Assembly: GCF_058153355.1 (NCBI RefSeq)
Contig: NZ_CM177019.1
Strand: one strand, 5' to 3'
Length of the DNA stretch: 64,000 nt
In this document: in pieces, positions 1-64,000 of the stretch
How positions within the stretch are numbered: the stretch's first letter is position 1
Layout: each line of letters begins with the position of its first letter
Translations under genes and position numbers: made by a program
The notes under the pieces: generated by a model
Told to the model about the DNA's origin: nothing
Databases searched by the model: none
The model's input: only the letters and a program-made list of their open reading frames with translations

Positions 1-9763: not shown

Positions 9764-10921
9764 TTATTTAAATAAGGGTTTAAGACCGCTCGGGGGTTGC
9801 TTCACCGATGACCAACCTCCCTTACCTAAGTTATAACGCAGCCATTCACCTTGTTGGGCGTGCTCTTTCCCAATTCCAGTCGCTTGTTGAGTGTAAAGCT
9901 GCCCGTCTGTTGATATAAACGTGTTAGTTAATCCCCAACTACCACCTGCTTCAAGTGAGTCGGTGAGATCCTCTGGCTTGAGATTAATCAACTCCCCTTC
10001 GCCCAGGGCGTTGGTTGTTACTTTATAAATTTGGTTCTTATATAAACCGGTATTCCGAACAAACAGATAAAAATATTCCGGATCAACTCCCGCCAGCGTT
10101 TCATAAACACAATCACTACCCGCTGGCGTTGCTTCTTGTTTGAGCCAGGACACAGTCTTCAAACCAATATTAAATGACGCACAACTGTGACTAATATCCT
10201 CCAACTTATAGTCATGCTCACCGCTTTTATCGCGATAAACCAACCGTTCGCCAGGCATCCAACGTTTAATCTGAAAAGTTTTGCGATCGGCGGGCAGTGG
10301 CTTGCCATTAACGATCACCTGCGAATTTGTCAGCACAACAAATTGCAGGGCGGAATCATGCCGCACGATTTGAAATCCATCGGCATGACCCAACCAGCGC
10401 CCTTTATGCCAGAGGCCATTTTTATCACGCAGTAAATTCCAGATGTCCGTCTCTTCCAGCGTTGACATATCCACCTGCTTATCACCGCTATTATCATCGG
10501 TACGCTGGCCGTCAAAATAGATACTGCGTTTATCGGCAGCGAAAGCGCCGAATGCCTGAAAACTGGCAGCGTCGACTTTAGGTTTACCGGGGGGATTTTT
10601 CAGGACTTTGCCTGCCCAAATAACAAAGCGTCCATCGGTGAGCCAGGAATGCTGGCAATCCCCCTTATCATCGCAATCGAACTTATCGGGATTAAAATCG
10701 GACAGTAACCGGCAATCTTGCTTATTAGCTAAATTGGCAATGCGCCAGAGGCGGGAAAAATTAACGTCTGGTAATTCGGAGAGGATCTCATCTTCTTTTC
10801 CCTTCTGTTCGGCAACGTAAACCGTGCCTTTATCATGCTGGCGGTAATAAAAATCCGCGCCCCAGGAAGGTAAAATGGAGAGAGGTAATGCGGCGATTAA
10901 TAACCAACTGCGCTTAACCAT
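9764..10921 (-). CDS. secreted repeat protein A, paralog of previous gene, DKNYY-like repeats
   Basis: Start trimmed to MVKRSWLLIAALPLSILPSWGA signal peptide (386 aa); the 438 aa track ORF would overlap the cycA 3' end and terminator; same conserved core as protein B. Confidence 0.6.
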   Translation of the reverse strand: MVKRSWLLIAALPLSILPSWGADFYYRQHDKGTVYVAEQKGKEDEILSELPDVNFSRLWRIANLANKQDCRLLSDFNPDKFDCDDKGDCQHSWLTDGRFVIWAGKVLKNPPGKPKVDAASFQAFGAFAADKRSIYFDGQRTDDNSGDKQVDMSTLEETDIWNLLRDKNGLWHKGRWLGHADGFQIVRHDSALQFVVLTNSQVIVNGKPLPADRKTFQIKRWMPGERLVYRDKSGEHDYKLEDISHSCASFNIGLKTVSWLKQEATPAGSDCVYETLAGVDPEYFYLFVRNTGLYKNQIYKVTTNALGEGELINLKPEDLTDSLEAGGSWGLTNTFISTDGQLYTQQATGIGKEHAQQGEWLRYNLGKGGWSSVKQPPSGLKPLFK

Positions 10922-11013
10922 AGTGAACTCTGCAACGAGTGGCAAAGATCCACGGTAAGCTCGCGCCTGAGGGCTGTCTATGATGGTAGATTTTTTTAGG
11001 AATATATAAAGAC

Positions 11014-11035
11014 AAAGGCACCCGCAGGTGCCTTT
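11014..11035 (-). terminator. cycA rho-independent terminator
   Basis: aaaggcacc / ggtgccttt stem with 4-nt loop, T-run on the minus strand immediately after. Confidence 0.55.
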
Positions 11036-11054
11036 CAGAGTTATAAACGCGGCA

Positions 11055-12458
11055 TTACTTCGCCATGCGTTTTTTACCAATAAACAACCAGCCCAACCCC
11101 AGCGCGATAAACCACAGCGGGGTAACTATCAGCGCCTGGCGAGTGTCATCTTCCAGTGTCAGCAGCACGACCACGAACACAAAGAACGCCATACATACCC
11201 AGCACATCAGCTTGCCGAGCGGCATCTTGTAGATAGACTTCTCATGCAGGTGCGGACGCTGTTTGCGATACACCAGGTATGAGCAAAGGATAATCGTCCA
11301 GACGAACATAAACAGAATCGCGGAAACAGTCGTGATCATCGTGAACGCGCCAATTACACTTGGATTCACATACAACATCACCACGCCGCCAAGCAGACAG
11401 ATACAAGAGAAGGTCAGCCCTTTCGCGGGTACGGCGCGCTTAGAAAGTTTAGCGAACGCTTTCGGCGCAACACCTTCCTGGGCCAGACCAAACAGCATAC
11501 GGCTGGTAGAGAAGACGCCGCTGTTAGCGGAAGACGCCGCAGAGGTCAGCACCACAAAGTTGATTACGCTGGCAGCCGCAGGCAAACCCACCAACACAAA
11601 CAATTCAACAAACGGGCTTTTCTCCGGGACTACTGAACTCCACGGCGTCACGGACATAATCACAATCAGCGCGAAGACGTAGAACATAATGATACGGATC
11701 GGAATGGAGTTAATCGCACGTGGCAGTGATTTCTCCGGATCTTTCGTTTCCGCAGCGGTTGTACCGACCAGCTCAATCCCCACGAAAGCGAAAACCGCTA
11801 TCTGGAATCCGGCAAAGAAGCCACTTAAACCTTTCGGGAACCAGCCGCCGTCATTCCACAAATGCGCGAATGACGCTTCCACACCGGTCGGTGACTGAAA
11901 GTGCATCGCCACCATGACCAGGCCGACGACAATCAGTGACACGATGGCGACAATTTTGATCATCGCAAACCAGAACTCCATCTCACCGAACATTTTCACG
12001 GTGGCGAGGTTAAGCGTCAGCAGCAGCACTATCACCGCCAGCGAGGCGACCCAGTCGGAGAGATCGGGGAACCAGAACTGAGCATAGGCAGTGATGGCCA
12101 CCACGTCCGCCATACCGGTAACCACCCAGCAGAACCAGTAGGTCCAGCCAGTGAAATATCCCGCCCATGGCCCCAGTAAATCGGAAGCGAAGTCACTAAA
12201 AGATTTGTATTCCAGATTCGAAAGCAGCAATTCCCCCATTGCCCGCATCACGAAAAAGAGCATAAAACCGATGATCATATAAACGAAGATGATCGACGGT
12301 CCGGCAAGGCTGATTGTTTTACCGGACCCCATAAACAACCCCGTACCAATGGCCCCACCAATGGCAATAAGCTGAATATGTCGGTTTGTGAGATTGCGCC
12401 GTAGCGACTGTTCAGCCGGAGCCTGATCATCGGCAACGACTTTTACCTGATCTACCAT
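11055..12458 (-). CDS. cycA: D-serine/D-alanine/glycine APC-family permease
   Basis: 467 aa polytopic amino-acid permease with typical N-terminal motif (HIQLIAIGGAIGTGLFMGSG). Confidence 0.92.
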   Translation of the reverse strand: MVDQVKVVADDQAPAEQSLRRNLTNRHIQLIAIGGAIGTGLFMGSGKTISLAGPSIIFVYMIIGFMLFFVMRAMGELLLSNLEYKSFSDFASDLLGPWAGYFTGWTYWFCWVVTGMADVVAITAYAQFWFPDLSDWVASLAVIVLLLTLNLATVKMFGEMEFWFAMIKIVAIVSLIVVGLVMVAMHFQSPTGVEASFAHLWNDGGWFPKGLSGFFAGFQIAVFAFVGIELVGTTAAETKDPEKSLPRAINSIPIRIIMFYVFALIVIMSVTPWSSVVPEKSPFVELFVLVGLPAAASVINFVVLTSAASSANSGVFSTSRMLFGLAQEGVAPKAFAKLSKRAVPAKGLTFSCICLLGGVVMLYVNPSVIGAFTMITTVSAILFMFVWTIILCSYLVYRKQRPHLHEKSIYKMPLGKLMCWVCMAFFVFVVVLLTLEDDTRQALIVTPLWFIALGLGWLFIGKKRMAK

Positions 12459-12766
12459 GTTTTTTTCTTCCTGTACCTGTCTGTGTTGTTCAGGCTCTGC
12501 GGCCTTTAGTCAGTCTATGATACGACGAATCTGTATCGGGACTCATCGATATTAGGTAACAATACGCGGGATGAATACTAAGATTTAGATCTAATGTTAA
12601 TTTTATGTTTAAAGTGAGTGTCATATCACGGTGATAACGCGAAACAGCTCACAAAAATACACGCTTACGTGGTCTTTGCAACACAAAATAGCGCCATTTG
12701 GCAAACTGAAGGGTTTATTGCTGAATGCCTGCTCCCCTCTGGCTCGAGGGGAACAGAATGCGCTGC

Positions 12767-13387
12767 TTAGAGGATTTCCAGCAGTTCGACTTCAAACACC
12801 AGGGTGCTGAACGGAGGGATGGACGCGCCTGCGCCACGCTCGCCATATGCCAGTTCCTGCGGGATAGTCAGTTCCCATTTAGAACCTACCGGCATCAGAG
12901 TCAGTGCTTCAATCCAGCCAGGGATCACGCCGTTAACCGGGAATTCAGCTGGCTCGCCACGGGCAACAGAGCTGTCAAACACAGTGCCGTCGATCAGTTT
13001 ACCGGTGTAATGAACACGAACGCGGTCAGTGCGTGCCGGAATTGCGCCTTCCCCCTGATTGATCACGCGGAATTGCAGGCCAGATTCGGTGCTATTCACA
13101 CCTTCTTTTTTGGCGTTTTCTTCCAGGTATTTCACACCTTCAGCAGCCATCGCCTGGAAACGCTGACGACGAACGGCATCGGCGCGTTCGTGGATTTCAC
13201 GCAGCGCGCGGTGCACCACATCAACCGGAACAGCCGGATGTTTGCCTTCCAGCGCATCGGCAATGCCTGCAACCAGTGCTTCTGGCAGCAGCCCTTCCAG
13301 GCCAGATTCACTCAGTTGTTGCCCTACCTGCAAACCAATGCCGTAGCTTGCTTGCGCTTCGATGGTGTCAAAAGTTGGGGTGGTCAT
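12767..13387 (-). CDS. fklB: FKBP-type peptidyl-prolyl cis-trans isomerase
   Basis: Start trimmed to MTTPTFDT (206 aa); FKBP domain ([25 protein letters not shown]). Confidence 0.92.
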
Positions 13388-13604
13388 CGTATTTCCTTTC
13401 TTAGGGTATAAAGTAGCGGGCAGCATATCAGCCACACTTCTTTGGGTAAAACTTTGTCGCGGGAATGATGACAAATCCCGGGGAAAAAGAAACAATAGCA
13501 ATATCCCGTATGAATATAATAAAGGCGGGTTTACCACGGACATCATAGCGTTAGCTTATTCATAGGCTATGATTGAGGAACAAGACGCGGAGCAGGAGGA
13601 AACC

Positions 13605-14243
13605 ATGCCCGGGCGCTTTGAACTAAAACCAACCCTGGAGAAAGTCTGGCACGCGCCGGACAATTTTCGCTTCATGGACCCGCTACCGCCGATGCATCGT
13701 CGGGGGATCATTATTGCCGCTATTGTATTGGTGGTCGGATTTCTACTCCCGTCTGATGATACGCCAAACGCGCCGGTGGTGACGCGTGAAGCACAGTTAG
13801 ATATTCAGTCGCAATCACAACCGCCGACAGAAGAACAGCTGCGGGCGCAATTAGTCACACCACAAAATGATCCTGATCAGGTGGCTCCGGTCGCTCCAGA
13901 ACCGATACAGGAAGGCCAACCGGAAGAGCAGCCGCAAACCTCGCAAGTGCAACCTTTCCAGCCAGATAGCGGAATTGACAATCAATGGCGCTCTTATCGT
14001 GTCGAACCCGGTAAAACAATGGCGCAGCTGTTCCGCGACCACGGACTGCCCGCTACCGATGTCTATGCAATGGCGCAGGTAGAAGGCGCGGATAAGCCAC
14101 TGAGTAATTTGCAAAATGGGCAGATGGTGAAAATCCGCCAGAACGCCAGCGGCGTGGTGACGGGCTTAACCATTGATACGGGAAATAATCAACAGGTCCT
14201 GTTTACCCGCCAGCCGGATGGCAGTTTTATTCGCGCGCGGTAG
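13605..14243 (+). CDS. ytfB: cell-division protein YtfB (OapA/LysM-like)
   Basis: Start trimmed to [10 protein letters not shown] (212 aa); one TM segment, Pro/Gln-rich linker, C-terminal OapA-like domain. Confidence 0.85.
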
Positions 14244-14874
14244 ATGAAGGGTCAACCAGAAGCCAGCTAAGGATCGTCTCTTTGATGACCTTACGCCTGG
14301 CTTCCAGTGCCTGCGGTGAAACCATACTGATGTGATAAACCAGGCCAAGCGTATGTTGGTTGATCAAATAATATCCTCCAAGAGCAGCAATATTAATATT
14401 CACCTGCAACGGGTCGATATCTGGCTTAAAAATATTGCGCCGTTTGCCTTCAGCTAATAATGACTCCATTAACTGTAAGTGTGCGTGGTTAATTTCTAAA
14501 AGGCGCTGTGATTTTGCATAATGCACCCCTTTACTCTGGTTTTCACTATGCACAATTTTTAAAAACCAGGGGTTAGCAATGTAATAATCCCAGGTGAAAT
14601 CGATAATTTTCTCAATGGCTTTTTGTGGCGGAAGACCTGAGAAATCAAGGGATTTTTCTTTTTGCCGAATATCATTCCAGGTATATTCCAGCACTTCGAT
14701 AAATAAATTTTCTTTATTACCAAAGTGATGATAAACCGTCTGTTTACTGCACTCCGCGGCCTTGACGATATTATCGACTCTGGCCCCTTCGTAACCATAT
14801 TCGGCAAATTCATTAACCGCACATAACAACAGCTTTTCCTTCAGGCTTTGTACGTTGCTGGTATCAAGATACAT
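14227..14874 (-). CDS. TetR-family transcriptional regulator, intact, at the K-12 ytfA position
   Basis: Start taken at MYLDTSNVQ (215 aa); TetR N-terminal HTH ([32 protein letters not shown]); divergent from the downstream operon; 3' end overlaps ytfB by 17 nt. Confidence 0.8.
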
Positions 14875-15085
14875 TCCGCTTCCCCACGTCTTCTTCGTGA
14901 TGACTATCTTAACCCGATTTGTTAGAAGCTCCACTAAAATGGCTAAAAACTCGCAATTTCATCGGGTTATCAAATGCTCTGTGATCATTATCGCATATCA
15001 ACCAACTAGATGGTTGATCTTTCTTGCCACACATTGCAAGCTAATCGTCACTTAAGGAAATAATATTCAAAAAGAGGGTTATTGT

Positions 15086-15877
15086 ATGAAGTCAACACGT
15101 CCTGTTGCTGTCATCACTGGAGCCGCACGTGGTATTGGAAAGGGCTGTGCACTGGAACTTGCGCGTGGCGGATTTAATCTGCTGATTAATGATCGTCCGG
15201 ATGCCGACAGCGTAGAAAAATTACATGCCACACAACAAGAATGTCTGGCGGAAGGCGTGGAAGTCATTTGCTTCCCTGCCGATGTCGGCGATCTCTCCTT
15301 GCATGAAGAGATGCTCGACGCGGCGCAAAACCAGTGGGGGCGTCTGGACTGCCTGCTCAATAACGCCGGGATTTCAGTGAAAAAACGCGGTGACCTCCTC
15401 GACCTCGAACCAGACAGCTTCGACCAAAACATTGCCATTAACACCCGTGCGCCGTTCTTCCTTGCTCAGGCATTCAGTAAGCGATTACTGGCACAGCCGA
15501 AACCGGAAGCAGAACTGCCGCACCGCTCGATTATTTTTGTCAGTTCCATAAACGCCATCATGCTGGCGATGAATCGCGGCGAATATACCATTGCCAAAAC
15601 TGCCGTCTCCGCCGCAGCTCGCCTGTTTGCCGCTCGCCTTTGCAATGAACAAATTGGCGTTTATGAAGTGCGCCCTGGCCTAATCAAAACCGATATGACC
15701 ATTCCGGCAACGGCTTATTACGACGAACTGATTGCTAAGGGGTTAGTGCCGTGGGGACGTTGGGGTTATCCGGCTGATATTGCCTCAACGGTCCGCGCGA
15801 TGGCGGAAGGCAAACTGATTTACACCTGTGGTCAGGCGGTCGCCATCGACGGCGGCTTAAGTATGCCGCGCTTCTGA
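15086..15877 (+). CDS. short-chain dehydrogenase/reductase (SDR)
   Basis: 263 aa; TGAARGIG cofactor motif, NNAG, catalytic YxxxK (YTIAK); AGAGGG RBS. Confidence 0.85.
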   Translation: MKSTRPVAVITGAARGIGKGCALELARGGFNLLINDRPDADSVEKLHATQQECLAEGVEVICFPADVGDLSLHEEMLDAAQNQWGRLDCLLNNAGISVKKRGDLLDLEPDSFDQNIAINTRAPFFLAQAFSKRLLAQPKPEAELPHRSIIFVSSINAIMLAMNRGEYTIAKTAVSAAARLFAARLCNEQIGVYEVRPGLIKTDMTIPATAYYDELIAKGLVPWGRWGYPADIASTVRAMAEGKLIYTCGQAVAIDGGLSMPRF

Positions 15878-15886
15878 GGCTGAATC

Positions 15887-16729
15887 ATGAGAGATCTGTT
15901 ACAACGCCCGGATTTATTCAGTATCAATACTGCGACACTGGGCTATAAAACACCGCTACCTGCCATTATTGATGCCTGCGCCGCACGCGGTATTGGCGCG
16001 ATTGCCCCCTGGCGCAGGGAGTTACAGGGTGAAGATCTCCAACAAATCGCCCGCCAGCTTGCTGCCAGTAACATGAGCGTTTCCGGTTTGTGCCGTAGCA
16101 CCTATTACACCGCGCCGACGCTGACGGAACGCAAACTGGCGATTGATGATAACCGCCGGGCGCTGGACGACGCCGCTGTACTGAACGCCGCCTGTTATAT
16201 GCAGGTGGTTGGCGGTCTGCCAATGGGAACAAAAGATCTGTACGAAGCGCGGGAACAGGTGAAACAAGGGATTCGCCAGTTGCTGCCACATTCGAAAGAT
16301 GTCGGCGTACCAATTGCGCTGGAGCCGCTACACCCGATGACCGCCGCCGATCGCTCTTGCCTGTGCACGTTACGTCAGGCGCTGGACTGGTGTGATGAAC
16401 TCGATCCCGATGGGGAGTTTGGCCTCGGCGTGGCGGTGGATGTTTATCACGTCTGGTGGGACCCGGATCTCGCCAGTCAGATCCTGCGTGCCGGAAAGCG
16501 CATCCTCGCGTTTCATGTTTCCGACTGGCTGGTGCCAACCACCGATTTAGTCAATGACCGGGGAATGCCGGGAGATGGCGTAATCAATATTCCGTCTATT
16601 CGTCGCCAGGTAGAAAATGCCGGATTTAACGGTGCTATTGAACTGGAAATATTCTCACCGTACTGGTGGCAAAAAGATATTAACAGCACACTGGATATTA
16701 GCGTCGATCGCATCGCGCATTATTGCTAA
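15887..16729 (+). CDS. sugar phosphate isomerase/epimerase-like TIM-barrel protein
   Basis: 280 aa; overall resemblance to xylose-isomerase-like TIM-barrel enzymes (IALEPLHP, AFHVSD); 9-nt gap to upstream gene. Confidence 0.6.
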   Translation: MRDLLQRPDLFSINTATLGYKTPLPAIIDACAARGIGAIAPWRRELQGEDLQQIARQLAASNMSVSGLCRSTYYTAPTLTERKLAIDDNRRALDDAAVLNAACYMQVVGGLPMGTKDLYEAREQVKQGIRQLLPHSKDVGVPIALEPLHPMTAADRSCLCTLRQALDWCDELDPDGEFGLGVAVDVYHVWWDPDLASQILRAGKRILAFHVSDWLVPTTDLVNDRGMPGDGVINIPSIRRQVENAGFNGAIELEIFSPYWWQKDINSTLDISVDRIAHYC

Positions 16730-16732
16730 GGA

Positions 16733-17515
16733 ATGATCATGAGTGACCAACCCGTTCTGTTCAGCAGAGCGGCGGCTTCCTGCCGCCTGACATTGAACCG
16801 TGAAGATAAATGTCATGCTATTAATGAAGAAATGATCGAATCTCTCGACCATTATTTAAATGAAATTGAAAACGACACCACATTACGATTAGTCGAATTA
16901 ACGGCAACCGGCGATAAATTCTTTTGTGCAGGCGGCGATATTAAATCGTGGTCAGCCTATTCGCCATTAGATATGGGCAGAAAATGGATTAAACGCGGCA
17001 ATGACGTTTTTAATCGCCTGCGCAACTTACCCCAATTAACCGTTGCGAATCTCAACGGTCATACCATCGGCGGCGGTATTGAACTTGCCTTGTGCTGTGA
17101 TATTCGTATTGCCCGCCCCGGCGCGAAATTCTCTAACCCGGAAGTGATGCTCGGCATGGTACCTGGCTGGATGGGCATTGAACGCGTGCTTAATCAGGTC
17201 GGTCCGGTGGTCGGTCGCCAGATGCTGATGCTGGGTAAACGCCTGACGGCGCAGGAAGCTCAGGCGGCGAATTTAATTGATGAAGTGGTAGAAAAAGAAC
17301 AGGTGGAAAGCTGGATGGCGAATCAGTTAGCGCAACTGGAAAAATGTGGTCCGGTAGCGCTGGCACATATTAAGCAACTGATTCTGGCGCTGGAAAATAA
17401 ACACGCCGATTACCCGCACCAGTTACTGGCTGGATTAATGTCCGCCACTCAGGATTGCCAGCAGGCGACGCGCGCATTTGCCGAAAAAGCCAGCGTGAGC
17501 TTCCATAATCAATAA
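16733..17515 (+). CDS. enoyl-CoA hydratase/isomerase (crotonase family)
   Basis: 260 aa; FFCAGGDIKSW and GHTIGGGIELALCCDIRIA crotonase-fold motifs. Confidence 0.8.
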   Translation: MIMSDQPVLFSRAAASCRLTLNREDKCHAINEEMIESLDHYLNEIENDTTLRLVELTATGDKFFCAGGDIKSWSAYSPLDMGRKWIKRGNDVFNRLRNLPQLTVANLNGHTIGGGIELALCCDIRIARPGAKFSNPEVMLGMVPGWMGIERVLNQVGPVVGRQMLMLGKRLTAQEAQAANLIDEVVEKEQVESWMANQLAQLEKCGPVALAHIKQLILALENKHADYPHQLLAGLMSATQDCQQATRAFAEKASVSFHNQ

Positions 17516-17524
17516 GGAAATTGT

Positions 17525-19066
17525 ATGCGTAAGATAACAACCGCCGAGACACTGGCGGCGCAAATTCAGGACGGCGCAACCATTGCCATTAGCGGTAATG
17601 GCGGTGGCATGGTGGAAGCGGACCATATTCTGGCTGCTATTGAAGCGCGTTTCCTGCAAACCGGACACCCGCGCGATCTGACATTAATCCACTCACTGGG
17701 CATTGGCGATCGCGACTGCAAAGGCACTAACCGCTTCGCTCATGCAGATATGCTCAAACGCATCATTGCCGGACATTTTACCTGGTCGCCCAAGATGCAG
17801 GATCTGGTGAAAAACAATGCTATTGAAGCCTACTGCTTCCCTGGTGGCGTAATTCAGGCACTGCTGCGGGAGATCGGTGCCGGACGTCCAGGGCTTTTTA
17901 CCCACGTTGGGCTGGGATCGTTTGTTGATCCGCGCAACGGCGGCGGTAAGTCGAACGCCAGCACCACTGAGGATCTGGTAGAACTGATTGAAATCGACGG
18001 TGAAACCAAACTTCGTTATCGCCCTTTCAAAGTGGACTACGCGATTTTGCGTGGCACTTATGCCGATCCGCGTGGCAACGTCAGCCTCGAAGAAGAGGCG
18101 ATTGATATGGATAGCTATTCCATGGCGCTGGCAGCACACAACAGCGGCGGCAAAGTGTTCGTACAGGTGCGCGATGTGCTGGAAGCTGGTGCCATTGAAC
18201 CACGCCGGGTCAAATTACCGGGCATTCTGGTTGATGGCATCGTTGAACACCGCGAACAACCGCAAACCTATCTTGGCGGTTACGACCTGACCATCAGCGG
18301 TCAGCATCGCCGTCTAAGTTCTAACGACGCTATTGAACTGGTTAGTCATCCGGTGCGCCGCCTGATTGCCCGTCGGGCAGCACGCGAACTGGTGGCTGGC
18401 GCTTCAACCAACTTTGGCTTTGGTATTCCGGGCGGTATTCCAGGAGTAGCGCTGCGCGAAGGCGTGCCTTATCAAAGTTTATGGCTGAGCGTAGAACAGG
18501 GCGTACATAACGGCATGATGCTGGATGATGCTCTGTTCGGCTGCGCCCGTAACGCCGATGCCATTATTCCATCACTCGATCAATTCGAATTCTACAGTGG
18601 CGGAGGGATCGATATCACCTTCCTCGGCATGGGAGAGATGGATCAGTACGGTAACGTCAACGTCTCCCATCTCAATGGCAATCTCATTGGCCCCGGCGGA
18701 TTTCTCGAAATTGCGCAAAACGCCCGTAAAGTGGTGTTCTGCGGCACGTTCGACGCCAAAGGTAGCAAGATTGATGTAACACCAGATGGCTTGCATATTG
18801 CCCAGTCAGGTCAAATCCCTAAACTGGTTACCCAGGTGGAAAAAATCACTTTTAGCGCCGCCTACGCACAGCAAAGCGGTCAGGAAGTGTTGTATATCAC
18901 TGAACGTGCAATATTCCAGTTAACGGCAGAAGGCGTTGAATTAATTGAAATCGCACCAGGTGTGGAGATTGAGCGCGACATTCTGCCATATATGGCTTTC
19001 CGTCCAATTATCAATCAGCCACGCCTGATGGAAAGTAGCCTGTTTACGCCGATGGAGGATGCATGA
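17525..19066 (+). CDS. family I CoA-transferase, fused A/B subunits (YdiF-like)
   Basis: 513 aa; two-domain CoA-transferase architecture; stop overlaps next start (ATGA). Confidence 0.7.
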   Translation: MRKITTAETLAAQIQDGATIAISGNGGGMVEADHILAAIEARFLQTGHPRDLTLIHSLGIGDRDCKGTNRFAHADMLKRIIAGHFTWSPKMQDLVKNNAIEAYCFPGGVIQALLREIGAGRPGLFTHVGLGSFVDPRNGGGKSNASTTEDLVELIEIDGETKLRYRPFKVDYAILRGTYADPRGNVSLEEEAIDMDSYSMALAAHNSGGKVFVQVRDVLEAGAIEPRRVKLPGILVDGIVEHREQPQTYLGGYDLTISGQHRRLSSNDAIELVSHPVRRLIARRAARELVAGASTNFGFGIPGGIPGVALREGVPYQSLWLSVEQGVHNGMMLDDALFGCARNADAIIPSLDQFEFYSGGGIDITFLGMGEMDQYGNVNVSHLNGNLIGPGGFLEIAQNARKVVFCGTFDAKGSKIDVTPDGLHIAQSGQIPKLVTQVEKITFSAAYAQQSGQEVLYITERAIFQLTAEGVELIEIAPGVEIERDILPYMAFRPIINQPRLMESSLFTPMEDA

Positions 19067-21135
19067 GTCAGCTTGATGACACCCTCCTTGATGCGCTGAC
19101 GCACGTCACTTTCCCGAAGGGTTTTGTGTCAGCAGAGCCAGCGTCAATTGTCACGGTTGAAGATGTCGATTACCCGATCTGGCAAGTTGATGCGCTAGTC
19201 GTTGGTAGCGGCGCGGCAGGGCTGCGCGCAGCGGTTGAACTTAAGCGCCGCCAGCAAAATGTGCTGATCGCCTCCGCCGGGTTATATATGGGGACATCGG
19301 CATGTTCTGGTTCCGATAAACAGACGCTGTTTACCGCCGCTACCGCGGGCAACGGCGATAACTTCGCCAAACTGGCGGAAGCACTGGCGAGCGGTGGGGC
19401 GATGGATCACGACACCGCTTATGTCGAAGCGGTAGGTTCTCTGCACACTCTTGGCGGGTTGCAATATCTTGGTCTGGAATTACCGGAAGATCGCTATGGC
19501 GCAATTCTTCGTTATCAAACCGACCATGACGAAGCCGGGCGAGCAACCTCGTGTGGGCCGCGTACTTCTCGCCTAATGGTGAAAGTATTGCTGGAGGAAG
19601 TGCAGCGTCTTGCCATACCACTACTGACCAGTGCAACGGTGATTAAGCTCCTGCATCAGCACGGAGAGAATGGCGAAGATCGCGTTGCGGGGGCTATTCT
19701 CGCAACCGGTTCCCGCGCCTATAACCCCTGGGGGCTGGCTATTGTGACGGCGCCCAATGTGGTACTGGCAACGGGCGGACCGGGCGAGCTTTATCGCGAC
19801 AGTGTTTATCCACATAAATGCTTCGGCTCGCTGGGACTGGCACTGGAAGAAGGTTTGACGCTAACCAATCTGACCGAAAGCCAGTTTGGTATAGGCACGC
19901 CGCGCAGCACGTTTCCGTGGAATTTGTCCGGCACCTATGTACAGGTGATCCCATATATCTATTCCGTGGATGCCGGGGGCAACGAGTATAACTTCCTCGC
20001 AGATTACTATCGCACCACCCAGGAGCTGGCTTCAAACATCTTCCGTAAAGGCTATCAGTGGCCGTTTCACGCCACACGAGTGATGGATTTTGGCTCCAGC
20101 TTGTTAGATATGGCAGTAGCGCAAGAGCAGCAATCAGGACGTCAGGTATTTATGGATTTCAATCGCAATCCTGAACCTGTGCCGGGTGACCTGCCGTTCT
20201 CATTAGATCGACTGGACGACGACGTTCGCGCGTATCTGGAAAATAACGACGCTCTGGCACCATCGCCCATCGAACGACTGCAACGAATGAATCCGCTGTC
20301 TATCTCGCTGTATAAGATGCACGGTTACGATCTCACCACGCAGCCATTGCAGTTTGCCATGAATAATCAGCATATAAATGGCGGCATTGAAGTGGATATC
20401 TGGGGGCAAACCTCCCTGCCCGGATGTTTCGCCGTGGGGGAAGTTGCTGGCACACACGGCGTCACTCGCCCTGGTGGTGCGGCATTGAATGCCGGGCAGG
20501 TTTTTGCTGTTCGTCTGGCACGTTTTATTGGTTGCACGCAAAAACGTAATATTGATGGAGATATAGCACAGCTGGTAGCTCCGGCACTGGCTTCTATAAG
20601 AGAGATCATTACTCAGGCGCACGATAACGGGACCGGGATGCCGTTGTCGGTTGTGAGGGAAAAAATTCAGGCACGAATGTCTGACTACGCGGGATTTATT
20701 TGCCATGCCGATAAAGTCCGACGCGCCACTCGTGATGCCCTGCTATTGAACGAATTTGTGCAACGGCATGGATTGGCAATCAAACATGTGGGTGAAGTTG
20801 CCGAGCTATTTATGTGGCGGCATATGGCGCTGACTTCTGCCGCGGTATTAACACAATTAACGCATTATATTGATGCTGGTGGTGGTAGCCGTGGGGCGCG
20901 TATGGTTATTGATCCACAAGGCAAATGCCTACCACAAACTCGTCGCGGCGCAAAAGAAGAATGGCGTTTTCGCTCTGAACTCGCTGAAGACAAAAATCAC
21001 AAATTAACAATTCAATATTCGCAAGGTTCTTTTATTACCGAAGTAAAGTCTTTACGTATGCAACCGTGTATTAACGGTATTTACTTTGAAAAAAACTGGC
21101 CAGACTTTTTAAAGGGAGACATTTACACACAGTAA
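19063..21135 (+). CDS. FAD-dependent oxidoreductase, fumarate reductase/succinate dehydrogenase flavoprotein-like
   Basis: 690 aa; N-terminal dinucleotide fold VVGSGAAGLRAAVEL; second FAD-contact motif GCFAVGEVAGTHG; long C-terminal extension. Confidence 0.7.
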   Translation: MSQLDDTLLDALTHVTFPKGFVSAEPASIVTVEDVDYPIWQVDALVVGSGAAGLRAAVELKRRQQNVLIASAGLYMGTSACSGSDKQTLFTAATAGNGDNFAKLAEALASGGAMDHDTAYVEAVGSLHTLGGLQYLGLELPEDRYGAILRYQTDHDEAGRATSCGPRTSRLMVKVLLEEVQRLAIPLLTSATVIKLLHQHGENGEDRVAGAILATGSRAYNPWGLAIVTAPNVVLATGGPGELYRDSVYPHKCFGSLGLALEEGLTLTNLTESQFGIGTPRSTFPWNLSGTYVQVIPYIYSVDAGGNEYNFLADYYRTTQELASNIFRKGYQWPFHATRVMDFGSSLLDMAVAQEQQSGRQVFMDFNRNPEPVPGDLPFSLDRLDDDVRAYLENNDALAPSPIERLQRMNPLSISLYKMHGYDLTTQPLQFAMNNQHINGGIEVDIWGQTSLPGCFAVGEVAGTHGVTRPGGAALNAGQVFAVRLARFIGCTQKRNIDGDIAQLVAPALASIREIITQAHDNGTGMPLSVVREKIQARMSDYAGFICHADKVRRATRDALLLNEFVQRHGLAIKHVGEVAELFMWRHMALTSAAVLTQLTHYIDAGGGSRGARMVIDPQGKCLPQTRRGAKEEWRFRSELAEDKNHKLTIQYSQGSFITEVKSLRMQPCINGIYFEKNWPDFLKGDIYTQ

Positions 21136-21227
21136 TTTTCAATATTTACTCTGTACCTGATTTTTATTGCCTATTACATGGAAATACCAACAACCAGGGT
21201 TTATTAATATAATTAAAAGGTTTAAAA

Positions 21228-22505
21228 ATGAATAAAATAAAGAATTATCGATGGCATATGATTGCCCTCGTATGCTTTATCACTGTAATCAATTATCTGG
21301 ACAGAACGGCGTTAGGTATTGCGGCTCCAACGATTATGGAGACAACCGGAATAACCAAAGAACAATATTCATGGATTGTCAGTGCATTCCAGTTGGCCTA
21401 TACATTGGGGCAACCGGTAATGGGCTTCTTTATTGATACCGTGGGTCTGAAGTTAAGTTTTGCGATATGTGCCGCAATCTGGGGCCTGGCGACAATGGGG
21501 CATGCCTTGACAGGAACATGGTCAGGTCTGGCATTTATGCGCGCCCTGATGGGTTTCAGCGAAGCATCGGCAATTCCTGCGGGTGTAAAAACCGCATCAA
21601 CATGGTTCCCGGCAAAAGAGCGTGGCGTGGCGACAGGTGTTTTCAATATGGGCACCTCACTCGGCGCGATGCTTGCTCCACCGTTGATTGCCTGGTGCAT
21701 TATGTTTCATAGCTGGCAATTTGCGTTTATTGTCTCAGGTAGCCTTGCTTTACTCGCGGCTTTATTTTGGTTCTTTTGTTATAAAGATCCAAAAGATGCT
21801 AAACGCCTTTCTGATGAAGAGCGCCACTATATTGAGTCTGGGCAAGAACAGCATCTTAAAACAGATAAGAAAGAAAAAACGTCAATCAAGCATATCCTCA
21901 GCCAACGTAATTTCTGGGGGATTGGCATCGCGCGTTTTCTCGCTGACCCGGCATGGGGAACCATTAACTTCTGGGTACCGATTTTCTTCGTCGAAACGCT
22001 GCATTTTAGCCTGAAAGAAATTGCCATGTTCGTCTGGCTGCCTTTCCTGCTGGGCGATCTCGGCTGTTTAGCCAGTGGTTTTGTCGCGAAGTTCTTCCAC
22101 GATCGCGGCGTGAGTTTAATTAACTCACGAAGAATTACCTTCACTATTGCAGCCGTCATTATGATGACGATTGGTCTGGTGAGTATTGTCGAAAATCCCT
22201 ACATCGCCGTATTACTGATTAGCATTGGCGCATTCTCGCATCAATGTCTTTCTACTGTAGCAGCAACTCTGGGCGGTGACCTATTCAAAAAAGACGAAGT
22301 AGCTACCGCAGTGGGTATGGCAGGAGCCTGTGCGTGGAGCGGTCAGTTGATTTTCAACCTGTTCATCGGGGCATTCGTTCACATTATCGGCTTCGCGCCG
22401 TTCTTTATTGCCCTGGCTTTCTTTGACATTATTGGTGCTATTGCGTTGTGGACGCTTATCAAAGTTAAAGATGAAGAACCACAAGTACAGTTAGCTACCC
22501 ACTAA
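21228..22505 (+). CDS. MFS transporter, anion:cation symporter type (hexuronate/galactonate-like)
   Basis: 425 aa, about 12 TM; N-terminal motifs (NYLDRTALGIAAP) typical of ExuT/DgoT/GudP-like acid-sugar permeases. Confidence 0.7.
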   Translation: MNKIKNYRWHMIALVCFITVINYLDRTALGIAAPTIMETTGITKEQYSWIVSAFQLAYTLGQPVMGFFIDTVGLKLSFAICAAIWGLATMGHALTGTWSGLAFMRALMGFSEASAIPAGVKTASTWFPAKERGVATGVFNMGTSLGAMLAPPLIAWCIMFHSWQFAFIVSGSLALLAALFWFFCYKDPKDAKRLSDEERHYIESGQEQHLKTDKKEKTSIKHILSQRNFWGIGIARFLADPAWGTINFWVPIFFVETLHFSLKEIAMFVWLPFLLGDLGCLASGFVAKFFHDRGVSLINSRRITFTIAAVIMMTIGLVSIVENPYIAVLLISIGAFSHQCLSTVAATLGGDLFKKDEVATAVGMAGACAWSGQLIFNLFIGAFVHIIGFAPFFIALAFFDIIGAIALWTLIKVKDEEPQVQLATH

Positions 22506-22774
22506 TTATTTTAAATAAAAACGCTATAATTGAGGTTATGGCGTTTTTAAAGAAGCTTGAGTTATCGAACCTCGCTTACCAACGCGTTGTCAGTCATCTC
22601 CCCCCTCCCTGGTGCATCGTTATATCCGTGATGAGCGATTTTTGATATTAATATCTTTCACCATCCGCTATTTTCACCACTTCAGAAAACAAACTTATTT
22701 TTATTAATATCAATTCTTTTTCTTTGAACATTCAACTGCGATATTTGTAAAAATATTAAACAGGCAACAATAAA

Positions 22775-23569
22775 ATGACATTACCAACAACTATTTATTC
22801 ATTCCCCGCATATTTACCTCGTTTTTCGTCCACCGACAAACCAGCAAAACTAAAATTTCATCAATACGCACGCGCTACATTACTGTCAAATCGTGGAAGA
22901 GATCATAATTGCGATGGCAGACGTACTGTTGAGATCCACAAACTAGATCTCTCAGACTGGCAAGCATTCAATAAGCTAGCGACGAGGTGTAATACTTACG
23001 ATGGAATAACAATGAATGGTGATAATTCTTTTGGATGGAACCATGAAGCTACATTAGATAATATTCACGCCCAGAAATACAATAAAGCTTACGCGGGTGC
23101 GCGGTTAACCGCAGAACTGAAATATTTATTGCAAGATGTCGAATCCTTCGAACCCAACAGTAAATACACAATACACGAAGTGGTTTTGGGACCTGGTTAT
23201 GGTACTCCAGACTATACCGGCCAAACGATAGGATACGTTGTAACCCTTCCTGCCCAAATGCCTAATTGCTGGTCATCTGAACTACCAACAATCGATCTTT
23301 ATATCGACCAACTTCGCACTGTTACAGGCGTTTCTAATGCCCTCGGATTCATCATTGCTGCATTGCTAAACGCGTATTCTGATTTACCCCATGATTTGAA
23401 AATTGGTCTACGTTCCTTATCAAATTCAGCCGCAATCTACTCGGGTTTAGGTTTCGAGCGAGTGCCGCAGGACCGAGACATAAGGAGTGATCGTATGCAT
23501 CTAACGCCAGCAAACCATCCTGACTTATGGACACAAGAGAATGGTGAATGGATCTACTTGCGAAATTAA
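22775..23569 (+). CDS. yjfZ: uncharacterized protein YjfZ
   Basis: 264 aa ORF at the yjfZ position; AT-rich upstream leader. Confidence 0.75.
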   Translation: MTLPTTIYSFPAYLPRFSSTDKPAKLKFHQYARATLLSNRGRDHNCDGRRTVEIHKLDLSDWQAFNKLATRCNTYDGITMNGDNSFGWNHEATLDNIHAQKYNKAYAGARLTAELKYLLQDVESFEPNSKYTIHEVVLGPGYGTPDYTGQTIGYVVTLPAQMPNCWSSELPTIDLYIDQLRTVTGVSNALGFIIAALLNAYSDLPHDLKIGLRSLSNSAAIYSGLGFERVPQDRDIRSDRMHLTPANHPDLWTQENGEWIYLRN

Positions 23570-23591
23570 TGCCTGACGAAAAATAGAAAGC

Positions 23592-23619
23592 AAAACGCCG
23601 ACCAATGGTCGGCGTTTTT
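23592..23619. terminator. bidirectional rho-independent terminator (yjfZ / rplI)
   Basis: aaaacgccgacc-aatg-gtcggcgttttt: GC stem flanked by A-run and T-run. Confidence 0.65.
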
Positions 23620-23639
23620 ACGTCTCGTTGAATAACGAA

Positions 23640-24101
<462 letters not shown>

Positions 24102-24130
24102 TCAAAGTCGTATTAATGGACCGTGACCGA

Positions 24131-24677
<547 letters not shown>

Positions 24678-24683
24678 CAGAAA

Positions 24684-25097
<414 letters not shown>

Positions 25098-25406
25098 TTA
25101 TTCAGCCTCCTGTCTGGGTCAGCCGAATCCCGGGGAGGCAAGGAACGTGTTAAAGGTCGGCTGAAAAATGACGCGTTATAGTACTGACATACCCCGCTAA
25201 ACTCAAGGCCAGCCGACAAATAAATCTCATCTTTCACCAAATCGTACTAACACGCTGATTTGAAGTTCATCACACCTCATCATGGTGTTTTTTTGAACAA
25301 CTGCATCAGAAATGGTCACCATCCACTTCTTTATCATTGATTAAAATTAAATCAGAAGATCACCACAAGAGGAGAGCACACAAAGTCAGCCGTCGAGGAG
25401 GTATCT

Positions 25407-25682
25407 ATGTTCAGCCGTGTTTTAGCCCTTCTGGCTGTGCTTTTGCTAAGTGCAAATACATGGGCAGCCATTGAAATTAATAACCACCAGGCCAGAAATA
25501 TGGACGATGTGCAAAGCTTAGGCGTGATTTATATCAATCATAATTTCGCCACTGAAAGTGAAGCACGTCAGGCATTAAATGAAGAGACAGATGCGCAGGG
25601 CGCAACGTACTACCATGTGATTCTGATGCGGGAACCGGGGAGTAACGGCAATATGCACGCCAGCGCGGATATTTATCGCTAG
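25407..25682 (+). CDS. yjfY: YdgH/BhsA/McbA-like small periplasmic protein YjfY
   Basis: 91 aa with signal peptide; GGAGG RBS. Confidence 0.85.
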   Translation: MFSRVLALLAVLLLSANTWAAIEINNHQARNMDDVQSLGVIYINHNFATESEARQALNEETDAQGATYYHVILMREPGSNGNMHASADIYR

Positions 25683-25722
25683 CACCAGGTATAACCAACG
25701 AAACATTGCCATAGTTTGCTTT

Positions 25723-25746
25723 GCCCCCTTCTCAGGGGGCTTTTTT
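25723..25746 (+). terminator. yjfY rho-independent terminator
   Basis: gccccct-tctc-agggggc followed by tttttt. Confidence 0.7.
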
Positions 25747-25755
25747 ATGCGCCAT

Positions 25756-26307
25756 TCAACGAATAACGACTTCCGGATCCGGCTCATGAGTAATGCGATT
25801 ACGTAAGTCGCGGCGCATAATTTCTATTATCCAGAACCAGAAAATGTGCCCAAGGATTTCAGATGCATATTCGTCAAAAGGCAATTGAGTGAGCGGCGGC
25901 GTTAAATTCAGCGCCGGGCAAAATATACCGTGGACTGCCACTGTCACAATAAGCCCTGCTAATATCCCCTGCCATAATTTCACTTTCGGGAAAATTTCCG
26001 CGACCACACAATACCCTATCGCAAAAACCAGTGAGAAAATGATATGCGTCACCATCACCGGGTTGATAATATGTTCCGAGAATGTATACACAGTTTGGGT
26101 TGGGTCGATCCCTAAATAATCCCGTAGAAAGATATACGGCGGATTAAACTCATCGCGACCACCGGAAAATGTGCGCGGTGGCAAGGGAACTTCCGCTCCC
26201 CATTTAACAAATGCTGAAATAATTCCTGAAAGTACACCCACAAGTAACGCAACGCCATAACGGCGACGCTGCGGATCCGTTCTGACAAACAATCCGTTGA
26301 TAGCCAT
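25756..26307 (-). CDS. YagU-like inner membrane protein
   Basis: 183 aa, 3-4 TM; motifs RRRYG...[41 protein letters not shown] as I recall them from E. coli YagU; not present at this locus in K-12 as recalled. Confidence 0.6.
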
Positions 26308-26403
26308 AAAAACACCTGTTGTTTATACGATTTTTTAACAGAAACGGCCCCGGAATCAGACCAATTACATCCCGCAGGAGGTAATAATTCCGGGGCGCAC
26401 TGC

Positions 26404-27090
26404 TTACTTCTGCCCGTAATAGGCGTTAGGACCGTGCTTACGCATGAAGTGTTTATTCATGAGATAGCTGTCGATGTGATTCAGTTGTGGGTTAATGCCG
26501 CGGGCAATCCACGCCATTTTCGCCACTTCTTCCATTACCACCGCGTTATGCACCGCATCGTGAGCATCTTTCCCCCAGGCGAATGGCCCGTGCTGATACA
26601 CCACAATTCCCGGCGTATGCAGCGGCTCGGCGTCACCCAGCGTTTCGATAATCACTTTGCCAGTGTTTAGCTCGTATTCCCCCTGCACTTCTTCTTCGCT
26701 TAACCCGCGCGTACAGGGGATATCGCCAAAGAAGTAGTCAGCATGCGTGGTGCCTAATGCCGGGATAGCCAGCCCCGCCTGCGCCCATGCGGTGGCATGC
26801 GTGGAATGGGTATGGACAATGCCACCAAGCGACGGATAACGACGGTAGAGTTCAAGATGCGTCGCAGTGTCGGAAGACGGACGATACTCCCCTTCCACCA
26901 CCTTGCCGCTCATATCAACCACCACCATATCGTCTGCTTTCATGGTTTCGTAGGCGACACCGCTGGGCTTGATCACCACCAGCCCGCGTTCGCGGTCAAT
27001 GGCGCTGACGTTACCCCAGGTAAAGGTCACCAGCCCGTAACGCGGCAGATCCATGTTGGCTTCAAATACCTGCTGTTTCAGCTTTTGCAT
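26404..27090 (-). CDS. ulaF: L-ribulose-5-phosphate 4-epimerase
   Basis: 228 aa class II aldolase/epimerase. Confidence 0.93.
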
Positions 27091-27944
27091 TATGTCGCCT
27101 CCACCATGCCTGCTTTAGCCATGCGCGCTTTCACCCAATCACGCGCTTTCGCCACTTCTGCCGCCGGGTCTTCCGCCGTTTCGCTCCACATCTCAATCAG
27201 GTACGGCCCGCAATAACCACTCTGTTTGAGCGTTTCGAAGCAACGTTCGAAATCCACTACACCTTCCCCAAACTGGACGTTTTTGAAGACGCCTGGTTTG
27301 GTGTCTTTCACATGCACCGCGACGATATGCCCGATCCCGGCCTGCAACTCCATCTGCACGTCGTTATCCCACGCCGACAAGTTGCCGATATCCGGGTAGA
27401 GCTGGAACCACGGGTTGTTAAGATAGTGCGCGTAACCCAGCGCCTTGCTGATGGAGTTCATCAACGGGTAATCCATGATCTCCATTGCCAGCGTCACCTG
27501 CGCGCGGCTCGCCATCTCAACGCTCTCTTTCAGGCCGTCACGGAAACGACGACGCGTTTCGTTATTGGCTTCCTGATAGTAAACGTCGTAGCCCGCCAGT
27601 TGGATCACGCGAATACCGACATCCTGGGCGAACTGGATAGCTTTGCGCATAATCTCCAGCCCCTGCGCCCGCACTGCGTCATCTTCGCTGCCCAGCGGGA
27701 AACGACGATGAGCAGAAAGGCACATGGATGGTACGCGCACGCCGGTTTCAACAATCGCGTTCACCAGCGCCAGACGCTGCTCGCGGCTCCAGTCAAGGCG
27801 CGAGAGGCGATCGTCCGTTTCATCTACCGACATCTCGACAAAATCGAAGCCTAACGTTTTTGCCAGTTGCAGCCGTTCCAGCCAGCACTCCCCGGCGGGG
27901 AGCGCTTTTTCGTAGATGCCAAGCGGGATTTGTTTGGACAACAT
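27090..27944 (-). CDS. ulaE: L-ribulose-5-phosphate 3-epimerase
   Basis: 284 aa xylose-isomerase-like TIM barrel; stop overlaps ulaF start. Confidence 0.93.
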
Positions 27945-27953
27945 ATCCGCTCC

Positions 27954-28604
27954 TTAGCCCCACAGTTCGGCGATGGAACGTTTGAACTGACGCGCGGCTT
28001 CAACCGGAGAGGCGGCATCACGGATACTACGCCCAGCGATAAACACATGAATCGGAATGCCTTTGAACAGCGGCAGGTCTTCCAGCGCCAGGCCACCGGT
28101 GACGGTGACTTTGAAGCCCATATCGGAAAGACGTTTGATCGCGGTGATATCCGCTTCGCCCCACGCCACGCCTGCGGCCTGCGCGTCACGGCTGCGGTGA
28201 TAAACCACCTGCTGGATACCTGCGTCGCGCCACTGCTGCGCCTGTTCCCAGGTCCAGTAACCGGTCAGTTCGATCTGCACGTCGCCATTAAACTCTTTTG
28301 CCACGTCCAGCGCGCCTTTGGCGGTGTTGATATCTGCACAACAAATCACGGTCACCCAGTCAGCGTTAGCTTCAAAGCACATACGAGAAAGGATTTTGCC
28401 CGCATCGGCGATTTTGGCGTCTGCCAGCACGATTTTGTGCGGATAAAGCGCTTTCAGATCGCGAACCGCACGCACACCTTCGCCCACGCACAGAATGGTG
28501 CCCACTTCGATAATGTCGACTTCTTCGGCAATCAGGCGAGTGGTTTCGTAGGCGCTAGCCATAGTCTGGTTGTCCAGCGCGACTTGCAACATCGGTAATG
28601 ACAT
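27954..28604 (-). CDS. ulaD: 3-keto-L-gulonate-6-phosphate decarboxylase
   Basis: Start trimmed to [11 protein letters not shown] (216 aa); OMP-decarboxylase-like. Confidence 0.93.
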
Positions 28605-28617
28605 TTTCAATTCCTTC

Positions 28618-29082
28618 TTAAGCAGCCGCGTTGGTGCGGTCAATGAGATCCAGGACTTCCTGCTCGGTACGGCAGGCGCGTAAACGGTCGAAATTCTCTT
28701 CATCTTCAAACAGGTTGACGATCTGCATGATGCCCACTTCCTGATGCGTGTTGGCATCGACCGCCGCCATCGTGATGAGGATATCCACCGGGTCGTTATC
28801 TTCGTGGTTGAACTCCAGCGGCTTTTTCAGCGTCACCAGTGCAAAACCCGTTTTCTTAACGCCCTCTTCCGGGCGACCATGCGGCATTGCCAGGCCCGGT
28901 GCGAGCACAAAGTACGGACCGTGCTGTTCAACCGCATCCAGAATCGCCTGGTAGTAACGCGGCTCGACAACATCCGCCGCCACCAGCAGGTCAACGCCGA
29001 TTTTTACGGCTTCCTGCCAGGTATTGGCTTCCGCCTGTAAACGGATGGATTTATTCTCAGCCAGCGAATCACGTAATTTCAT
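28618..29082 (-). CDS. ulaC: ascorbate-specific PTS EIIA
   Basis: 154 aa. Confidence 0.93.
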
Positions 29083-29091
29083 AGCGCGCCC

Positions 29092-29397
29092 TTACTTCAC
29101 GTCCTGCGGGAAATGTTCTTTGATCACTTCCAGCAGTTTCGGGCCAAAGTCAGCAGGAGAGAGCATGTTGCGCACGCCAACGACATATTTGTTGCCGGTC
29201 ACGGTGATTTCGCCCGCGATGTGCGTAGAAGCGATGATGATATCCGCGCCGCTCAACTCGCTTTTGTATTCACCAACCGCGCAGCTGTTTACCGTGTGGT
29301 CGATGTTCGACTGGGTTAAAAACTGGTCCACTTTCATTTTCATGATCATGGAACTGCCTTGTCCGTTGCCACACACAGCCAGAATACGTACGGTCAT
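29092..29397 (-). CDS. ulaB: ascorbate-specific PTS EIIB
   Basis: Start at [16 protein letters not shown] (101 aa), active-site Cys. Confidence 0.93.
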
Positions 29398-29412
29398 AAT
29401 CAAAACTCCTTA

Positions 29413-31164
<1,752 letters not shown>

Positions 31165-32229
31165 ATGAGTAAAGTGAAAAGTATCACCCGTGAATCCTGG
31201 ATCCTGAGCACTTTCCCGGAGTGGGGTAGCTGGTTGAATGAAGAAATTGAACAAGAACAGGTAGCTCCTGGCACATTCGCGATGTGGTGGCTAGGCTGCA
31301 CCGGGATCTGGCTGAAATCGGAAGGTGGCACCAACGTTTGCGTCGATTTCTGGTGTGGTACTGGCAAACAAAGTCACGGTAACCCACTAATGAAACAGGG
31401 TCACCAGATGCAGCGCATGGCTGGCGTGAAAAAACTGCAGCCAAACCTGCGCACCACCCCGTTTGTTCTTGATCCGTTTGCGATTCGCCAGATCGACGCA
31501 GTACTGGCAACTCACGATCACAACGATCATATCGACGTCAACGTCGCTGCTGCCGTGATGCAGAACTGCGCTGATGACGTGCCATTTATCGGGCCGAAAA
31601 CCTGCGTGGATTTGTGGATTGGCTGGGGTGTGCCGAAAGAACGTTGCATCGTGGTCAAACCGGGCGATGTCGTTAAAGTGAAAGACATTGAAATTCATGC
31701 CCTTGACGCGTTTGACCGTACTGCACTGATCACTTTGCCTGCCGATCAAAAAGCGGCTGGCGTACTGCCAGACGGCATGGACGATCGCGCGGTAAACTAC
31801 CTGTTCAAAACGCCGGGCGGTACCCTGTATCACAGTGGCGATTCCCACTACTCTAACTACTATGCGAAGCACGGTAACGAGCATCAGATCGACGTGGCAT
31901 TAGGTTCATACGGTGAAAACCCACGTGGTATCACCGACAAAATGACCAGTGCTGATATCCTGCGTATGGCAGAAGCGCTGAATACAAAAGTGGTTATCCC
32001 GTTCCACCATGATATCTGGTCAAACTTCCAGGCCGATCCGCAAGAGATCCGCGTACTGTGGGAGATGAAAAAAGATCGCCTGAAGTATGGCTTCAAGCCG
32101 TTTATCTGGCAGGTCGGTGGCAAATTTACCTGGCCGCTGGATAAAGACAACTTCGAGTACCACTATCCACGTGGTTTTGACGATTGCTTCACCATTGAAC
32201 CGGATCTGCCGTTCAAGTCGTTCCTGTAA
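31165..32229 (+). CDS. ulaG: L-ascorbate-6-phosphate lactonase
   Basis: 354 aa from [12 protein letters not shown]; metallo-beta-lactamase motif HDHNDH. Confidence 0.93.
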
Positions 32230-32336
32230 TCTGTCGTTTATACCGGATGGCGTGGAGAAGTTCGCGCTATCCGGCGTAGTATTTCCTGGCTATTTCAAAT
32301 ATCATCTAAAAAAATCAAATTTTATCGGAATAGCTC

Positions 32337-33092
32337 ATGACTGAAGCACAAAGACATCAAATTCTCCTGGAAATGCTCGCACAATTGGGCTTTGTGACCG
32401 TTGAGAAAGTCGTTGAGCGTCTGGGAATTTCGCCTGCTACCGCTCGACGCGATATCAATAAACTTGACGAAAGCGGCAAACTGAAAAAAGTGCGCAATGG
32501 CGCAGAAGCCATCACCCAGCAGCGCCCACGCTGGACGCCGATGAATCTGCATCAGGCGCAGAACCATGATGAAAAAGTACGTATCGCTAAAGCAGCCTCG
32601 CAGCTGGTGAATCCCGGCGAAAGCGTCGTCATCAACTGCGGTTCCACCGCGTTTCTGCTTGGGCGGGAAATGTGTGGCAAGCCAGTGCAAATCATTACTA
32701 ATTATCTACCGCTGGCGAATTACCTGATCGATCAGGAGCATGACAGCGTGATTATCATGGGCGGCCAATACAACAAAAGCCAGTCCATCACCTTAAGTCC
32801 ACAGGGCAGCGAAAACAGTCTCTATGCCGGGCACTGGATGTTTACCAGCGGCAAAGGACTGACCGCAGAAGGGTTGTATAAAACTGATATGCTGACGGCA
32901 ATGGCAGAGCAGAAGATGTTGAGCGTGGTAGGGAAACTGGTGGTACTGGTTGATAGCAGTAAGATCGGCGAACGTGCGGGGATGCTCTTTAGTCGTGCAG
33001 ATCAAATCGATATGCTGATCACCGGCAAAAATGCTAACCCGGAAATCCTGCAACAACTGGAAGCGCAAGGGGTCAGCATTCTGCGTGTTTAA
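32337..33092 (+). CDS. ulaR: DeoR-family repressor of the ula regulon
   Basis: 251 aa; N-terminal HTH, DeoR C-terminal sugar-binding domain. Confidence 0.93.
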
Positions 33093-33838
33093 AGATGCTG
33101 CTGGAAAAATGTCACGGCAGCATCTAATGCCTCAGGCGTAATGCGGTGACGCACGCCTGGCTGCCATGAACAGGTTAGCAGTTTATCCCGTCCCGTCTCG
33201 CTTAAGGCCTGCTGCAAACGTAGTGATTCGTCGGCAGGCACGACGTCATCGTCAAGACCATGCCACAGCAGTAGAGGTCTGTCACCAAGTTGTTCCAGAT
33301 GGTTTGTCGCTTCCCACTCTGCCAGCGGCGCGACAATGTTATTGAATTCATTCTGCTGTGCTGCCGTTTCAGGTATCAGCGGTGGAAACAGTGAACGGGC
33401 GAGCGATGTAAAATAGCCCGATCCCATCATGCTGGCGGTACATTTCACCGTGGGGTGGCGAGCGGTAATTCCCAGTGCCGTCATCGCGCCCATCGACGCG
33501 CCACCGACTGCCAGACGGTCAGCAAGCAGCCAGTTTTCTTCGGCTATTGCCGCACGTAAGGTAGTGAATTCCTGCATACTTTGTAGCAAAATTTGCCAAA
33601 ATTGATTTAACCGCCGCGCTGCGTCGCCCCTAAAACGGCTACCGTGATCGGGCGCATCCGGCATGATCACCCGCAAACCAGCCTGCGCCAGCGCAACGGC
33701 AAAATAGCTATACACCAGACTGGACGAAGTAAAGCCGTGATAAAAAATCACGCACGGTAACGGGGTATCTTTTTGCCCGACAGGATAAGCATGAAGAACG
33801 GGAATATCTGCCAGCACGCGCGAGTCTATTTCAATCAT
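33089..33838 (-). CDS. yjfP: alpha/beta-hydrolase esterase
   Basis: 249 aa; GGASMG nucleophile elbow; overlaps ulaR stop by 4 nt. Confidence 0.88.
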
Positions 33839-34019
33839 CTGTCTCTCCTTTTTGTCCGGTATGACATGAAGAAATCCTTAGCACAAGTTTCTGCTGGCGG
33901 TATTAGTTCATAATGTTGAGATGTGGGTTACGCTTTCATCACGTTTTCATTCGAAAATCGCGTACCAGGTAACAATTCGGGAACATTCCCCCAAAGTTAA
34001 ATTAATAAGGCACTACACT

Positions 34020-34349
34020 ATGGTTAGCAGGAAACGTAATAGCGTTATTTACCGGTTTGCCAGTTTATTATTGGTGTTGATGTTAAGTGCCTGTAGCGCA
34101 CTGCAAGGTACGCCACAGCCAGCACCGCCAGTAACGGACCATCCGCAAGAGATTCGCCGCGACCAGACGCAAGGGTTACAGCGAATAGGTAGCGTAAGCA
34201 CGATGGTTCGGGGTTCTCCGGATGACGCATTAGCAGAAATCAGAGCGAAAGCTGTCGCTGCAAAAGCTGATTATTACGTTGTCGTCATGGTGGACGAAAC
34301 CATCGTGACAGGACAGTGGTATTCACAAGCTATTTTATACCGTAAATAA
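34020..34349 (+). CDS. bsmA: biofilm/peroxide-resistance lipoprotein BsmA
   Basis: Start trimmed to MVSRKRNSVIYRFASLLLVLMLSAC (109 aa); lipobox LSAC. Confidence 0.85.
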   Translation: MVSRKRNSVIYRFASLLLVLMLSACSALQGTPQPAPPVTDHPQEIRRDQTQGLQRIGSVSTMVRGSPDDALAEIRAKAVAAKADYYVVVMVDETIVTGQWYSQAILYRK

Positions 34350-34497
34350 ATCAGACAACTTATACAGCCAGCTTTACATTGCTTTGCGTCCCTATGCGTT
34401 TACCTGTGCACAATAAATTACCAGCTGGAAGCTCGGGCGTTTATTACCGCGATGGAATGCCCTGCAACATGTGGGGAAACGAAAAATGGAGCTGACG

Positions 34498-34773
34498 ATG
34501 AAACAATTACTTGCCTCACCCTCGCTGCAATTAGTGACTTATCCTGCGAGCACCACGGCACAGTCTGCAGAATTCGCCAGTGCTGACTGCGTGACGGGCC
34601 TGAATGAAATAGGTCAGATCTCGGTTAGCAATATTTCAGGGGATCCGCAGGACGTGGAACGTATCGTGGCGTTAAAGGCCGATGAACAAGGTGCATCATG
34701 GTACCGCATTATTACCATGTACGAAGACCAGCAGCCTGATAACTGGCGTGTACAGGCGATACTGTATGCGTGA
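34498..34773 (+). CDS. yjfN: YdgH/BhsA/McbA-like small periplasmic protein YjfN
   Basis: Start trimmed to MKQLLASPSLQ (91 aa). Confidence 0.8.
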   Translation: MKQLLASPSLQLVTYPASTTAQSAEFASADCVTGLNEIGQISVSNISGDPQDVERIVALKADEQGASWYRIITMYEDQQPDNWRVQAILYA

Positions 34774-34798
34774 GTGTCATCCGCAGCAAATGAACAAT

Positions 34799-34830
34799 GC
34801 CGGATGCGGCACCTGTGCCTTATCCGGCCA
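34799..34830. repeat. REP element
   Basis: gccggatgcggcacctgtgccttatccggcc. Confidence 0.7.
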
Positions 34831-34922
34831 ACAGTTCTTGAAATTTCATTGTGTTAGTTGATAACACGTAATACTGCTGTTGCCATTATAATACGCGCTA
34901 GCATCACATCTGGCTGACTCGT

Positions 34923-36548
34923 TTATAAACATACTCCCCCCGTCGCCCGCAGCAATAAATCATTCTGGATCTGCTCTGACAACCGCACGCCGCCGCGCGT
35001 ATCAAACATCATCTGACACCACGCCTGCGCCATTGGCGGAGAGGCATATTTCAACATTTGCGCGCCGCAACCCAGCAGGAATAGCTGACGAGTAATCTCT
35101 CGCCCCATTTCTTCAGCTGGCTTACGCAGTTGCTGCTGCAAACGACGAACCGCGCGATCAAAATAGCGATCCTGCCCTTTCACTTCCATAAACGCTTCCG
35201 ACAGTAAGTCGTATACACCCGCCTGCTTATTAAGAACGCGCAATACATCCAGGCACATAATATTGCCAGAACCTTCCCAGATGCTGTTCACCGGCATTTC
35301 CCTGTAAAGCCGCGGCAGCTCGCTCTCCTCGCAATAACCAATACCGCCCAGCACCTCCATCGCTTCGGCCACAAACGGCATACCACGTTTGCAGATCACA
35401 AATTTCGCCGCAGGCGTAAATAAACGCGCCCACAGGGCTTCTTTGGCATCGGCACGCCGGTCCCACGCTCGCGCAAGACGAAACAGCAACGCCGTTTGAC
35501 CTTCAAGCTGAAGTGCCATGCGACTTAAGACATGACGCATAAGGGGTTGTTGGATCAATGGATTACCAAAAACATGGCGTTGATGGGCATGATAAATCGC
35601 CAGCGAAAATGCACGGCGCATCATGGCATGGCTACCCAGGGCGCAATCAAAACGCGTCATCCCACCCATTTTCAGGATCAGACGAACTCCTTCCCCTTCC
35701 TGCCCCAACAACCAGCCAATGGCATCCTGAAACTCCACTTCGCAGCTGGCGTTAGAGCGATTACCCAGCTTATCTTTCAGCCGCTCGAGGCGAATCGCGT
35801 TGCGTTGCCCGTCAGGCAAAAAGCGCGGCACAAAAAAGCAGGACAAACCGCCCGTAGTCTGCGCCAGCACCAGATGCGCATCGCTTTGCGGCACCGAGAA
35901 AAACCATTTATGCCCCACCAGCCGATAAGAGCCATCTTCCAGTCGCTCTGCGCGGGTGGTGTTGCTCATGACATCGGAACCGCCCTGCTTTTCCGTCATT
36001 CCCATGCCAATCAACAAACCGCGTTTTTGCCCACCTGGCAATAAGTGAGAATCGTAGCGATCGCTCAACAGCGGCGTGGTCCAGTCCTGAAACGGAGCGG
36101 GTAACATCTGTAATAACAATGGCGTGGCGGCAAAGGTCATCGTTATCGGGCATAACGACCCAGCCTCAACCTGTGCGTGCAACATAAAACGCGCCGCGCG
36201 CGCCACAAATGCGCCGGAGCGAGCGTCTTCTTCCCAGGCCAGATTGTGTACCCGATTGGTACATAACGCCTGCATCAGCAGGTGCCAGGCGGGGTGAAAA
36301 CGCACATCGTCCAGACGGCGTCCTTGCGCATCGTAGCGCAATAATTCGGGCGGATTCACATTCGCCAGTCGCCCCAGTTCAAGGGATTCAGCCGTTCCTA
36401 ACTGCTGACCAATACTGGCGAGAAAATCGCTATCCCAGCCAGCACCTTCACGCGTTACCGCTTCGCAGAGCGCGCCATCAGACAGGTATAAGTTGCTGTT
36501 ATTTAATGGTATAGGTTGATTAAAAACGGTGTGAGTTTGCCAGTGCAC
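34923..36548 (-). CDS. aidB: adaptive-response acyl-CoA dehydrogenase-like protein AidB
   Basis: 541 aa from GTG start (VHWQTHTVFNQP); ACAD fold. Confidence 0.9.
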   Translation of the reverse strand: MHWQTHTVFNQPIPLNNSNLYLSDGALCEAVTREGAGWDSDFLASIGQQLGTAESLELGRLANVNPPELLRYDAQGRRLDDVRFHPAWHLLMQALCTNRVHNLAWEEDARSGAFVARAARFMLHAQVEAGSLCPITMTFAATPLLLQMLPAPFQDWTTPLLSDRYDSHLLPGGQKRGLLIGMGMTEKQGGSDVMSNTTRAERLEDGSYRLVGHKWFFSVPQSDAHLVLAQTTGGLSCFFVPRFLPDGQRNAIRLERLKDKLGNRSNASCEVEFQDAIGWLLGQEGEGVRLILKMGGMTRFDCALGSHAMMRRAFSLAIYHAHQRHVFGNPLIQQPLMRHVLSRMALQLEGQTALLFRLARAWDRRADAKEALWARLFTPAAKFVICKRGMPFVAEAMEVLGGIGYCEESELPRLYREMPVNSIWEGSGNIMCLDVLRVLNKQAGVYDLLSEAFMEVKGQDRYFDRAVRRLQQQLRKPAEEMGREITRQLFLLGCGAQMLKYASPPMAQAWCQMMFDTRGGVRLSEQIQNDLLLRATGGVCL

Positions 36549-36631
36549 TGTGTCTCCCTCCATCAATGGCAGTCACCATTAGTATGGTCACTGCCACGGA
36601 TTCCTGACAGAAAGAGATTGCTAAAACATTC

Positions 36632-37795
36632 TTAGCCAGCAATATAATGCGGAACGAAACGTGAGGTGTCTTTGGTGATCAGCGTGTTATCTTCACGGAT
36701 CCCCATTCCGCACGCTTCATCATCAACAATCCAGCTACCAATGAGTGTGTAGCTATCGCCAAATCGTGGCAGAGGTTGAAATGCCTGGTAGATCATCGGT
36801 TCATCGGCATAATCACCCTCAGCGTGGTCAACGACGTTATTCTGACCATCGAAAATGGTGACGTTACCGCCCTCGCGTGAGTAGATCGGTTTACGCACAT
36901 AGCTTTCGCCAGCGGCAATCTGCGGTTTTTCGCCATCAAACCAGGATGCAAGTAGGTTAGGATGACCAGGAAAGAAGCGCCAAAGCAGCGGCATTAACCC
37001 TTTGTTGCTCAAAATACTTTTCCATAACGGCTCCACCCATTGCTCGCGGCGCTTGCGCAGCAGCGGACCGTTATCGTCACGCATCATCCATTCCAGCGGA
37101 TACAGCTTAAATGCACGCTGGATGACATTATCATCAAGATCGGTCAGTACACCGCCGACGCCCAAACCGAGATCTTCAATGTAGATAAACCGTGACTCCT
37201 GCCCAGCCTGCTGAGCGCAGTCCTGCAAGTACAGCACAGTACTCCTGTCTTCGTCGGTATCCTGACAACAGCAGAAATAAAACGGTTCCCGACTGTAAAG
37301 CTCGCTAAAACGCGAAATCAGGCGTTCCTGAATGGCATTGTACTGATCGGCATCACGCGGAATACTGCCGCTACGCCGCGCATCTTCCAGCCACAGCCAC
37401 TGGAAATAAGCCGACTCATACAATGAGGTCGGCGTATCGGCGTTGTACTCCAGCAGCTTCACCGGCGCATTACCACACCAGGCAAAATCCATCCGACCAT
37501 ACAGCGAAGGATCGCGTGCGCGCCAGCTTTCAGCGATCACATCCCAGTACAGCGGTGGGATCGCCAGTTGCGTCAGGATCTCTTCGTCTTGAACCGCACG
37601 ATCCACCACCTCAAGGCACATCTGATGCAATTCCGCAGTTGGTTTTTCGATCTGCTCTTCAATCTGGCGCAGGGTAAAGCGGTAAGCCCGACTCTCATCC
37701 CAATAGATTTCATTGTCGATGATATGAAAGTCGAAACCGTTGTCAGCGGCGATCTGGTCCAGATCCCGCCGTACAGGAACGTTGTGTCTCAGCAT
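36632..37795 (-). CDS. yjfC: glutathionylspermidine synthase-like ATP-grasp protein
   Basis: 387 aa. Confidence 0.88.
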   Translation of the reverse strand: MLRHNVPVRRDLDQIAADNGFDFHIIDNEIYWDESRAYRFTLRQIEEQIEKPTAELHQMCLEVVDRAVQDEEILTQLAIPPLYWDVIAESWRARDPSLYGRMDFAWCGNAPVKLLEYNADTPTSLYESAYFQWLWLEDARRSGSIPRDADQYNAIQERLISRFSELYSREPFYFCCCQDTDEDRSTVLYLQDCAQQAGQESRFIYIEDLGLGVGGVLTDLDDNVIQRAFKLYPLEWMMRDDNGPLLRKRREQWVEPLWKSILSNKGLMPLLWRFFPGHPNLLASWFDGEKPQIAAGESYVRKPIYSREGGNVTIFDGQNNVVDHAEGDYADEPMIYQAFQPLPRFGDSYTLIGSWIVDDEACGMGIREDNTLITKDTSRFVPHYIAG

Positions 37796-37797
37796 GA

Positions 37798-38436
37798 TTA
37801 GCCTCCCCAGTGCCCACGGGCGCTGGAAGAACGACCATAGCCGCCGCGAGAAACAGTTGACGCTTTTCTGGTGGTAAAGCCGCCCGAGGAGTAAGACTCT
37901 TTTTTGCCAGAACCGGAGCGCCAGGAGTAATCACCGGAAGTATTGCGCCAGACGGGGCGGGAAGCAAATGAGGATCCACCGCTGTTATAAACGAACGGCT
38001 CATCGCGATCTTTACGGATAACCCGGCTTAATAAAAATCCAGAAATGACCGGGATCCAACTCTGTTCAACATTGTCGTAGTAGCAATTTTCGTACTTAGA
38101 CTGACAATTCTGCTGAGTCATATTCTTCGGAACATCGGCATAAAATGCCGCTTTGGCATTGTTCCAGCCATGAGCACAGATATCTGAATTATTACCGTCA
38201 TCAATACAATCCTGCACTGTCGAGTAAAACGTTCCGTCACCGTCGTTATCGACATCACCACTATCGCCACAACCTTTCAATACAAAAAAAGCTGCACCGC
38301 CCATTAGCGCCAACGTTAAGTATTTTTGTGCGTAGCGATTGCGTCGCGGCTCAAAAGGATTATTAGGTCTTCCAATGCGACTGATCGCTCCGTGACCAAT
38401 TTTACTGTTATTTCTTGATTTGCGTTTTCTGGCCAT
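37798..38436 (-). CDS. yjfM: uncharacterized protein YjfM
   Basis: 212 aa; one TM near N-terminus, Gly/Ser-rich C-terminus. Confidence 0.85.
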   Translation of the reverse strand: MARKRKSRNNSKIGHGAISRIGRPNNPFEPRRNRYAQKYLTLALMGGAAFFVLKGCGDSGDVDNDGDGTFYSTVQDCIDDGNNSDICAHGWNNAKAAFYADVPKNMTQQNCQSKYENCYYDNVEQSWIPVISGFLLSRVIRKDRDEPFVYNSGGSSFASRPVWRNTSGDYSWRSGSGKKESYSSGGFTTRKASTVSRGGYGRSSSARGHWGG

Positions 38437-38445
38437 GATCGTCCA

Positions 38446-38844
38446 TTACCATGTCATACAAGCTGCGTTAAAAATACCGCCAGCCAGCGCGGCGGTTCCC
38501 ATAAACATTCCTGCTGCGGTATTGTGATTAATAATTTTTTCGCTTAATGCTGGCATATAAAGTCTGACGCCAGCAAAAACGAGTAACTGAATCACCAGTG
38601 CGATCCCGCCCCAGGCAAAATAATCCGGAATACTCACCGCATTGATTGCCGCACTAGATAATGGGATCACGTAACCCAACAATGTACCACTGAACGCCAG
38701 TGCCGCCGCGGTATTATTGTTTTTAATTAACTGCCATTCGTTGTGCGGTGTAATTTTGGAGTAGATAAACAGAAAAATAATCACCATAGCCACGCCAATA
38801 AAAAAATAGGCGCTAAAGGCAAGAAGTGAATCCAGTATATGCAT
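38446..38844 (-). CDS. yjfL: small membrane protein YjfL
   Basis: 132 aa, 4 TM. Confidence 0.85.
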   Translation of the reverse strand: MHILDSLLAFSAYFFIGVAMVIIFLFIYSKITPHNEWQLIKNNNTAAALAFSGTLLGYVIPLSSAAINAVSIPDYFAWGGIALVIQLLVFAGVRLYMPALSEKIINHNTAAGMFMGTAALAGGIFNAACMTW

Positions 38845-38861
38845 CGTAAACGTCCTTGTAA

Positions 38862-39521
38862 TTAACCAATAATATGAAGTGATGTCAGTGGGATATCAAC
38901 ACCCAGTGCGCGCGAAAATAACCACTCCGGCTCGCCGAGATCGTTAAAAGATTCCTCACCATTTAACAGCAAATATTCACAGGTATCTTCGGTCACCTGC
39001 CGTTCATAGCCCATGGTAAAATTATGCACTTCCCATTTGGCGTGGTTTTGATTTTCAACTTTTTCCAGCATATAGACGGGTTCGATATTCCCCGGTTCTT
39101 CGCTGTTAAAAAATCGCTGCCAGCGTTTTTCCTGCCAGTTTAAAGTCATTGCCCCCATCGCTTTGGCGTTGATCGCTTCGCGCCAGTGGCTCTCTTTGCT
39201 GATACCGTAGCTCTCTTCATAGACAAAGAGTTTTATATCATCAATGTCATCAATATCTTCGCCGCCGGTGGTATTGATTTGCAGAAATTCATCGCCCGAA
39301 GTGTAGTAGCGGAAAATCTGACTACCGCCGCCCAGATCGATGTGGCTGACAGCGGCTACCGTAAATTCTTCACCCGGCAGCGCAATCAGCAATTCATCTT
39401 CCAGCAAACAAAACGCTAACGTGTCGAGCGTAAAGCCGCTATTGAGATGAAGTCCCAGCGGGCCACGTGCGATTACAGGTTTATCATCCTTACCAAACAG
39501 ATGCTTGAAAAAACTTGTCAT
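38862..39521 (-). CDS. yjfK: uncharacterized protein YjfK
   Basis: 219 aa; start ATG overlaps upstream channel-gene stop (ATGA). Confidence 0.85.
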   Translation of the reverse strand: MTSFFKHLFGKDDKPVIARGPLGLHLNSGFTLDTLAFCLLEDELLIALPGEEFTVAAVSHIDLGGGSQIFRYYTSGDEFLQINTTGGEDIDDIDDIKLFVYEESYGISKESHWREAINAKAMGAMTLNWQEKRWQRFFNSEEPGNIEPVYMLEKVENQNHAKWEVHNFTMGYERQVTEDTCEYLLLNGEESFNDLGEPEWLFSRALGVDIPLTSLHIIG

Positions 39522-40588
39522 ATGCTTCCCTCAATGTCCTGCCATGCCACTTCTTCAGCCAAAATACGGTTATTGCCAATAAGATGCAGCCACATACCGC
39601 CTTTAACTTCCGTTGCAATGACTGGATTCAGTTCCATTCCCCTACCATTTTTACAGCTGCTTATTCCCAGGACGGTGGCATCATGATGAAGTTTCATATA
39701 ATGCATCAATGCGCCATAACGCATTGAGGTAACCCGTTCAGGAATCGGTAAAACAAACCCCGTATCCCCCAGCATTGGATTCATAATCGATGCCACTGAT
39801 TGAGATGAACCGGGATCTTGTATTGAACGGGAAAGTTGTTCTGCTGAAATATTTCGCACTATTTCAATACGTTGACAATGAACCTCTAATAAACGAGCGT
39901 AGCGTTCATCTTCCAGATAAGCGACGATATGGCATCTTTCAGGAATAAAATCCGCCAGGGATAGTGCGGTCGTGAACGTCTGCTCATCAGTTTGCGAAAA
40001 GATGATGACACTTTGGCAATTTGCCAGTCCCATGCGGGTATGTTCATGCGGATCATTAAAATTACTAATACGAATGAAATCGACCCAATTATTTCCAGGC
40101 ATCGGATGTTGAATATCATCCCGCTCACACAAAAGTACCCGGCCAAATGCTCTTCGGGCATCAAACAACAATAATGAAATCATCTTTTCAGTCTGATGCC
40201 CGCGCCATCCAATGACCAGCATATGGTTGCGCAAATTGCTGTAGTCGCCCATTCCCGTCATTCCTTTCGCCAATATGTCTTGCACTAATGCAATGACTTT
40301 TCCCATTAAAGCGCCAAATAAACCAACACTCACAGGAATTTGCCAGAGCGCTGTGAACAGACGTCCCCCCACCGTTTGGGGTGTGATATCACCAAACCCC
40401 AGCGTTGATCCCACAACCGAGCAGTAATAAATAAAATTACTCAGTTGACCTACCAACGCCTCTTCATGCAACGCAGTTAACACCAGATAACAAAACAGAT
40501 ACTGTCCTGTAAATAATCCAGTCAATGCCGGCCAGGTAAGCCTGGAAAGGTGACGTCGGCAGGTTTTAATGATCCAGGAGAAGAACAT
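39518..40588 (-). CDS. 2-TM P-loop potassium-channel-like protein with C-terminal RCK-like domain
   Basis: 356 aa; TM1 (LTGLFTGQYLFCYLVLTAL), pore helix plus filter-like TLGFGD, TM2 (LFTALWQIPVSVGLFGALMG), then Rossmann-like HMLVIGWRGH...; start overlaps yjfJ stop (TAATG), stop overlaps yjfK start (ATGA). Confidence 0.75.
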   Translation of the reverse strand: MFFSWIIKTCRRHLSRLTWPALTGLFTGQYLFCYLVLTALHEEALVGQLSNFIYYCSVVGSTLGFGDITPQTVGGRLFTALWQIPVSVGLFGALMGKVIALVQDILAKGMTGMGDYSNLRNHMLVIGWRGHQTEKMISLLLFDARRAFGRVLLCERDDIQHPMPGNNWVDFIRISNFNDPHEHTRMGLANCQSVIIFSQTDEQTFTTALSLADFIPERCHIVAYLEDERYARLLEVHCQRIEIVRNISAEQLSRSIQDPGSSQSVASIMNPMLGDTGFVLPIPERVTSMRYGALMHYMKLHHDATVLGISSCKNGRGMELNPVIATEVKGGMWLHLIGNNRILAEEVAWQDIEGSI

Positions 40589-41286
40589 TACTCGCCCTGT
40601 TGGCGTTGCAGTCTTGCTAATACATCCTGGGCGCTACTTTTGTTGCTACCGCCAATTCCGGCTTCCGCCAGTTTTTCATCAAGATCGCGACCATCTGCCA
40701 CTTTTTCCAGCTGTGCGGCAGCATCCAGGCGAGCTTGACGTTCGGCCTGACGCGTTTGCAGACGCTTTAAGGATTCTGCCGCTGTCGAAACGCTGGAAGA
40801 TGCGCCAACAGTAGAGGTCGTTACGGCCTGTTGTGCACGCTGCATGGCTTCAGTAGCTTTAACGACTTCCATTTGTTGCTCAAATTGAGCGATACTCTGT
40901 GCTGTCGCTGTAACCGCTTTTTCCACACCATCGCGAGAGACTTCCAGATTCGACAACACTTGCTCTTCAGCGGTAATGACATTCTCAAGACGGGCGATTT
41001 CTTCAGCAACTTCGTTAATCAACGACGGATTAACATTCTTGCTTAACGCTTCCAGCGCGCGAGCTTCCAGACTGGCTTTACGCTCACGTAAATCTTTCAG
41101 TTTATCGTTGCTCAATTTCACTCTTGCCAGTAGATCGACACGTGATTTACCGGCCTTATCCAGTTCTGCTTTGGCATCGCGTATATGCTGTTCAAGCATT
41201 CTAACGCCCTGTGCTTCTTCAATGGATTCTTCCGCTTGCGAGATCACCGATTTACCCAGCGTAAATAAAGTTTTTAAAATTCCCAT
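40588..41286 (-). CDS. yjfJ: PspA/IM30-family protein
   Basis: 232 aa, coiled-coil. Confidence 0.88.
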   Translation of the reverse strand: MGILKTLFTLGKSVISQAEESIEEAQGVRMLEQHIRDAKAELDKAGKSRVDLLARVKLSNDKLKDLRERKASLEARALEALSKNVNPSLINEVAEEIARLENVITAEEQVLSNLEVSRDGVEKAVTATAQSIAQFEQQMEVVKATEAMQRAQQAVTTSTVGASSSVSTAAESLKRLQTRQAERQARLDAAAQLEKVADGRDLDEKLAEAGIGGSNKSSAQDVLARLQRQQGE

Positions 41287-41304
41287 AAATACCTGTCCTT
41301 GTAA

Positions 41305-41706
41305 TTAGTGTGAATATTCTTCTGTAATTTCAGCAAGATCCAAAGCGTTATCTACCAGCGTGGTTATTTCCAGCAGGATATCTTCAAGAGAAGATTTAAG
41401 CGATAACGCCCCGAAAACAATGTAATACTCTTCATGTTGCACGCTGGAGATCCCTACCGATGACAACGGCATCATCTTCTGATTTCTTAATAAGAAGGTA
41501 TTAAATTCATCTGGATTGCTGATACTACTTACCGGACAAATAAAGGTTTCGATAATCATTTGGCGGGAAGTAAATAGAATATTGATTTGCAAATCGCCAT
41601 AATCATTCATTTTAATAATTAATGCGTTCTCGCCATTTGTTACATCAATATTTTGTTCAGGTACAGTTTGCAGCGCCGTCGCCAGCGCCAACGGATTCCA
41701 TGTCAT
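41305..41706 (-). CDS. yjfI: uncharacterized protein YjfI
   Basis: 133 aa, first gene of the operon. Confidence 0.85.
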   Translation of the reverse strand: MTWNPLALATALQTVPEQNIDVTNGENALIIKMNDYGDLQINILFTSRQMIIETFICPVSSISNPDEFNTFLLRNQKMMPLSSVGISSVQHEEYYIVFGALSLKSSLEDILLEITTLVDNALDLAEITEEYSH

Positions 41707-41832
41707 ATATTATTCCATATAAATTAAGTTTAAATATTAATAAAATGAATATTTGTAGTACGTAATTATCTTACCAGCTATAGACAAAAAAAAACCATCC
41801 AAATCTGGATGGCTTTTCATAATTCCGAGAAA

Positions 41833-42564
41833 TTAGCTACGCTGGCGTACCGCTTCAAATAAGCAAATGCCTGTCGCCACAGAAACGTTCAGCGAAGAAA
41901 CACTTCCTGCCATTGGGATGCTGATCAACTCATCGCAATGTTCACGGGTCAGGCGACGCATGCCTTCACCTTCTGCGCCCATAACCAATGCCAGCCGTCC
42001 GGTCATTTTGCTCTGATAGAGCGTATGATCCGCCTCTCCTGCCGTACCGACGATCCAAATATTCTCTTCCTGCAACATACGCATGGTGCGCGCCAGGTTA
42101 GTCACCCGAATCAGCGGAACGCTTTCTGCCGCGCCGCAGGCCACTTTTTTCGCCGTGGCGTTGAGCTGTGCGGAGCGATCTTTCGGCACAATCACCGCAT
42201 GAACGCCAGCGGCGTCCGCGCTGCGCAGGCACGCGCCGAGGTTGTGCGGATCGGTTACACCGTCGAGGATCAGCAGGAACGGCTGATCGAGCGAAGCGAG
42301 CAGATCCGGCAGATCATTTTCCTGATACTGACGTCCAGGCTTCACACGGGCGATAATGCCCTGATGCACGGCACCGTCGCTTTTCTCGTCGAGATATTGG
42401 CGGTTTGCCAGCTGGATAACCACGCCCTGGGACTCAAGGGCGTGAATCAGCGGCAACAGACGTTTATCTTCACGGCCTTTTAAAATAAAGACTTCCTGAA
42501 AACGTTCAGGGGCGCGCTCCAGCAGGGCCTGCACTGCGTGGATGCCGTAAATCATTTCGCTCAT
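41833..42564 (-). CDS. rlmB: 23S rRNA (guanosine-2'-O)-methyltransferase
   Basis: 243 aa SpoU/TrmH fold. Confidence 0.93.
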
Positions 42565-42588
42565 TAATGTACTCGTTGTTTACGTTTT

Positions 42589-42687
42589 GCCTGATGCGCT
42601 ACGCTTATCAGGCCTACATGATCCCTGCAATGTATTGAATTTGCGTGATTATGTAGGCCGGATAAGGCGTTCACGCCGCATCCGGCA
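42589..42687. repeat. BIME (two inverted REP elements)
   Basis: gcctgatgcgctacgcttatcaggcctac ... gtaggccggataaggcgttcacgccgcatccggca. Confidence 0.75.
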
Positions 42688-42744
42688 TGAACAAAGCGCA
42701 TTTTGTCAGCAATCTGACCCTCTTCTGTTTGAAGAGGGTAATGA

Positions 42745-45186
42745 TCACTCTGCCACTTTTTTCTTCGCCGCACGCTTCGCTTTGGTCGCTGCGGCTATTT
42801 TCTGCGTTTTCGCCGATGGCTTTTTCGCTTTTCTCGCGTCTTTCTTCGCCGCTTTCGGCTTCGTTTTTTTCTCGCCGCGGAAAGCGCTGTCTGGCTCAAA
42901 GTTTACCTTTTTACCAACCTGACGACGCTTGCCGCCTTTTTTGCCTGCATCGCCTTTTTTCGCTTTCTCGCGAGCGGTTTTACCGACGTTGCGCGGTGCG
43001 CGTTCGCTGGAGATCAGGCTAAAGTCGATTTTGCGCTCGTCCATATTAACCGCTTCGACGCGAACTTCCACGCGATCGCCCAAGCGATAAGTCTGGCCGC
43101 TGGATTCACCCATCAGGCGTTGTCCCACCTGGTCAAAGCGATAGTAGTCATTGTCCAGCGAAGAGACGTGGACCAGACCATCGATGAACAAGTCATCCAG
43201 GCGAACAAAGAAGCCAAAGCCAGTGACACTGGAAATCACGCCTTTAAAGACGTTACCTACCTGGTCGAGCATGAAGTCACACTTCAGCCAGTCAGCCACA
43301 TCGCGCGTTGCTTCGTCGGCACGACGTTCCGCCATCGAACAGTGCTGACCCAGTTGCAGCATTTCTTCCATCGAATAATGGTAGCCGCCGGTTTCAGTGG
43401 TGTTGCCCTGATGCCCTTGCTCTTTCGCCAGCAGATACTTAATGGCGCGGTGTAGCGTCAGATCAGGATAACGACGAATCGGCGAAGTAAAGTGCGCATA
43501 GGACTGCAATGCCAGACCGAAGTGACCGCGGTTTTCCGGATCGTAAATCGCTTGTTTCATCGAGCGCAACAGCATGGTTTGCAGCATTTCTGCGTCAGGA
43601 CGGTCAGCAACCGATTCCAGCAGTTCCGCGTAGTCACGCGGTTCCGGCTTGTTACCGCCAGGCAATTCCAGCCCCAGTTCCGCCAGCACTGAACGGAAAG
43701 AGGTTATCGCTTCGGTGCTCGGCTTGTCGTGAATACGGAACAGTGCCGGTTCTTTGGCCTTCTCAACGAAACGCGCCGCCGAGATATTCGCCAGAATCAT
43801 GCACTCTTCAATTAACTTGTGTGCGTCGTTACGCTGGGTCTGTTCGATACGCTCAATACGGCGTTCAGCGTTGAAAATAAACTTCGCTTCTTCGCTCTCA
43901 AATGAGATCCCGCCGCGTTCTTCACGGGCTTTATCCAGCACTTTATAGAGGTTATGCAGCTCTTCGAGGTGCTTAACCAGCGGGGAGTACTGCTCGCGCA
44001 GATCCTGATCGCCCTGCAGAATATGCCAGACTTTGGTGTAGGTCAGACGAGCGTGAGAGCTCATCACCGCTTCATAGAATTTGTAGCCCGTCAGGCGACC
44101 TTTCGACGAAATGGTCATCTCACACACCATACACAGGCGGTCTACCTGCGGGTTGAGCGAGCACAGGCCGTTAGAGAGCACTTCCGGCAGCATCGGGATA
44201 ACCTGCGAAGGGAAGTACACCGACGTACCACGGTTACGCGCTTCTCTGTCCAGCGGTGTTGGCGGACGCACATAGTAGCTGACATCGGCAATTGCGACCC
44301 ACAAACGCCAGCCGCCGCCGCGTTTTTTCTCGCAGTAAACTGCATCGTCAAAGTCACGGGCGTCTTCGCCATCAATGGTGACCAGCGGTAAATCGCGCAG
44401 ATCGACACGGCCAGCTTTCGCCTCTTCCGGTACTTCTTCTTTCAGCCCGGCAACCTGTTGCTCAACAGCCTGCGGCCAGATGTACGGAATTTCATGGGTA
44501 CGCAGGGCGATATCAACCGCCATGCCAGTGCCCATATTATCGCCCAGCACTTCGACGATTTTACCCACCGCTTTGGTACGGCGAGTCGGGCGTTGGGTCA
44601 GTTCAACCACCACCACAAAGCCCATCCGCGCGCCCATGATCTGATCGGGCGGGATTAAGATATCGAAGCTCAAACGACTGTCGTCAGGAACCACAAAGCC
44701 GACACCCGCTTCGGTAAAGTAGCGACCAACAATCTGGCTGGTTTTTGGTACCAGTACGCGGACAATACGCGCTTCACGGCGGCCTTTACGGTCAGCGCCC
44801 AGCGGCTGTGCCAGCACCTGATCGCCATGAATGCATGTTTTCATCTGCTCGCTGGAGAGATACAAATCATCTTTACGCCCTTCAACCCGCAGAAAGCCGT
44901 AGCCATCACGGTGGCCAATAACGGTACCTTTCACCAGGTCGAGGCGTTCCGGCAGCGCATAGCACTGACGGCGAGTGAAGACCAGTTGACCATCGCGCTC
45001 CATCGCGCGCAGGCGGCGACGCAGGCCTTCAAGCTGCTCTTCGCCTTCAATGTGCAGTTCTACCGCCAGCTCATCACGGCTGGCCGGTTTTTCACGTTTG
45101 GTTAAATGTTCGAGGATAAATTCCCGACTAGGGATGGGATTCGCGTATTTTTCAGCTTCGCGTTCCTGGAAAGGATCTTGTGACAT
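42745..45186 (-). CDS. rnr: ribonuclease R
   Basis: 813 aa from [17 protein letters not shown] catalytic domain, S1 domain, Lys/Ala-rich basic C-terminal tail. Confidence 0.93.
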
Positions 45187-45224
45187 CTCGGTTCCTCCGT
45201 TGTCATCTCTGATGAAGATTTTCG

Positions 45225-45650
45225 TCACTCCACCAGCAATAATTTATAAAGCGGTTGATTCTCTTCAACCAAATCGGCAAGCGTGTAGTTATCCAGTTCC
45301 GTAAGAAAACTTTGCACGGCCTTAGAAAGTGCCTGTTTCAACCGACAGGCAGGTGTAATGTGGCAAAACTCACTGCTGCAATTCACCAGCGATAAAGGTT
45401 CCAGCTCGCGCACCACATCACCAATACGTATCGCACTCGCCGGTTTCCCCAGGCGAATGCCGCCATTTTTTCCACGAACAGCAGTCACGTAGCCGGCACG
45501 ACTAAGTTGATTGATTATTTTGACCATATGATTACGGGAGACGCCGTAGACGTCAGTCACTTCAGAAATACTGGTCATCCGCCCTTCTGGCAATGACGCC
45601 ATGTAGATCAGCGCACGTAATCCGTAATCAGTGAAACTCGTTAACTGCAC
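45225..45650 (-). CDS. nsrR: NO-sensing Rrf2-family repressor
   Basis: 141 aa; N-terminal HTH, three C-terminal Cys. Confidence 0.93.
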
Positions 45651-45854
45651 ATCAACCTCAAAAGGGAAAGCGGGAAAAAATACATTTATATTGATGATAA
45701 ACCAGCCACAAGCTGTGTCGCTAATTTATTTCAGTTCGGGGAAGGAAAAAAGCGAGGATTTAACACTGTGTCGGATAGCGTAATGGCTTACCCGACACAG
45801 CAATGTATCACACTGTTAGCCCGGCAGGCAAAATATCTGCCAGGCGTACCAGAA

Positions 45855-47156
<1,302 letters not shown>

Positions 47157-47256
47157 TCAAAATCACCGTTTGCTTAAAAATGGATTCTACCATCGCTTTT
47201 TCAGAGTTACAGCACTTTTTGCACTCAAAAATGACCTCGATCAGTCTGTTTTTTGT

Positions 47257-47454
47257 TCAGCCAATCGTTTTCCTCAACATGTAGTAGACCACAACGCCCG
47301 CAACCACAAGTCCACCGCCAAAACGACGTAAAATATTATCGGGCAAATTGGTCATCGCAGCGATCATCTTCTTCCATGCCTTCGGGTAAAGCATCGGCCC
47401 TAAACCTTCCAGCACCAAAACCAGGGCAAGCGCCAGCCAGATTGTCGAATTCAT
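47257..47454 (-). CDS. yjeT: small membrane protein YjeT
   Basis: 65 aa, two hydrophobic segments. Confidence 0.8.
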   Translation of the reverse strand: MNSTIWLALALVLVLEGLGPMLYPKAWKKMIAAMTNLPDNILRRFGGGLVVAGVVVYYMLRKTIG

Positions 47455-47535
47455 TCATTATCCTTATAGAAAAAGAAAACCACCGACATCCCTGAGGATG
47501 CGGTGGCTTTATTGACCTGTACCGCAGTCGTTATA

Positions 47536-48540
47536 TTAACGCGTTGCGGAAGTCGGCGTCTTCATGTAGCGGAAGAAATCGCTGTCCGGGCTCATGACCA
47601 TCACGTCCTGATTGCCGGAGAAGCTGTTCTCATAAGCACGCAGGCTACGGATGAATGCGTAGAAGTCCGGATCTTTACTGAATGCATCAGCAAACAGTTT
47701 GGCTGCTTCTGCATCGCCTTCACCACGCATGATGCGGCCCTGACCCTCAGCTTCTGCCAGCGTTCTGGTCACTTCATAGTCGGCAGTCGCGCGCAGTTTT
47801 TCCGCTTCTTCCTGACCTTGTGAACGGTGACGACGTGCTACCGCTTCACGCTCGGCGCGCATACGGTTGTAGATCGCTTCAGACACTTCGGTCGGCAGGT
47901 TAATCTGCTTGATACGCACATCGACAACTTCAATACCCAGCGCCGCCATACTGTTCGGGTTGATGACCGGAACTTTGCCCTTCGTCTCAGCCGTTACGCG
48001 CTCTGCCGCTTCGGCAATGGCGTTATCCGCTGCCGGGGTAGTAACTTCATCTTCTGTACCCGCAGAACCGGAGTTTAGCGCGTCACGCACTTCCAGGGTC
48101 AGACGACCACGGGAATCGGTGACGATATCTTTAACATCCAGACGACCAATTTCAGAACGCAGACGGTCAGAGAACTTACGTTTCAATAGCACTTCCGCTT
48201 GCGAAATGTCGCCACCACCCGTTGCCAGGTAGTAACGGCTGAAATCGCTGATGCGCCATTTGATGTAAGAGTCGACGATCAGGTCTTTCTTCTCTTTGGT
48301 CACAAAGCGGTCGGCCTGGTTGTCCATGGTCTGAATACGTGCGTCGAGCATTTTCACCGTTTCAATGAACGGTATCTTGAAATGCAGACCCGGCTCATAA
48401 ACCAGAGGTTTGTTGTCATCGTCACGCAGTACCTTACCAAAACGCAGCGTAATACCGCGCTCACCTTCTTTGACGACAAAGACAGACATGTAAAGCACTA
48501 CCAGCACGATGATGATAATCGCGATAACTGACTTACGCAT
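47536..48540 (-). CDS. hflC: FtsH modulator HflC (SPFH/band 7)
   Basis: 334 aa. Confidence 0.95.
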   Translation of the reverse strand: MRKSVIAIIIIVLVVLYMSVFVVKEGERGITLRFGKVLRDDDNKPLVYEPGLHFKIPFIETVKMLDARIQTMDNQADRFVTKEKKDLIVDSYIKWRISDFSRYYLATGGGDISQAEVLLKRKFSDRLRSEIGRLDVKDIVTDSRGRLTLEVRDALNSGSAGTEDEVTTPAADNAIAEAAERVTAETKGKVPVINPNSMAALGIEVVDVRIKQINLPTEVSEAIYNRMRAEREAVARRHRSQGQEEAEKLRATADYEVTRTLAEAEGQGRIMRGEGDAEAAKLFADAFSKDPDFYAFIRSLRAYENSFSGNQDVMVMSPDSDFFRYMKTPTSATR

Positions 48541-48542
48541 CG

Positions 48543-49802
48543 TTATTCCCCCTGACGCTGGTAGTCGTTACGCTGCGCGTTAGCGCGGCGTTGGTCCATA
48601 ATATCGCCCTGACTGGTGGACGACGTGTTGCTTGCTCCACTGGTTGTGGAGGAAGAGGCTGGCGGCAGACGCAGCAGATTGCTGGCACCGTTATCGCTCT
48701 TCGCCGCAGGGGCGTTACCACCTTTCAGCATCTGGTCTAACGGCAGAACCATCAGGTTGCCACCTTTATCGTTAACCAGCACTTTGCGGGTGTTGCCCAA
48801 CACTTTTTCCATCGTCTCGATATACAGACGCTCGCGGGTAATTTCCGGCGCAGCTTTATATTCCGGCAGAAGTTTAGCAAAGCGTGCCACTTCACCCTGG
48901 GCTTCCAGGATAGTCTGAGCCTTGTACGCACGCGCCTCTTCGAGGATACGTTGCGCCTGACCGTTCGCACGCGGCTGAACTTCGTTGGTATACGCTTCTG
49001 CTTCACGAATGTATTGCTGTTCGTTTTCACGCGCGGCAATCGCATCGTCAAACGCCGCTTTTACTTCTTCCGGCGGACGAGCTGCCTGGAAGTTGACGTC
49101 CAGCAGAGTGATACCCATGTCATACGGACGAATCGTCTCTTCCAGTTCGCGCTGAGTATCGCTACGAATCACGGTACGACCTTCCGTCAGAATGCGGTCC
49201 ATGGTGTATTTACCGATAACCCCACGCAGGGCGCTGTCGGTAGCCTGACGCAGGCTGTCATCCGGGCTGGTCACGCTATACAGATATTTTTCCGGATTGG
49301 TGACGCGGTACTGTACGTTCATCTCAACGCGCACCACGTTTTCGTCCGACGTCAGCATCACACCGGAAGCAGCCAGTTCACGCACGGCTTCCACGTTCAC
49401 CGGTTTGACTTCGTCGATAAACGTCGGTTTCCAGTTCAGACCCGGCTCAACCAGATGGCTGAATTTACCAAAGCGTGTTACCACGCCGCGTTCGGCTTCT
49501 TTAATGGTGTAGAAACCACTGGCCGCCCAAATAATGACAATCGCTGCCGCTGCGATGGTAACGACACGACCGCCAAGCTGCGGGCGCGGGCCTTGCGATG
49601 AATTACCACCGCCAGATCCGGTGCCTTTACCGCCGCCCAGACCACCGAGCTTTTTGCTCAGTTTGCGGAAGATATCATCTAAATCAGGTGGCCCTTGATC
49701 GCGACCGCCTTTGTTTCCATTTCCCTCAGAGTTGCCGCCAAGTTTGCTGCTTCCCCACGGGTCGCGGTCTTGTCCGTTATTACCGGGCTGATTCCACGCC
49801 AT
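48543..49802 (-). CDS. hflK: FtsH modulator HflK (SPFH/band 7)
   Basis: 419 aa; Gly-rich N-terminus. Confidence 0.95.
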   Translation of the reverse strand: MAWNQPGNNGQDRDPWGSSKLGGNSEGNGNKGGRDQGPPDLDDIFRKLSKKLGGLGGGKGTGSGGGNSSQGPRPQLGGRVVTIAAAAIVIIWAASGFYTIKEAERGVVTRFGKFSHLVEPGLNWKPTFIDEVKPVNVEAVRELAASGVMLTSDENVVRVEMNVQYRVTNPEKYLYSVTSPDDSLRQATDSALRGVIGKYTMDRILTEGRTVIRSDTQRELEETIRPYDMGITLLDVNFQAARPPEEVKAAFDDAIAARENEQQYIREAEAYTNEVQPRANGQAQRILEEARAYKAQTILEAQGEVARFAKLLPEYKAAPEITRERLYIETMEKVLGNTRKVLVNDKGGNLMVLPLDQMLKGGNAPAAKSDNGASNLLRLPPASSSTTSGASNTSSTSQGDIMDQRRANAQRNDYQRQGE

Positions 49803-49887
49803 GTTTGTGCTCCATATTTGTTATGCGGTGATCCCTGTTGTCTTTCGACGCCAGAGGATATGACTCCACGCTTCAGACGCTACGCCG

Positions 49888-51168
49888 TTAGATCAAGTAA
49901 TCGATCAACGCCGGTTCTTGTTTGCAGAGGCGACGCCAGTCAACGATCGGCATACGAACTTGCAGACTTACGCTGCCGTCCTCCTCCATCCACTCTTTTT
50001 CTATTGCCTGAAGCTGATAAAAACGACTTCTCAGACGCCCTTCCTGCGGCGGCAGACGCAATGTATGCTGCGCCACCTCGCCGGAAAGCCGCTCCGTCAA
50101 AGCCTGAAAAAGCTGTGGTATCCCCGCTCCGGTCTGCGCAGAAAGCCAGACACGGATCGGTTTGTTCTCTTCGTCCCGATCAATACGCGGTTCAAAATCT
50201 TCCAGCATATCGATCTTGTTCATCACCAGCAGGGTTGGGATCTCGTGAGCATCGATCTCTTCAAGAACCGTATTCACCGCTTCGATGTTTTCTTGTACTC
50301 GCACATCTGCCGCGTCAATGACGTGCAGCAGCAATGTGGCTTGCCGCGTCTCTTGTAACGTGGCTTTAAATGCCGCCACCAGATCGTGCGGCAGGTGGCG
50401 AATAAACCCTACGGTATCTGCCAGCACGGTTTCACCGACATCCGCGACGTCAATACGCCGCAACGTCGGGTCGAGGGTGGCAAACAACTGGTCTGCCGCA
50501 TAGACCCGCGCTTCGGTGATGCGATTGAAAAGGGTAGATTTACCGGCGTTGGTATATCCCACCAGCGAAACAGTAGGAACGTCGGCTTTGATACGCGATT
50601 GCCGCCCCTGCTCACGCTGTTTTTCAACTCTTTCCAGGCGCGACTGTATCTGCACGATGCGATTACGCAACAAACGACGGTCGGTTTCGAGCTGGGTTTC
50701 ACCCGGACCACGCAAACCGATCCCGCCTTTCTGTCTTTCAAGGTGGGTCCAGCCACGCACCAGGCGCGTAGCCAGATGGCGCAACTGCGCCAGCTCAACC
50801 TGCAACTTACCCTCATGGGTACGCGCACGTTGGGCGAAAATATCTAAAATAAGGCCGGTGCGGTCGATAACACGACACTCGCACAAACGCTCCAGGTTAC
50901 GCTCTTGCGCCGGGCTCAGGGCATGGTCAAAAAGAACGACCGAAGCACCCGTCGCTTTGACAGCTTCCGCAATTTCAACTGCTTTACCTTCACCTACAAA
51001 ATACTTTGGGTGCGGCGCTTTACGGCTACCGGTAATCACCTGCAATGCTTCGACACCGGCGGAAGAAACCAGAGATTCAAACTCCTGGAGGTCTTCCATA
51101 TCTTTGTCTTGCGTAAAATAGATGTGTACCAGTACCGCCTGCTCACCAGCATCATAACGGTCAAACAA
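49888..51168 (-). CDS. hflX: ribosome-associated GTPase HflX
   Basis: 426 aa; G1 motif [12 protein letters not shown]. Confidence 0.95.
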
Positions 51169-51244
51169 GCGTATAACCCTCTAAATAGATCAGCGGGGAA
51201 CGCAGGATCGCTGGCTCCCCGTGTAAAAAAAACAGCATGAAACC

Positions 51245-51565
<321 letters not shown>

Positions 51566-51638
51566 TTATATGCTTATTTGTACTTTGAACCTTTCGATTC
51601 TGAAAAAATTGCGCACGATACGTCTCAATTGTACACAT

Positions 51639-52589
51639 TCAGCCTGCGATAGCACCAACAACCTGTAATACTTCGTCACGCGCCTGTTCTGGTTTTTCAC
51701 TGTCAAGCCAGTGAACCCCTTCCCAACCACGCAGCCAGGTTATCTGCCGCTTCGCCAACTGTCTCGTGGCGCAAACACCTCGATAAACCATTTCATCGTA
51801 TGAGATTTCGCCTTCAAGGTAAGACCACATCTGGCGATAACCCACGCAACGAATGGAAGGCAAGTCCGTATGCAAATCTCCTCGGGCAAAAAGCGCCCGG
51901 ACTTCTGCTTCAAAACCTGAAGCCAACATCTGATGAAAACGCTGCTCAATTCGTTGATGGAGCAGTTCACGGCTCGCCGGGGCGATGGCGAACTGATGCA
52001 CCTGATACGGTAGAGCGTCTCCTGACGTTTGCGTCAGTTCCGTTAAAGTTTTACCCGAAATGAAAAAAACTTCCAGTGCCCGGGAAAGCCTTTGTGGATC
52101 ATTTGGATGAATCCTTGCTGCCGCAACCGGATCGATCTCCTGAAGTTGACGATGCAATGACTCCCAACCTTGCTCTGCCGCCTGTTGCTCAATTCTGGCC
52201 CGCACTTCGGAGTCCGCCGACGGTAGCGGCGACAACCCTTCCAGCAATGCCTTGAAATACAACATCGTACCGCCCACTAATAGTGGGATCCGCCCCGCCG
52301 CGGTGATATCGGCCATTTCCGCCAGCGCATCGCGGCGAAAATCAGCGGCCGAATAAGCCTGCGACGGATCGCGAATATCCAGCAATCGGTGCGGCGCGGC
52401 GAGTAACTCTTCAGCGTTCGGCTTCGCCGTCCCGATATCCATCCCTTTGTAAATAAGGGCAGAATCAACGCTTATCAACTCTACTGGTAAAATTTTACGC
52501 AGCTCAATGGCTAACGCCGTTTTACCGGAGGCCGTCGGCCCCATCAAAAAAATCGCCTTAGGCAGGCTCGCCTTACTGATATCACTCAT
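51639..52589 (-). CDS. miaA: tRNA dimethylallyltransferase
   Basis: 316 aa; P-loop GPTASGKT. Confidence 0.96.
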
Positions 52590-54432
52590 CTTTCAGGGCT
52601 TTTATCGCCGGATGTAAATCAACAGATTGTAACAGACCACCCGGCGGCGTTTTCACAAGTTGCGGACATAACCGTTCCACGTCCGCCAGCAGGGTGATGG
52701 CCTGTGCCATTGACCACTGCGCATGTTCGCTCATCAGATTTCGTGCAATCCACTGCGCAATATTGCCAGGTTCGAATATGGACTGCTTCGCCAGGTAGCC
52801 TATCAGTTCAGGAATCAAGATTTGTAAATTTTGTTGGCGTAAGGGTAAAGGCACGGCCCTGATGGTCACATACTGTGCATCGGACTGGAAATCAATACCC
52901 AATTCCGCCAGGGCAGACTGCGCTTTTTCTAATGCCGATTTTTCTTCGCCAGAAACTTTTAGCCGCAACGGAATAAGCAACGGCTGAGCGCAAACTGGCG
53001 TTTCACCCGGCGTCAACTGCGCCTGACGCAGCCAACGTTCTGCCACTGGCAGGGCTAAAAGTGAAATGTTGCCGTCGCGCTCCAGCAACGCACAGTCGGA
53101 ATGGACGATAGTCAGTACCCGACCAAAACTCTGACTGTTCGCCGCAAGCGCTGGCTCCTGCGGTTCAGGTGCTTTTGGTTTTTGCATCGGCGCAGGCGTT
53201 TGCAAAAGCTGGCGATACACTTCACCTTGCTGTTTCTGGTAGCCTGGCTGCGCATTCGGCCAGGAAGCTGCTGGACGACCACCAGAGGCGGGCGCAGGAG
53301 AGTAGCGGGGGGCTACCGGTTCACGAACTGCCGGTTCAGCAAAATGATTACGCCCGGCGGCCACGCGGTTCTCCGGAATGGTGCGCGGTGCAGGTTGAGG
53401 TTCATCGTCCAGTGGCAGCGGCGTTTCCAGCTGTTGTTGTAGCACACTCAGCACGCCCTGATAGATAAAGTCGTGCACCAGACGCGACTGATGGAAACGC
53501 ACTTCGTGTTTGGTGGGGTGCACGTTGACGTCCACTTGATGTGGGTCGATCTCCAGATACAACACAAATGCCGGTTGCTGATCGGCACCCAGTTTGTTTT
53601 CGCAGGCCTGACGGATCGCATGATTGATCAGGCGATCGCGCATCATGCGACCATTCACGTAGCAATACTGAATTTCTGCCAGTGTGGGCGTGGTGTGGTT
53701 TGGATCTGCCACCCAACCGCGCAGCGTGAGATCGCCGTGCTGCCATTCAATCGCCAGCGCATGTTCGAGAAAAGCGGTGCCGCAAATCGCGCCTAAACGC
53801 CGTTCTTTTTGCCCGCCTTCCGGCACTGCACGATACTGACGCACAATTTTTCCGTTATGCGACAGGTTAATAGTGACGTCGAAACGCGCCAGCGCAATGC
53901 GGCGGATGATTTCATCAATATGGTTAAATTCGGTTTTCTCGGTACGCAGGAATTTGCGCCGCGCCGGGGTATTGTAGAACAGATCCAGCACTTCCAGCGT
54001 CGTTCCCACCGGATGCGCCGCAGGTTTAACCGTCACGTCCATATCGCGCCCTTCGGCATACGCTTGCCATGCCTCCTGCTGTTCTGCGGTGCGTGAAGTG
54101 AGCGTCAGGCGGGAAACCGAACTGATACTCGCCAGCGCCTCACCGCGAAAGCCCAGGCTGATAATGGCTTCGAGATCGTCCAGAGAGGCGATTTTACTGG
54201 TGGCATGACGAGCCAGCGCCAGCGCCAGCTCATCTTTTTTGATACCGCAGCCGTTATCACGAATGCGGATAAGTTTCGCCCCACCGCGTTCGATATCAAT
54301 ATCAATACGCGTCGCACCCGCATCGAGGCTGTTTTCCACCAGTTCTTTGACTACCGACGCAGGTCGCTCGACCACCTCACCTGCGGCAATCTGGTTCGCC
54401 AGTTGTGGCGGTAAGACCTGAATTGGCATCAA
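52582..54432 (-). CDS. mutL: DNA mismatch repair protein MutL
   Basis: about 615 aa; GHKL ATPase N-terminus; overlaps miaA start by 8 nt. Confidence 0.96.
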
Positions 54433-54438
54433 TCATCC

Positions 54439-55776
54439 TTAGTTTGGCAGCGTGCGATCTGGCGTCGTCACCGTGCTGGCCGTTTGTGCCGTTGCCCCCT
54501 GCGGCGCAGATTGCATCGGATGCGCAAGGAAATAATTGCGCAGGCCTTTGTAAATGGCTTCTGCCAGCTGTTGTTGGTAATCGTCGCTCGCCAGCAAACG
54601 TTCTTCGCTGTTGTTGCTGATAAAACCGGTTTCGACCAGTACTGATGGGATATCCGGCGAACGCAGAACGCCAAGGCTGGCGTGTTCTGGTCGACGTTTA
54701 TGAATTTCGCCGATGCGTTGCAACTGACTGATCATACTGGTCGCCACATCATACCCTACCCGCTGGGAATGACCGAACTGTAAATCCAGCACCGCCTGGC
54801 TTAAATAGGGGTCAGACTGACTGTTCGCCAGCACATCGCCCGCCCCGCCCAGCAGCTCCGACTGTTTCTCATGCTGCTCCAGCCAGCTGGCCATTTCGCT
54901 GTTGGCGCGACGGTTAGAGAGCACCCATACGGAAGCGCCAGTCGCACTGCGGTTCGGTGCGGCATCAGCGTGAATCGACACGAGGAAATTGGCGTTTTGC
55001 TTACGTGCCACATCGCTGCGCCCCATCACCGAGATAAAGTAATCCCCGTCACGGGTTAAAACGCCTTTAAACATCGGATCGTCATTGAGCAAAGTACGCA
55101 ATTTACGTGCGATGGCGATGGTGACATTTTTCTCCCGCGTACCACCGGGGCCGATAGCGCCAGGGTCCTGACCACCGTGTCCTGCATCAATAGCGATGAT
55201 AATTTTATCGCCAGTGTTAGCCGTCGCGCGCGCTGCCGGACGCGTTACCGTATTACTGCTGATAACACCCATAGTGCGGTTACTTTCCGTTTTAAACGGA
55301 TTGCGCGCTGGTTCGCTGACGCGCGGTGCGACAACCGCAGGCGTTTCAACGCGTTTCGCAACCACAGGCGTCGGAGGAGGCAGTGGCGGCACATCGGCGT
55401 TAATCGTAAAGACGACAGTGTAATTGCTACCATTCTGCCGCTTCACCGCTTCGGTTTTACCGTTTTCGGTGAGATCGACCACCAGCCGTAGCGTTTGTGC
55501 ATCTTTAGGCGTTCCAGAGCGAATCGCCTTCACCAGATTATTACCGCTGAACAACAACGGTAGCCCCTGAATCACGCCCGTTTGTTTGATATCGAGCGCC
55601 ACGGTGCGTTTGTTTTGATGGCTAAATGCGTAATCAGGATCGCCAGTAAAACTCAATGTTATTCGCGCCTGTTGATTACCGTTAGAAACCTGAATATCAG
55701 AGAGCGTCGCCGCACCCACCTGCGCGCACAGCAGCAGCAGCGTCGCTACCAACCAATTTCTGATGCGATACATCAT
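54439..55776 (-). CDS. amiB: N-acetylmuramoyl-L-alanine amidase AmiB
   Basis: 445 aa from MMYRIRNWL; signal peptide, Amidase_3 domain. Confidence 0.93.
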
Positions 55777-55794
55777 CCCGCCACCTTTCAAAGG

Positions 55795-57773
<1,979 letters not shown>

Positions 57774-57775
<2 letters not shown>

Positions 57776-58913
57776 GTCAGAGCCCCTCGATCTCAATCAG
57801 TTAGCGCAAAAAATTAAACAGTGGGGGCTGGAACTGGGCTTTCAGCAGGTAGGTATTACCGATACCGATCTCAGCGCGTCCGAGCCCAAACTGCAAGCAT
57901 GGCTGGACAAACAATACCACGGCGAAATGGACTGGATGGCGCGTCACGGTATGCTGCGCGCCCGCCCCCATGAGTTATTGCCCGGTACGCTGCGCGTCAT
58001 CAGCGTGCGGATGAATTACCTTCCTGCTAACGCCGCATTTGCCAGCACGCTGAAAAACCCCAAACTCGGCTATGTAAGTCGTTATGCGTTGGGCCGTGAC
58101 TATCACAAACTTCTGCGCAACCGACTCAAAAAGCTGGGCGAGATGATTCAGCAACATTGTGTTTCGCTGAATTTTAGACCGTTTGTCGATTCTGCGCCTA
58201 TTCTCGAGCGCCCGTTAGCTGAAAAAGCAGGTCTTGGCTGGACAGGTAAGCACTCACTTATCCTCAATCGCGAGGCCGGTTCGTTCTTCTTTTTAGGTGA
58301 ATTACTGGTCGATATTCCGCTGCCCGTGGATCAACCGGTCGAGGAAGGATGCGGTAAATGCGTGGCTTGTATGACGATTTGCCCGACCGGCGCCATCGTC
58401 GAGCCATATACCGTCGATGCTCGCCGCTGTATCTCTTATCTCACCATTGAACTGGAAGGGGCGATCCCGGAAGAGCTGCGTCCATTGATGGGAAACCGTA
58501 TTTACGGTTGCGATGACTGCCAGCTTATCTGCCCATGGAATCGCTATTCGCAACTCACTACAGAAGACGATTTCAGCCCGCGCAAACCACTACACGCACC
58601 GGAACTCATTGAGTTATTCGCCTGGAGTGAAGAGACGTTTTTAAAAGTCACGGAAGGTTCGGCGATTCGCCGTATAGGTCACCTGCGTTGGCTGCGTAAT
58701 ATCGCCGTGGCATTAGGCAATGCCCCCTGGGATAAAACGATTTTGACAGCGCTGGAAAGTCGTAAAGGTGAGCACCCACTTCTTGATGAGCACATAGCGT
58801 GGGCGATTGCGCAGCAAATCGAGAGGCGAAATGCGTGCGTCGTAGAGGTACAACTACCGAAAAAACAGCGTCTGGTTCGCGTGATTGAAAAAGGGTTACC
58901 GCGTGACGCCTGA
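57774..58913 (+). CDS. queG: epoxyqueuosine reductase
   Basis: 379 aa from MSEPLDLNQ; 4Fe-4S motif CGKCVACMTICPTGA; track ORF 57666 is a 5' extension. Confidence 0.9.
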
Positions 58914-59172
58914 TTCATCCACAGCTTGTGAATAAAAATAAAAACGCATTGCAATTCAAGGCGAATAAAATCGTCAAGTGATCGACTCGACAAAACGAGA
59001 TCTTAATTTTCAACCTATATATCAATAAGTTAAAAAAATACTATTCACCGTGCGAAGTTTCTTTGAAATTAAGATTACGACATGAGGCTGTGGATAACTC
59101 TGTTTACAAGAGTTTGTCAGAGACAACAAAAACCAGCAATAACGCATCGCGTCGCTGTGGATATTTTATTGA

Positions 59173-59258
<86 letters not shown>

Positions 59259-59293
59259 TTGGGTGGTCTGTGCTTTGCAGCACTTTCAAATTT

Positions 59294-59369
<76 letters not shown>

Positions 59370-59526
59370 TTAATCTTCGTCTTTCGAACCGCTACTGCCT
59401 TGGCTGCCTTCACTCACCTTAGTCACTTACTTTTGTAAGCTCCCAAGGATTCGTTCAGTTGCCGCCTTGTCGCAATTCGAAATACTGCGATTGGGTGGTC
59501 TGTGCTTTGCAGCACTTTTCAAATTT

Positions 59527-59602
<76 letters not shown>

Positions 59603-59812
59603 GTACTGCTTAATTTTGCTTTCGTAATTTTCGCATTTCTGCGTCGTTACGGGAGGCGCATTATACGAGAAATCTTTCCCTCTGCAACCCCCCTAAAAAA
59701 TTTTTTTTGAGTTTTTATCTCAAGTGCTGAAATTATCAGCAAGACGTTCAATTTAGCGTCAAAATCACGCCGCCGCAAGTGGATTCCGGCGCTTACGTGA
59801 CCAGGAAAAATT

Positions 59813-60358
59813 TTACAGCTTGATAAAATGCTCGCGGTAGTAAGCCAGTTCTGCCACCGACTCACGGATATCATCCATCGCCTGATGCGTCCCCTGCTTG
59901 GTAAAGCCGTCAAGAATTTCCGGCTTCCAGCGGCGCGCCAGCTCTTTCAGTGTGCTGACATCCAGATAACGGTAGTGGAAGTAGGCTTCCAGCTCCGGCA
60001 TGTATTTAAACAGGAAGCGACGATCCTGGCCGATGCTGTTACCGCAAATCGGCGATTTTCCCGCAGGCACCCACTGTTTTAAGAATTCGAGCGTTGCCAG
60101 TTCAGCTTCACGATCGCCCATTGTGCTCGCTTTCACGCGCTCCACCAGCCCGCTGGCGGTATGGGTGCGCACGTTCCAGTCATCCATCAGCGCCAGCTGT
60201 TCATCAGACTGGTGTACTGCAATGGTCGGCCCTTCTGCCAGAATATTCAGGTTGGCATCGGTCACCAGCGTGGCAATCTCAATAATGCGATCGCGCTCGG
60301 GATCCAGACCGGTCATCTCAAGATCGATCCAAATCAGGTTGTTTTCATTGGCACTCAT
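59813..60358 (-). CDS. orn: oligoribonuclease
   Basis: 181 aa from [23 protein letters not shown]; DEDDh exonuclease. Confidence 0.95.
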
Positions 60359-60452
60359 GCTATTTTCCACCCATTCACAGTGACTATATTGATCCACAAT
60401 TGCGTGTATCATAGATGTTTTGCCCATCAGGGGCGACCAGGAGTCAGTACGA

Positions 60453-61505
60453 TTGAGTAAAAATAAACTCTCCAAAGGCCAGCAGCGCCGCGTGAACGCC
60501 AATCACCAGCGTCGTCTTAAAACGTCTAAGGAGAAGCCCGACTACGACGACAATCTGTTTGGCGAGCCTGATGAAGGTATCGTCATCAGCCGCTTTGGTA
60601 TGCACGCTGATGTGGAATCCGCCGATGGCGACGTTCACCGCTGCAATATTCGCCGTACCATCCGTTCGCTGGTGACCGGCGATCGCGTAGTCTGGCGTCC
60701 GGGTAAACCGGCGGCGGAAGGCGTAAATGTCAAAGGGATCGTGGAAGCGGTGCATGAGCGCACCTCGGTGTTAACGCGCCCGGATTTCTACGACGGTGTG
60801 AAACCCATTGCTGCCAACATCGACCAGATTGTCATTGTCTCCGCGATTTTGCCGGAGCTGTCGCTCAATATTATCGACCGTTACCTGGTGGCCTGCGAAA
60901 CCTTGCAGATTGAGCCGATTATTGTGCTCAACAAGATAGACCTGCTGGACGACGAAGGCATGGAATTCGTCAACGAGCAGATGGATATCTACCGCAATAT
61001 CGGTTATCGCGTATTGATGGTTTCCAGTCATACTCAGGATGGACTGAAACCGCTGGAAGAGGCGTTGACCGGGCGCATCAGTATTTTTGCCGGGCAGTCT
61101 GGCGTCGGCAAATCCAGCCTGCTGAACGCGTTGCTGGGGCTGCAAAAAGAGATCCTGACCAACGACGTCTCGGATAACTCGGGGCTTGGTCAGCACACCA
61201 CGACTGCCGCGCGGCTGTATCACTTCCCGCACGGCGGTGATGTGATTGATTCCCCAGGTGTGCGTGAGTTTGGTCTCTGGCATCTGGAACCGGAACAAAT
61301 TACTCGGGGTTTTGTCGAATTCCATGACTACTTAGGTCTGTGTAAATATCGCGATTGCAAACACGATACCGATCCGGGCTGCGCTATCCGGGAAGCGGTT
61401 GAGGAAGGGAAAATCGCGGAAACCCGTTTCGAAAACTATCACCGTATTCTGGAAAGCATGGCGCAGGTAAAAACGCGTAAAAACTTTTCTGATACGGATG
61501 ACTGA
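60453..61505 (+). CDS. rsgA: ribosome small-subunit biogenesis GTPase RsgA
   Basis: 350 aa from apparent TTG start ([13 protein letters not shown]); G motifs NKIDLL and [13 protein letters not shown]-terminal zinc-binding Cys. Confidence 0.92.
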
Positions 61506-61601
61506 CAATTAAGCTAACCGTCGTTAGAATCGTCCCCTTTTTTTCAGGATCCGGCATGTAGGCCGGATCAGGAACGACAAAACAATGGCCTGGAGGCTAC
61601 C

Positions 61602-62570
61602 TTGTTAAATTCATTTAAACTTTCGCTACAGTACATTCTGCCGAAATTATGGCTTACTCGCCTGGCGGGTTGGGGCGCAAGCAAGCGGGCAGGATGGCTG
61701 ACAAAACTGGTTATCGATCTGTTCGTTAAATACTACAAGGTCGACATGAAAGAGGCGCAAAAGCCGGACACCGCCAGCTACCGCACCTTTAATGAATTCT
61801 TTGTCCGTCCGCTGCGTGACGAAGTACGCCCAATTGATACCGATCCTAATGTACTGGTCATGCCTGCCGATGGCGTTATCAGCCAGTTAGGTAAAATCGA
61901 AGAAGATAAAATCCTGCAAGCTAAAGGCCACAACTACAGCCTCGAAGCTCTGCTGGCAGGGAACTATCTGATGGCGGATCTTTTCCGTAACGGTACGTTT
62001 GTGACCACTTACCTCTCCCCGCGTGACTACCACCGCGTGCACATGCCGTGCAACGGTATTCTGCGTGAGATGATCTATGTGCCGGGCGATCTCTTCTCCG
62101 TTAACCATCTCACCGCTCAGAACGTGCCGAATCTGTTTGCCCGTAACGAACGCGTGATCTGCCTGTTCGATACCGAATTTGGCCCGATGGCGCAGATTCT
62201 GGTCGGGGCGACGATTGTTGGCAGCATTGAAACTGTCTGGGCGGGCACCATTACGCCGCCGCGCGAAGGCATCATCAAGCGCTGGACCTGGCCTGCCGGA
62301 GAAAACGACGGTTCAGTGGCGCTGCTGAAAGGCCAGGAAATGGGTCGCTTTAAACTCGGCTCTACCGTTATCAACCTGTTTGCACCGGGTAAAGTTAATC
62401 TGGTTGAGCAACTGGAAAGCCTGTCTGTCACGAAAATTGGTCAGCCGCTGGCAGTATCTACCGAAACCTTTGTTGCGCCAGACGCAGAACCTGCCCCGCT
62501 TCCTGCTGAAGAGATCGAGGCAGAACACGACGCCAGCCCATTGGTTGACGACAAAAAAGACCCGGTCTAA
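61602..62570 (+). CDS. psd: phosphatidylserine decarboxylase proenzyme
   Basis: 322 aa; first codon in this frame is TTG; LGST cleavage motif (FKLGSTVI). Confidence 0.95.
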
Positions 62571-62591
62571 TCCATCAAAGGAAACGCTGAC

Positions 62592-64000
62592 GTGCGCCTG
62601 ATTATCACTTTTCTGATGGCCTGGTGCCTCAGTTGGGGGGCGTACGCCGCGACGGCCCCCGATAGTAAACAAATCACCCAGGAACTGGAGCAGGCAAAAG
62701 CGGCGAAACCCGCGCAGCCGGAAGTCGTAGAGGCACTCCAGTCCGCCTTAAATGCGCTTGAGGAACGAAAAGGTTCCCTTGAGCGCATCAAGCAATATCA
62801 AGAAGTCATTGATAATTACCCGAAACTTTCCGCTACTCTGCGCGCGCAATTAAACAACATGCGTGACGAGCCGCGCAGCGTATCGCCGGGAATGTCTACC
62901 GACGCGCTGAATCAGGAAATTCTCCAGGTCAGCAGTCAGTTACTGGATAAGAGCCGTCAGGCCCAGCAAGAGCAGGAGCGCGCCCGCGAGATTGCCGATT
63001 CGCTGAATCAACTGCCGCAACAGCAAACTGACGCCCGCCGCCAGTTGAATGAAATCGAGCGCCGCCTTGGAACGCTTACCGGCAATACCCCGCTTAATCA
63101 GGCGCAAAATTTTGCTTTGCAGTCTGACTCTGCGCGACTGAAGGCGCTCGTTGATGAACTGGAACTGGCACAGCTGTCTGCCAATAACAGGCAAGAATTA
63201 GCGCGCTTGCGCTCAGAGCTGGCAGAAAAAGAGAGCCAACAGCTGGATGCATATTTGCAGGCCTTGCGTAATCAGTTGAACAGCCAACGCCAGCTTGAGG
63301 CGGAGCGGGCGCTGGAAAGTACCGAATTGCTGGCAGAAAACAGCGCCGATTTGCCGAAAGATATCGTCGCGCAATTCAAAATTAACCGCGAGCTGTCGGC
63401 GGCGTTGAATCAACAGGCGCAGCGGATGGATCTCGTTGCCTCGCAACAGCGTCAGGCTGCCAGCCAGACGTTACAGGTCCGGCAGGCGTTGAATACGCTG
63501 CGTGAACAATCACAATGGCTGGGATCGTCCAACCTGCTCGGTGAAGCGTTGCGGGCGCAGGTGGCACGGCTACCGGAAATGCCGAAACCACAACAGCTTG
63601 ATACCGAAATGGCGCAGTTGCGTGTGCAACGGTTACGTTATGAGGATCTGCTCAATAAACAGCCGCTGCTACGGCAAATCCATCAGGCAGACGGTCAGCC
63701 GCTGACCGCCGAGCAAAACCGTATTCTGGAAGCACAGCTACGCACTCAGCGTGAGTTGCTGAACTCATTGTTGCAGGGTGGCGACACGTTACTGCTGGAG
63801 CTGACCAAGCTGAAAGTCTCCAACGGGCAACTGGAAGATGCGCTGAAAGAAGTGAATGAAGCGACGCACCGCTACCTGTTCTGGACTTCTGACGTGCGCC
63901 CGATGACCATCGCCTGGCCGCTGGAGATCGCTCAGGATCTGCGTCGTCTCATTTCGCTGGACACCTTCAGTCAGTTGGGCAAAGCCAGCGTAATGATGCT
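62592..64000 (+). CDS. mscM: mechanosensitive channel MscM (YjeP), 5' partial, continues past window end
   Basis: GTG start; signal peptide then long Gln/Leu-rich coiled-coil domain; open frame to end of window so absent from the ORF track. Confidence 0.85.
   Translation, partial: MRLIITFLMAWCLSWGAYAATAPDSKQITQELEQAKAAKPAQPEVVEALQSALNALEERKGSLERIKQYQEVIDNYPKLSATLRAQLNNMRDEPRSVSPGMSTDALNQEILQVSSQLLDKSRQAQQEQERAREIADSLNQLPQQQTDARRQLNEIERRLGTLTGNTPLNQAQNFALQSDSARLKALVDELELAQLSANNRQELARLRSELAEKESQQLDAYLQALRNQLNSQRQLEAERALESTELLAENSADLPKDIVAQFKINRELSAALNQQAQRMDLVASQQRQAASQTLQVRQALNTLREQSQWLGSSNLLGEALRAQVARLPEMPKPQQLDTEMAQLRVQRLRYEDLLNKQPLLRQIHQADGQPLTAEQNRILEAQLRTQRELLNSLLQGGDTLLLELTKLKVSNGQLEDALKEVNEATHRYLFWTSDVRPMTIAWPLEIAQDLRRLISLDTFSQLGKASVMM

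Follow-up and report, generated by a model that had tools for sequence, protein, structure and literature searches.

A conserved operon of Escherichia coli, missing from strain K-12, that probably serves the catabolism of a uronate-like sugar acid

Introduction

What is the function of an operon that joins a sugar-acid-type permease to enzymes of CoA-thioester chemistry, and is it an acquired island or an old resident of the genome? The question is raised by a locus within the window, i.e. the whole 64,000-nucleotide stretch of contig NZ_CM177019.1 (assembly GCF_058153355.1) that was analysed here. More than half of the sequenced E. coli strains carry this operon, and its absence from K-12 is the likely reason why it has never been studied. 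An earlier note on this DNA, made from the letters alone, had found no pathway to which the gene set could be matched. We came to the same result: no characterised operon matches, and the literature search gave one mention, a table entry in a 2010 survey in which genes c5298-c5303 of strain CFT073 are labelled "3-ketoacid metabolism".

Results

Gene content of the locus

The locus consists of six operon genes and a divergent, intact TetR gene (14227-22505; Table 1). All ORFs lie at the positions given in the earlier note, and the intergenic gaps of the operon (9, 3, 9, -4 and 92 nt) were confirmed on the ORF list. The six-gene operon proposed in that note was confirmed, and all seven of its family assignments held in NCBIfam, Pfam and PDB sequence searches.

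Table 1. Features of the locus (positions in the window)
Feature	Position	Strand	Basis or remark
ytfB	13569-14243		flank on TetR side
TetR/AcrR-family regulator (TetR_N + TetR_C_29)	14227-14874	-	divergent from operon
CRP-like site TGTGATCATTATCGCA	14980-14995	.	consensus TGTGA-N6-TCACA
22-bp palindrome ATCAACCAACT/AGATGGTTGAT, candidate TetR operator	14997-15018	.	inverted-repeat search
SDR, PRK12745 subfamily	15086-15877	+	NF009386
Xylose-isomerase-like TIM-barrel enzyme, metal-dependent	15887-16729	+	PF01261
Crotonase-family enoyl-CoA hydratase/dehydratase	16733-17515	+	NCBIfam, PDB 5ZAI; RefSeq start 16739
Fused (alpha+beta) family-I CoA-transferase, YdiF/propionate CoA-transferase paralogue	17525-19066	+	PDB 2AHU
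FAD_binding_2 flavoprotein, 690 aa, soluble	19063-21135	+	4-nt overlap with CoA-transferase gene
Exchangeable transporter cassette (last ~77 flavoprotein codons + MFS gene)	20903-22770	+	
Anion:cation-symporter (ACS)-family MFS permease, ExuT paralogue	21228-22505	+	47% identity to K-12 ExuT
yjfZ	22775-23569		flank on MFS side; rplI next

The regulator and the promoter region

The mechanically called ORF of the regulator extends to a GTG at 14934 (14227-14934); RefSeq homologues start at an ATG equivalent to 14874, which gives a gene of 648 nt (215 aa) that shares 17 nt at its 3' end with the convergent ytfB. Only weak equivalog matches (FadR-Bac, AcuR and others), all far under the cutoff, were obtained with NCBIfam, and the TetR_N and TetR_C_29 Pfam domains are present in the Klebsiella and Salmonella orthologues. 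An N-terminal HTH, a divergently transcribed operon and a palindrome in the shared promoter region, all typical of a local repressor, occur together here. The palindrome, placed ~68 nt upstream of the SDR start codon, is a candidate operator of this regulator. The window, E. coli O121, Klebsiella and Salmonella share its core, CAACCAACTAGATGGTTGA, without a change, while the surrounding spacer has diverged; variant copies were found in Brenneria and Escherichia sp. ESNIH1. Directly upstream of the palindrome lies a CRP-like site that is conserved in the intergenic regions of E. coli, Klebsiella, Salmonella and Brenneria (a perfect TGTGA-N6-TCACA in the last), and from its fit to the consensus we infer CRP control of the operon.

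Enzymes encoded by the operon

The SDR scored 420 bits against NF009386 (cutoff 250), a family named "3-ketoacyl-ACP reductase", a name that is no proof of substrate. Its scores against KduD models (101-117 bits; cutoffs 339-430) are at the level of a generic SDR, and its closest PDB entries (4DA9, 4ONE) are both unannotated structural-genomics entries. The TIM-barrel enzyme (PF01261, Pfam E 2.6e-37) matches PDB entries 3QC0 and 3JU2 (SMc04130), both of unknown function, at E 1e-85; its nearest named relatives (the inosose isomerase IolI, ketose 3-epimerases, IolO, OtnI) are all weak matches. Residues E146, D185, H210 and E252, invariant in nine homologues of 38-92% identity, are predicted metal ligands by their position on the usual E-D-H-E pattern of the fold.

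Many NCBIfam models of short-chain enoyl-CoA hydratases match the crotonase below cutoff (E 1e-30 to 1e-44), and the best PDB match is a 3-hydroxypropionyl-CoA dehydratase (5ZAI, E 3.5e-40). The catalytic glutamates of rat enoyl-CoA hydratase are E144 (GGGxEL) and E164 (PExxxG); both motifs are kept in the operon protein (GGGIELAL, NPEVMLG), as in enzymes of the hydratase type. The CoA-transferase matches YdiF (PDB 2AHU) at E 6e-115, with A-subunit and B-subunit models covering residues 4-244 and 278-481, i.e. fused alpha and beta parts. Its E324 aligns with YdiF E333 (LSVEQG / LTVETG), which we take to be the catalytic Glu that forms the glutamyl-CoA thioester, as befits a family-I enzyme.

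The flavoprotein has the fold of the L-aspartate oxidase/SdhA/FrdA superfamily (FAD-binding Rossmann, capping and helical C-terminal domains) at 21-22% identity to NadB and the SdhA/FrdA subunits. Its H437 and R469, invariant in the family, align with the carboxylate-binding residues NadB H351/R386 and FrdA H355/R390. When the protein is aligned (MAFFT) with NadB and FrdA of E. coli, the HPT of these enzymes is matched by FPW/FRW, and the RGEG arginine (NadB R290, FrdA R287) by the Asp of an S-x-D-x-x-G motif. Because the capping-domain Arg and the HPT His are replaced, we rejected annotation of the protein as a fumarate reductase or aspartate oxidase. No genes for an Fe-S subunit or a membrane anchor were found in the operon or its flanks. 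The family is unnamed (413 clusters at E<=1e-30) and common in strict anaerobes (Enterocloster, Victivallis, Halanaerobium, Coriobacterium); its own invariant motifs include SGSDKQT, NLTESQFG, WNLSGTY and KGYQWP, and its C-terminal extension runs past the end of NadB in the alignment.

Two exchangeable transporters

Two forms of the operon, differing only in the transporter part, exist in E. coli: an MFS form (1669 genomes) and a TRAP form (1446 genomes). In the latter, yjfZ is lost, the flavoprotein gene has a different 3' end, and TRAP dctQMP genes replace the MFS gene. DNA homology to the TRAP-variant genomes ends at query position 6677 (window position 20903), inside the flavoprotein gene. 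The flavoproteins of both forms are 94-100% identical over alignment columns 51-600 (82% in the first 50); in the last ~90 columns identity is lower, first 64% and then 44%. With its junction inside the last enzyme gene, this is a clear case of modular transporter replacement within one species.

The MFS permease (TIGR00893, 315 bits) is 47% identical to K-12 ExuT (425 bits, E 6e-151), against 27-28% for DgoT, GarP and LgoT (142-152 bits), and the Klebsiella orthologue is likewise nearer to ExuT than to these three. These similarities assign it to the ExuT subgroup of ACS hexuronate transporters, so that the "sugar-acid-type permease" of the earlier note can be narrowed to an ExuT paralogue. 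For the TRAP binding protein, the top 14 PDB matches (E 8e-71 to 7e-51) include 4OVR, 4X8R, 4N8Y, 4N15, 4N91, 4MHF/4MIJ, 4P1L and 4X04. It thus groups with hexuronate binders, a family-level similarity that is no proof of the ligand. The TRAP binding proteins of related clusters resemble the KDG-bound 7BBR and 4NX1/4OVP, the ligands of the last two being presumably mannuronate and taluronate. According to the respective papers, glucuronate or galacturonate is bound in 4X8R, 4N8Y, 4N91 and 4MHF. The two alternative transporters are mutually unrelated, and each suggests a uronate-like sugar acid as the substrate.

Distribution and ancestry

The same gene order was found in 3096 of the 5426 complete E. 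coli genomes (~57%); carriers include Nissle 1917 and the uropathogen CFT073 (c5298-c5303). In K-12 the sole remnant of the cluster is a 402-nt C-terminal TetR pseudogene adjoining yjfZ, and the statement in the earlier note that ytfA is a degraded regulator remnant was thus correct. Its other suggestion, an accessory metabolic island, has to be abandoned: genome-context comparison showed that Klebsiella oxytoca/grimontii and Salmonella enterica carry the cluster in exactly the same place, between ytfB and rplI. The operon is therefore an old enterobacterial locus that has been deleted in K-12.

Comparison of the locus with an O121 allele gave dN/dS values of 0.02-0.08 (dS 0.16-0.45). As these ratios are low, and several genera keep the CRP-like site and the palindrome, the operon genes are, judged by their sequences, functional, regulated and under strong purifying selection. 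The low dN/dS and the gene order shared by so many E. coli genomes, Klebsiella and Salmonella also argue that the operon is no chance feature.

Related gene clusters in other bacteria

Among the neighbours of the flavoprotein gene within 7 kb at 77 genome loci, we detected Gfo/Idh/MocA oxidoreductases (27 loci), SDRs of the same type (26, spread over several phyla), LacI regulators (24), KdgK-like kinases (20), the same TIM barrel (12) and Eda-like aldolases (12). Of all partners of the SDR and the TIM barrel, the flavoprotein is the most conserved, and the Gfo/Idh/MocA partners resemble IolG. In the metagenomes, 25 of the 49 TIM-barrel loci carry DUF993, a protein with an invariant Lys on strand 6 and the DHDPS/NAL fold, to which 2-keto-3-deoxy-acid aldolases and dehydratases also belong.

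Pseudovibrio has the same order SDR-TIM-ECH-CoAT, with a CoA-transferase that is 64% identical, and in Tropicimonas a family-III transferase replaces the family-I enzyme beside a crotonase and the flavoprotein: transferase and crotonase go together as a pair. The trio of SDR, TIM barrel and flavoprotein exists without any CoA enzyme in Brenneria, the Pseudescherichia group, Verrucomicrobia and metagenome contigs, which argues that the operon is not simply a beta-oxidation set. In Brenneria this trio is paired with an aromatic-acid-type (PcaK-like) permease. Soil clusters (TetR | CoAT / ACAD-SDR-DUF993-TIM / ECH-MFS) have an AcrC-like acyl-CoA dehydrogenase in the flavoprotein's place, and at one locus (L019) ETF and a MaoC hydratase are added. 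AcrC/CaiA-like dehydrogenases with ETF are present in related clusters, and related ACADs also score on cyclohexanecarboxyl-CoA dehydrogenase models.

Discussion

Proposed function

The operon probably serves the catabolism of a uronate-like sugar acid. The fuller explanation, a CRP-controlled, TetR-repressed operon for a hexuronate-like acid with a CoA-dependent dehydratase, has in our opinion not quite an even chance of being right, and the particular order of dehydratase, isomerase and reductase is tentative and, taken as a whole, rather doubtful. According to this scheme, the operon would be catabolite-controlled via the CRP-like site and repressed by its own TetR regulator; its substrate would be a hexuronate-like sugar acid different from, or additional to, the ExuT/UxaC range, taken up by the ExuT paralogue or, with the alternative cassette, by the TRAP system and its uronate-type binding protein. 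The YdiF-like transferase would load CoA onto the carboxyl group, the crotonase would eliminate the beta-hydroxyl together with the alpha-proton (in a uronate, C4-OH and C5-H), and the transferase would hand the CoA to the next substrate molecule, the pair acting as a CoA-cycling dehydratase. The 2-keto-3-deoxy-type acid formed (4-deoxy-5-keto-uronate) might then be carried by the TIM barrel (as aldose-ketose isomerase) and the SDR (as reductase) towards 2-keto-3-deoxygluconate (KDG), with the core enzymes KdgK and Eda completing the breakdown. The flavoprotein may act on a free acid beside the carboxylate, by alpha-hydroxy or alpha,beta dehydrogenation, and would so yield the same class of keto acid from a second substrate, e.g. 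a C5 epimer or a deoxy acid.

In favour of the scheme stand the uronate-type resemblance of both transporters, the gene neighbourhoods of the flavoprotein and the TIM barrel in other bacteria, the pairing of CoA-transferase and crotonase with their catalytic glutamates retained, the signs of function and regulation, and the net reaction itself, uronate to 5-keto-4-deoxyuronate, which is well documented for unrelated dehydratases (PMC6353982). Several observations count against the scheme. It leaves the flavoprotein a loosely defined role, and the acyl-CoA dehydrogenase of the soil relatives agrees no less well with a beta-oxidation-like reading. E. coli KduI and KduD already perform the same conversion, which would make the TIM barrel and the SDR superfluous. 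Among solved structures, the crotonase is nearest to an enzyme that works on a C3 acyl-CoA, the permease beside the Brenneria trio is of the aromatic-acid type, and the similarities of the TRAP binding protein (~1e-60 to 1e-71) are at the family level. Because uronates in solution are mostly pyranoses whose ring includes C5-O, chemistry at C5 is less straightforward.

Alternative explanations

The genes could instead encode a beta-oxidation-like or 3-oxoacid pathway that degrades a deoxy sugar acid or short hydroxy acid starting at its carboxyl end, resembling deoxyribonate oxidation in Klebsiella michiganensis or the conversion of malonate semialdehyde to propionate in Anaerostipes. The transferase would then activate the substrate, the flavoprotein stand in for an acyl-CoA dehydrogenase, the crotonase hydrate, the FabG-like SDR oxidise the 3-hydroxyacyl-CoA, and a housekeeping thiolase or the transferase close the cycle. 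Four of the five beta-oxidation functions are indeed represented, the soil clusters contribute the AcrC-like dehydrogenase and, at L019, ETF and MaoC hydratase, the crotonase is nearest to a 3-hydroxypropionyl-CoA dehydratase, and the 2010 label points the same way. Moreover, the transferase is of the Pct/YdiF type, like OxcT of the Anaerostipes oxcT-ecdH-acaD operon (PMC8355322), and the Klebsiella deoxyribonate cluster also unites an SDR, a Pct-like transferase and MFS transporters (PMC6365646). We nevertheless consider this pathway unlikely. Thiolase, ligase and glycerate kinase are all absent from the cluster; neither a thiolase nor an acyl-CoA dehydrogenase was found in 14227-22505, the latter occurring in distant soil relatives only. 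NadB/SdhA-type flavoproteins use free carboxylates, not thioesters, and the transporters are of the uronate rather than the short-acid type. Since SDR, TIM barrel and flavoprotein are found together without any CoA enzyme in Brenneria and the other relatives named above, these three would act on free acids or sugars.

Two further readings are of lower probability. An anaerobic electron sink after the pattern of the carnitine (cai) system, in which uptake, CoA activation and dehydration by the crotonase to an enoyl/enoate are followed by reduction of the double bond by the fumarate-reductase-like flavoprotein and the deoxy product is excreted or processed, seems improbable to us. The inventory of the operon equals that of cai (transporter, CoA-transferase, crotonase, flavoprotein), the flavoprotein fold is that of the fumarate/urocanate reductase superfamily, its family is common in strict anaerobes, and AcrC/CaiA-like dehydrogenases with ETF stand in related clusters; against this, the flavoprotein lacks the substrate-protonating catalytic Arg of fumarate reductases, no partner protein (FMN-binding, cytochrome, Fe-S or ETF) is encoded in the E. 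coli operon, the KdgK and Eda genes so often found nearby in related loci favour assimilation over excretion, and CRP-type control suits a carbon source. Metabolism of a carbocyclic hydroxy acid (quinate/shikimate-type) is very improbable. There, the SDR and the TIM barrel would be dehydrogenase and dehydratase/isomerase, the flavoprotein would act on a ring enoate, and CoA-dependent dehydration would follow, as in the conversion of shikimate to cyclohexanecarboxylate. This would agree with the PcaK-like permease of Brenneria, the IolI and IolG resemblances of the TIM barrel and the Gfo/Idh/MocA partners, the scores of related ACADs on cyclohexanecarboxyl-CoA dehydrogenase models, the PF01261 fold shared by dehydroshikimate dehydratases and the presumed location of K-12 ydiF near ydiB/aroD. 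However, both E. coli transporters indicate uronates, and KdgK, Eda, the DHDPS-like DUF993 and the KDG-type binding proteins of the relatives indicate open-chain 2-keto-3-deoxy acids; similarity of the TIM barrel to AsbF/QuiC-type dehydratases was not detected in the PDB search at E<=0.01, and the literature search revealed nothing tying E. coli to a route of this kind.

Significance

Knowing the substrate would reveal a further nutrient niche in which commensal and pathogenic lineages differ from the laboratory strain, and would give functions to the unnamed flavoprotein family, to PRK12745-type SDRs, to a TIM-barrel family with three orphan crystal structures and, by association, to DUF993. 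CoA-assisted dehydration of a sugar acid, if true, would be a new solution to the reaction of enolase-, IlvD- or UxuA-type dehydratases. A still more doubtful extension is that the operon represents a fourth, CoA-dependent route of bacterial uronic-acid breakdown, in which the CoA-transferase and crotonase form a thioester-assisted sugar-acid dehydratase and the NadB-like flavoproteins, a subfamily not recognised before, are sugar-acid dehydrogenases. The E. coli genes would then be a tractable representative of a large, wholly unstudied network of soil, marine and gut bacteria that joins PRK12745-type SDRs, SMc04130-type TIM barrels, DUF993, Gfo/Idh/MocA oxidoreductases and KdgK/Eda. Such a network may serve substrates like L-iduronate, guluronate, mannuronate or deoxy sugar acids, for which we know of no monomer pathway.

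Comparison with known systems

Among single enzymes, E. coli YdiF (acetate/short-chain acyl-CoA transferase) shares with the operon CoA-transferase the fused alpha/beta family-I architecture and the aligned catalytic Glu, but is a paralogue from another locus with other neighbours. NadB and SdhA/FrdA differ from the flavoprotein by their low identity (21-22%), by the HPT His and RGEG Arg replaced in it, by its own motifs and by its lack of an Fe-S subunit. The logic proposed for the operon is the same as that of the carnitine pathway CaiTABCDE, which comprises a transporter, a CoA-recycling CoA-transferase, a crotonase acting as beta-hydroxyacyl-CoA dehydratase and a flavoprotein, with CaiB and CaiD dehydrating carnitine. 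However, CaiB belongs to family III and CaiA, an acyl-CoA dehydrogenase, is fed by FixABCX, whereas the operon has a family-I transferase and a flavoprotein of the NadB/SdhA fold without an electron-transfer partner; the substrate class differs as well.

The Anaerostipes oxcT-ecdH-acaD module, which converts 3-oxopropionate to propionate (Bui et al. 2021, PMC8355322), likewise unites a Pct-type CoA-transferase, an enoyl-CoA hydratase and a dehydrogenase at the acyl-CoA level in one operon downstream of a sugar-like substrate. Unlike the E. coli operon, it depends on an Acr/ETF reductase and on the complete iol pathway upstream of it, and the E. coli-type SDR co-occurs with the TIM barrel and the flavoprotein where CoA enzymes are absent. 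For the combination of sugar acids with CoA chemistry, which the earlier note could match to no pathway, a precedent exists in Klebsiella michiganensis M5al, which catabolises deoxyribonate via acyl-CoA intermediates (BWI76_RS23695-23730; Price et al. 2019, PMC6365646). This, too, is an enterobacterial sugar-acid route with a FabG-like SDR, a propionate-CoA-transferase-like enzyme and MFS transporters. It differs in its locus, in a substrate established by fitness data, in the presence of a CoA synthetase, thiolase, glycerate kinase and lactonase, and in the absence of a crotonase, a TIM-barrel enzyme and a NadB-like flavoprotein.

The hexuronate system of E. coli (ExuT, UxaC/UxaB/UxaA, UxuB/UxuA, KduI/KduD, KdgK, Eda) differs in its enzymes and its control: no operon enzyme is homologous to UxaC, UxaB, UxuA or KduI, no operon protein matched at cutoff the NCBIfam models of UxaC/UxuB/UxuA, Udh/Gci/KdgD or KduI/KduD from the known isomerase, oxidative and lyase/DEHU pathways, and the regulator is of the TetR rather than the ExuR/UxuR type. 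The hexuronate pathways of a 2019 review involve no CoA thioesters and no flavoprotein, and CoA is nowhere mentioned in it (PMC6353982). There are likenesses, too: the permease is an ExuT paralogue (47%), the TRAP binding protein stands with glucuronate/galacturonate binders, KdgK-like and Eda-like genes end related clusters, and the known pathways converge on KDG, the product proposed here (PMC6353982).

Genes of the locus and their promoter region

The cluster lies between ytfB on one side and yjfZ/rplI on the other, and comprises six plus-strand genes and a divergently transcribed TetR gene. The gene coordinates and the spacers between the six genes (9, 3, 9, -4 and 92 nt) proposed in the earlier note were exactly reproduced by the ORF list, and all of its family assignments were upheld by NCBIfam, Pfam and PDB sequence searches. 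It had also stated that E. coli K-12 keeps only a degraded regulator remnant at the ytfA position, and the K-12 ytfB-yjfZ interval indeed contains only a 402-nt C-terminal TetR pseudogene. RefSeq annotation of this locus from other E. coli strains places the start of the TetR gene at an ATG equivalent to position 14874 (648 nt), and the crotonase gene starts 6 bases further 3' than the mechanical ORF.

Features of the cluster (window coordinates)
Feature	Position	Strand	Basis
TetR gene	14227-14934	-	mechanical ORF
22-bp palindrome ATCAACCAACT/AGATGGTTGAT	14997-15018		inverted-repeat search
SDR, PRK12745 type	15086-15877	+	420 bits, cutoff 250
TIM barrel, PF01261	15887-16729	+	family match
Crotonase	16733-17515	+	family match
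Fused family-I CoA-transferase	17525-19066	+	YdiF match, E 6e-115
Flavoprotein, PF00890	19063-21135	+	family match
ACS-family MFS permease	21228-22505	+	family match

Two E. coli proteins, P0009 (1078 aa) and P0028 (1043 aa), combine a flavoprotein match with the CoA-transferase domain PF01144 in one long chain, presumably because of a frame shift or readthrough where the two genes overlap by 4 nt (19063-19066), be it genuine or an assembly artefact. Upstream of the cluster, a 228-aa ORF (12725-13411, plus strand) placed antisense across fklB is almost certainly spurious; the mechanical ORF of fklB itself (12767-13546, minus strand) has 259 aa, more than the 206 aa of the annotated gene.

The divergent TetR-SDR promoter region is 211 bp long. 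Immediately 5' of the palindrome is a CRP-like site, TGTGATCATTATCGCA, and an alignment of E. coli, Klebsiella and Salmonella revealed that both elements are conserved blocks amid diverged intergenic DNA. The corresponding region of Brenneria matches the CRP consensus perfectly and has a variant form of the palindrome. We infer that TetR would repress the operon at the palindrome, and that catabolite control would act through the CRP-like site. By-eye inspection of the promoter detected no ExuR/UxuR- or KdgR-type operator, and the half-site of the palindrome differs from these. A simple scan for sigma-70 promoters and terminators returned fewer sites than in shuffled sequence.

Distribution, alternative forms and origin of the locus

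The cluster (at least 80% of the region) was found in 3096 of 5426 complete E. coli genomes, in two forms. The MFS form (1669 genomes, including Nissle 1917) ends with the MFS gene, followed by yjfZ, while the TRAP form (1446 genomes) carries dctQMP in place of both. The exchange point is located inside the flavoprotein gene, where DNA homology between the forms ends at window position 20903. When the flavoproteins of the two forms are compared, identity amounts to 94-100% over columns 51-600, 82% over the first 50 columns; across the final ~90 columns it drops to 64% and further to 44%. Since the cassette junction lies within the 3' end of the gene, the last ~77 flavoprotein codons move together with the transporter.

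MFS plus yjfZ (window 20903-23569) and dctQMP (10677-13783 of L002, a TRAP-form E. coli locus) thus appear as alternative cassettes. The yjfZ gene (DUF2686) is confined to the MFS form, and an EamA/DMT transporter gene takes its position in Klebsiella and Salmonella. The G+C content falls to 0.37 at 21000-21499 and 22500-22999, flanking the MFS gene (the enzyme genes have ~0.50-0.56), which is consistent with these dips being cassette boundaries.

The cluster had been considered an accessory metabolic island. The genome-context comparison proposed in the same note showed that Klebsiella oxytoca/grimontii and Salmonella enterica have the cluster at this ytfB-rplI position too, in identical gene order (proteins 77-94% identical), and the GC profile is ordinary; both results argue against an acquired genomic island, and that reading was rejected. 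Given this synteny, the locus is ancestral in enterobacteria and was lost by K-12; its presence varies, yet it is no imported island. The cluster DNA is only ~93% identical to that of most E. coli strains, which raised the question of whether the window comes from another Escherichia species. This was rejected, as the neighbouring 8-kb core segment is 95-99% identical to that of most E. coli strains; the divergence is allelic and the window is ordinary E. coli. Comparison of the enzyme genes with those of an O121 strain (14227-20900 versus L002) gave dS values of 0.16-0.45 and dN/dS ratios of 0.02-0.08; these are deeply diverged alleles, unusually so for two members of one species. The low dN/dS despite high dS indicates that these genes are functional and old, and the divergence suggests that the polymorphism is ancient or that the allele was imported from a different Escherichia lineage. 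The allele of the window is shared by strain EC42405 (bovine, France), with 98% identity over the whole region.

The flavoprotein and the conserved core of the cluster

Alignment of the flavoprotein with E. coli NadB and FrdA showed that the His/Arg pair of the FAD domain is retained (H437, R469), whereas the HPT histidine and the catalytic arginine are both replaced; the family has invariant motifs of its own. These active-site residues rule out a true fumarate reductase or aspartate oxidase, and the protein is read from its sequence as a putative monocarboxylate-binding dehydrogenase/reductase acting beside the carboxyl group. The family comprises 413 clusters (50% identity) at E<=1e-30. Its AFDB50 neighbours, which include strict gut anaerobes and an Asgard archaeon, all bear generic names, and PDB matches are at the superfamily level only. 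Because relatives occur in strict anaerobes, the family is not tied to oxygen as an acceptor. Full-length relatives (30-40% identity) were observed in Enterocloster bolteae, Clostridium citroniae, Victivallis, Coriobacterium, Treponema and Halanaerobium, as well as in the Asgard archaeon Promethearchaeum syntrophicum.

A scan based on the flavoprotein alignment (one genome per species) yielded 80 loci, and neighbours within 7 kb were mapped in 77 of them. The most common were Gfo/Idh/MocA oxidoreductases (27 loci), an SDR of the same type (26), LacI regulators (24), GMC oxidoreductases (22), KdgK-like kinases (20) and sugar ABC transporters (19), followed by the same TIM barrel and Eda-like aldolases (12 each); a YdiF-like transferase was present in 7. 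The nearest relatives outside E. coli (57-59% identity; Brenneria, Pseudescherichia, Mangrovibacter and Escherichia sp. ESNIH1) have the arrangement TetR-SDR-(Gfo/Idh/MocA)-TIM-MFS-flavoprotein with no CoA enzymes, and metagenome contigs show TetR-SDR-flavoprotein-TIM-TRAP. Since such clusters exist without CoA enzymes, the conserved core consists of the SDR, TIM barrel and flavoprotein, which must have free acids as their substrates; for the same reason, activity of the flavoprotein on CoA esters is unlikely as a general rule.

The crotonase and CoA-transferase are an addition to this core, yet a recurrent one. Pseudovibrio retains the order SDR-TIM-crotonase-transferase (transferase 64% identical), a betaproteobacterium carries the string transferase-crotonase-TRAP-MaoC-ACAD (acyl-CoA dehydrogenase)-ETF-TIM-flavoprotein, and in Tropicimonas a family-III transferase adjoins a crotonase and the flavoprotein. 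The transferase keeps the glutamate aligned with YdiF E333, which we take to be the catalytic residue, and the crotonase, whose closest relative is 3-hydroxypropionyl-CoA dehydratase, keeps both hydratase glutamates. Transferase-crotonase pairs without a dedicated ligase, thiolase or dehydrogenase are represented by carnitine CaiB/CaiD and acrylate AcuN/AcuK, which function as CoA-recycling (de)hydratases of the free acid.

A metagenome scan with the TIM-barrel alignment (49 usable loci) revealed two architectures: (i) Gfo/Idh/MocA-DUF993-TIM, and (ii) TetR and transferase with ACAD-SDR-DUF993-TIM and crotonase (-ACS-type MFS). The latter has the same gene set as the E. coli operon, except that an AcrC-like ACAD and DUF993 replace the NadB-like flavoprotein. 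DUF993 (PF06187) is thus a frequent neighbour of the TIM-barrel family. Its structural model (pLDDT 85), which has an invariant Lys on strand 6, had SMc04132, an orphan structure, as its first match, followed by the DHDPS/N-acetylneuraminate-lyase family, a family containing 2-keto-3-deoxy-acid aldolases and dehydratases. Two locus tags from SMc04132 lies SMc04130, the orphan structure of a TIM barrel to which the E. coli enzyme is most similar. A literature search returned nothing on DUF993 or on the Gfo/Idh/MocA-DUF993-TIM trio, which is very common in soil metagenomes (loci L104-L177); for two of its three families, Sinorhizobium SMc04130 (PDB 3JU2) and SMc04132 (PDB 4DNH) provide orphan crystal structures.

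Phycisphaerae/Planctomycetota carry another conserved string (e.g. locus L077, 4145-13194), which begins with an OYE-like + GltD-like NAD(P)H fusion (~880 aa), the SDR and an Eda-like aldolase, sometimes continues with a ~510-aa unannotated protein, and ends with the flavoprotein followed by an MtnA-like methylthioribose-1-phosphate isomerase. The fusion reductase might be the electron partner of the flavoprotein in these bacteria.

Transporters and proposed pathway

The MFS permease of the window shares 47% identity with the K-12 hexuronate transporter ExuT, and only 27-28% with galactonate, glucarate and L-galactonate permeases. In the TRAP form, the binding protein has as its best 14 PDB matches (E 8e-71 to 7e-51) members of a single structural-genomics series, of which 4N91, 4MHF, 4X8R and 4N8Y bound glucuronate or galacturonate (two papers). 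The best clue at hand to the class of substrate is the exchange, at one locus, of two unrelated transporter types that are both uronate-like. Related clusters from other phyla point in a similar direction, the TRAP binding proteins of metagenome contigs L010 and L011 resembling the same uronate group. That of L019 resembles 4NX1/4OVP, whose ligands are presumably mannuronate/taluronate, and that of L060 resembles 7BBR. The latter structure is bound to 2-keto-3-deoxygluconate (KDG). An exception is Brenneria, in which a PcaK-like aromatic-acid permease accompanies the core genes.

Three observations point to 2-keto-3-deoxy sugar-acid metabolism fed by uronate-like acids: transporters of the uronate type, neighbours resembling KdgK, Eda and DHDPS, and a binding protein of the KDG type. 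The cluster is probably a catabolic operon for such sugar acids. A specific scheme, in which CoA-assisted dehydration of a uronate precedes isomerization and reduction to KDG, is offered as a tentative and rather doubtful extension. A CoA thioester at C6 would acidify C5-H, allowing elimination of the C4 hydroxyl to give the enol of 4-deoxy-5-keto-uronate; unrelated galacturonate dehydratases are known to catalyse the same overall conversion (PMC6353982). The TIM barrel (as aldose-ketose isomerase) and the SDR (as reductase), in steps parallel to those of KduI/KduD, would then yield KDG for the core KdgK/Eda pathway. The flavoprotein (ACAD in soil variants) could lead to the same class of keto acids by alpha,beta- or alpha-hydroxy-dehydrogenation of a 2-hydroxy-3-deoxy or epimeric acid.

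The chief alternative is a pathway of the beta-oxidation-like or 3-oxoacid kind, for which the substitution of the flavoprotein by ACAD in relatives speaks, together with the precedents of Anaerostipes OxcT-EcdH-AcaD (PMC8355322) and Klebsiella deoxyribonate metabolism (PMC6365646), but the locus is missing a thiolase and the core genes also occur without CoA enzymes. A cai-like electron sink and hydroaromatic-acid metabolism are less likely. Inositol, 2-ketogluconate (Kgu-like), L-gulonate/L-xylulose and glucosaminate routes each fit subsets of the neighbours; none explains the uronate-type transporters together with the transferase-crotonase pair.

Relation to known systems

No characterisation of the operon was found in the literature, the sole mention found being a 2010 table of 19 gene sets that CFT073 has and K-12 lacks, with c5298-c5303 ("3-ketoacid metabolism") among them. 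The table records the cluster in 12 of 19 other strains (F11, 536, UTI89, E2348, B171, E24377A, E22, B7A, E110019, 53638, HS and SMS-3-5) and its absence from O42, both O157:H7 strains and the Shigella strains; the cluster was not taken further in that study. The isomerase, oxidative, fungal reductive and lyase/DEHU routes are covered by a 2019 review of hexuronate catabolism (PMC6353982), in which CoA does not appear at all. Being made of familiar superfamilies, the operon is not categorically new; what is new is the gene combination, the altered flavoprotein subfamily and, likely, a CoA-assisted step in sugar-acid catabolism. To specialists, it offers a sound lead that can be tested in a tractable organism, and no great surprise.

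Follow-up and report, generated by a model that had tools for sequence, protein, structure and literature searches.

The convergent genes ytfB and a TetR/AcrR-type regulator of Escherichia coli share 17 nt at their 3' ends, and this overlap is ordinary in kind and length and looks passive as far as the sequences indicate, with the ytfB frame constrained and dictating the sequence and the tail of TetR unconstrained. A stem-loop that lies just beyond it, written inside the TetR coding sequence, is, judging from codon choice, under selection that is tied to the adjacency of ytfB, and it is probably the missing end-signal of the ytfB message. With moderate confidence, we favor a reading that combines an old and passive overlap with Rho termination and a protective 3' stem-loop for the ytfB mRNA.

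The window, that is, the whole stretch of 64,000 nt that was analyzed, is a segment of the E. coli chromosome with the gene order msrA ... cycA-fklB-ytfB-TetR-operon-yjfZ-rplI ... mscM. The RefSeq record of strain 24A16CRGN010, which is 99.9% identical over the query and has the same numbering as the window, served as the annotation reference. The features at and around the junction are the following:

13605-14243, + strand: ytfB, 212 aa, with the Pfam domains OapA_N and LysM_OapA; a cell-division protein
14067-14226, - strand: TetR-sense RNA beyond the stop of TetR and complementary to the ytfB 3' end; candidate rut region
14227-14243, both strands: tail-to-tail overlap of the two genes, TTATTCGCGCGCGGTAG, 17 nt
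14227-14874, - strand: TetR/AcrR regulator, full-length with 215 aa, with the Pfam domains TetR_N and TetR_C_29
14259-14304, + strand: stem-loop of 46 nt lacking a U tract; antisense of TetR codons, 15 nt past the ytfB stop
14305-14450, + strand: untranslated ytfB-sense RNA, antisense to TetR, with a G-poor stretch at 14364-14443 (C/G 1.38)
14997-15018, both strands: near-perfect palindrome ATCAACCAACT/AGATGGTTGAT in the divergent promoter region, midway from the TetR gene to the operon
15086-22505, + strand: six-gene accessory operon, divergent from TetR

Both ytfB and TetR are genuine protein-coding genes, with Pfam domains on each, and the TetR gene at 14227-14874 represents the intact state of what is the pseudogene ytfA in K-12. 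Its TetR_C_29 domain extends to residue 201 out of 215, and the tail, residues 202-215, is variable. The regulator fits the layout expected of a local repressor, as its sequence combines an N-terminal HTH with a C-terminal ligand domain and its gene is accompanied by a divergent operon and a candidate operator, which is probably the palindrome at 14997-15018. The operon encodes an SDR, an AP_endonuc_2 TIM-barrel protein, an enoyl-CoA hydratase, a fused CoA-transferase, a 690-aa FAD oxidoreductase and an MFS transporter. The SDR (PRK12745, a family whose name is pathway-neutral) is the sole product above the curated NCBIfam cut-off, and all the others score below it, including the fused CoA-transferase, which is FadX-like; the 690-aa oxidoreductase belongs to FAD_binding_2, and the transporter is of the D-galactonate type. 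The comparisons with other genomes draw on a TetR homologue search, which returned 113 proteins at E <= 1e-20, and on a genome scan with YtfB, which recovered 44 ytfB loci. As to the other neighbor of ytfB, the gene at 12767-13387 (-), long known as fklB (FKBP-type prolyl isomerase), is now "bamJ" in the newest RefSeq annotations, with the product name "BamJ family beta-barrel-assembly machinery protein", and the name fklB is retained in other records.

The 17-nt convergent overlap noted in the preliminary description is real and is found at the same coordinates in the RefSeq annotation of the 99.9% identical genome. The ytfB stop codon is TAG (14241-14243) and that of TetR is TAA, the complement of TTA at 14227-14229, so that TTATTCGCGCGCGGTAG is translated as (F)IRAR* in the ytfB frame and as (S)TARE* in the TetR frame. 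Because the overlap is defined by the two stop codons, it is independent of the choice of start codon and is no artefact of start annotation. Furthermore, the chance of four stop-free codons in a random frame is (61/64)^4 = 0.82, which places the run-on of TetR near expectation. Ten convergent pairs are annotated in the 64-kb window and three of them overlap, by 17, 4 and 18 nt, the remaining seven being separated by gaps of 44-149 nt. The 4-nt case is ulaR/yjfP (33089-33092), and the 18-nt case (58896-58913) pairs queG with an annotated hypothetical ORF of 17 aa; queG also has a divergent overlap of 2 nt with nnr (57774-57775). The E. coli reference genome holds 75 convergent overlapping pairs (Huvet & Stumpf 2014, PMC4161906), and overlaps are best tolerated in the convergent orientation, in which they originate by 3' extension (Palleja 2008, PMC2478687). 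The ytfB/TetR overlap is thus one of dozens in E. coli, and it is already annotated.

The region is matched in 5,416 of the 5,426 complete E. coli genomes, and 3,146 of them (58%) have a full-length TetR gene. In about 42% of the complete genomes, K-12 included, the promoter and the N-terminus of TetR have been lost, by deletion or IS insertion, and ytfB is intact. K-12 has the 17-nt overlap, its TetR being reduced to the promoterless C-terminal fragment ytfA and its operon being deleted; this type of deletion spans window position 14629 to yjfZ. In O26, an IS200/IS605 (TnpB) element is inserted at window position 14334, and the O157 and O111 matches break at query position 14334 too. The truncated variants that were examined are K-12-type, O26 and Escherichia sp. 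E1V33; each retains the hairpin and no less than 108 nt at the 3' end of TetR.

Outside E. coli, E. albertii, E. whittamii, Salmonella enterica and a Citrobacter sp. share an identical overlap of 17 nt, and among the TetR homologues, 215-aa forms came from Salmonella and a Citrobacter sp. On these sequences, the overlap goes back at least to the Escherichia-Salmonella-Citrobacter group. The idea that TetR beside ytfB is specific to Escherichia was dropped, because the peptide patterns of the ytfB scan had missed Salmonella and the contexts of the TetR homologues show otherwise. A minority E. coli allele, with about 80% DNA identity, has 8 extra nucleotides, and its ytfB TGA abuts the TetR stop with a gap of 0 nt; its TetR protein ends in VNPARG* vs VDPSSTARE* in the window. 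This allele is present in about 400 E. coli genomes, where it encodes a 209-aa YtfB and a 212-aa TetR (contig coordinates 3106-4374 and 3101-4369 in two of the loci), and the FklB beside it is the K-12 protein, with the same WP accession; given its inter-genus divergence, the allele looks like an imported recombinant segment. The gap is +11 nt in Lelliottia sp. RWM.1 and +15 nt on an Entomohabitans-like contig. Hence, the junction is tight (-17 to +15 nt) in five genera, and its exact length is labile. The unit of TetR and the operon, represented by TetR and the first four operon genes, has further locations that are not beside ytfB: one in Leminorella, a second Salmonella context and two metagenomic contigs. 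Two further ytfB matches probably reflect contamination or mis-binning: a 267-nt contig labelled Alkalicoccobacillus porphyridii with a YtfB N-terminus 99% identical to that of E. coli, and a "Thermoanaerobacteraceae" MAG contig with an Enterobacter-type ytfB.

The C-terminus of YtfB, FIRAR or FIRVR, keeps its position in about 40 species, whether or not TetR is present, and therefore the overlap originates on the TetR side. In about 35 species that lack TetR at this site, ytfB is followed after 5-15 nt by an intergenic GC-rich hairpin (e.g., GCCGGGTAAGGCGAAGCCGCCACCCGGC or GCCCGGTGGCGCTAACGCTTACCGGGC), with a T tract in some copies, and then by a different convergent gene, which is conserved and ends in ...TTATTCACCCACCAGATCCCCGA. 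To judge from their sequences, these hairpins look REP-like or similar to bidirectional terminators, and their occurrence suggests that a hairpin right after ytfB is the apparent ancestral state.

The overlapped TetR residues are 212-215, beyond TetR_C_29, and the tails of the regulator differ among relatives (TARE, TAHE, TARG, IWRE and shorter forms), while FIRAR of ytfB is fixed. Every substitution seen in the 17 nt is synonymous for ytfB and non-synonymous for TetR. The TetR stop itself is the opposite-strand reading of the conserved ytfB codons for Phe-Ile, where TTT-A gives TAA and TTC-A would give TGA, and the geometry persists because this stop is built from those codons. That the same 17-nt geometry recurs in Escherichia, Salmonella and a Citrobacter sp. 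might be taken as a sign that the overlap was selected as a dual-coding segment or for genome compaction, but this is very unlikely: the length of the junction is labile in relatives (0, +11 and +15 nt), the substitutions all spare ytfB and all alter TetR, the overlapped TetR residues fall outside the Pfam domain, and a stop derived from Phe-Ile suffices for the geometry to persist.

The stem-loop at 14259-14304 consists of 19 pairs, is GC-rich and has a folding energy of -24.2 kcal/mol, which places it in the top 0.05% of the 42,636 46-nt windows taken from both strands of the 64-kb window. When the TetR peptide encoded there was recoded with synonymous codons, none of 5000 recodings was as stable (mean -7.8, sd 3.2, best -21.4 kcal/mol). 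The stem-loop is present in all eight loci where TetR abuts ytfB, namely, K-12, the divergent E. coli allele, E. albertii, E. whittamii, Salmonella, a Citrobacter sp., Lelliottia and Entomohabitans, at -19 to -25 kcal/mol; in the recoding test, the energies of these eight loci are -20.6 to -25.4 kcal/mol and are matched by at most 0.1% of recodings. Conversely, it is absent from the four TetR orthologues that lie away from ytfB and accompany the same operon (-0.7 to -7.6 kcal/mol, matched by 41-99% of recodings), a contrast that may reflect one or two evolutionary events, as the eight loci form one clade. Among those lacking it, the TetR of Leminorella has 82% protein identity to that of the window, to which it is as similar as the Lelliottia and Entomohabitans proteins are.

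RNAalifold retained 16 pairs of the stem-loop, one of which varies as CG/GC/UG/UA, so that the covariation consists of one fully compensatory pair in few independent lineages. In the alignment of the stem-loop, read as the ytfB-sense strand, there are 22 G.U cells vs 2 A.C cells. The two strands have similar energies; in two of the eight loci (the minor allele of E. coli and Lelliottia), it is the TetR-sense strand that folds more stably. Folding of the whole region gave z-scores of -1.5 and -0.85, the signal being visible only at the scale of the hairpin. No match to a known RNA family was returned by Rfam at E <= 1 over 13300-15200.

The preliminary description also held that the overlap leaves no room for terminators. 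This is correct in that there is no intergenic space and TetR has no intrinsic terminator of its own, but it does not extend to ytfB, whose 3'-end signals lie inside the TetR coding sequence. Indeed, ytfB transcript ends upstream of the overlap cannot hold, because the ytfB stop codon is within the overlap. An intrinsic terminator at the junction was considered and rejected, as the consensus scan gave only a weak minus-strand candidate at 14212-14190 (3 GC pairs) and the folding was insignificant. The stem-loop itself is flanked by GGUCAACCA before and CAGUGCCUGCGG after, with neither an A tract on the 5' side nor a U tract on the 3' side, and the terminator scan does not report it; the U tract is likewise absent after the stem-loop in Salmonella, Citrobacter, Lelliottia and Entomohabitans. 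For TetR, no reciprocal selected hairpin was found in the last 30 ytfB codons, where the recoding test on the TetR-sense strand of the TetR-bearing loci gave p = 0.33-0.71.

Transcript data are all from K-12, in which TetR is a promoterless fragment, and were placed on the window by the relation g = 4442322 - w, with g the MG1655 and w the window coordinate; the conversion was checked on two anchors, the cycA start (4429864) and the published sequence of the 3' end at 4428652. The available part of Supplementary file 2 of Adams et al. 2021 (PMC7815308) gives, at 4427873(-), a region of Rho termination that is antisense to ytfA, on the strand of ytfB. Without bicyclomycin, coverage there drops from 219 to 39, and in its presence the change is from 185 to 318; the region has a Rho score of 9.65 with p = 8e-39 in the same material (PMC7815308). 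After coordinate conversion, this region maps to about 14449, which is some 200 nt downstream of the ytfB stop and 145 nt beyond the stem-loop. The RNA that follows the stem-loop is only weakly C-rich, with C/G ratios of 0.86-1.38 in 80-nt windows and 16% G in 14364-14443. On the opposite strand, TetR-sense RNA at 14067-14226 has 30-33% C and 20-25% G, with C/G ratios of 1.2-1.6 over the first 160 nt.

A steady-state 3' end at the stem-loop does not appear in the accessible portions of two K-12 Term-seq lists, which have none between 4426606 and 4428652 (PMC7815308); this absence speaks against a protected end there, although low abundance of ytfB could explain it. The TERMITe supplements make no mention of ytfB. 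The 3' end that is called for ytfB in the K-12 Term-seq material at hand is internal to the ORF, at 4428652(-), and is strong and Rho-independent (Term-seq 32337 and 96021; PMC7815308). It coincides with an intrinsic-terminator-like hairpin, GTCTGGCACGCGCCGGAC and then AATTTTCGC, at 13644-13670 (+), within ytfB codons 14-22. Given the strength of this end, most ytfB transcription may end once about 66 nt of the coding sequence have been copied, a pattern suggestive of attenuation or of a small RNA derived from the 5' end. Codon selection for this internal hairpin was discarded, since comparison with recodings gave p = 0.06-0.10 and the hairpin is largely dictated by the conserved WHAPD peptide.

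These observations can be assembled into a mechanism in which the overlap would be the by-product of packing a TetR-regulated accessory operon right next to the ytfB 3' end, with the TetR frame overrunning its conserved core by five residues into the antisense of the last ytfB codons. Transcription of ytfB would pass through the overlap and the stem-loop into the antisense of TetR, and Rho would halt it some 100-200 nt farther along. The RNA would then be trimmed by 3'-to-5' exonucleases back to the stem-loop, leaving a stable and protected 3' end. TetR has no equivalent element, so its transcripts are probably ended by the action of Rho, within the C-rich antisense of ytfB. We infer here the protective role of the stem-loop, the strand of its action and what becomes of the TetR transcript. 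As the ytfB 3' signals are inside the TetR coding sequence, the two transcripts would overlap by at least 60-200 nt, and not by 17 nt, whenever both promoters are active.

Such a transcript overlap makes antisense effects between ytfB and TetR physically possible, and the preliminary description had raised the prospect of interference. The junction could be a regulatory device, in which collision of polymerases, or dsRNA degraded by RNase III, would let induction of the operon and its autoregulated TetR lower or otherwise alter YtfB expression. The lack of intergenic space and of an intrinsic terminator for TetR is consistent with this proposal, as is the maintenance of a tight junction (-17 to +15 nt) in five genera. 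In addition, the ytfB transcripts of K-12 reach at least 200 nt into the TetR antisense and would be complementary to TetR transcripts over the hairpin and the overlap if both promoters fire. Synthetic work in E. coli, attributed to Brophy and Voigt in 2016, is said to show that antisense transcription can tune expression. We nevertheless regard the device as unlikely: any coupling is dispensable, given that approximately 42% of the complete E. coli genomes have an intact ytfB but neither the promoter nor the N-terminus of TetR, and the overlapped TetR codons drift freely. Moreover, repressors of the TetR type are usually autorepressed and weakly transcribed, and a weak promoter means little interference.

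The hairpin, in turn, may have been selected for something other than the end of the ytfB message, either as an element for pausing or stability of the TetR mRNA or, at the level of DNA, as a protein-binding palindrome or a cruciform. Both strands are similarly stable, with the TetR-sense strand being stronger in the two loci named above, and the K-12 Term-seq data, in the parts available, have no 3' end at the hairpin, all of which would suit another role. A TetR-intrinsic element is, however, awkward to reconcile with the absence of the hairpin from the TetR genes away from ytfB, and trimming of the TetR mRNA to a hairpin upstream of its stop codon would give a non-stop message. As for DNA, the excess of G.U over A.C cells produced by one-sided changes (22 vs 2) favors an RNA of the ytfB sense, and the hairpin has no similarity to the candidate operator palindrome. 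Another role is therefore improbable. Bolder still is the proposal, which we consider quite unlikely, that the 3' part of the TetR coding sequence was recruited, through codon choice and in no fewer than five genera of enterobacteria, to encode the 3'-terminal hairpin of the ytfB mRNA in antisense, such that derepressed TetR mRNA would destabilize or unmask the ytfB message. If it were true, a TetR mRNA derepressed by substrate would be perfectly complementary to the ytfB hairpin and stop region, and a catabolic operon would be coupled to YtfB, a cell-division and adhesion protein.

The favored reading, a passive overlap with Rho termination and a protective stem-loop, would offer one answer to the missing-terminator problem of packed convergent genes, namely, an mRNA-end hairpin embedded in the coding sequence of the neighbor, kept by selection on synonymous sites, with Rho acting downstream. 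The coding-embedded stem-loop would then join a known class of mRNA-end elements as a new case open to testing. If confirmed, it would mean that the "silent" sites of the TetR gene are under an additional constraint and would explain why at least 108 nt of TetR are kept beside ytfB in every deletion or IS variant examined. It would also call for caution when the ytfA/TetR sequence adjoining ytfB is recoded or deleted in engineered strains.

Several known systems can be set beside this junction. The overlap as such is essentially like the convergent overlaps that arise by displacement of stop codons (Rogozin 2002; Fukuda 2003; PMC4161906; PMC2478687): it is short, it lies at the 3' ends, the frame runs to the next in-frame stop in the neighbor, and it is conserved among related genomes. 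Compared with the commonest convergent class, which is of 4 nt, the ytfB/TetR overlap is somewhat longer, and it is common to three genera.

With excludons and other cases of antisense regulation by overlapping 3' UTRs, the junction shares the feature that the ytfB and TetR transcripts must overlap by tens to hundreds of nucleotides. It differs from excludons in that the promoter of the partner of ytfB, TetR, is dispensable in many strains, and reciprocal expression is not in evidence.

Bidirectional intrinsic terminators, which also serve convergent genes, have reportedly been described by Ju and colleagues in 2019. They are further treated in the accessible part of Wang et al. 2022 (bioRxiv 10.1101/2022.10.23.513370). 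The likeness is that a single hairpin sits at the convergent ytfB/TetR junction, but this hairpin has neither the upstream A tract nor the downstream U tract, and its location upstream of the TetR stop codon means that it could not terminate TetR productively.

The closest counterpart is the class of Rho-terminated E. coli mRNAs described by Dar & Sorek 2018 (PMC6061677), which, according to the portion of that report available, have precise steady-state 3' ends just past stable stem-loops without U tracts, with rut sites immediately beyond these stem-loops. Like the members of this class, as there described, ytfB has a stable stem-loop soon after its stop codon and no U tract, followed in K-12 by bicyclomycin-sensitive termination downstream. 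The RNA beyond the stem is unstructured and includes a G-poor stretch. Unlike them, the predicted 3' end at the ytfB stem is absent from the portions of the K-12 Term-seq lists examined, and the stem-loop is written in the coding sequence of the convergent gene, where it is kept by codon choice.

Follow-up and report, generated by a model that had tools for sequence, protein, structure and literature searches.

Why should a gene for a CoA-transferase overlap one for a fumarate-reductase-like flavoprotein, and what reaction do the two products serve? The pair lies in a 64,000-nt stretch of contig NZ_CM177019.1 (RefSeq assembly GCF_058153355.1), referred to below as the window, and forms cistrons 4 and 5 of a six-gene operon in the order SDR, TIM barrel, crotonase, CoA-transferase, flavoprotein, and MFS transporter, with intergenic gaps of 9, 3, 9, -4, and 92 nt. 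An earlier sequence-only reading saw in the pair and the neighbouring crotonase a module for CoA-dependent enoate reduction or oxidation, analogous in logic to carnitine CaiABD. The features of the locus are listed here.

14227..14934, minus strand: TetR-family regulator (ytfA), divergent from the operon (Pfam TetR_N and TetR_C_29)
14997..15018, no strand: perfect 8+8 palindrome ATCAACCA-ACTAGA-TGGTTGAT in the TetR/SDR intergenic region (inverted-repeat detection and reading)
15086..15877, plus strand: short-chain dehydrogenase/reductase (SDR), cistron 1 (Pfam adh_short_C2)
15887..16729, plus strand: xylose-isomerase-like TIM barrel of the sugar phosphate isomerase/epimerase family, cistron 2 (Pfam AP_endonuc_2)
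16733..17515 (RefSeq start 16739), plus strand: crotonase/enoyl-CoA hydratase, cistron 3 (Pfam ECH_1)
17525..19066, plus strand: fused alpha/beta family-I CoA-transferase (YdiF/Pct-like), 513 aa, cistron 4 (Pfam CoA_trans)
19054-19058, plus strand: Shine-Dalgarno GGAGG, followed by ATG at 19063-19065 and TGA at 19064-19066 (sequence read)
19063..21135, plus strand: stand-alone FrdA/SdhA/NadB-like FAD flavoprotein, 690 aa, cistron 5 (Pfam FAD_binding_2, residues 43-475)
21228..22505, plus strand: MFS transporter of the anion:cation symporter (D-galactonate-transporter) subfamily, cistron 6 (Pfam MFS_1)

In the ORF list the pair has exactly the coordinates and lengths noted earlier, the stop of the CoA-transferase gene overlaps the start of the flavoprotein gene by ATGA (junction sequence GATGGAGGATGCATGAGT), and the gene upstream of the pair is indeed a crotonase. 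GGAGG and the ATGA overlap are also kept in other E. coli, in Klebsiella oxytoca, and in Salmonella. Four-nt overlaps occur in 3 of the 45 same-strand neighbour pairs of the window, and 3 more pairs overlap by 1 nt; in Rhodobacterales, a member of the flavoprotein family overlaps a KdgK-like kinase gene instead, likewise by ATGA. The overlap is ordinary operon compaction. The two genes are co-transcribed and probably translationally coupled, but the ATGA overlap does not point to a stoichiometric complex.

The operon is located between ytfB and yjfZ and is present in more than half of E. coli strains; K-12 has lost it and retains only a 402-bp ytfA pseudogene. Klebsiella and Salmonella carry the operon at the same locus. 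The ytfA orthologue of E. coli EC42405 is annotated TetR/AcrR, and the RefSeq form of the regulator is 215 aa long, starting about 60 nt inside the ORF. The palindrome at 14997..15018, a candidate TetR operator, recurs unchanged in the corresponding intergenic region of Klebsiella and of Salmonella, and the Pseudescherichia vulneris and Brenneria clusters have related repeats of the form TCAAC..GTTGA. The operon genes are under purifying selection: dN/dS is 0.03-0.07 wherever it could be estimated (SDR, TIM barrel, crotonase, and CoA-transferase in both comparisons, flavoprotein against Salmonella), dS being saturated in the remaining comparisons. The literature searched yielded no publication on the operon and no function for the flavoprotein subfamily or for close homologues of the TIM barrel or the SDR.

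The flavoprotein is an FAD enzyme of the fumarate-reductase superfamily (FAD_binding_2, FrdA/SdhA fold), as proposed from its letters, and nothing placed it in another family whose known function is unrelated. Of the FAD motifs noted earlier, VVGSGAAGLRAAVEL occupies residues 46-60, with GxGxxG at residues 48-53, and GCFAVGEVAGTHG occupies residues 454-466. Foldseek with the AF2 model (pLDDT 92.9) returned FrdA/SdhA for all top matches (E about 1e-28, about 670 aligned columns), and hhalign aligns residues 38-659 to FrdA 2-571 at 17% identity and reaches TfrA/NadB-type relatives with a probability of 99.4%. All NCBIfam matches are far under their cutoffs: TfrA 125 bits (cutoff 718), NadB 100-104 (453-639; TIGR00551, 100 against 453), SdhA/FrdA TIGR01812 79 (567), and flavocytochrome c TIGR01813 40 (285). 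By this ranking and the Foldseek result, soluble Fcc3/urocanate-reductase enzymes are not its nearest relatives. Nor is there an unusually long C-terminal extension: the full-length hhalign match makes residues ~476-660 a normal FrdA/SdhA C-terminal helical domain, which the Pfam FAD_binding_2 model leaves uncovered. An enzyme of Fcc3/urocanate-reductase type with an added C-terminal domain was thus rejected by family scores and full-length FrdA/SdhA/NadB homology.

Compared with FrdA/SdhA (E. coli quinol:fumarate reductase, PDB 1KF6 and 5VPN), the flavoprotein shares the fold in all domains, GxGxxG, the C-terminal SRG motif, and a His/Arg pair: by hhalign, H437 and R469 stand at the positions of FrdA H355 and R390, and both are invariant in 44 family members. 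It is longer by about 37 residues at the N-terminus and about 30 at the C-terminus and lacks the covalent-FAD histidine, FrdA H44 falling in an alignment gap where the family consensus GTSxNxGSDKQT has no His. No FrdB-like Fe-S subunit or membrane anchor is encoded in the operon or its flanks, and Pfam finds no OYE, FMN_bind, haem, or other extra domain in the E. coli protein. Among the FrdA residues that bind the dicarboxylate or shuttle protons (H232, T234, E245, R248, R287, H355, and R390), only H355 and R390 are kept, so that the distal-carboxylate ligands and the proton shuttle are missing; H232 is aligned to invariant G276, T234 to G278, R287 to S345/S346, and E245 to V295, and R248 falls in a gap, capping-domain assignments made at 17-22% identity, where another residue may have taken over a lost role. 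The positions of FrdA H232 and R287 are those that we take to be NadB H244 and R290, so the NadB catalytic positions are not conserved either. Of Motifs I-III of FAD_binding_2 reductases, which match the compared positions (bioRxiv 10.1101/2022.01.20.477176), Motif I retains two of its three residues (those equivalent to His504 and Arg544), and Motifs II and III are missing.

NadB and the thiol:fumarate reductase TfrA, its best sequence-profile matches, are soluble, stand-alone, and bind FAD non-covalently as the flavoprotein would, although the scores stay far under the cutoffs and its gene context is catabolic, not that of NAD biosynthesis. Shewanella Fcc3, UrdA, Klebsiella NADH:fumarate reductase, and Vibrio harveyi ARD belong to the same superfamily on a more distant branch. 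The flavoprotein itself is best placed, as a soluble protein with non-covalent FAD, in a subfamily of the complex-II flavoprotein/NadB lineage that is distinct and widespread. This subfamily is large, is without prior study, and spans E. coli to Planctomycetota.

The upstream enzymes are recognizable by family. The SDR (YxxxK and NNAG motifs) scores 420 bits against NCBIfam PRK12745, above the cutoff, and about 117 bits against KduD models, below the cutoff of 339. The top PDB matches of the TIM barrel are the uncharacterised Sinorhizobium meliloti SMc04130 (3ju2) and 3qc0, at 291 bits each. The crotonase retains both catalytic Glu positions (GGGIELAL, NPEV) and is closest in the PDB to the 3-hydroxypropionyl-CoA dehydratase 5zai; it reached no equivalog cutoff in the NCBIfam search. 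The CoA-transferase matches E. coli YdiF (2ahu) with 387 bits over residues 6-508 and keeps, in SVEQG, the Glu aligned to YdiF position 333, which we take to be the catalytic residue.

The transporters, judged by their sequence affinities, all point to organic anions. The MFS of cistron 6 scores 315 bits against TIGR00893, which classes it to the level of the anion-symporter subfamily, and the Klebsiella and Salmonella operons encode an MFS 51% identical to it. In a common sister form of the E. coli operon (about 1500 E. coli genomes), a TRAP DctQMP system replaces the MFS. Its binding protein matches 14 DctP-family binding-protein structures at 180-246 bits. Glucuronate or galacturonate ligands are documented in the literature for 4X8R, 4N8Y, 4MHF, and 4N91, and a glucuronate binder has been modelled on 4N15; the sister-allele protein retains the Arg/Arg/Asn triad described for glucuronate binders. 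Salmonella STM3169 is an example of a hexuronate TRAP transporter (PMC7660916). For the MFS in the P. vulneris-type cluster, the highest-scoring model is that of the aromatic-acid/H+ symporters (147 bits). The transporter of the Brenneria cluster may also be an MFS of the aromatic-acid:H+ symporter type, to judge by the look of its sequence.

A context survey of 80 homologous loci/genomes showed which partners accompany the flavoprotein family. The usual neighbours are SDR, TIM barrel, GFO-family dehydrogenase, KdgK-like kinase, and KDPG aldolase; SDR is the commonest, with 34 members adjoining the flavoprotein in 32 of the 80 loci. TIM barrel and GFO dehydrogenase accompany it in Enterobacterales, Lentisphaeria, and Opitutia, and homologues of the TIM barrel (38-72% identity) are found near it in Brenneria, P. 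vulneris, Lentisphaeria, and Opitutia. In alpha-proteobacteria the cluster holds ALDH, a sugar ABC transporter, two GMC oxidoreductases, a levoglucosan-DH-like GFO, the flavoprotein, and a KdgK-like kinase; in Planctomycetota and relatives it holds OYE, SDR, KDPG aldolase, flavoprotein, and kinase. A family-I CoA-transferase and a crotonase lie near the flavoprotein in only about 8 of the 80 loci, and related clusters have a GFO-family dehydrogenase in place of the two. Brenneria, Pseudescherichia, and Phytobacter members (57-59% identical), like most family members, have no CoA enzymes nearby. Several lineages that are not related to each other nevertheless have CoA enzymes close to the flavoprotein (CoA-transferase, crotonase, acyl-CoA dehydrogenase, MaoC, ETF), so a CoA-linked substrate is still conceivable; the last three stand beside it in one betaproteobacterium and one Desulfobacterales MAG.

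These observations (gene content, operon structure, fold, residues kept and lost, context, transporter affinities, and purifying selection) are direct, and the reading that fits them best, to which we give a probability of roughly 0.4, is a substrate-inducible catabolic operon for an imported hexuronate-like sugar acid, with the flavoprotein acting on the free carboxylate and the CoA-transferase/crotonase pair as an add-on. A TetR repressor with a palindromic operator would control the operon. The His437/Arg469 clamp may hold the free carboxylate of the sugar acid, and the flavin would then act at the carbon(s) beside it by a dehydrogenation, ene-reduction, or hydration-type reaction. SDR and TIM barrel would contribute keto-reduction, isomerisation, or elimination steps, and a 2-keto-3-deoxy acid would be passed to the housekeeping KdgK/Eda. 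The CoA-transferase and crotonase, presumably an Enterobacteriaceae addition, might recycle CoA in a beta-elimination or hydration that the thioester assists (the logic of CaiB/CaiD) or might remove a short-chain acid by-product. What we infer here are the class of substrate, the reaction and its direction, and the part played by each enzyme.

Like the hexuronate systems (ExuT-UxaC-UxuAB; KduI-KduD-KdgK-Eda), the operon has an anion-symporter MFS or TRAP transporter, an SDR with weak KduD similarity, and an isomerase-type TIM barrel, and the KdgK-like kinase and KDPG aldolase of those routes have counterparts in related clusters. Homologues of UxaC, UxuA/B, UxaA/B, and KduI are not found in the operon, and we know of no counterpart of an FrdA-like flavoprotein or of the CoA enzymes in known uronate routes. 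E. coli already possesses ExuT/UxaC/UxuAB for glucuronate and galacturonate; therefore the true substrate of the operon differs or is redundant. A separate point against the sugar-acid model is that it leaves the flavoprotein without a required redox part in turning a uronate into KDG.

The CaiABD-like module proposed earlier is rather unlikely as an account of the whole operon. Here the CoA-transferase would activate a hydroxy or unsaturated acid, the crotonase would hydrate or dehydrate the resulting thioester, and the flavoprotein, in fixed ratio to the transferase and perhaps complexed with it, would reduce or desaturate the enoyl-CoA or enoate. The crotonase is adjacent, the catalytic Glu residues of both CoA enzymes are intact, and the junction is kept in three genera; the roughly 8 loci with CoA-transferase and crotonase compare with about 1 by chance (a rough, uncomputed estimate), the acyl-CoA dehydrogenase, MaoC, and ETF neighbours fit, and the OYE fusions or neighbours of distant relatives hint that these are ene-reductases driven by NAD(P)H. 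However, the conserved partners of the family are sugar-acid enzymes and most members, including those at 57-59% identity, lack nearby CoA enzymes; the overlap partner in Rhodobacterales is a kinase gene. In all characterised relatives, what the kept His/Arg clamp holds is a free carboxylate, and the alignment shows no equivalent of the Arg that donates the proton in every characterised enoate reductase. The flavoprotein has also evolved more rapidly than the CoA-transferase, being 78% identical to its Klebsiella counterpart where the transferase is 90% identical. In the Cai system, CaiB is a family-III CoA-transferase, CaiD a crotonase, and CaiA an acyl-CoA dehydrogenase. The logic may match (CoA recycling, crotonase as (de)hydratase, a flavoprotein acting on C=C), but here a YdiF-like transferase of family I stands beside an FrdA-like flavoprotein that has a free-carboxylate clamp, which leaves the crotonase as the sole matching component. 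As an Enterobacteriaceae-specific add-on, such a module is possible.

A hydroaromatic or alicyclic acid (quinate-, shikimate-, or cyclohexanecarboxylate-like) is a very doubtful substrate. The SDR would oxidise a ring hydroxyl, the TIM barrel would resemble a dehydroshikimate dehydratase, the flavoprotein would reduce or desaturate a ring enoate, and the CoA pair would act on the ring carboxyl-CoA. The aromatic-acid symporter affinities of the P. vulneris-type and Brenneria transporters would fit, 3-dehydroshikimate dehydratases are among the xylose-isomerase-like TIM barrels, and shikimate is an alpha,beta-unsaturated carboxylate; we know of no enzymes assigned to the conversion of shikimate to cyclohexanecarboxylate by gut bacteria. 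Against this, the TIM barrel has no significant dehydroshikimate dehydratase match in the PDB or NCBIfam, the sister-allele TRAP binding protein resembles hexuronate binders, and the context is dominated by KdgK-like kinase, KDPG aldolase, sugar ABC transporters, LacI regulators, and GMC/GFO oxidoreductases.

Among relatives with less than 50% identity, fusion to an OYE NAD(P)H-oxidising module, or a position next to one, is frequent; NADH:fumarate reductase (FRD) and the acrylate reductase ARD likewise bear an OYE-like domain (bioRxiv 10.1101/2022.01.20.477176). Together with FAD_binding_2 membership this would suit an enzyme that disposes of electrons on an unsaturated acid, either as the terminal reductase of anaerobic respiration or in fermentation, the other genes supplying the acceptor, but such a role is highly improbable for an E. 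coli protein with neither an OYE, FMN_bind, or haem partner nor an Fe-S one and without Motifs II and III of known reductases, in an operon resembling a carbon-catabolic cluster with its own uptake system.

A bolder form of the sugar-acid reading, and an unlikely one, is a new uronic-acid-like route in which the flavoprotein acts on the free sugar carboxylate and, in Enterobacteriaceae, the CoA-transferase and crotonase carry out a thioester-assisted 4,5-elimination. Elimination as the CoA thioester would replace a dehydratase, a lyase, or an NAD-dependent oxidation-elimination. If true, this route would define the function of a flavoenzyme subfamily ranging from E. coli to Planctomycetota.

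The CoA-transferase and flavoprotein genes are consecutive cistrons of an operon whose intergenic gaps are 9, 3, 9, -4, and 92 nt. The features read from the sequence are as follows.

Features of the operon and its control region (window coordinates)
14227-14934, minus strand, TetR gene, divergent from the operon
14997-15018, perfect palindrome ATCAACCA-ACTAGA-TGGTTGAT (= ATCAACCAACTAGATGGTTGAT), between the TetR and SDR genes
15086-15877, plus strand, SDR, cistron 1
15887-16729, plus strand, xylose-isomerase-like TIM barrel, cistron 2
16733-17515, plus strand, crotonase (Pfam ECH_1), cistron 3
17525-19066, plus strand, CoA-transferase ORF of 513 aa (Pfam CoA_trans), cistron 4
19054-19066, plus strand, CoA-transferase/flavoprotein junction GATGGAGGATGCATGAGT with Shine-Dalgarno GGAGG (19054-19058), ATG (19063-19065), and TGA (19064-19066)
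19063-21135, plus strand, flavoprotein ORF of 690 aa (Pfam FAD_binding_2, residues 43-475), cistron 5
21228-22505, plus strand, MFS transporter of the anion:cation symporter subfamily, cistron 6

The ORF coordinates and sizes, the stop/start overlap, the crotonase next upstream (a Pfam ECH_1 protein), and both FAD motifs of the flavoprotein (residues 46-60 and 454-466) are as claimed in the sequence-only reading. The ATGA overlap and its Shine-Dalgarno sequence are kept in other E. coli, Klebsiella, and Salmonella. The overlap had been held to imply stoichiometric co-expression. Co-expression is supported but a fixed complex is not, since overlaps of 4 or 1 nt are a common arrangement in the window (6 of 45 same-strand neighbour pairs), and in Rhodobacterales the flavoprotein family shares its ATGA overlap with a KdgK-like kinase gene, not with the CoA-transferase gene. 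One E. coli protein (P0009, 1078 aa) carries a CoA_trans domain followed by a full FAD_binding_2 domain in a single ORF, about 125 residues short of the two separate proteins summed (1203 aa). It is probably a deletion variant and not a designed fusion; with just 11 such sequences it is uninformative as Rosetta-stone evidence, and we dropped it as a link between the two proteins for that reason. P0028 (1043 aa) is likewise a single E. coli ORF with a CoA_trans domain and then the full flavoprotein.

The palindrome is unchanged in Klebsiella and Salmonella, and TCAAC..GTTGA repeats akin to it occur in more distant clusters, including clusters without CoA enzymes; it is likely a conserved TetR operator. 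The window comes from the E. coli chromosome, with the order cycA-fklB-ytfB ... yjfZ-rplI-ula. K-12 lacks the operon, its version of this site consisting of yjfZ, a 402-bp ytfA pseudogene, and ytfB alone. G+C content is lower at 1-2000 (0.385) and 38001-42000 (about 0.445) than the window mean of about 0.51. The operon in the form found here, with the MFS gene, is present in 1660 of 5426 complete E. coli genomes (about 31%); E2348/69 is one strain with the MFS form. Some 1500 further genomes (roughly 28%) match only to position 20903 and were counted as a TRAP form, bringing the two forms together to about 58%; the one such genome inspected (E. coli SX4, loci L089/L090) has an intact flavoprotein of 693 aa with a divergent C-terminal tail, followed by TRAP DctQ, DctM, and DctP instead of the MFS gene. 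The operon also lies at the matching locus in the Klebsiella oxytoca group and some Salmonella strains, where the MFS protein is only 51% identical to the one in the window. Klebsiella michiganensis M5al has an orthologous cluster. The 3' end of the operon (20904-22505) is a cassette-swap site at which the transporter end is exchanged between lineages.

Against Klebsiella and Salmonella, dN/dS is 0.03-0.07 for SDR, TIM barrel, crotonase, and CoA-transferase in both comparisons and for the flavoprotein in the Salmonella comparison; values are given only where estimable, dS being saturated in the remaining gene comparisons. The operon is evidently functional, anciently resident, repeatedly lost, and under strong purifying selection. 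The flavoprotein is 77-78% identical to its Klebsiella/Salmonella orthologues (L086/L087), versus 87-94% for SDR, TIM barrel, crotonase, and CoA-transferase, and has diverged faster than its operon partners. The operon allele of the window (15000-22600) is rare: the best E. coli record is 97.8% identical, 40 records fall at 95-99% and 3130 at 90-95%, while nearly every genome matches the core segment 40000-46000 (rnr-rlmB region) at 95-99%, a pattern suggesting that the locus carries a divergent or recombinant allele. Many E. coli/Shigella genomes also encode a 207-aa TIM-barrel protein (P0309-P0322) with 72% identity to the operon TIM barrel over 64% of its length; this is either a paralogue encoded at another site or a divergent allele that has been truncated.

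The flavoprotein had been assigned to the soluble fumarate-/urocanate-reductase type. Profile scores do not place it nearest to that branch: TfrA scores 125 bits, NadB about 100, SdhA/FrdA 79, and the flavocytochrome c3 type 40, all far under the curated cutoffs. An AlphaFold model built with 44 homologues is of high confidence (pLDDT 92.9, pTM 0.94) and has its best PDB matches (Foldseek) in E. coli FrdA and in mitochondrial and bacterial SdhA, aligned over about 670 columns with 17% identity, ahead of APS/PAPS reductase and NadB. By hhalign, residues 38-659 pair with FrdA 2-571, and the C-terminal SRG motif falls within the aligned part, so that only about 37 N-terminal and 30 C-terminal residues are extra relative to FrdA. 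The supposedly unusual C-terminal extension turns out to be the ordinary helical and C-terminal domain of the FrdA/SdhA lineage, which lies outside the Pfam model; an extra domain at residues 476-690, where Pfam gives no match, was rejected on the same hhalign and Foldseek evidence. The subfamily comprises 413 clusters at E<1e-30 (50%-identity representatives), most of them 640-690 aa with a full-length match. No characterised member was found among these >400 clusters, the names of flavoprotein and TIM-barrel homologues are all generic, and a literature search found no publication on the operon or the flavoprotein subfamily.

An active-site map was made from the hhalign alignment to FrdA and the invariants of the family alignment. 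FrdA H355 and R390 correspond to H437 and R469 of the flavoprotein, both invariant. FrdA H44 (covalent FAD) falls in an alignment gap, H232 and T234 become G276 and G278, E245 and R248 become V295 and a gap, and R287 becomes S345/S346. In the Motif I-III terminology for active sites of FAD_binding_2 reductases (bioRxiv 10.1101/2022.01.20.477176), two Motif I residues are kept and Motifs II and III are missing. The subfamily has its own invariants, mostly polar or aromatic, including GSDKQT (83-88), Y151/T153/D154, W286/N287/S289/Q294, and K329/Y331/W333, which may form a pocket for a polar substrate.

We surveyed the context of 80 homologous loci from named genomes, clustering neighbour genes and annotating the recurrent ones. 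The commonest neighbour of the flavoprotein family is an SDR (32/80 loci). Loci at 50-60% identity in Enterobacterales (e.g., Pseudescherichia, Phytobacter, and Mangrovibacter), Lentisphaeria, and Opitutia combine TetR or XRE, SDR, a GFO/IDH/MocA dehydrogenase, TIM barrel, transporter, and flavoprotein; Brenneria, in the same identity range, has TetR, SDR, TIM barrel, flavoprotein, and MFS only. Alpha-proteobacteria show a strongly conserved set of aldehyde dehydrogenase, sugar-type ABC transporter, two GMC oxidoreductases, Dabb protein, LacI, a levoglucosan-dehydrogenase-like GFO enzyme (308 bits), flavoprotein, and a KdgK-like kinase (258 bits), sometimes with KDPG aldolase. Loci below 50% identity (Planctomycetota, Lentisphaerota, Firmicutes, and others) typically contain OYE, SDR, KDPG aldolase, flavoprotein, and kinase. 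Judged by these neighbourhoods, the home of the family is carbohydrate or sugar-acid catabolism ending in a 2-keto-3-deoxy-acid kinase and aldolase, and we regard the flavoprotein as a member of an orphan, widely distributed FrdA/NadB-like subfamily set in sugar-acid catabolism.

A family-I CoA-transferase and a crotonase lie near the flavoprotein in only about 8 of the 80 loci: the E. coli/Klebsiella/Salmonella type, two Rhodobacterales (order GFO, flavoprotein, kinase, CoA-transferase, crotonase, ALDH), one Devosia, one betaproteobacterium, and one Desulfobacterales MAG; the betaproteobacterium and the MAG add acyl-CoA dehydrogenase and MaoC, and the former ETF as well. This association is above our rough chance estimate, yet clearly not the rule. 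The CoA-transferase and flavoprotein, with the adjacent crotonase, had been read as a CaiABD-like module for CoA-dependent enoate reduction or oxidation. We consider this unlikely: most relatives of the flavoprotein occur without CoA enzymes, the protein has a clamp for a free carboxylate, and the proton-donor Arg is missing from it.

The transporters of the enterobacterial operons are all organic-anion types: an ACS-family MFS protein in the window, a different MFS protein in Klebsiella and Salmonella, and TRAP in the sister E. coli allele. Against 14 structures of DctP-family binding proteins, the TRAP binding protein, WP_000695886.1, scores 180-246 bits; documented ligands of these structures include glucuronate (4X8R) and galacturonate (4N8Y) (PMC11668362), glucuronate (4N91), and both (4MHF) (PMC7660916), and the glucuronate binder STM3169 was modelled on 4N15 (PMC7660916). 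In alignments, the Arg/Arg/Asn triad of glucuronate binders is kept in the E. coli protein (GARSFY, KVRVQPS, AEN). The alpha-proteobacterial clusters, in which the imported compound is neutral, include genes for an aldehyde dehydrogenase and a choline-dehydrogenase-like GMC enzyme, which between them could oxidise a primary alcohol to a carboxylate, giving the acid that enterobacteria import directly. Together with the kept carboxylate clamp, the transporters and the GMC/ALDH route point to a hexuronate-like sugar acid as the probable substrate. Glucuronate and galacturonate are already served in E. coli by ExuT/UxaC/UxuAB, and the operon may therefore act on another uronate or a derivative. 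Two published clusters were compared and set aside: the Klebsiella michiganensis acyl-CoA deoxyribonate cluster (Price et al., 2019) has another gene set (CoA-synthetase, hydroxyacyl-CoA dehydrogenase, thiolase, and glycerate kinase), and the L-threonate 3-dehydrogenase cluster (JBC 2026) is unrelated to the operon. Schemes based on 1,5-anhydro-sugars, glycosyl-glycerate, 3-hydroxypropionate/acrylate, or inositol-type chemistry were also weighed, and we propose none of them. A hydroaromatic-acid pathway, in favour of which two related clusters carry an aromatic-acid-type MFS gene, is very improbable given the kinase, aldolase, and sugar-transporter context of the family and the likeness of the TRAP binding protein to hexuronate-type binders.

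It is equally improbable that the flavoprotein serves as a respiratory or fermentative terminal reductase, as E. coli lacks an electron-input module for it: neither the E. coli operon nor its surroundings encode an Fe-S, haem, FMN_bind, or OYE partner. An OYE (Oxidored_FMN) module is fused to or adjoins distant relatives (loci L062, L069, L075, L080, and L082, and the 1084-aa metagenomic OYE::flavoprotein fusion P0145), and an OYE-like domain is also found in Klebsiella NADH:fumarate reductase and Vibrio NADH:acrylate reductase. In the distant relatives these fusions suggest NAD(P)H-driven reduction; no OYE partner accompanies the E. coli protein, and P0145 is informative for distant relatives only.

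Our preferred model, TetR-regulated import and breakdown of a sugar acid, remains tentative as a whole (probability about 0.4). The substrate or an intermediate would release TetR, and the acid would be imported via the MFS (or TRAP) transporter. The flavoprotein would hold the free carboxylate of the substrate while flavin chemistry takes place at neighbouring carbons, SDR and TIM barrel would carry out keto-reduction and isomerisation or elimination, and the resulting product would pass to KdgK/Eda. In gene order, crotonase and CoA-transferase occupy the place of the GFO dehydrogenase in related enterobacterial clusters (SDR-TIM-ECH-CoAT-flavoprotein-MFS versus SDR-GFO-TIM-MFS-flavoprotein), and both strategies would make a C-H bond more acidic and thereby allow a beta-leaving group to depart. 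For this reason a thioester-assisted dehydration with CoA recycling, following CaiB/CaiD logic, is an attractive, entirely conjectural role for the two enzymes; disposal of a short-chain acid is an alternative. The best PDB match of the crotonase is 3-hydroxypropionyl-CoA dehydratase, and the CoA-transferase is YdiF/Pct-like.

The underlying observation of the sequence-only reading is correct, but its interpretation needs the corrections made here on three points: which branch of the family the flavoprotein belongs to, what its C-terminal "extension" is, and what the overlap means. We concluded that the operon is real and functional. At present it represents an orphan pathway with clear limits, and its novelty is not demonstrated. 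Missing from K-12, it has been hidden from classical genetics. Identification of its substrate would tell what a large orphan branch of the succinate dehydrogenase/fumarate reductase superfamily does, and could bring to light a new sugar-acid pathway of relevance to gut colonisation and to polysaccharide turnover in sea and soil.

Follow-up and report, generated by a model that had tools for sequence, protein, structure and literature searches.

The reading that best accounts for our observations, and one that we hold to be likely when taken as a whole, is that the open reading frame between ulaF and yjfY in the Escherichia genome studied here is a functional chromosomal accessory gene encoding a four-helix DUF1440 paralogue of YagU, that this gene stood downstream of ulaF ancestrally and has been deleted in K-12, and that its product, as we propose below, has a YagU-like role at the cell envelope or under acid stress. 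Our confidence in the identity and the history of the gene is high. It is also a gene that NCBI has already catalogued, an ordinary, old and polymorphic accessory gene, and nothing in the finding is surprising to a specialist.

The locus and the gene product

The stretch of DNA analysed, referred to here as the window, comprises 64,000 nucleotides of contig NZ_CM177019.1 (RefSeq assembly GCF_058153355.1); the features of the locus are given in Table 1.

Table 1. Features of the ulaF-yjfY locus, with positions in the window
Feature	Position	Strand	Evidence
yjfY, DUF1471/YhcN-family periplasmic protein, convergent with the DUF1440 gene	25407-25682	+	PF07338, E 5.3e-20; RefSeq
Intrinsic terminator of yjfY, GCCCCCTTCTCAGGGGGC + TTTTTT	25723-25747	+	Terminator scan (25723-25740 plus T run); identical element in K-12
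Segment absent from K-12-like genomes, about 590 bp	25750-26339		Pairwise alignment of the window with K-12
ula-linked DUF1440 gene, 183-aa inner-membrane protein, short-loop subfamily	25756-26307	-	ORF, Pfam, YagU identity, RefSeq, AlphaFold2
GC-rich, terminator-like hairpin of ulaF directly after the ulaF stop codon, then a weak U tract, UUUCUGUU	26345-26398	-	RNA fold
ulaF, L-ribulose-5-phosphate 4-epimerase, last gene of ulaABCDEF, upstream of the DUF1440 gene	26404-27090	-	ORF; RefSeq annotation of matching loci

In the six-frame list of open reading frames, the ula-linked DUF1440 gene has an ATG start and an intact frame for 183 amino acids, and a Shine-Dalgarno-like AGGTG stands 6 nt 5' of the ATG. 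The protein matches the Pfam profile DUF1440 (PF07274) with an E value of 3.9e-45 and 153.7 bits against a cutoff of 34.7, its residues 29-163 covering profile positions 1-135 of 135, and a match of this quality along the full profile tells us that the frame is not a chance one. No NCBIfam model matched the protein. RefSeq holds an identical protein, WP_032304369.1, named YagU family protein, and the exact sequence, already public, was found on 404 contigs; the PGAP names for the gene are "YagU family protein" and "DUF1440 domain-containing protein". Our literature search returned no paper on the ula-linked DUF1440 paralogue.

The initial annotation, made from the letters of the window, had placed the gene between the terminator of yjfY and the 3' end of ulaF with no mobility genes around it, and this description holds: the terminator with its T run lies on one side, the ulaF stop codon (26404-26406) and the hairpin that follows it on the other, and beyond these come the rpsF operon and the ula operon. 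Within 5 kb every gene is a ribosomal-protein gene, yjfY or a ula gene, and none is a mobility gene; no Rfam or tRNA match falls within 25.2-26.4 kb, and no inverted repeats were seen near the gene. The terminator of yjfY lies on the opposite strand, 9 nt past the point where the DUF1440 reading frame stops, and it may serve both of the convergent genes. The GC content of the DUF1440 gene (46.6%) is close to that of yjfY (46.7%) and of K-12 yagU (45.2%), while the ula genes are at 55-57%.

In K-12 (MG1655) ulaF adjoins yjfY across a 129-bp spacer with no gene between them, just as the initial annotation had it. This spacer equals that of the window minus about 590 bp, the terminator of yjfY being joined to the hairpin after ulaF, and strain EF7-18-58 has the same junction as K-12. 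Besides the DUF1440 gene, the missing segment takes in the ribosome-binding region of the gene and, on the 3' side, 8 nt of spacer. In the window it is bounded by the short sequence TTTTTTA, at 25741-25747 and again at 26331-26337; the right-hand copy is absent in E. coli W, so that the flanking repeat may be coincidental. We considered a repeat-mediated deletion and regard it as suggestive only, for 4 of 17 positions in the predicted product of such an event disagree with the K-12 junction, and the right-hand repeat is missing from E. coli W. We note that in the K-12 record NZ_CP025268.1 yjfY (2607-2881 of the fetched locus) is annotated as frameshifted, with a 1-bp gap near window position 25655, which could reflect either genuine variation in the strain or a mistake in the assembly.

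Relation to YagU and the DUF1440 family

The initial annotation had recognised the product as a YagU-like inner-membrane protein, and this was borne out both by the profile match given above and by alignment with K-12 YagU (b0287), in which residues 5-180 of the ula-linked protein align on 2-198 of YagU at 57% identity (BLASTP, E 1e-81). To judge from the sequences, identity of this level indicates a homologue and does not by itself establish orthology. The three motifs that had been associated with YagU are all in the translation and align with K-12 YagU, the first and the third being identical and the second differing at one residue. Thus the two proteins share a Pfam family, a four-helix layout and near-identical motifs. 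They differ in length, 183 against 204 amino acids, and in genomic setting, the yagU locus lying beside paoABC and ykgJ and the ula-linked gene between ulaF and yjfY. They differ also in the periplasmic loop between helices 1 and 2, which in YagU carries two cysteines; relative to it, the ula-linked protein has a gap of about 20 residues after the first membrane helix and is without both loop cysteines, in agreement with the earlier remark that a stretch of this loop is missing. Among the relatives examined, however, almost all DUF1440 members have the short loop, and the long loop with two cysteines is confined to YagU and the Pasteurellaceae. Since the short loop is the usual form in the family, it is YagU that gained a loop and not the ula-linked protein that lost one.

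The two genes differ also in frequency, yagU being found in 4,886 of 5,426 complete E. coli genomes (90%) and the ula-linked gene in 603 (11%). E. coli W carries both the yagU locus and the ula-linked gene, and this coexistence makes them paralogues and not a copy or a replacement of one another. As a separate observation, yagU of E. coli W (26018-26630 of the fetched locus) has lost 2 bp at codon 33 and carries a frameshift flag, while the ula-linked paralogue of the same strain is intact.

DUF1440 is a small family: a search at E <= 1e-3 among 1.84 billion representatives gave 352 clusters at 50% identity, many of which are fragments. When the protein is aligned with 27 distant full-length relatives from the family, only P44, G114, G118, H126, P131 and E150 are invariant, and all six are present in the ula-linked protein; K35, G37, P43, P56, P57 and Y99 are nearly invariant in the same alignment. 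The invariant features of the family can be described as a PPR after helix 1, a GxxxG and a His in helix 3 and a Ser-Glu in helix 4, and in addition Lys35, Glu39 and His88 are strongly conserved.

The closest comparison is with the short-loop orthologues of other Enterobacterales, which have 75-98% identity to the ula-linked protein and the same length and short loop. They are found in Salmonella, Pseudocitrobacter, Citrobacter, the Klebsiella oxytoca group, Raoultella, Hafnia, Providencia, Rahnella, Budvicia and others, and all are uncharacterised. The exact ulaF-yjfY locus is common to Salmonella, Pseudocitrobacter and E. whittamii, whereas the context differs in most other genera. We see no substantive difference between this group and the ula-linked gene, which is one of its members.

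Expression and a possible link to the ula operon

The DUF1440 gene and ulaF lie on the same strand, 96 nt separating the ulaF stop codon from the ATG, which ends at 26307. This spacer contains the hairpin listed in Table 1, which is a strong one; the fold of 26296-26410 has a free energy of -38.1 kcal/mol and a z score of -3.8. K-12, E. coli W, E. whittamii and Salmonella all have the hairpin, and two of its base pairs are changed on both sides, reading CCCCGG/CCGGGG in the window and E. coli W against CTGCGG/CCGCAG in K-12. Such two-sided changes support a conserved RNA structure, presumably a terminator. In E. coli W the hairpin is without a U tract. A promoter scan of the 96-nt spacer found no promoter-like site between the hairpin and the ATG. 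With no convincing promoter at hand, transcription of the gene in the window probably comes from read-through of a leaky ulaF terminator, and ula transcripts induced by ascorbate would reach the DUF1440 gene in this way. The gene may also have a weak promoter of its own. The hairpin could terminate most ula transcripts and leave the gene poorly expressed in this strain.

How general is the position next to ulaF? A scan of one genome per bacterial species gave 53 loci of DUF1440 orthologues in species representatives. The gene directly follows ulaF on the same strand in 7 of 54 genomes (the window and 6 of the 53 species loci), which belong to three Enterobacterales families. This set consists of Escherichia (the window), E. 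whittamii, Pseudocitrobacter, two species of Hafnia and two of Budvicia, and Salmonella has the same arrangement. The distance from the ulaF stop codon to the ATG shrinks to 26-27 nt in Hafnia alvei and H. paralvei, where there is a strong ribosome-binding site and no hairpin, and in the two Budvicia species the gene follows 108-190 nt after ulaF. The gene layout makes co-transcription with ulaF nearly certain in Hafnia, and this short gap without a terminator makes a link to ascorbate possible. At the other 46 of the 53 loci the gene stands alone beside diverse, unrelated genes (for example a LysR regulator, a symporter, a MetC-like enzyme or an MFS transporter), and the upstream spacers are mostly several hundred nucleotides long.

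It might be argued from this arrangement that the gene belongs to the ula system as a functioning accessory, co-transcribed with ulaABCDEF and required at the membrane in anaerobic ascorbate fermentation, where it would deal with acid or reactive by-products or move a related compound. An adjacency that spans three families and Salmonella, with an operon-like form in Hafnia, would be expected on such a view, and the missing U tract of the E. coli W hairpin and the failure to detect a promoter of the gene's own in the window point in the same direction. We nevertheless consider this reading unlikely. The hairpin that separates the gene from ulaF is conserved in Escherichia, Salmonella and Pseudocitrobacter, most of the species loci are not beside ula at all, the base composition of the gene matches that of yjfY and not that of the ula genes, and the ula genes of Pseudocitrobacter, as described below, appear to have been exchanged without the DUF1440 gene. 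Moreover, K-12 uses ascorbate through ula, and the characterised ula operon of this strain is one that does not include the DUF1440 gene. The old adjacency to ulaF thus would allow some co-transcription with ula, and it is no proof of a role in ascorbate metabolism.

A bolder form of the same idea, to which we give a still smaller chance, is that the ancestral enterobacterial ascorbate operon consisted of ulaABCDEF and the DUF1440 gene, the latter encoding a real membrane component of ascorbate fermentation. As a seventh gene product, it might, for example, guard the inner membrane from acid or reactive products, or handle an oxidised ascorbate derivative at the periplasm-facing His/Glu site considered below.

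Distribution and history of the gene

The 603 complete E. coli genomes that carry the approximately 590-bp segment were identified by megablast, and 603 genomes likewise match at least 80% of a 1,151-bp query that spans yjfY, the gene and the end of ulaF; from the equal counts, all carriers appear to hold the gene in the ulaF-yjfY context. The survey of presence and absence that the initial annotation had suggested therefore finds the locus polymorphic and the gene not rare. E. coli W is one of the carriers among the matches listed, and several O91:H21, O22:H8 and O27:H7 strains are others. The state without the gene is that of K-12 and about 89% of the sequenced E. coli.

Beyond E. coli, the order ulaE-ulaF-gene-yjfY-rpsF-priB-rpsR-rplI is found in E. 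whittamii (98% protein identity) and Pseudocitrobacter faecalis (87%). The 90% identity cluster of the ula-linked protein includes members from Salmonella enterica, and S. enterica contigs of several serovars have the order ulaABCDEF, DUF1440 gene, yjfY, rpsF, priB, rpsR, rplI. As a measure of divergence we used the identity at four-fold degenerate codon positions, with the window as reference (Table 2).

Table 2. Divergence of the DUF1440 gene and of neighbouring genes from the window, as identity at four-fold degenerate positions
Window compared with	DUF1440 gene, four-fold	Neighbouring genes, four-fold	DUF1440 protein identity
E. coli W	88.9%	ulaD/E/F, 77-84%	98.9%
E. whittamii	80.5%	ulaD/E/F, 74-85%	98.4%
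Salmonella	35-38%	ulaE/ulaF, 50-57%	91.7%
Pseudocitrobacter	26%	yjfY, 33%	87%

The protein is 98-99% identical within Escherichia and 87-92% identical to those of the other genera, while synonymous sites drift or saturate. Because the synonymous divergence of the gene is as deep as that of its flanks or deeper, the gene diverges together with its locus. The shared site across genera, the saturated synonymous sites and the conserved protein, taken together, argue that the gene is ancestral at this position, that it has been under purifying selection and that it was deleted in K-12-like lineages. According to this scenario, the DUF1440 gene stood between ulaF and yjfY before Escherichia, Salmonella and Pseudocitrobacter diverged, and a clean deletion of about 590 bp removed it, leaving the terminators of ulaF and yjfY back to back. 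Most Escherichia species representatives are without the DUF1440 gene, and ancestral presence accordingly needs either several losses or one deletion allele that was spread by recombination.

We also observed that the ula genes of P. faecalis (19-3873 of the locus) have 92-95% DNA identity to window positions 26391-30246 and 69-85% identity at four-fold sites, as close as those of E. coli K-12, while its DUF1440 gene and yjfY, which adjoin these ula genes, are saturated at four-fold sites (26-33%). It seems that Escherichia and Pseudocitrobacter have recently exchanged the ula operon, the breakpoint lying at the 3' end of ulaF.

The initial annotation had taken the gene to be inserted between yjfY and ulaF, which would make it a recent horizontal arrival in the spacer of this lineage, and this part of its description we cannot uphold. 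Taken alone, the absence of the gene from K-12, from most E. coli and from most other Escherichia species representatives would suggest an insertion, as would a GC content below that of the ula genes and the short TTTTTTA repeats at both ends of the segment in the window. Against an insertion, the gene is found at this very site in S. enterica, P. faecalis and E. whittamii, and comparisons between genera show saturation at synonymous positions; the gene diverges within E. coli no faster than its flanks, the low GC content is shared by yjfY and K-12 yagU, the repeat is missing in E. coli W, and transposase or integrase genes, inverted repeats and tRNA genes are missing nearby. Recent insertion is already contradicted by these observations and seems to us very improbable. 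We also considered a haplotype boundary at the indel, as the identity to K-12 falls there from 98% on the left to 94% on the right, and rejected it; the jump is explained by the highly conserved ribosomal-protein genes on the left, the whole window being 93-97% identical to K-12.

That the frame is a decaying relic with no present function, as its repeated loss without obvious harm, the undetected promoter and the terminator-like hairpin ahead of it might suggest, is hardly credible given an intact frame with a conserved N-terminus and ribosome-binding site, only 2 amino-acid differences from E. coli W with about 11% of four-fold sites differing, 91.7% protein identity to Salmonella despite saturated synonymous sites, and its annotation as a CDS among the RefSeq hits listed (about 45 rows listed, and three annotation tables), with no pseudogene mark in those tables.

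Topology and a possible function

The hydropathy profile of the ula-linked protein has three strongly hydrophobic segments and one amphipathic segment. An AlphaFold2 model made with 32 family sequences (mean pLDDT 79.5, pTM 0.78) has four long helices, at residues 17-39, 83-105, 113-132 and 144-173, in accord with the three to four membrane segments of the initial annotation, and Lys and Arg residues cluster at the N-terminus, in the 106-112 loop and at the C-terminus. The model fits four membrane helices, and the distribution of charge fits an N- and a C-terminus that are both cytoplasmic. In this predicted arrangement K35 and E39 of helix 1, H88 of helix 2, H126 of helix 3 and E146 and E150 of helix 4 would be placed near the periplasmic ends of the helices. 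A profile search of PDB sequences with the protein gave nothing at E <= 1, and among solved structures there was none convincingly like the AlphaFold2 model.

What is known of YagU gives some direction to a proposal of function. The yagU gene is strongly induced by acid, among the most acid-induced genes, and its knockout lowers survival at pH 2 about three-fold, to 19% from 70% (PMC1626474). The response of yagU is to external and not to cytoplasmic pH (PMC2270276), and yagU is a direct target of CpxR (PMC7657598). When we scanned the regions upstream of the family loci for CpxR boxes, 8 of 55 had one, compared with about 5% of shuffled controls; none was found at the window gene, nor at K-12 yagU, and a scan that misses this known target carries no information.

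We propose that the ula-linked protein would span the inner membrane and have its two ends on the cytoplasmic side, and that conserved protonatable residues, namely the family-invariant His126 and Glu150 together with Lys35, Glu39 and His88, would be clustered at the periplasmic ends of its helices. It might then act as a YagU-like factor of envelope stress or acid protection that responds to external pH, or binds a proton or a cation, at this periplasm-facing site, and it would do so without the loop of YagU that is capable of forming a disulphide. By analogy with YagU, an envelope or acid-stress membrane protein that uses a periplasm-facing His/Glu site is perhaps the most natural picture, and our confidence in its chemistry is modest. 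The analogy would carry over a phenotype and not a mechanism, and the 57% identity, the different locus and the absent cysteine loop all allow for a diverged function.

Other features of the window

Lastly, we list some observations on the rest of the window. About 8 kb (14630-22606) are absent from K-12 and encode a TetR regulator (- strand), a short-chain dehydrogenase, a xylose-isomerase-like TIM-barrel protein, an enoyl-CoA hydratase, a CoA-transferase, an FAD oxidoreductase and an MFS transporter; as K-12 has only a truncated TetR pseudogene at the equivalent place, it is K-12 that probably suffered a deletion there too. Also absent from K-12 is about 1 kb between yjfK and yjfJ (39524-40580), where the closest RefSeq genome has a "potassium channel family protein", and a further 2.9 kb or so (8187-11067), by position between cycA and ytfE, has no K-12 counterpart. 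Rfam matches include an RpsF leader upstream of rpsF (25077-25161, - strand) and the sRNA ES239 (2823-2945, - strand), and three tRNA genes at 59186-59602 (- strand) correspond to the tRNA-Gly triplet of K-12.

Outside the ribosomal-protein genes, the window is 93-97% identical to K-12. Over 12 kb, 3,847 of 5,425 E. coli genomes are 90-95% identical to it and a single one, 2020CK-00188, reaches 99%, while E. whittamii is about equally distant (95%). By these sequence distances the window is from a divergent Escherichia lineage that is labelled E. coli.

Implications

The state of K-12 at ulaF-yjfY is not the ancestral one, and a gene missing from K-12 should not be equated with an insertion until outgroups have been checked. 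Should the bolder reading of the ascorbate link turn out to be true, K-12, the strain in which the ascorbate pathway was defined, would be a deletion mutant for a seventh ula gene. Irrespective of that link, a second membrane protein of the YagU family is present in some members of E. coli and Salmonella populations and absent from others, and work on acid and envelope stress in strains other than K-12 should consider this paralogue, which is present in E. coli W, in several Shiga-toxin-producing lineages and in some Salmonella serovars. E. coli W, with its frameshifted yagU and its intact ula-linked gene, is a natural single-paralogue background and hence a convenient test strain, and the invariant His126 and Glu150 offer a starting point for mutagenesis in the DUF1440 family.

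Follow-up and report, generated by a model that had tools for sequence, protein, structure and literature searches.

An MthK-like potassium channel gene as a probable ancestral member of the yjf operon, retained in Escherichia cryptic clade I

In the 64,000-nucleotide stretch of Escherichia DNA analysed here (NCBI RefSeq assembly GCF_058153355.1, contig NZ_CM177019.1; hereafter the window) a gene for a protein resembling a potassium channel lies between yjfJ and yjfK, and the question that this locus raises is whether the gene was inserted into the yjf operon or is an old member of it, and what an ion channel might do next to a PspA-like protein. The features are given in Table 1. The open reading frame and its overlaps with both neighbours, described earlier in a first-pass annotation of this DNA, were found again in the list of open reading frames and in the raw sequence. 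At the start junction base 40588 is common to the ATG of the channel gene and the TAA of yjfJ (in the sense direction ...GAGTA[ATG], hence TAATG with a 1-nt overlap), and at the stop junction bases 39518-39521 (ATGA) are common to the TGA of the channel gene and the ATG of yjfK (a 4-nt overlap). The other genes of the operon are separated by 18, 17, 9, and 2 nt, just as in K-12, where yjfJ and yjfK lie side by side with 50 nt between them and no channel gene in the slot, in agreement with the annotation on both points. The yjf ORFs of the window match the RefSeq-annotated genes of EC42405 at 98-100% identity, and the Pfam families of the operon genes were confirmed on the Salmonella orthologs. 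When the channel gene was compared with its orthologs from five other genera, dN/dS was 0.04-0.10 and synonymous sites were saturated, which rules out a chance ORF, excludes a recent transfer, and indicates that the channel is under purifying selection.

Table 1. Features of the yjf locus (positions in the window) and of the channel protein (amino acid residues)
Feature	Position	Strand	Remarks
Terminator-like hairpin, strong, after rlmB	41789..41818	(-)	13 pairs + T-run
yjfI (DUF2170; first operon gene)	41305..41706	(-)	CesT/Tir-like chaperone according to Ravi et al.
yjfJ (PspA/IM30, ESCRT-III-like; 232 aa)	40588..41286	(-)	stop TAA overlaps channel ATG by 1 nt
MthK-like K+ channel gene	39518..40588	(-)	356 aa, ATG start, TGA stop
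yjfK (DUF2491; 219 aa)	38862..39521	(-)	ATG overlaps channel stop (ATGA)
yjfL (DUF350, 4TM membrane protein)	38446..38844	(-)	
yjfM (DUF1190 lipoprotein)	37798..38436	(-)	
yjfC (ATP-grasp, glutathionylspermidine-synthase-like ligase; last operon gene)	36632..37795	(-)	
Channel, N-terminal amphipathic helix	N-terminus		AF2 model
Channel, TM1	about aa 19-39		AF2 model
Channel, pore helix	aa 49-62		AF2 model
Channel, selectivity filter T62-L-G-F-G-D67	aa 62-67		sequence, 20 homologs
Channel, TM2 and linker	aa 73-110		AF2 model
Channel, RCK domain	aa 120-356		profile alignment and fold matches

The annotation had read two TM helices, a pore helix, a TLGFGD filter, and an RCK-like domain in this protein, and Pfam, a profile match to MthK, Foldseek, and an AF2 model all agree with it. 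Pfam recovered the pore as Ion_trans_2 (E=1.7e-10, aa 42-103) and matched TrkA_N weakly (E=0.039, aa 180-235). The filter is present when the frame is read, as S61-T-L-G-F-G-D67, and S-T-[LVIT]-G-F-G-D is kept across 20 enterobacterial homologs that are 56-87% identical; in the same homologs the G127-W128 motif after the first RCK strand and the 'SAEQL-RS' hinge segment are conserved, and D201-E-Q-T, E226, and E228-R-Y show little or no variation. The best PDB match of the family profile is MthK, the Ca2+-gated K+ channel of Methanothermobacter thermautotrophicus (PDB 1LNQ, 6U5R, 6OLY), at E=4e-7 with residues 5-234 aligned, a span that covers the pore and the RCK domain. The mean pLDDT of the AF2 model is 72.9, with 80-90 in the RCK part and below 50 at aa 59-69, where the filter and pore are poorly modelled, as expected for a monomer. 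Its best Foldseek matches were to full-length MthK (E about 1e-12), with Slo1/BK, GsuK, and the RCK-only structures of MthK (2AEF, 4EI2) coming next. The protein thus has the two TM helices, the pore helix, and the T-x-G-[YF]-G-D filter of the K+ channel pore superfamily, and its C-terminal RCK domain comes directly after TM2 as in channels of the MthK type. It shares with MthK the 2TM/P-loop architecture with one RCK per subunit, a similar length, the GW motif after beta-1, the E-x-E-R-Y motif (MthK E210/E212), and the 'L-S-R-S-I' hinge segment, whereas the two proteins are only 17-19% identical and the filter is TLGFGD here and TVGYGD in MthK. NCBIfam has no model for the channel protein, and against the Kch equivalog (NCBIfam PRK10537) it scored 34.4 bits where the cut-off is 425. 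E. coli Kch also has a K+ pore and a C-terminal RCK domain and occurs in the same genus, but it has six TM helices and 417 aa and is encoded at another locus, whereas only two TM helices are seen in our model. Because the profile and fold matches point to MthK and the Kch score is far under its cut-off, the protein is predicted to be an MthK-type 2TM-RCK channel and not Kch. It is misnamed in databases as 'two pore domain' and 'voltage-gated', since each subunit has a single pore domain and lacks a voltage sensor.

To see where such a gene occurs, complete genomes labelled 'E. coli' were searched and it was found in 18 of 5426 (0.33%), always between yjfJ and yjfK and with the RefSeq name 'potassium channel family protein' (WP_000466338.1). 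In the yjfI-yjfL flanks these 18 carriers were 97.8-99.3% identical to the window and every other genome was at most 94.8% identical, and in the unlinked mutL-hfq segment the same 18 carriers were again the closest (99.6-100%). EC42405, which is 98.8% identical to the window over 15 kb, and 2013C-4282 are both carriers, and Okuno et al. (2023, PMC10100065) list both among the Escherichia cryptic clade I strains with complete genome sequences. The protein cluster has members from 'EsCd1' strains and names with 'MULTISPECIES [Escherichia]'. A local recombinational import of the operon into the carriers was considered and rejected, since sliding identity to K-12 and SMS-3-5, a strain of phylogroup F, is a similar 94-97% along the whole alignable length of the window. 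As the carriers are the closest genomes at both segments, two of them are named clade I strains, and divergence is uniform, we concluded that the window should be assigned to Escherichia cryptic clade I and that the rarity of the gene in 'E. coli' reflects lineage and not a local insertion.

The gene is found in the same slot in other genera. In Salmonella enterica, the loci of which were retrieved through an identical YjfL protein, the channel gene was present in 8 of 8 distinct contexts, and it was also present in Citrobacter youngae, C. sedlakii, Citrobacter sp. On2M, Enterobacter sp. ENT03, two Atlantibacter species, Buttiauxella massiliensis, and 'Serratia' microhaemolytica. The gene order yjfI-yjfJ-channel-yjfK-yjfL-yjfM-yjfC is constant in these loci, and those that extend far enough have rlmB upstream and aidB downstream. 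Of 11 enterobacterial loci, 10 have the TAATG junction, and the overlap of the channel stop with the start of yjfK (DUF2491) was seen in all 12 loci compared, as ATGA in most of them, including a distant locus whose channel is only 30% identical. An earlier reading of ours, that the gene is absent from S. enterica and from other Escherichia, came from a peptide-pattern scan of genome contigs, which is not evidence of absence, and it was withdrawn after the look-up anchored on YjfL. In UniRef the Salmonella protein is entered as 'Resembles eukaryotic-type potassium channels n=89 Tax=Salmonella', and the size of its protein cluster, 1960, is inflated by YjfJ sequences and is not usable as a count. 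The channel gene is therefore not the novelty 'embedded' in the operon that it had been taken for in the first-pass annotation, and the evolutionary framing is reversed to one of retention and not insertion: because the slot and the junctions are kept across genera, the channel co-diverges with its neighbours, and dN/dS is low, it is best read as an ancestral operon member kept in several genera and deleted in E. coli sensu stricto.

That annotation had also held the coupling of a channel to a PspA-like module to be undescribed, and this did not stand. The operon type, channel included, is the 'third group' of PspA neighbourhoods of Ravi, Anantharaman, Aravind, Gennaro et al. (mSystems 2024, 9:e00847-23, PMC11237479), with AMJ95269.1-AMJ95273.1 as their example, and RefSeq already names the protein. 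The window holds DUF2170, PspA_IM30, the K+ channel, DUF2491, DUF350, DUF1190, and the GSP_synth-like ATP-grasp ligase in co-linear order, a gene set identical to that of this group-3 CesT/Tir-PspA polyamine/ATP-grasp operon and with no difference in kind. As cited in PMC11237479, it was Li et al. 2019 (Biochem J 476:2579) who noticed that this PspA dyad is linked to genes of polyamine metabolism. Thus, the operon association and the annotation of the gene are already known, and the gene is an ordinary one and not a new kind of system. To Ravi et al. we add that clade I carries the gene and E. coli sensu stricto lacks it, that its overlapping junctions are kept from genus to genus, and that it is under purifying selection. 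Experimental work on the channel was not found in the literature. The bac cluster of Pseudomonas aeruginosa (BacA and a PspA-like partner) belongs to group 1 of Ravi et al. and has the CesT/Tir-like-PspA dyad in common with the yjf operon. YjfI scored 96 bits against the BacA model, which is under the cut-off of 300. The bac cluster is known to carry a band-7/flotillin protein and is not known to carry a channel and an ATP-grasp ligase.

The explanation that best accounts for the locus as a whole, to which we give a probability of about 80%, is that the gene encodes an MthK-type K+ channel that is an ancestral and translationally coupled member of the yjf operon, kept in clade I, with an accessory role in membrane stress. 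By homology with MthK, four subunits would assemble into a tetrameric K+-selective pore, and by analogy with MthK the cytoplasmic gating ring formed by the RCK domains would open this pore upon binding of an intracellular ligand. The most likely role would then be to let K+ pass upon ligand binding and so reset membrane potential or turgor, at a time when the PspA-like and the polyamine-related proteins act on the stressed inner membrane; that K+ flux serves a PspA-like function in membrane stress is our inference. The start and stop overlaps conserved across genera suggest that the channel is co-expressed with YjfJ and, more strongly, with YjfK. Clade I would have kept the gene and E. coli sensu stricto would have deleted it cleanly, with a spacer of 49-50 nt as the result. 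In one Salmonella sublineage (54 similar places) the gene carries a nonsense allele in which G75 is changed to a stop, and this allele together with the loss in E. coli sensu stricto shows that the rest of the operon can do without the channel. The channel would accordingly be an accessory component that is repeatedly lost, and not the core of the system.

Whether the channel has anything to do with its neighbours beyond a presumed common transcript is a separate question, and the wider family bears on it. An exhaustive profile search gave 178 representative proteins (50% identity clusters) at E<=1e-30, almost all of about 350 aa and with full-length matches. When ten distant members of the family were sampled, three were in yjf-type clusters and seven were in unrelated neighbourhoods with no yjf or PspA gene adjoining, which suggests that the channel works on its own elsewhere and was probably recruited, as an autonomous unit, into the yjf module in one subfamily. 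It may therefore be asked if the channel is a functionally independent passenger, a general channel for K+ homeostasis or osmotic adjustment that is co-transcribed for convenience and has no mechanistic link to YjfJ/PspA. The repeated loss or inactivation of the gene would fit with this, and so would the K-12 yjfIJKL genes, which have no channel and nevertheless function as the 'YjfJ iModulon', which a promoter mutation switched on in heat-evolved strains (PMC12492005). Against it, the start and stop overlaps are kept across genera, and the overlap with DUF2491 persists even at the 30% identical locus (L028), where DUF2170-PspA is divergent from channel-DUF2491-DUF350-DUF1190-GSP_synth and the channel stop overlaps the DUF2491 start. 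Overlaps that are kept down to 30% identity imply that co-expression of the channel has been selected for, at any rate with YjfK and the genes downstream, and for this reason we regard the passenger explanation as possible but unlikely. One distant member adjoins DUF2170 and another is arranged as channel-DUF350-DUF1190, and from these gene arrangements the tightest link of the channel appears to be with the half of the operon from DUF2491 to the ATP-grasp ligase.

As to what the RCK domain might bind, the Ca2+ ligands E210 and E212 of MthK align with the conserved E226 and E228, and the third ligand, D184, aligns with residue 197, which is F in the window and F or Y among the homologs. The acidic residues D201/E202, E226, and E228 form a cluster at the topological ligand site of the Rossmann-like lobe. 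Since two of the three Ca2+ ligands of MthK are conserved, a cationic ligand, either a divalent metal or a molecule of polyamine type, is plausible. In eukaryotes repair by ESCRT-III is triggered by Ca2+. A strict likeness to MthK would make this a channel gated by Ca2+ or another divalent cation, which cation influx through a damaged membrane would open, by analogy with that repair. Such gating is what the invariant E-x-E-R-Y motif, the invariant D201-E202 at the N-terminus of the following helix, and the position of the gene next to an ESCRT-III homolog would lead one to expect, but the replacement of D184 speaks against it, Ravi et al. write only of 'intracellular ligand sensing', and a product of the polyamine-related ATP-grasp ligase is an equally plausible ligand, so that we consider strict Ca2+ or divalent gating to be improbable. 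Of similarly low likelihood is the stronger proposal that the channel is mechanistically coupled to the YjfJ repair module, in which the RCK domain would sense divalent cations that have leaked in, or a polyamine conjugate made by YjfC, and K+ flux would set the potential or turgor for YjfJ, YjfK, and YjfL. If this mechanistic coupling were true, the split between carriers (clade I and Salmonella) and non-carriers (E. coli sensu stricto) would mark a rewired stress response.

That the clade I lineage acquired the gene horizontally and inserted it between yjfJ and yjfK is very improbable, for although the gene is rare among complete E. coli genomes, the carriers' flanks stand well apart from those of all non-carriers, and the K-12 spacer has no channel remnant, the slot and the same or nearly the same overlapping junctions recur in at least six other genera, the best channel identity outside Escherichia is only 87% with synonymous sites saturated, which leaves no recent donor, the divergence of the channel tracks that of its neighbours, and the whole 64-kb window, not the operon alone, is similarly diverged from K-12 and SMS-3-5. 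The tracking is seen in the identities to the window, which are 83% for the channel, 88% for YjfJ, and 78% for YjfK in Salmonella and 62-64%, 72-75%, and 52-53%, respectively, in Atlantibacter. The simplest history, from these comparisons, would be that of an ancestral operon member lost by deletion on the stem lineage of E. coli sensu stricto. When the 50-nt K-12 spacer was aligned to the channel gene no recognisable remnant of it was seen as a deletion scar, so that the direction, a loss and not a gain, rests on the distribution and the co-divergence. The K-12 spacer holds a hairpin, GCCAGCCT-N7-AGGCTGGC.

With ancestral retention as the preferred reading, the K-12 version of the operon would be a derived one without the channel, and Salmonella and Escherichia clade I would keep the seven-gene form, which matters for the design of experiments on YjfJ. 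The natural presence/absence polymorphism and the Salmonella nonsense allele are ready-made genetic controls for a study of the yjf operon, one of the few PspA/ESCRT-III systems of enterobacteria that are still uncharacterised, although their practical value is modest. In K-12 the yjf operon has been flagged as a possible heat-tolerance operon, and the activating promoter mutation is 80 bp upstream of yjfI (PMC12492005). In the window the promoter of the operon must lie roughly in 41707-41788, judging from the sequence, because the terminator-like hairpin separates rlmB from the yjf operon.

A last observation concerns codon 113 of the channel gene. In MthK an internal start at M107 supplies the soluble RCK domain. 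Codon 113 is start-capable in 9 of 9 lineages, being ATG in seven and TTG in two, and AAAGG is found 9-10 nt upstream of it. As a synonymous-codon control, the use of GGA was examined; it was enriched at G109 (7 of 9 lineages), but G75 and G96 had it in 6 of 9 each. As this GGA bias is not unique to the site, an internal start at codon 113 that would yield a soluble RCK domain is a weak lead.

The channel gene, which codes for an MthK-like K+ channel between yjfJ and yjfK, is a natural pseudogene in one Salmonella sublineage (GCA_014114705.1 and 54 similar places), where the GGA codon of G75 is changed to the stop codon TGA directly past the selectivity filter while the rest of the operon is intact. 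When the Salmonella channel protein (P0004) was examined in protein clusters, it was found that many 232-aa PspA/IM30 (YjfJ) sequences share its 90%-identity cluster. This is presumably an artefact bridged by gene calls in which yjfJ and the channel gene are fused over their 1-nt overlap, and therefore the cluster sizes for the Salmonella channel protein are unreliable.

In K-12, the spacer between yjfJ and yjfK contains a perfect 8-bp hairpin, GCCAGCCT-cgctaaa-AGGCTGGC, at which there is no T-run. An IS1 element lies between yjfJ and yjfK in several E. coli genomes (matches H39, H67, H68, H94, and H99) and because of this the region may be a recurrent target of IS1, in which case such insertions could uncouple yjfIJ from yjfKLMC.

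E. coli SCPM-O-B-8794, the representative of a separate GTDB species, was compared with the window in the operon and the identity was 98% for the channel but only 80% for YjfI and 93% for YjfJ. The corresponding identities of K-12 YjfI and YjfJ to the window are 98% and 97%, and thus these two proteins are more diverged in SCPM-O-B-8794 than in K-12 even though its channel is nearly the same as that in the window. This suggests that the 5' end of the operon is mosaic or recombinant in the SCPM-O-B-8794 lineage. YjfI also matches the NCBIfam model for the Pseudomonas 'biofilm formation regulator BacA' with 96 bits (E=2.5e-27), which is below the cut-off of 300, and it is this sub-cut-off match that links the yjfI-yjfJ dyad to the bac (biofilm-associated) cluster of P. 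aeruginosa.

Other segments of the window also differ from K-12. The island of ~8 kb codes for a TetR-family regulator, an MFS transporter, a 3-ketoacyl-ACP-reductase-like SDR (421 bits), a sugar-phosphate-isomerase/epimerase-like protein, an enoyl-CoA hydratase, a FadX-like CoA transferase, and a large FAD-dependent oxidoreductase, and it looks like an accessory catabolic cluster for an organic acid or acyl-CoA. No NCBIfam model matched either of the two large ORFs of the other K-12-absent segment at E<=1e-5. The spacing of the tRNA-Gly array is different from that in K-12, with an extra 120-nt interval among the repeated BLAST segments.

Features of the window and of two other loci, with their coordinates
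Feature	Sequence	Coordinates	Remarks
K-12-absent segment, ~2.9 kb	window	8186-11074	two large ORFs, minus strand, 497 and 438 aa
Island, ~8 kb	window	14629-22607	absent from K-12; partly shared by SMS-3-5
yjfI	window	41305-41706	NCBIfam match
tRNA-Gly tandem array	window	59181-59602	repeated BLAST segments
yjfJ-yjfK spacer	L001 (K-12 yjf locus)	7077-7126	50 nt; occupies the place of the channel in E. coli sensu stricto
Channel gene with nonsense mutation	L033 (Salmonella enterica locus, GCA_014114705.1)	2257-3327

What the first reader, a model, noticed from the sequence alone, without database searches (positions are those of the whole stretch)
57773..57776. Divergent nnr and queG start codons overlap in a CATG palindrome
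With the gene lengths I recall for E. coli (nnr 515 aa, queG 379 aa), the two start codons fall on opposite strands within the same 4 nt (catg at 57773-57776). Each promoter would then lie inside the other gene's coding sequence, or one annotated start is wrong.
Basis: partly seen in the sequence, partly recalled or inferred. Interest (0 to 1): 0.2.

Follow-up and report, generated by a model that had tools for sequence, protein, structure and literature searches.

The report
Interlocked nnr and queG gene starts
Two back-to-back housekeeping genes really do begin on opposite strands within the same four bases, so each carries the other's expression signals inside its own first codons; the overlap is real and anciently conserved, but it is already annotated and already catalogued in E. 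coli as a pair whose transcripts overlap.

Summary
CATG at 57773-57776 holds the queG ATG (+, 379 aa) and the nnr ATG (-, 515 aa), exactly as RefSeq annotates E. coli, including MG1655.

Both starts are well supported.
- The junction and both full-length ORFs are kept in 33 genomes of about 25 Enterobacterales genera.
- nnr Met1 has a conserved Shine-Dalgarno (GAGGGG, 7 nt upstream), made of queG codons 4-5.
- The only nearby alternative start (nnr Met6) is not conserved.

- An extended -10 (TGgTATACT, 57734-57742), made of nnr codons 12-14, drives queG. It sits 7 nt before the published 5' end at 57750.
- nnr is transcribed from a -10 (TAAAAT, 58176-58171) inside queG codons 133-135, with a 5' end 388 nt upstream of its ATG.
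- The two promoters face each other, and the transcripts overlap by about 413 nt.

Published work already reports double-stranded RNA here that is cut by RNase III, and lists queG-nnr among 16 divergent "excludons" of E. coli.

Added here: these dual-use codons show the lowest synonymous variation in either gene. In Pectobacteriaceae, where the genes have separated, the promoter copy and the coding copy evolved apart. No direct translation-start data could be retrieved. Already known; modest interest.

The parts
57773..57776 (.). CATG holding both start codons: queG ATG at 57774-57776 (+) and nnr ATG at 57775-57773 (-)
   Evidence: Same in RefSeq annotation. Kept in 33 Enterobacterales genomes.
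57774..58913 (+). queG coding sequence (epoxyqueuosine reductase, 379 aa, stop included)
   Evidence: TIGR00276 equivalog, residues 14-348. Pfam DUF1730 and Fer4_16. Aligns to solved B. subtilis QueG from residue 6.
56228..57775 (-). nnr coding sequence (bifunctional NAD(P)HX epimerase/dehydratase, 515 aa, stop included)
   Evidence: NCBIfam PRK10565, residues 1-509. Pfam YjeF_N and Carb_kinase. Matches PDB 2AX3.
57734..57742 (+). queG promoter: extended -10, TGgTATACT, made of the reverse complement of nnr codons 12-14 (AGT ATA CCA); no recognisable -35
   Evidence: AGT in 31/33, ATA or TTA in 33/33 and CCA in 29/33 genomes. Synonymous difference 0.025, rank 1 of 472 windows. Ends 31 nt before the ATG in 30 of 33 genomes. 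Kept in non-coding DNA where nnr has moved away. The published dPqueG deletion removes this stretch.
57750..57773 (+). queG 5' end and 24-nt U-rich leader without a Shine-Dalgarno, lying on nnr codons 1-9
   Evidence: Conway 5' end at U00096.2 4392114 = window 57750, taken from the Huang 2020 supplement. It lies 7 nt after TATACT. SD pairing only -2.25 kcal/mol. The first 66 nt are unusually unstructured, z = +2.0.
57783..57788 (-). nnr Shine-Dalgarno GAGGGG, 7 nt before the nnr ATG, made of the reverse complement of queG codons 4-5 (CCC CTC)
   Evidence: CTC in 31/33 and GAT in 32/33 genomes with essentially no synonymous change (a single differing pair at codon 5, none at codon 6). queG codons 5-8 rank 1 of 372 windows. 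Pairing to the 16S tail averages -7.9 kcal/mol.
58171..58176 (-). -10 hexamer TAAAAT of the distal nnr operon promoter (TC just upstream), made of queG codons 133-135 (AAT TTT AGA)
   Evidence: The Conway 5' end lies 7 nt downstream. ggTCTAAAATTCAGCG is invariant in all 19 Enterobacteriaceae, including the rare AGA codon, and is lost in other families.
58163..58163 (-). 5' end of the nnr-tsaE-amiB-mutL-miaA-hfq... transcript, 388 nt upstream of the nnr ATG
   Evidence: U00096.2 4391701 (P), transcript running to T 4408049, in the Huang 2020 supplement after Conway 2014. Mapped to the window.
57750..58163 (.). Region transcribed on both strands (about 413 nt) that forms double-stranded RNA
   Evidence: Conway overlap 4391701-4392114. 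Lybecker dsRNA MS-212 at 4391717-4392100. p19-captured cluster S-361 at 4391754-4392109, including a 22-nt duplex across the CATG. Listed as a divergent excludon.

Best explanation
Both annotated starts are real, and the pair forms a compact, interlocked two-way control region. (1) queG is transcribed from a sigma-70 extended -10 promoter (TGgTATACT, 57734-57742) with no usable -35. The promoter is written in nnr codons 12-14. The mRNA starts at about 57750 and has a 24-nt U-rich leader with no Shine-Dalgarno and little structure. (2) nnr is translated from the ATG in the CATG, using a Shine-Dalgarno (GAGGGG) written in queG codons 4-5. (3) nnr is the first gene of the long nnr-tsaE-amiB-mutL-miaA-hfq... 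operon. In Enterobacteriaceae it is transcribed from a promoter 388 nt upstream, inside queG codons 133-135. (4) The two promoters therefore face each other about 413 bp apart. The two RNAs are complementary over that stretch, which includes both ribosome-binding sites. They pair in vivo and are cut by RNase III. Shown: the anatomy, the transcript 5' ends, the dsRNA, and selection on the embedded signals. Inferred: that pairing and head-on transcription make each gene dampen the other, and that the short N-terminal tails of both proteins (Nnr 1-16, QueG 1-5) are shaped largely by the partner's signals.
For: Starts: one search lists the candidate starts. The CATG and both ORFs are kept in 33 genomes. 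The Shine-Dalgarno is conserved for nnr Met1 only. Codon 6 is ATG in 9 of 33 genomes and not a start codon of any kind (ATG, GTG or TTG) in 17 of 33. A 15-nt in-frame insertion in L009 and L012 keeps the nnr frame. The QueG N-terminus aligns with the solved B. subtilis QueG from residue 6.
Promoters: the Conway 5' ends fall 7 nt after TATACT and TAAAAT. The Katayama laboratory's dPqueG deletion removes this part of nnr.
Selection beyond coding: the lowest synonymous diversity in each gene falls on the embedded signals. nnr codons 12-14 score 0.025 (rank 1 of 472). nnr codons 2-4 rank 3 of 472. queG codons 5-8 rank 1 of 372. The gene-wide medians are 0.54-0.58.
Natural experiment: in Pectobacterium and Brenneria the genes are 146 nt or 1.2 kb apart. 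TGgTAACAT or TGgTAAAAT stays 31-32 nt before the queG ATG in what is now non-coding DNA. In Pectobacterium betavasculorum (L026) this DNA sits beside a dead nnr 5' remnant. The relocated nnr keeps the L-P-x-S-V-F peptide but drifts to TTG CCT, TTG CCG or AGC TTA CCT.
dsRNA: S-361 is among the top 20 coding p19 clusters in stationary phase. It coincides with Lybecker dsRNA MS-212 and the Conway overlap. queG-nnr is one of 16 divergent excludons found in at least 50% of 58 MG1655 transcriptomes.
Against: No ribosome-profiling start-site or N-terminal peptide data for either protein could be retrieved. The starts therefore rest on comparative evidence. The transcript 5' ends come from one RNA-seq operon map, read second-hand from another paper's supplement. 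I could not get an independent dRNA-seq or Cappable-seq confirmation. Low synonymous diversity near start codons is common in bacterial genes, so part of the signal in codons 1-12 is generic. Mutual repression has not been shown. The dPqueG strain was assayed only for datA transcription and replication-initiation phenotypes, and showed no effect on either. The distal nnr promoter is absent outside Enterobacteriaceae, so the 413-nt overlap is younger than the CATG, and nnr promoters in other families are unknown. One genome (L019, a MAG) has a 1-nt shift that forces nnr to start at the second ATG.
Confidence: 0.78

Rival explanations
1. The nnr start is mis-annotated. Translation begins at the second ATG (Met6, window 57760), which leaves a 13-nt gap between the genes instead of an overlap.
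For: ATG at 57760 is in frame. Codon 6 is ATG, GTG or TTG in 16 of 33 genomes. In L019 a 1-nt shift leaves this ATG as the only usable start. Residues 1-16 lie outside the conserved YjeF_N core.
Against: Codon 6 is not ATG, GTG or TTG in 17 of 33 genomes, for example AAG, GAA and CGG in Yersinia, Serratia and Hafnia. In those genomes Met1 is the only start upstream of the core. No Shine-Dalgarno precedes codon 6 (-2.5 kcal/mol), whereas Met1 has one in every genome (-7.9). Even if this rival were true, both promoters would still lie inside the partner gene.
Confidence: 0.08
2. The anatomy is as described, but the overlap has no regulatory role. It is a tolerated by-product of genome compaction, and the dsRNA is simply cleared by RNase III as waste.
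For: Both genes are weakly expressed housekeeping genes with no obvious reason to be mutually exclusive. No reciprocal expression has been reported. Deleting PqueG gave no phenotype in the assays used. Outside Enterobacterales the starts are 6-80 nt apart. Pectobacteriaceae lost the overlap without losing either gene.
Against: The junction is fixed in 33 of 37 Enterobacterales loci with adjacent genes. The -10-to-ATG spacing is exactly 31 nt in 30 of 33 genomes, although the intervening nnr codons are free to vary. The distal promoter is invariant across 19 Enterobacteriaceae, including a rare AGA codon. However, these facts show selection on each signal, not on the cross-talk between the genes.
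Confidence: 0.35
3. The conservation around the junction reflects only protein-level constraint on the N-termini of Nnr and QueG, not embedded promoter or ribosome-binding signals.
For: The peptide motifs S-[IL]-P-H-S-V-W (Nnr) and P-L-D-L-N-Q-L-A (QueG) are conserved. The L-P-x-S-V-F motif survives in relocated Pectobacterium nnr.
Against: Protein constraint cannot explain the absence of synonymous change at six-fold Ser (always AGT), at Ile (always the rare ATA) or at Leu (always TTA or CTC). It also cannot explain the survival of the -10 motif in non-coding DNA, or the codon drift once the two functions are separated. The published 5' ends match the motifs to the base.
Confidence: 0.04

Closest known systems
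Divergent excludons: neighbouring divergent genes with 5'-overlapping transcripts, first named in Listeria. In E. coli catalogued by ExcludonFinder (PMC12288877) and seen as p19 or dsRNA clusters such as rsd-nudC, asd-yhgN and rhlB-trxA (PMC7373196).
   Same: Divergent neighbours whose transcripts overlap at their 5' ends. dsRNA forms and is cut by RNase III. queG-nnr is itself on both published lists.
   Different: Here the coding sequences themselves overlap (start codon on start codon). The duplex therefore covers both ribosome-binding sites, and each gene's signals are written in the other's codons. Mutually exclusive expression, the functional hallmark of an excludon, has not been shown for this pair.
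Face-to-face (convergent) promoters causing transcriptional interference, e.g. coliphage 186 pR/pL (established knowledge, not tested here).
   Same: Two promoters fire towards each other across a shared stretch, so polymerases can collide or occlude the opposing promoter.
   Different: The separation is about 413 bp rather than tens of bp. The relative promoter strengths are unknown, and no interference measurement exists for this locus.
Head-to-head overlapping protein-coding genes in bacterial genomes (from general knowledge, the rarest orientation class of gene overlap).
   Same: Two real genes on opposite strands share nucleotides at their 5' ends.
   Different: The overlap is minimal (4 bp, two codons interleaved) and fixed across an order. 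The interesting dual coding is protein against regulatory signal, not protein against protein.
Extended -10 (TGn-TATAAT) sigma-70 promoters that work without a -35 element (established knowledge).
   Same: TG one base upstream of a TAnAnT hexamer, a start 7 nt downstream, and no -35 match at 16-18 nt (sequence).
   Different: This one lies entirely inside another gene's coding sequence, and its bases are fixed by codon choice. The simple -35/-10 scan did not detect it.

Membership tests
Divergent excludon | Adjacent genes on opposite strands, transcribed away from each other | tested here: met
   ORFs and annotation.
Divergent excludon | Transcripts overlap at their 5' ends | tested here: met
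   Published 5' ends map to 57750 (+) and 58163 (-), giving a 413-nt overlap. Each lies 7 nt after a conserved -10. Listed in at least 50% of 58 transcriptomes.
Divergent excludon | The overlap forms dsRNA processed by RNase III | tested here: met
   Literature only: p19 cluster S-361, Lybecker MS-212, and paired 21-22-nt reads on both strands, including across the CATG.
Divergent excludon | Expression of one gene lowers the other (mutually exclusive expression) | not testable with these tools
   No expression data after perturbing either promoter. The dPqueG strain was not assayed for nnr.
Head-to-head overlapping coding genes | Both ORFs encode real, conserved proteins | tested here: met
   NCBIfam equivalogs PRK10565 and TIGR00276, Pfam and PDB relatives.
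Head-to-head overlapping coding genes | Both start codons are the ones used in vivo | tested here: inconclusive
   Strong comparative support and exclusion of alternatives (and the 5' end). No ribosome-profiling or N-terminal peptide data were obtained.
Sigma-70 extended -10 promoter (queG) | TGn immediately upstream of a TAnnnT hexamer, with a transcript 5' end 6-8 nt downstream | tested here: met
   TGgTATACT at 57734-57742 with a 5' end 7 nt downstream. The motif is conserved in 30 of 33 genomes.
Sigma-70 extended -10 promoter (queG) | Activity independent of a -35 element; sigma factor identity | not testable with these tools
   No TTGACA-like hexamer at 16-18 nt (sequence). Confirming this needs in vitro transcription or mutagenesis.
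Shine-Dalgarno-led initiation (nnr) | A purine-rich stretch complementary to the 16S 3' end, 5-9 nt before the start | tested here: met
   GAGGGG 7 nt upstream. Pairing of -4.5 to -12.2 kcal/mol in all 33 genomes, against a background of -1.5 +/- 2.4.

The most novel reading that the evidence does not exclude
The interlock itself is the selected unit. Because both ribosome-binding sites occupy the same ~40 bp of duplex, any queG mRNA that pairs with an nnr-operon leader silences both at once. This would make a stoichiometric reciprocal switch between queuosine maturation and entry into the nnr-tsaE-amiB-mutL-miaA-hfq operon, fixed throughout Enterobacterales. As a corollary, the conserved N-terminal 'motifs' of Nnr (S-I/L-P-H) and QueG (P-L-D) are partly protein shadows of the partner's promoter and Shine-Dalgarno. 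The Pectobacteriaceae would then show how such a dual-use sequence is resolved by duplication and division of labour.
Probability: 0.25. Interest if true: 0.45.

Novelty: already known. Interest (0 to 1): 0.25.

Why it matters
nnr is the first gene of what Conway et al. 2014 called the most complex operon in their E. coli dataset (14 genes including mutL, miaA and hfq, with 8 promoters). Its primary promoter and its ribosome-binding site both sit inside queG. Three practical consequences follow.
- "Silent" recoding or clean deletion of either gene's 5' end will disturb the other gene. Changing nnr codons 12-14 should hit the queG promoter. Changing queG codons 4-5 should hit the nnr Shine-Dalgarno. 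Changing queG codons 133-135 should hit the distal operon promoter.
- Conserved N-terminal peptide motifs at this junction should not be read as purely protein features.
- The locus is a clean, small natural example of codons doing double duty as promoter and ribosome-binding signals, with a natural control in the Pectobacteriaceae.
It does not open a new kind of system.

Tried and rejected
1. The consensus -35/-10 scan of 57300-58300 found nothing. The real promoters lack a -35, so the scan was uninformative rather than negative.
2. I looked for independent transcript-start or translation-start data without success.
   - Thomason 2015: paper not held.
   - Conway 2014, Meydan 2019 and ExcludonFinder: no supplements held.
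   - TRAINSPOTTER, Cappable-seq, SMRT-Cappable-seq and Romero 2014: supplements held, but the genes and coordinates were not found.
   - INRI-seq: only an irrelevant PNA off-target entry for nnr.
3. A possible proximal nnr promoter (TGtTTTAAT, minus strand, about 57813-57821) was rejected. queG codons 14-16 vary freely at synonymous sites (0.51-0.57), codon 13 varies at the amino-acid level, and no 5' end is reported there.
4. An out-of-frame upstream ATG at 57764 in the queG leader is conserved (ATG in 29 of 33 genomes), but the ORF it opens varies from 8 to 50 codons. It is therefore not a conserved upstream peptide.
5. Upstream GTG starts for queG (57729, 57666) were rejected because they lie outside the mRNA. 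TTG at 57796 for nnr was rejected because it directly follows an in-frame stop and precedes the Shine-Dalgarno.
6. No Rfam family matches 57400-58400 on either strand.
7. The idea that the window is E. albertii was dropped. QueG is 98.7% identical to E. albertii, but Nnr is only 95.7%, against 97.3% to a K-12 strain (NCM3722).

Full report
**1. The observation**

Window 57770-57779 reads cgtCATGtca.
- The + strand ATG at 57774 opens a 379-aa [18 protein letters not shown]....
- The - strand ATG at 57775..57773 opens a 515-aa [18 protein letters not shown]....
- The ORFs are QueG (TIGR00276, E 2.6e-153) and Nnr (PRK10565, residues 1-509).
- RefSeq annotates the same 2-nt coordinate overlap in E. 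coli. In MG1655 it is queG complement(4392928..4394067) and nnr 4394066..4395613.

So the observation and the recalled gene lengths are correct.

The window itself is not ordinary E. coli. It is about 95.5% identical to most genomes at this locus and 90-95% in the ula region, and at least 99% identical to only 3-14 RefSeq "E. coli" records. The 93 nt around the junction are still identical to K-12.

**2. Are the starts right?**

One search lists every in-frame candidate.
- For queG, the alternatives are GTG at 57729 and 57666 upstream, and no canonical start (ATG, GTG or TTG) downstream until codon 51.
- For nnr, the alternatives are ATG at 57760 (Met6) and TTG at 57796. That TTG directly follows an in-frame stop.

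I fetched 80 queG loci from one genome per species. In 33 genomes of about 25 Enterobacterales genera the CATG is present and both ORFs are intact: queG 379-391 aa and nnr 498-516 aa. The genera range from Escherichia, Citrobacter, Enterobacter and Kluyvera to Pantoea, Serratia, Yersinia, Rahnella, Hafnia, Budvicia and Edwardsiella.

Evidence for nnr Met1:
- It is preceded by GAGGGG or GAGAGG at 7 nt in every genome. Pairing with the 16S 3' end averages -7.9 kcal/mol. Codon 6 scores -2.5 and random positions score -1.5 +/- 2.4.
- Codon 6 is ATG in only 9 of 33 genomes. In 17 of 33 it is not ATG, GTG or TTG, and in several of those genera Met1 is the only start upstream of the conserved core.
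- A 15-nt insertion in two genomes keeps the frame.

Evidence for the queG ATG:
- It is invariant.
- The N-terminus aligns from residue 6 with solved B. subtilis QueG.
- The upstream GTGs lie outside the mRNA (see section 3).

Direct ribosome-profiling or N-terminal proteomics data could not be retrieved. This is the main gap.

**3. Where are the promoters?**

The supplement of Huang et al. 2020 (PMC7373196) reproduces the Conway et al. 2014 operon map for this locus. It shows a + strand operon with P at 4391701 and T at 4408049, and an overlap of 4391701-4392114 with the divergent operon, 413 nt, in U00096.2 coordinates. I converted these with U00096.3 = U00096.2 + 1977 and K-12 = 4451841 - window position, and checked the conversion against two sequenced reads.
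- The queG 5' end is at window 57750. That is 24 nt before its ATG and inside nnr codon 9.
- The nnr operon 5' end is at window 58163. That is 388 nt before its ATG and inside queG codon about 130.
- In K-12 the two ends lie exactly 7 nt after TATACT (preceded by TGg) and after TAAAAT (preceded by TC).
- Neither promoter has a -35 match, which is why the simple scan missed both.
- The Katayama laboratory's dPqueG deletion primer removes exactly this part of nnr.

Conway et al. describe yjeF(nnr)...rlmB as the most complex operon in their data, with 14 genes and 8 promoters.

**4. Selection on the embedded signals**

I built codon alignments of the 33 genomes. For each codon column I scored the fraction of same-amino-acid pairs that use different codons.

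| Region | Signal it encodes | Synonymous difference | Rank among windows |
|---|---|---|---|
| queG, whole gene | none | 0.52 | not applicable |
| nnr, whole gene | none | 0.55 | not applicable |
| nnr codons 12-14 | queG extended -10 | 0.025 | 1 of 472 |
| nnr codons 2-4 | queG -9..-1 | 0.073 | 3 of 472 |
| queG codons 5-8 | part of and flank of the nnr Shine-Dalgarno | 0.089 | 1 of 372 |

The lowest 7-codon windows in each gene are queG codons 1-12, nnr codons 7-16, nnr codons 1-9, and nnr codons 501-513, which overlap tsaE.

Codon detail:
- nnr codon 12 is AGT in 31 of 33 genomes. Codon 13 is ATA or TTA in 33 of 33. Codon 14 is CCA in 29 of 33. Their reverse complement is TGG-TA[T/A]-ACT.
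- queG codon 5 is CTC in 31 of 33 genomes and codon 6 is GAT in 32 of 33.

The extended -10 ends exactly 31 nt before the queG ATG in 30 of 33 genomes, even though the intervening nnr codons 5-11 vary freely.

The distal nnr promoter (ggTCTAAAATTCAGCG, including a rare AGA Arg codon) is invariant in all 19 Enterobacteriaceae. It is absent in Erwiniaceae, Yersiniaceae, Hafniaceae and Budviciaceae. The long 413-nt overlap is therefore younger than the CATG.

Caveat: some reduction of synonymous change near starts is generic to bacterial genes.

**5. A natural control**

In Pectobacterium and Brenneria the genes are 146 nt apart (L026, L032) or 1.2 kb apart (L035).
- Upstream of queG the extended -10 survives as TGgTAACAT or TGgTAAAAT, 31-32 nt before the ATG, in what is now non-coding DNA.
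- In Pectobacterium betavasculorum (L026) it lies beside a dead nnr 5' remnant, MMGHRNKQDVLMLPYL followed by further codons and a stop.
- The relocated nnr keeps the peptide L-P-x-S-V-F but uses TTG CCT, TTG CCG or AGC TTA CCT.

Photorhabdus and Xenorhabdus have no nnr within the ~2.5 kb examined beside queG. They also keep TGnTAnACT 32-34 nt upstream of queG.

Beyond Enterobacterales (Vibrionaceae, Alteromonadales, Idiomarinaceae, Tolumonas) the pair is often still divergent. The starts are 6-80 nt apart, and a TGTGnTAnAnT-like motif sits in the nnr 5' codons.

I conclude that the promoter is ancient, and that the codon-level conservation reflects promoter function laid over a protein requirement.

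**6. Consequences at the RNA level**

Published data for this exact stretch:
- dsRNA MS-212 (Lybecker 2014), 4391717-4392100.
- p19-captured RNase III products. Cluster S-361 is among the top 20 coding clusters in stationary phase. It includes paired 22-nt reads spanning the CATG.
- ExcludonFinder lists queG-nnr among 16 divergent excludons present in at least 50% of 58 MG1655 transcriptomes.

The duplex necessarily covers both ribosome-binding sites. Both initiation regions are unusually unstructured on their own. The queG region folds at -3.0 kcal/mol against -7.0 +/- 2.0 for shuffles (z = +2.0), and the nnr region gives z = +1.6. This fits an SD-less queG leader. No Rfam family matches.

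It is inferred, not shown, that pairing or head-on transcription actually tunes either gene.

**7. Verdict**

- The alternative, a wrong start, is unlikely.
- The overlap is already annotated and the transcript overlap is already catalogued.
- New here: the order-wide conservation, the base-level match between conserved dual-use codons and published 5' ends, and the Pectobacteriaceae resolution.
- Interest is modest.

Noticed in passing
whole window; tested at 57300-58300 and 30000-33000: The window is not typical E. coli. It is about 95.5% identical to most of 5,425 E. coli genomes at nnr/queG and 90-95% identical to 5,402 of them in the ula region. It is at least 99% identical to only 3-14 records labelled E. 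coli (e.g. EC42405). It is not E. albertii either (Nnr 95.7%). It probably comes from a cryptic Escherichia lineage.
   Followed up: partly
56228-56256: The nnr 3' end overlaps the tsaE start by 29 nt on the same strand. nnr codons 501-513 show the second-lowest synonymous diversity in the gene (0.10-0.26), presumably because they carry the tsaE ribosome-binding site and first codons.
   Followed up: partly
58233-58262 (queG codons 154-163): This is a second patch of low synonymous diversity in queG (0.28-0.36), 70-100 nt upstream of the distal nnr 5' end. It could be an upstream element or another promoter of the nnr operon, or a codon-usage effect. It is unexplained.
   Followed up: no
57789-57792 and queG codon 6: queG codon 6 is GAT in 32 of 33 genomes and never GAC, although it lies outside the Shine-Dalgarno core. 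With codon 7 it forms a GATC (Dam) site in 27 of 33 genomes. The cause of the invariance is unknown.
   Followed up: no
57764-57766: An out-of-frame ATG sits 10 nt before the queG ATG, inside the 24-nt leader. It is ATG in 29 of 33 genomes and GTG or TTG in 3. The ORF it opens varies from 8 to 50 codons, so it is probably a shadow of nnr His4 (CAT) rather than an upstream ORF.
   Followed up: yes
58896-59100: In annotated relatives a 17-aa ORF (yjeV) lies on the opposite strand across the queG 3' end. Two DnaA-box matches (TTATTCACA at 58927-58935 and TTATCCACA at 59089-59097) mark the datA locus between queG and the tRNA-Gly genes. ExcludonFinder lists yjeV-queG as a convergent excludon.
   Followed up: partly
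59183-59602: Three tRNA-Gly(GCC) genes lie on the - strand with spacers of 35 and 157 nt. The K-12 strain NCM3722 has spacers of 35 and 36 nt. There is therefore about 120 nt of extra DNA between the second and third tRNA here, and likewise in strain EC42405.
   Followed up: no
L026 2355-2501; L032 2354-2501; L035 1303-2501: In Pectobacteriaceae the interlock has been pulled apart. The queG-proximal DNA keeps the promoter, with a decayed nnr 5' remnant in L026, and the relocated nnr keeps the peptide with drifted codons. In L035 a 321-aa ORF of unknown function sits between the genes.
   Followed up: partly
L019 2486-2502: A soil MAG has a 1-nt shift between the CATG and the MKKNP ATG, so nnr there can only start at the second ATG. 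This is either a real variant or an assembly error.
   Followed up: no

Follow-up and report, generated by a model that had tools for sequence, protein, structure and literature searches.

Conserved TTG start codons of the adjacent genes rsgA and psd in a segment of the Escherichia coli chromosome

At gene starts, UUG and GUG are decoded by the initiator fMet-tRNA, the protein still begins with (f)Met, and IF3 discriminates against start codons other than AUG. In infC, the gene for IF3, the non-AUG start makes translation sensitive to this discrimination. Li and Dowhan (1988) reportedly found that the beta subunit of Psd begins with a blocked (formyl)methionine. The AUU start of infC is mentioned in a report that also gives E. 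coli gene starts as 83% AUG, 14% GUG and 3% UUG, puts the frequency of TTG starts in well-annotated genomes at 4.35%, and quotes reporter assays in which expression from GTG or TTG reached 10-100% of that from AUG (bioRxiv 10.1101/063800). An ~8- to 12-fold lower expression from GTG or TTG than from ATG has also been described (PMC11445065). The same study deals with carbohydrate regulators of the Enterobacteriaceae, whose translation from near-cognate starts is lower than from ATG and was read as selected tuning of expression. Of the two genes considered here, psd forms an operon with mscM. Two promoters in the 3' end of rsgA drive this operon, one dependent on sigma-E and the other, P2, a basal promoter activated by CpxR. 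A distance of 41 nt separates the CpxR box from the P2 transcription start site downstream of it, and mutation of the box alters Lys340 of RsgA (PMC8138132).

The DNA analysed here (the window, 64,000 nucleotides of contig NZ_CM177019.1, assembly GCF_058153355.1) comes from the E. coli chromosome and matches ~4.386-4.439 Mb of MG1655, read in the opposite direction. Its genes run from ytfJ to a 5'-terminal portion of mscM, with rsgA and psd at the right end, as follows.

59183-59602, minus strand: three tRNA-Gly(GCC) genes
59813-60358, minus strand: orn
60453-61505, plus strand: rsgA coding sequence (RefSeq annotation), 350 aa plus TGA, GTPase of 30S-subunit biogenesis
61602-62570, plus strand: psd coding sequence (RefSeq annotation), 322 aa plus TAA, phosphatidylserine decarboxylase proenzyme
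62592 onwards, plus strand: mscM, cut by the end of the window

MG1655 carries the same genes, rsgA as b4161 (NP_418585.4) and psd as b4160 (NP_418584.1), in the same order orn, rsgA, psd, mscM. Its TTG starts stand at the homologous positions, with 99% identity over 100 nt around each start, and the RsgA proteins differ by a few amino acids (position 171, Ala/Glu; position 285, Gln/Arg). The 2.4-kb surroundings of rsgA and psd were found in 5425 of 5426 complete E. coli genomes, at 95-99% identity to the window in 5404 and at 99% or more in only 18; at this locus the lineage of the window is ~97% identical to most E. coli. The closest RefSeq genome is NZ_ABACVG020000001.1 (hereafter H1; annotated by PGAP), which is 99.6% identical. 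Colinearity of H1 with the entire window was considered and rejected, as it breaks at the cycA-ytfE island.

The original prediction held that rsgA and psd start with TTG and that mscM and aidB start with GTG, and it proposed comparison with curated E. coli annotation and an analysis of ribosome-binding-site spacing as checks. To map curated starts, we took the starts of the 69 coding sequences annotated in the matching part of K-12 (NC_000913.3) and located them in the window; 54 matched, 53 of them cleanly. The non-ATG start codons are these.

60453-60455, plus strand: TTG start of rsgA, read directly, followed by AGT AAA AAT AAA CTC (SKNKL)
61602-61604, plus strand: TTG start of psd, read directly, followed by TTA AAT TCA TTT AAA (LNSFK)
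62592-62594, plus strand: GTG start of mscM, followed by RLIITFLMAWC
36546-36548, minus strand: GTG start of aidB (curated), with a competing in-frame ATG at 36561-36563
51166-51168, minus strand: TTG start of hflX
45648-45650, minus strand: GTG start of nsrR

The MG1655 and PGAP coding sequences of rsgA, psd and mscM begin exactly on these TTG and GTG codons and not on in-frame ATGs elsewhere, and the MG1655 start of aidB falls on the GTG at 36548. All four predicted starts were thereby confirmed, with the caveat that aidB has an in-frame ATG five codons upstream. The PGAP starts of rsgA, psd and mscM in H1 are the identical bases, and PGAP places the aidB start of two other E. coli genomes at the same GTG. 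The TTG start of hflX and the GTG start of nsrR were absent from the earlier list. Among the 53 cleanly mapped genes, 47 start with ATG, three with GTG and three with TTG. On frequencies of 3% and 4.35% (bioRxiv 10.1101/063800), 1.6-2.3 TTG starts are expected, P(>=3) is 0.21-0.41, and three are within chance; adjacent TTG-TTG gene pairs are likewise expected about four times per E. coli genome by chance.

The TTG starts of rsgA and psd and the GTG starts of mscM and aidB are already known, being present in the curated K-12 record and in PGAP output. A literature search found no paper discussing the TTG start of psd or rsgA, or the GTG of aidB. The TRAINSPOTTER N-terminomics supplements gave no match for rsgA, psd, hflX, aidB or mscM; rsgA and psd were additionally searched there by UniProt accession, b-number and peptide string.

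We then examined the reading frames and the pairing of each candidate start with the anti-Shine-Dalgarno sequence. Upstream of rsgA, a TGA at 60390 ends the frame, which is open from 60393, and the sole in-frame ATG, GTG or TTG upstream of 60453 is a TTG at 60420; the first in-frame ATG lies 49 codons downstream of the annotated start (Met50, 60600). For psd, a TAA at 61515 ends the frame upstream, no ATG, GTG or TTG occurs from there to 61602, and the first in-frame ATG lies 48 codons downstream (Met49, 61746). Both annotated starts have a Shine-Dalgarno sequence.

60439-60443, plus strand: rsgA Shine-Dalgarno AGGAG, core 9 nt before the TTG
61592-61596, plus strand: psd Shine-Dalgarno GGAGG, core 5 nt before the TTG

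The duplex at the rsgA TTG (CAGGAGU, paired region 8 nt from the start codon) is worth -6.9 kcal/mol, compared with +0.1 for TTG 60420, -3.2 for a GTG at +13 codons and -2.1 kcal/mol for the ATG at +49. At the psd TTG the value is -9.3 kcal/mol (UGGAGGC, paired region 4 nt from the start codon), against -4.3 for a CTG at -4 and -3.7 kcal/mol for the ATG at +48. In both genes, the Shine-Dalgarno sequence thus lies 5-10 nt upstream of the near-cognate codon and pairs better than at the rival starts. The other genes behave similarly: mscM GTG has AAAGGAA at -5.6 kcal/mol, versus +0.6 for an ATG at +8; hflX TTG has AGAGGG at -6.3, versus -0.9 for its rival; and nsrR GTG pairs at -6.3, versus -3.3 kcal/mol for its rival. 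As to ribosome-binding-site spacing, Shine-Dalgarno geometry therefore favours the annotated TTG and GTG codons. In hflX, an in-frame stop stands five codons upstream of the TTG, with four sense codons between. No in-frame AUG is present upstream of rsgA, psd, mscM, hflX or nsrR, aidB with its ATG at -5 being the exception, and in these five genes a start at the nearest downstream ATG would remove residues that are conserved or, for MscM, the signal peptide. The Shine-Dalgarno sequences themselves are well kept: ACCAGGAG is present at rsgA in 23 of 24 aligned Enterobacteriaceae leaders, with ACCAGAGG in locus L012, and CCTGGAGGCTA at psd is invariant among aligned Enterobacteriaceae except Cedecea and Enterobacter sp. 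Ag1, which have CCAGGAGGCTA.

The leaders of the two genes contain further candidate elements.

60407-60412, plus strand: invariant TATCAT, a -10-like box, followed by the conserved rsgA leader
60420-60422, plus strand: upstream in-frame TTG of rsgA (-11 codons), in the stem of a predicted leader hairpin (60420-60436)
61502-61530, plus strand: sigma-70-like promoter from a sequence scan, CTGACA-17 nt-TAGAAT, overlapping the rsgA stop
61548-61569, plus strand: hairpin of the psd 5' leader and rsgA 3' region, conserved, with a stem of 8 bp in the window

From the position of the TATCAT box, the 5' end of the rsgA mRNA would lie near 60419, which would put TTG 60420 at its very 5' end. The predicted hairpin at 60420-60436 has an invariant stem and a variable loop. 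The promoter-like site at 61502-61530 appears to match the position of the published psdP2, and a transcript starting there would reach the psd TTG after ~65 nt. With promoters inside the 3' end of rsgA and the TTG at this distance, psd is translated independently of coupling to rsgA. The hairpin at 61548-61569 shows compensatory double changes in four of its five core pairs (RNAalifold, 22 Enterobacteriaceae sequences). No covariation was seen in the Enterobacteriaceae alignments for the rsgA leader hairpin or for a small hairpin over the psd Shine-Dalgarno sequence, the stems of both being invariant. By eye, this small hairpin is not retained in Yersiniaceae.

To place the two starts in a broader context, we compared orthologous loci across genera. 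A Psd scan of species-representative genomes gave 80 loci with conserved synteny, which belong to Enterobacterales, Vibrionaceae and a small number of other taxa. The codon homologous to the psd start is TTG at 27 of these loci, GTG at 42 and ATG at two; seven Vibrio loci have an ATG one codon downstream of the homologous position. TTG is found in 27 of 28 Enterobacteriaceae loci, while GTG is found in Superficieibacter, Erwiniaceae, Yersiniaceae, Pectobacteriaceae, Morganellaceae, Budviciaceae and Hafniaceae, and also in Photobacterium, Aliivibrio, Grimontia, Enterovibrio and Salinivibrio. For rsgA, 74 orthologues could be mapped: 28 loci have TTG (Enterobacteriaceae plus Edwardsiella), 34 have GTG, and 12 Vibrionaceae loci have a GTG one codon upstream of the homologous position. 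No ATG start of rsgA was seen among these 74 orthologues, which come from Enterobacterales and Vibrionaceae. Across Enterobacterales, the homologous position has thus retained a near-cognate start in both genes, and the rsgA start has done so in Vibrionaceae too. The start of mscM is GTG in 38 of 46 mappable orthologous loci. We also observed that the adjacent genes rsgA and psd both switched from GTG to TTG in Enterobacteriaceae, and that mscM kept its GTG.

The pattern of substitution changes exactly at the annotated codons. Among 28 distinct Enterobacteriaceae sequences, the 60 nt after the rsgA TTG carry 10, 7 and 132 substitutions at the first, second and third codon positions, and the 33 nt from TTG 60420 to TTG 60453 carry 36, 38 and 23. 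The corresponding counts for psd, in ~28 Enterobacteriaceae, are 33, 10 and 107 downstream of the TTG and 153, 154 and 155 upstream of it. Variation dominated by the third position thus begins exactly at 60453 in rsgA and at 61602 in psd. Upstream of psd there are many indels, while CCTGGAGGCTA and the position of the start codon stay fixed. At the protein level, conservation runs from residue 2 in both RsgA and Psd across all families, with the pattern L(N/D)xxK(L/I)xLQY at the N-terminus of Psd.

The alternatives for rsgA and psd can be weighed against these data. One places the true start of rsgA at TTG 60420, giving a 361-aa protein. The frame is open from 60393, a mechanical ORF list returns this TTG as the first start, and its equivalent is present at -11 codons in 26 of 27 mappable Enterobacteriaceae loci. 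However, TTG 60420 has no Shine-Dalgarno sequence, the period-3 substitution pattern is absent from 60420-60452, and the codon sits in the conserved leader hairpin stem just 3' of TATCAT; the mRNA probably begins at this codon or close to it. In locus L015, moreover, a 2-nt insertion breaks the frame between the equivalents of 60420 and 60453, and the upstream TTG is missing. Outside the family, 21 of the 34 GTG loci of rsgA, from other Enterobacterales families, have an in-frame TGA three codons before the homologous start, inside the Shine-Dalgarno sequence AAGTGAGG, and in two further GTG loci an in-frame TGA directly adjoins the GTG. An N-terminal extension is impossible in such loci, and we take these stops as excluding the longer reading from TTG 60420, which is very improbable overall.

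A second alternative holds that the genes start at their first downstream ATGs, Met50 of RsgA and Met49 of Psd, and that the TTG N-termini are annotation artefacts. In favour of this, ATG is the canonical start codon and the most efficient one; yet neither 60600 nor 61746 has a usable Shine-Dalgarno sequence (spacers of 0-1 nt), and period-3 and protein conservation already run from the TTG onwards. Structural data point the same way. As expected for RsgA/YjeQ, a circularly permuted GTPase, residues 1-350 of the rsgA product align end to end with PDB 2ykr_W and 7boi_W (E ~1e-237) and likewise with 5uz4_Z (E about 1e-237), the cryo-EM structure of a 30S complex in which residues 6-339 of RsgA are modelled. 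The beta chain of Psd is deposited from residue 1: Psd residues 1-253 are identical to the beta chain of 7cnw_A, ending at Gly253, and the 6l06 beta chain also matches 1-253. The constructs behind these entries are recombinant, and their N-termini are not proof of the native start. We regard starts at the downstream ATGs as highly improbable. Frame content, Shine-Dalgarno pairing, comparative evidence, the onset of constraint and protein conservation together reject both the 361-aa rsgA ORF and the downstream ATGs. That the TTG codons are strain-specific mutations of an ancestral ATG, or sequencing errors, is an a priori suspicion, raised for a window that is ~97% identical to most E. coli genomes. 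K-12 has the same TTGs, as do the 99.6%-identical genome, E. albertii and ~25 further genera or species of Enterobacteriaceae, and strain ML35, 93.5% identical across the 2.4-kb query, shares the start codons of rsgA, psd and mscM. The probability of this account is negligible, and the conservation data already refute it.

For aidB, the alternative is a start at the in-frame ATG 36563, five codons upstream of the curated GTG (546 aa), or use of both sites. The ATG is in frame with the GTG without an intervening stop, it is kept in the divergent E. coli genomes examined and is as conserved there as the GTG (both are kept even in the most divergent match), and the version number of NP_418608.6 shows that the RefSeq record has been revised several times. 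On the other side, curated K-12 and PGAP both chose the GTG, and the crystallised AidB (PDB 3djl) is the 541-aa form. The GTG has the Shine-Dalgarno sequence UGGAGGG (-9.8 kcal/mol, 7-nt spacer), which overlaps ATG 36563 itself, whereas the ATG has just UGGUG at 10 nt (-2.8 kcal/mol). The GTG form of the protein begins (M)HWQTHTVFNQPIPLNNSNLYLSDGALCEAVTR (MHWQTHTVF...) and the ATG form MEGDTVHWQ.... We consider use of the ATG unlikely. Of rsgA, psd, mscM and aidB, aidB is the only gene with a real rival start, a minor ambiguity in which the GTG is favoured.

Our preferred reading is therefore that rsgA and psd are translated from UUG, and mscM and aidB from GUG, each combining a weak codon with a well-placed Shine-Dalgarno sequence; we give this a probability of about 0.93. 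In rsgA and psd, the UUG would be read by initiator fMet-tRNA, with Met as the first residue of the protein. Separate promoters, located in the 3' part of rsgA, serve psd. The near-cognate start, GTG in most families, would have become TTG in both genes in Enterobacteriaceae. Synonymous neighbours are heavily substituted, and ATG occurs in 0 of 74 rsgA and 2 of 80 psd loci, from which we infer purifying selection for a weak start. Such starts most probably serve to hold down the initiation of low-abundance proteins, here a GTPase that acts in ribosome assembly and an enzyme of membrane lipids, and the combination of a weak start with a strong Shine-Dalgarno sequence may have been selected for a low, perhaps tunable, rate of synthesis.

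A more speculative proposal by analogy is that the TTG of rsgA, a gene that never starts with ATG in our set, and that of hflX act as regulatory sensors and not only as throttles. Initiation at UUG and GUG would be policed by IF3 and by 30S maturity, and synthesis of factors for 30S maturation and ribosome quality control could rise when start-codon discrimination relaxes, triggered by immature 30S subunits in the translating pool or by a low ratio of IF3 to ribosomes. This would form a homeostatic loop resembling the AUU autoregulation of infC. The hflX gene in the window, with its TTG start, encodes another ribosome-associated GTPase. The feedback idea is weakened by the finding that initiation at CUG, AUA and AGG is not raised in a delta-rsgA strain, unlike in delta-rbfA and delta-ksgA strains; UUG was not tested in that work (PMC6868393). 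We consider a sensor role improbable.

These results have little consequence beyond annotation hygiene, and the existing annotations of rsgA, psd, mscM and aidB need no change. What they add is modest: comparative evidence that fixes the rsgA start against the 11-codon-longer ORF of naive ORF calling, the retention of near-cognate starts across Enterobacterales, and a parallel change from GTG to TTG in Enterobacteriaceae. The retention of weak rsgA and psd starts well beyond E. coli suggests selection for inefficient initiation, a point of relevance when these genes are re-coded or over-expressed, for example by replacing TTG with ATG.

The closest parallel is provided by the Enterobacteriaceae carbohydrate regulators (PMC11445065), in which, as in rsgA and psd, a near-cognate start is retained across genera. 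Those regulators have experimental fitness data, whereas rsgA and psd are known here from sequence comparison; unlike theirs, the conservation of the rsgA and psd starts extends beyond the family. The comparison with infC is looser: its AUU is a much weaker, non-canonical start with demonstrated feedback, whereas UUG, as used by rsgA and psd, counts among the three standard start codons.

The leaders of psd and rsgA contain one conserved hairpin and two predicted ones:

61548-61569, hairpin in the psd 5' leader just beyond the rsgA 3' end; its stem is 8 bp long in the window
61586-61599, small hairpin UGGCC-UGGA-GGCUA, over the psd Shine-Dalgarno (SD) sequence
60420-60436, 6-bp hairpin UUGCCC-N5-GGGCGA, where the rsgA leader is predicted to begin

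The hairpin just beyond rsgA shows compensatory double changes in four of its five core pairs across Enterobacteriaceae. A T-run lies before the stem and not after it, so the element is no canonical terminator; it might act as an mRNA stabiliser or be REP-like. The small hairpin predicted over the psd SD would leave that sequence partly sequestered. Because the stems of this hairpin and of the rsgA hairpin are both invariant in Enterobacteriaceae, the rsgA loop being variable, covariation is neutral on the two structures.

At the psd locus of Proteus penneri (L065:2501-2506), an ATT stands at the position homologous to the start codon, with a TTG directly after it. The species must thus initiate psd either from ATT, a rare start, or from the TTG one codon later. 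With respect to nomenclature, PGAP labels E. coli psd (61602-62570) 'asd: archaetidylserine decarboxylase' in RefSeq genomes. This is an odd product name for a bacterial phosphatidylserine decarboxylase, and the symbol clashes with asd, the gene for aspartate-semialdehyde dehydrogenase.

Two genes, ytfH and yjfK, also departed from K-12 when its coding starts were mapped onto the window. The K-12 ytfH start falls on a non-start triplet, TGA, at about 5393, a mismatch that points to an indel or to a shift in the alignment. For yjfK, the 100 nt comprising the K-12 start and its flanks had no match whatever in the window, where the corresponding region is as follows:

~39,500-40,600, yjfK start region, between yjfL (38844) and yjfJ (41286)

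Both genes may reflect local divergence or altered starts in the lineage of the window.

Larger differences from K-12 are found at two intervals, ytfE-cycA and ytfB-yjfZ:

8238-9731, minus strand, large ORF of 497 aa, between ytfE and cycA
9764-11080, minus strand, large ORF of 438 aa, between ytfE and cycA, adjoining the 497-aa ORF
~14227-22505, accessory island of ~8 kb, between ytfB and yjfZ

The two ORFs between ytfE and cycA, both absent from K-12, are named 'hypothetical protein' in RefSeq, and searches of Pfam, PADLOC and NCBIfam returned no match for either. Of the 5426 complete E. coli genomes, no more than 270 contain their stretch at a coverage of at least 80%, and the top identity is only 94%. 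The pair is a variable accessory two-gene module. At the ytfB-yjfZ interval, K-12 carries only the ytfA pseudogene. The island of the window carries genes for a TetR-family regulator, a short-chain dehydrogenase, a xylose-isomerase-like TIM-barrel protein, an enoyl-CoA hydratase, a CoA-transferase, an FAD-binding oxidoreductase and an MFS transporter, and looks like a catabolic gene cluster.

A further difference lies in the spacer that separates the third tRNA-Gly(GCC) gene from the second, which is 157 nt long in the window (59370-59526) and 35 nt in K-12. The long form is found, at a coverage of at least 80%, in approximately 1606 of the 5426 E. coli genomes, and its sequence may resemble an ERIC/IRU intergenic repeat.
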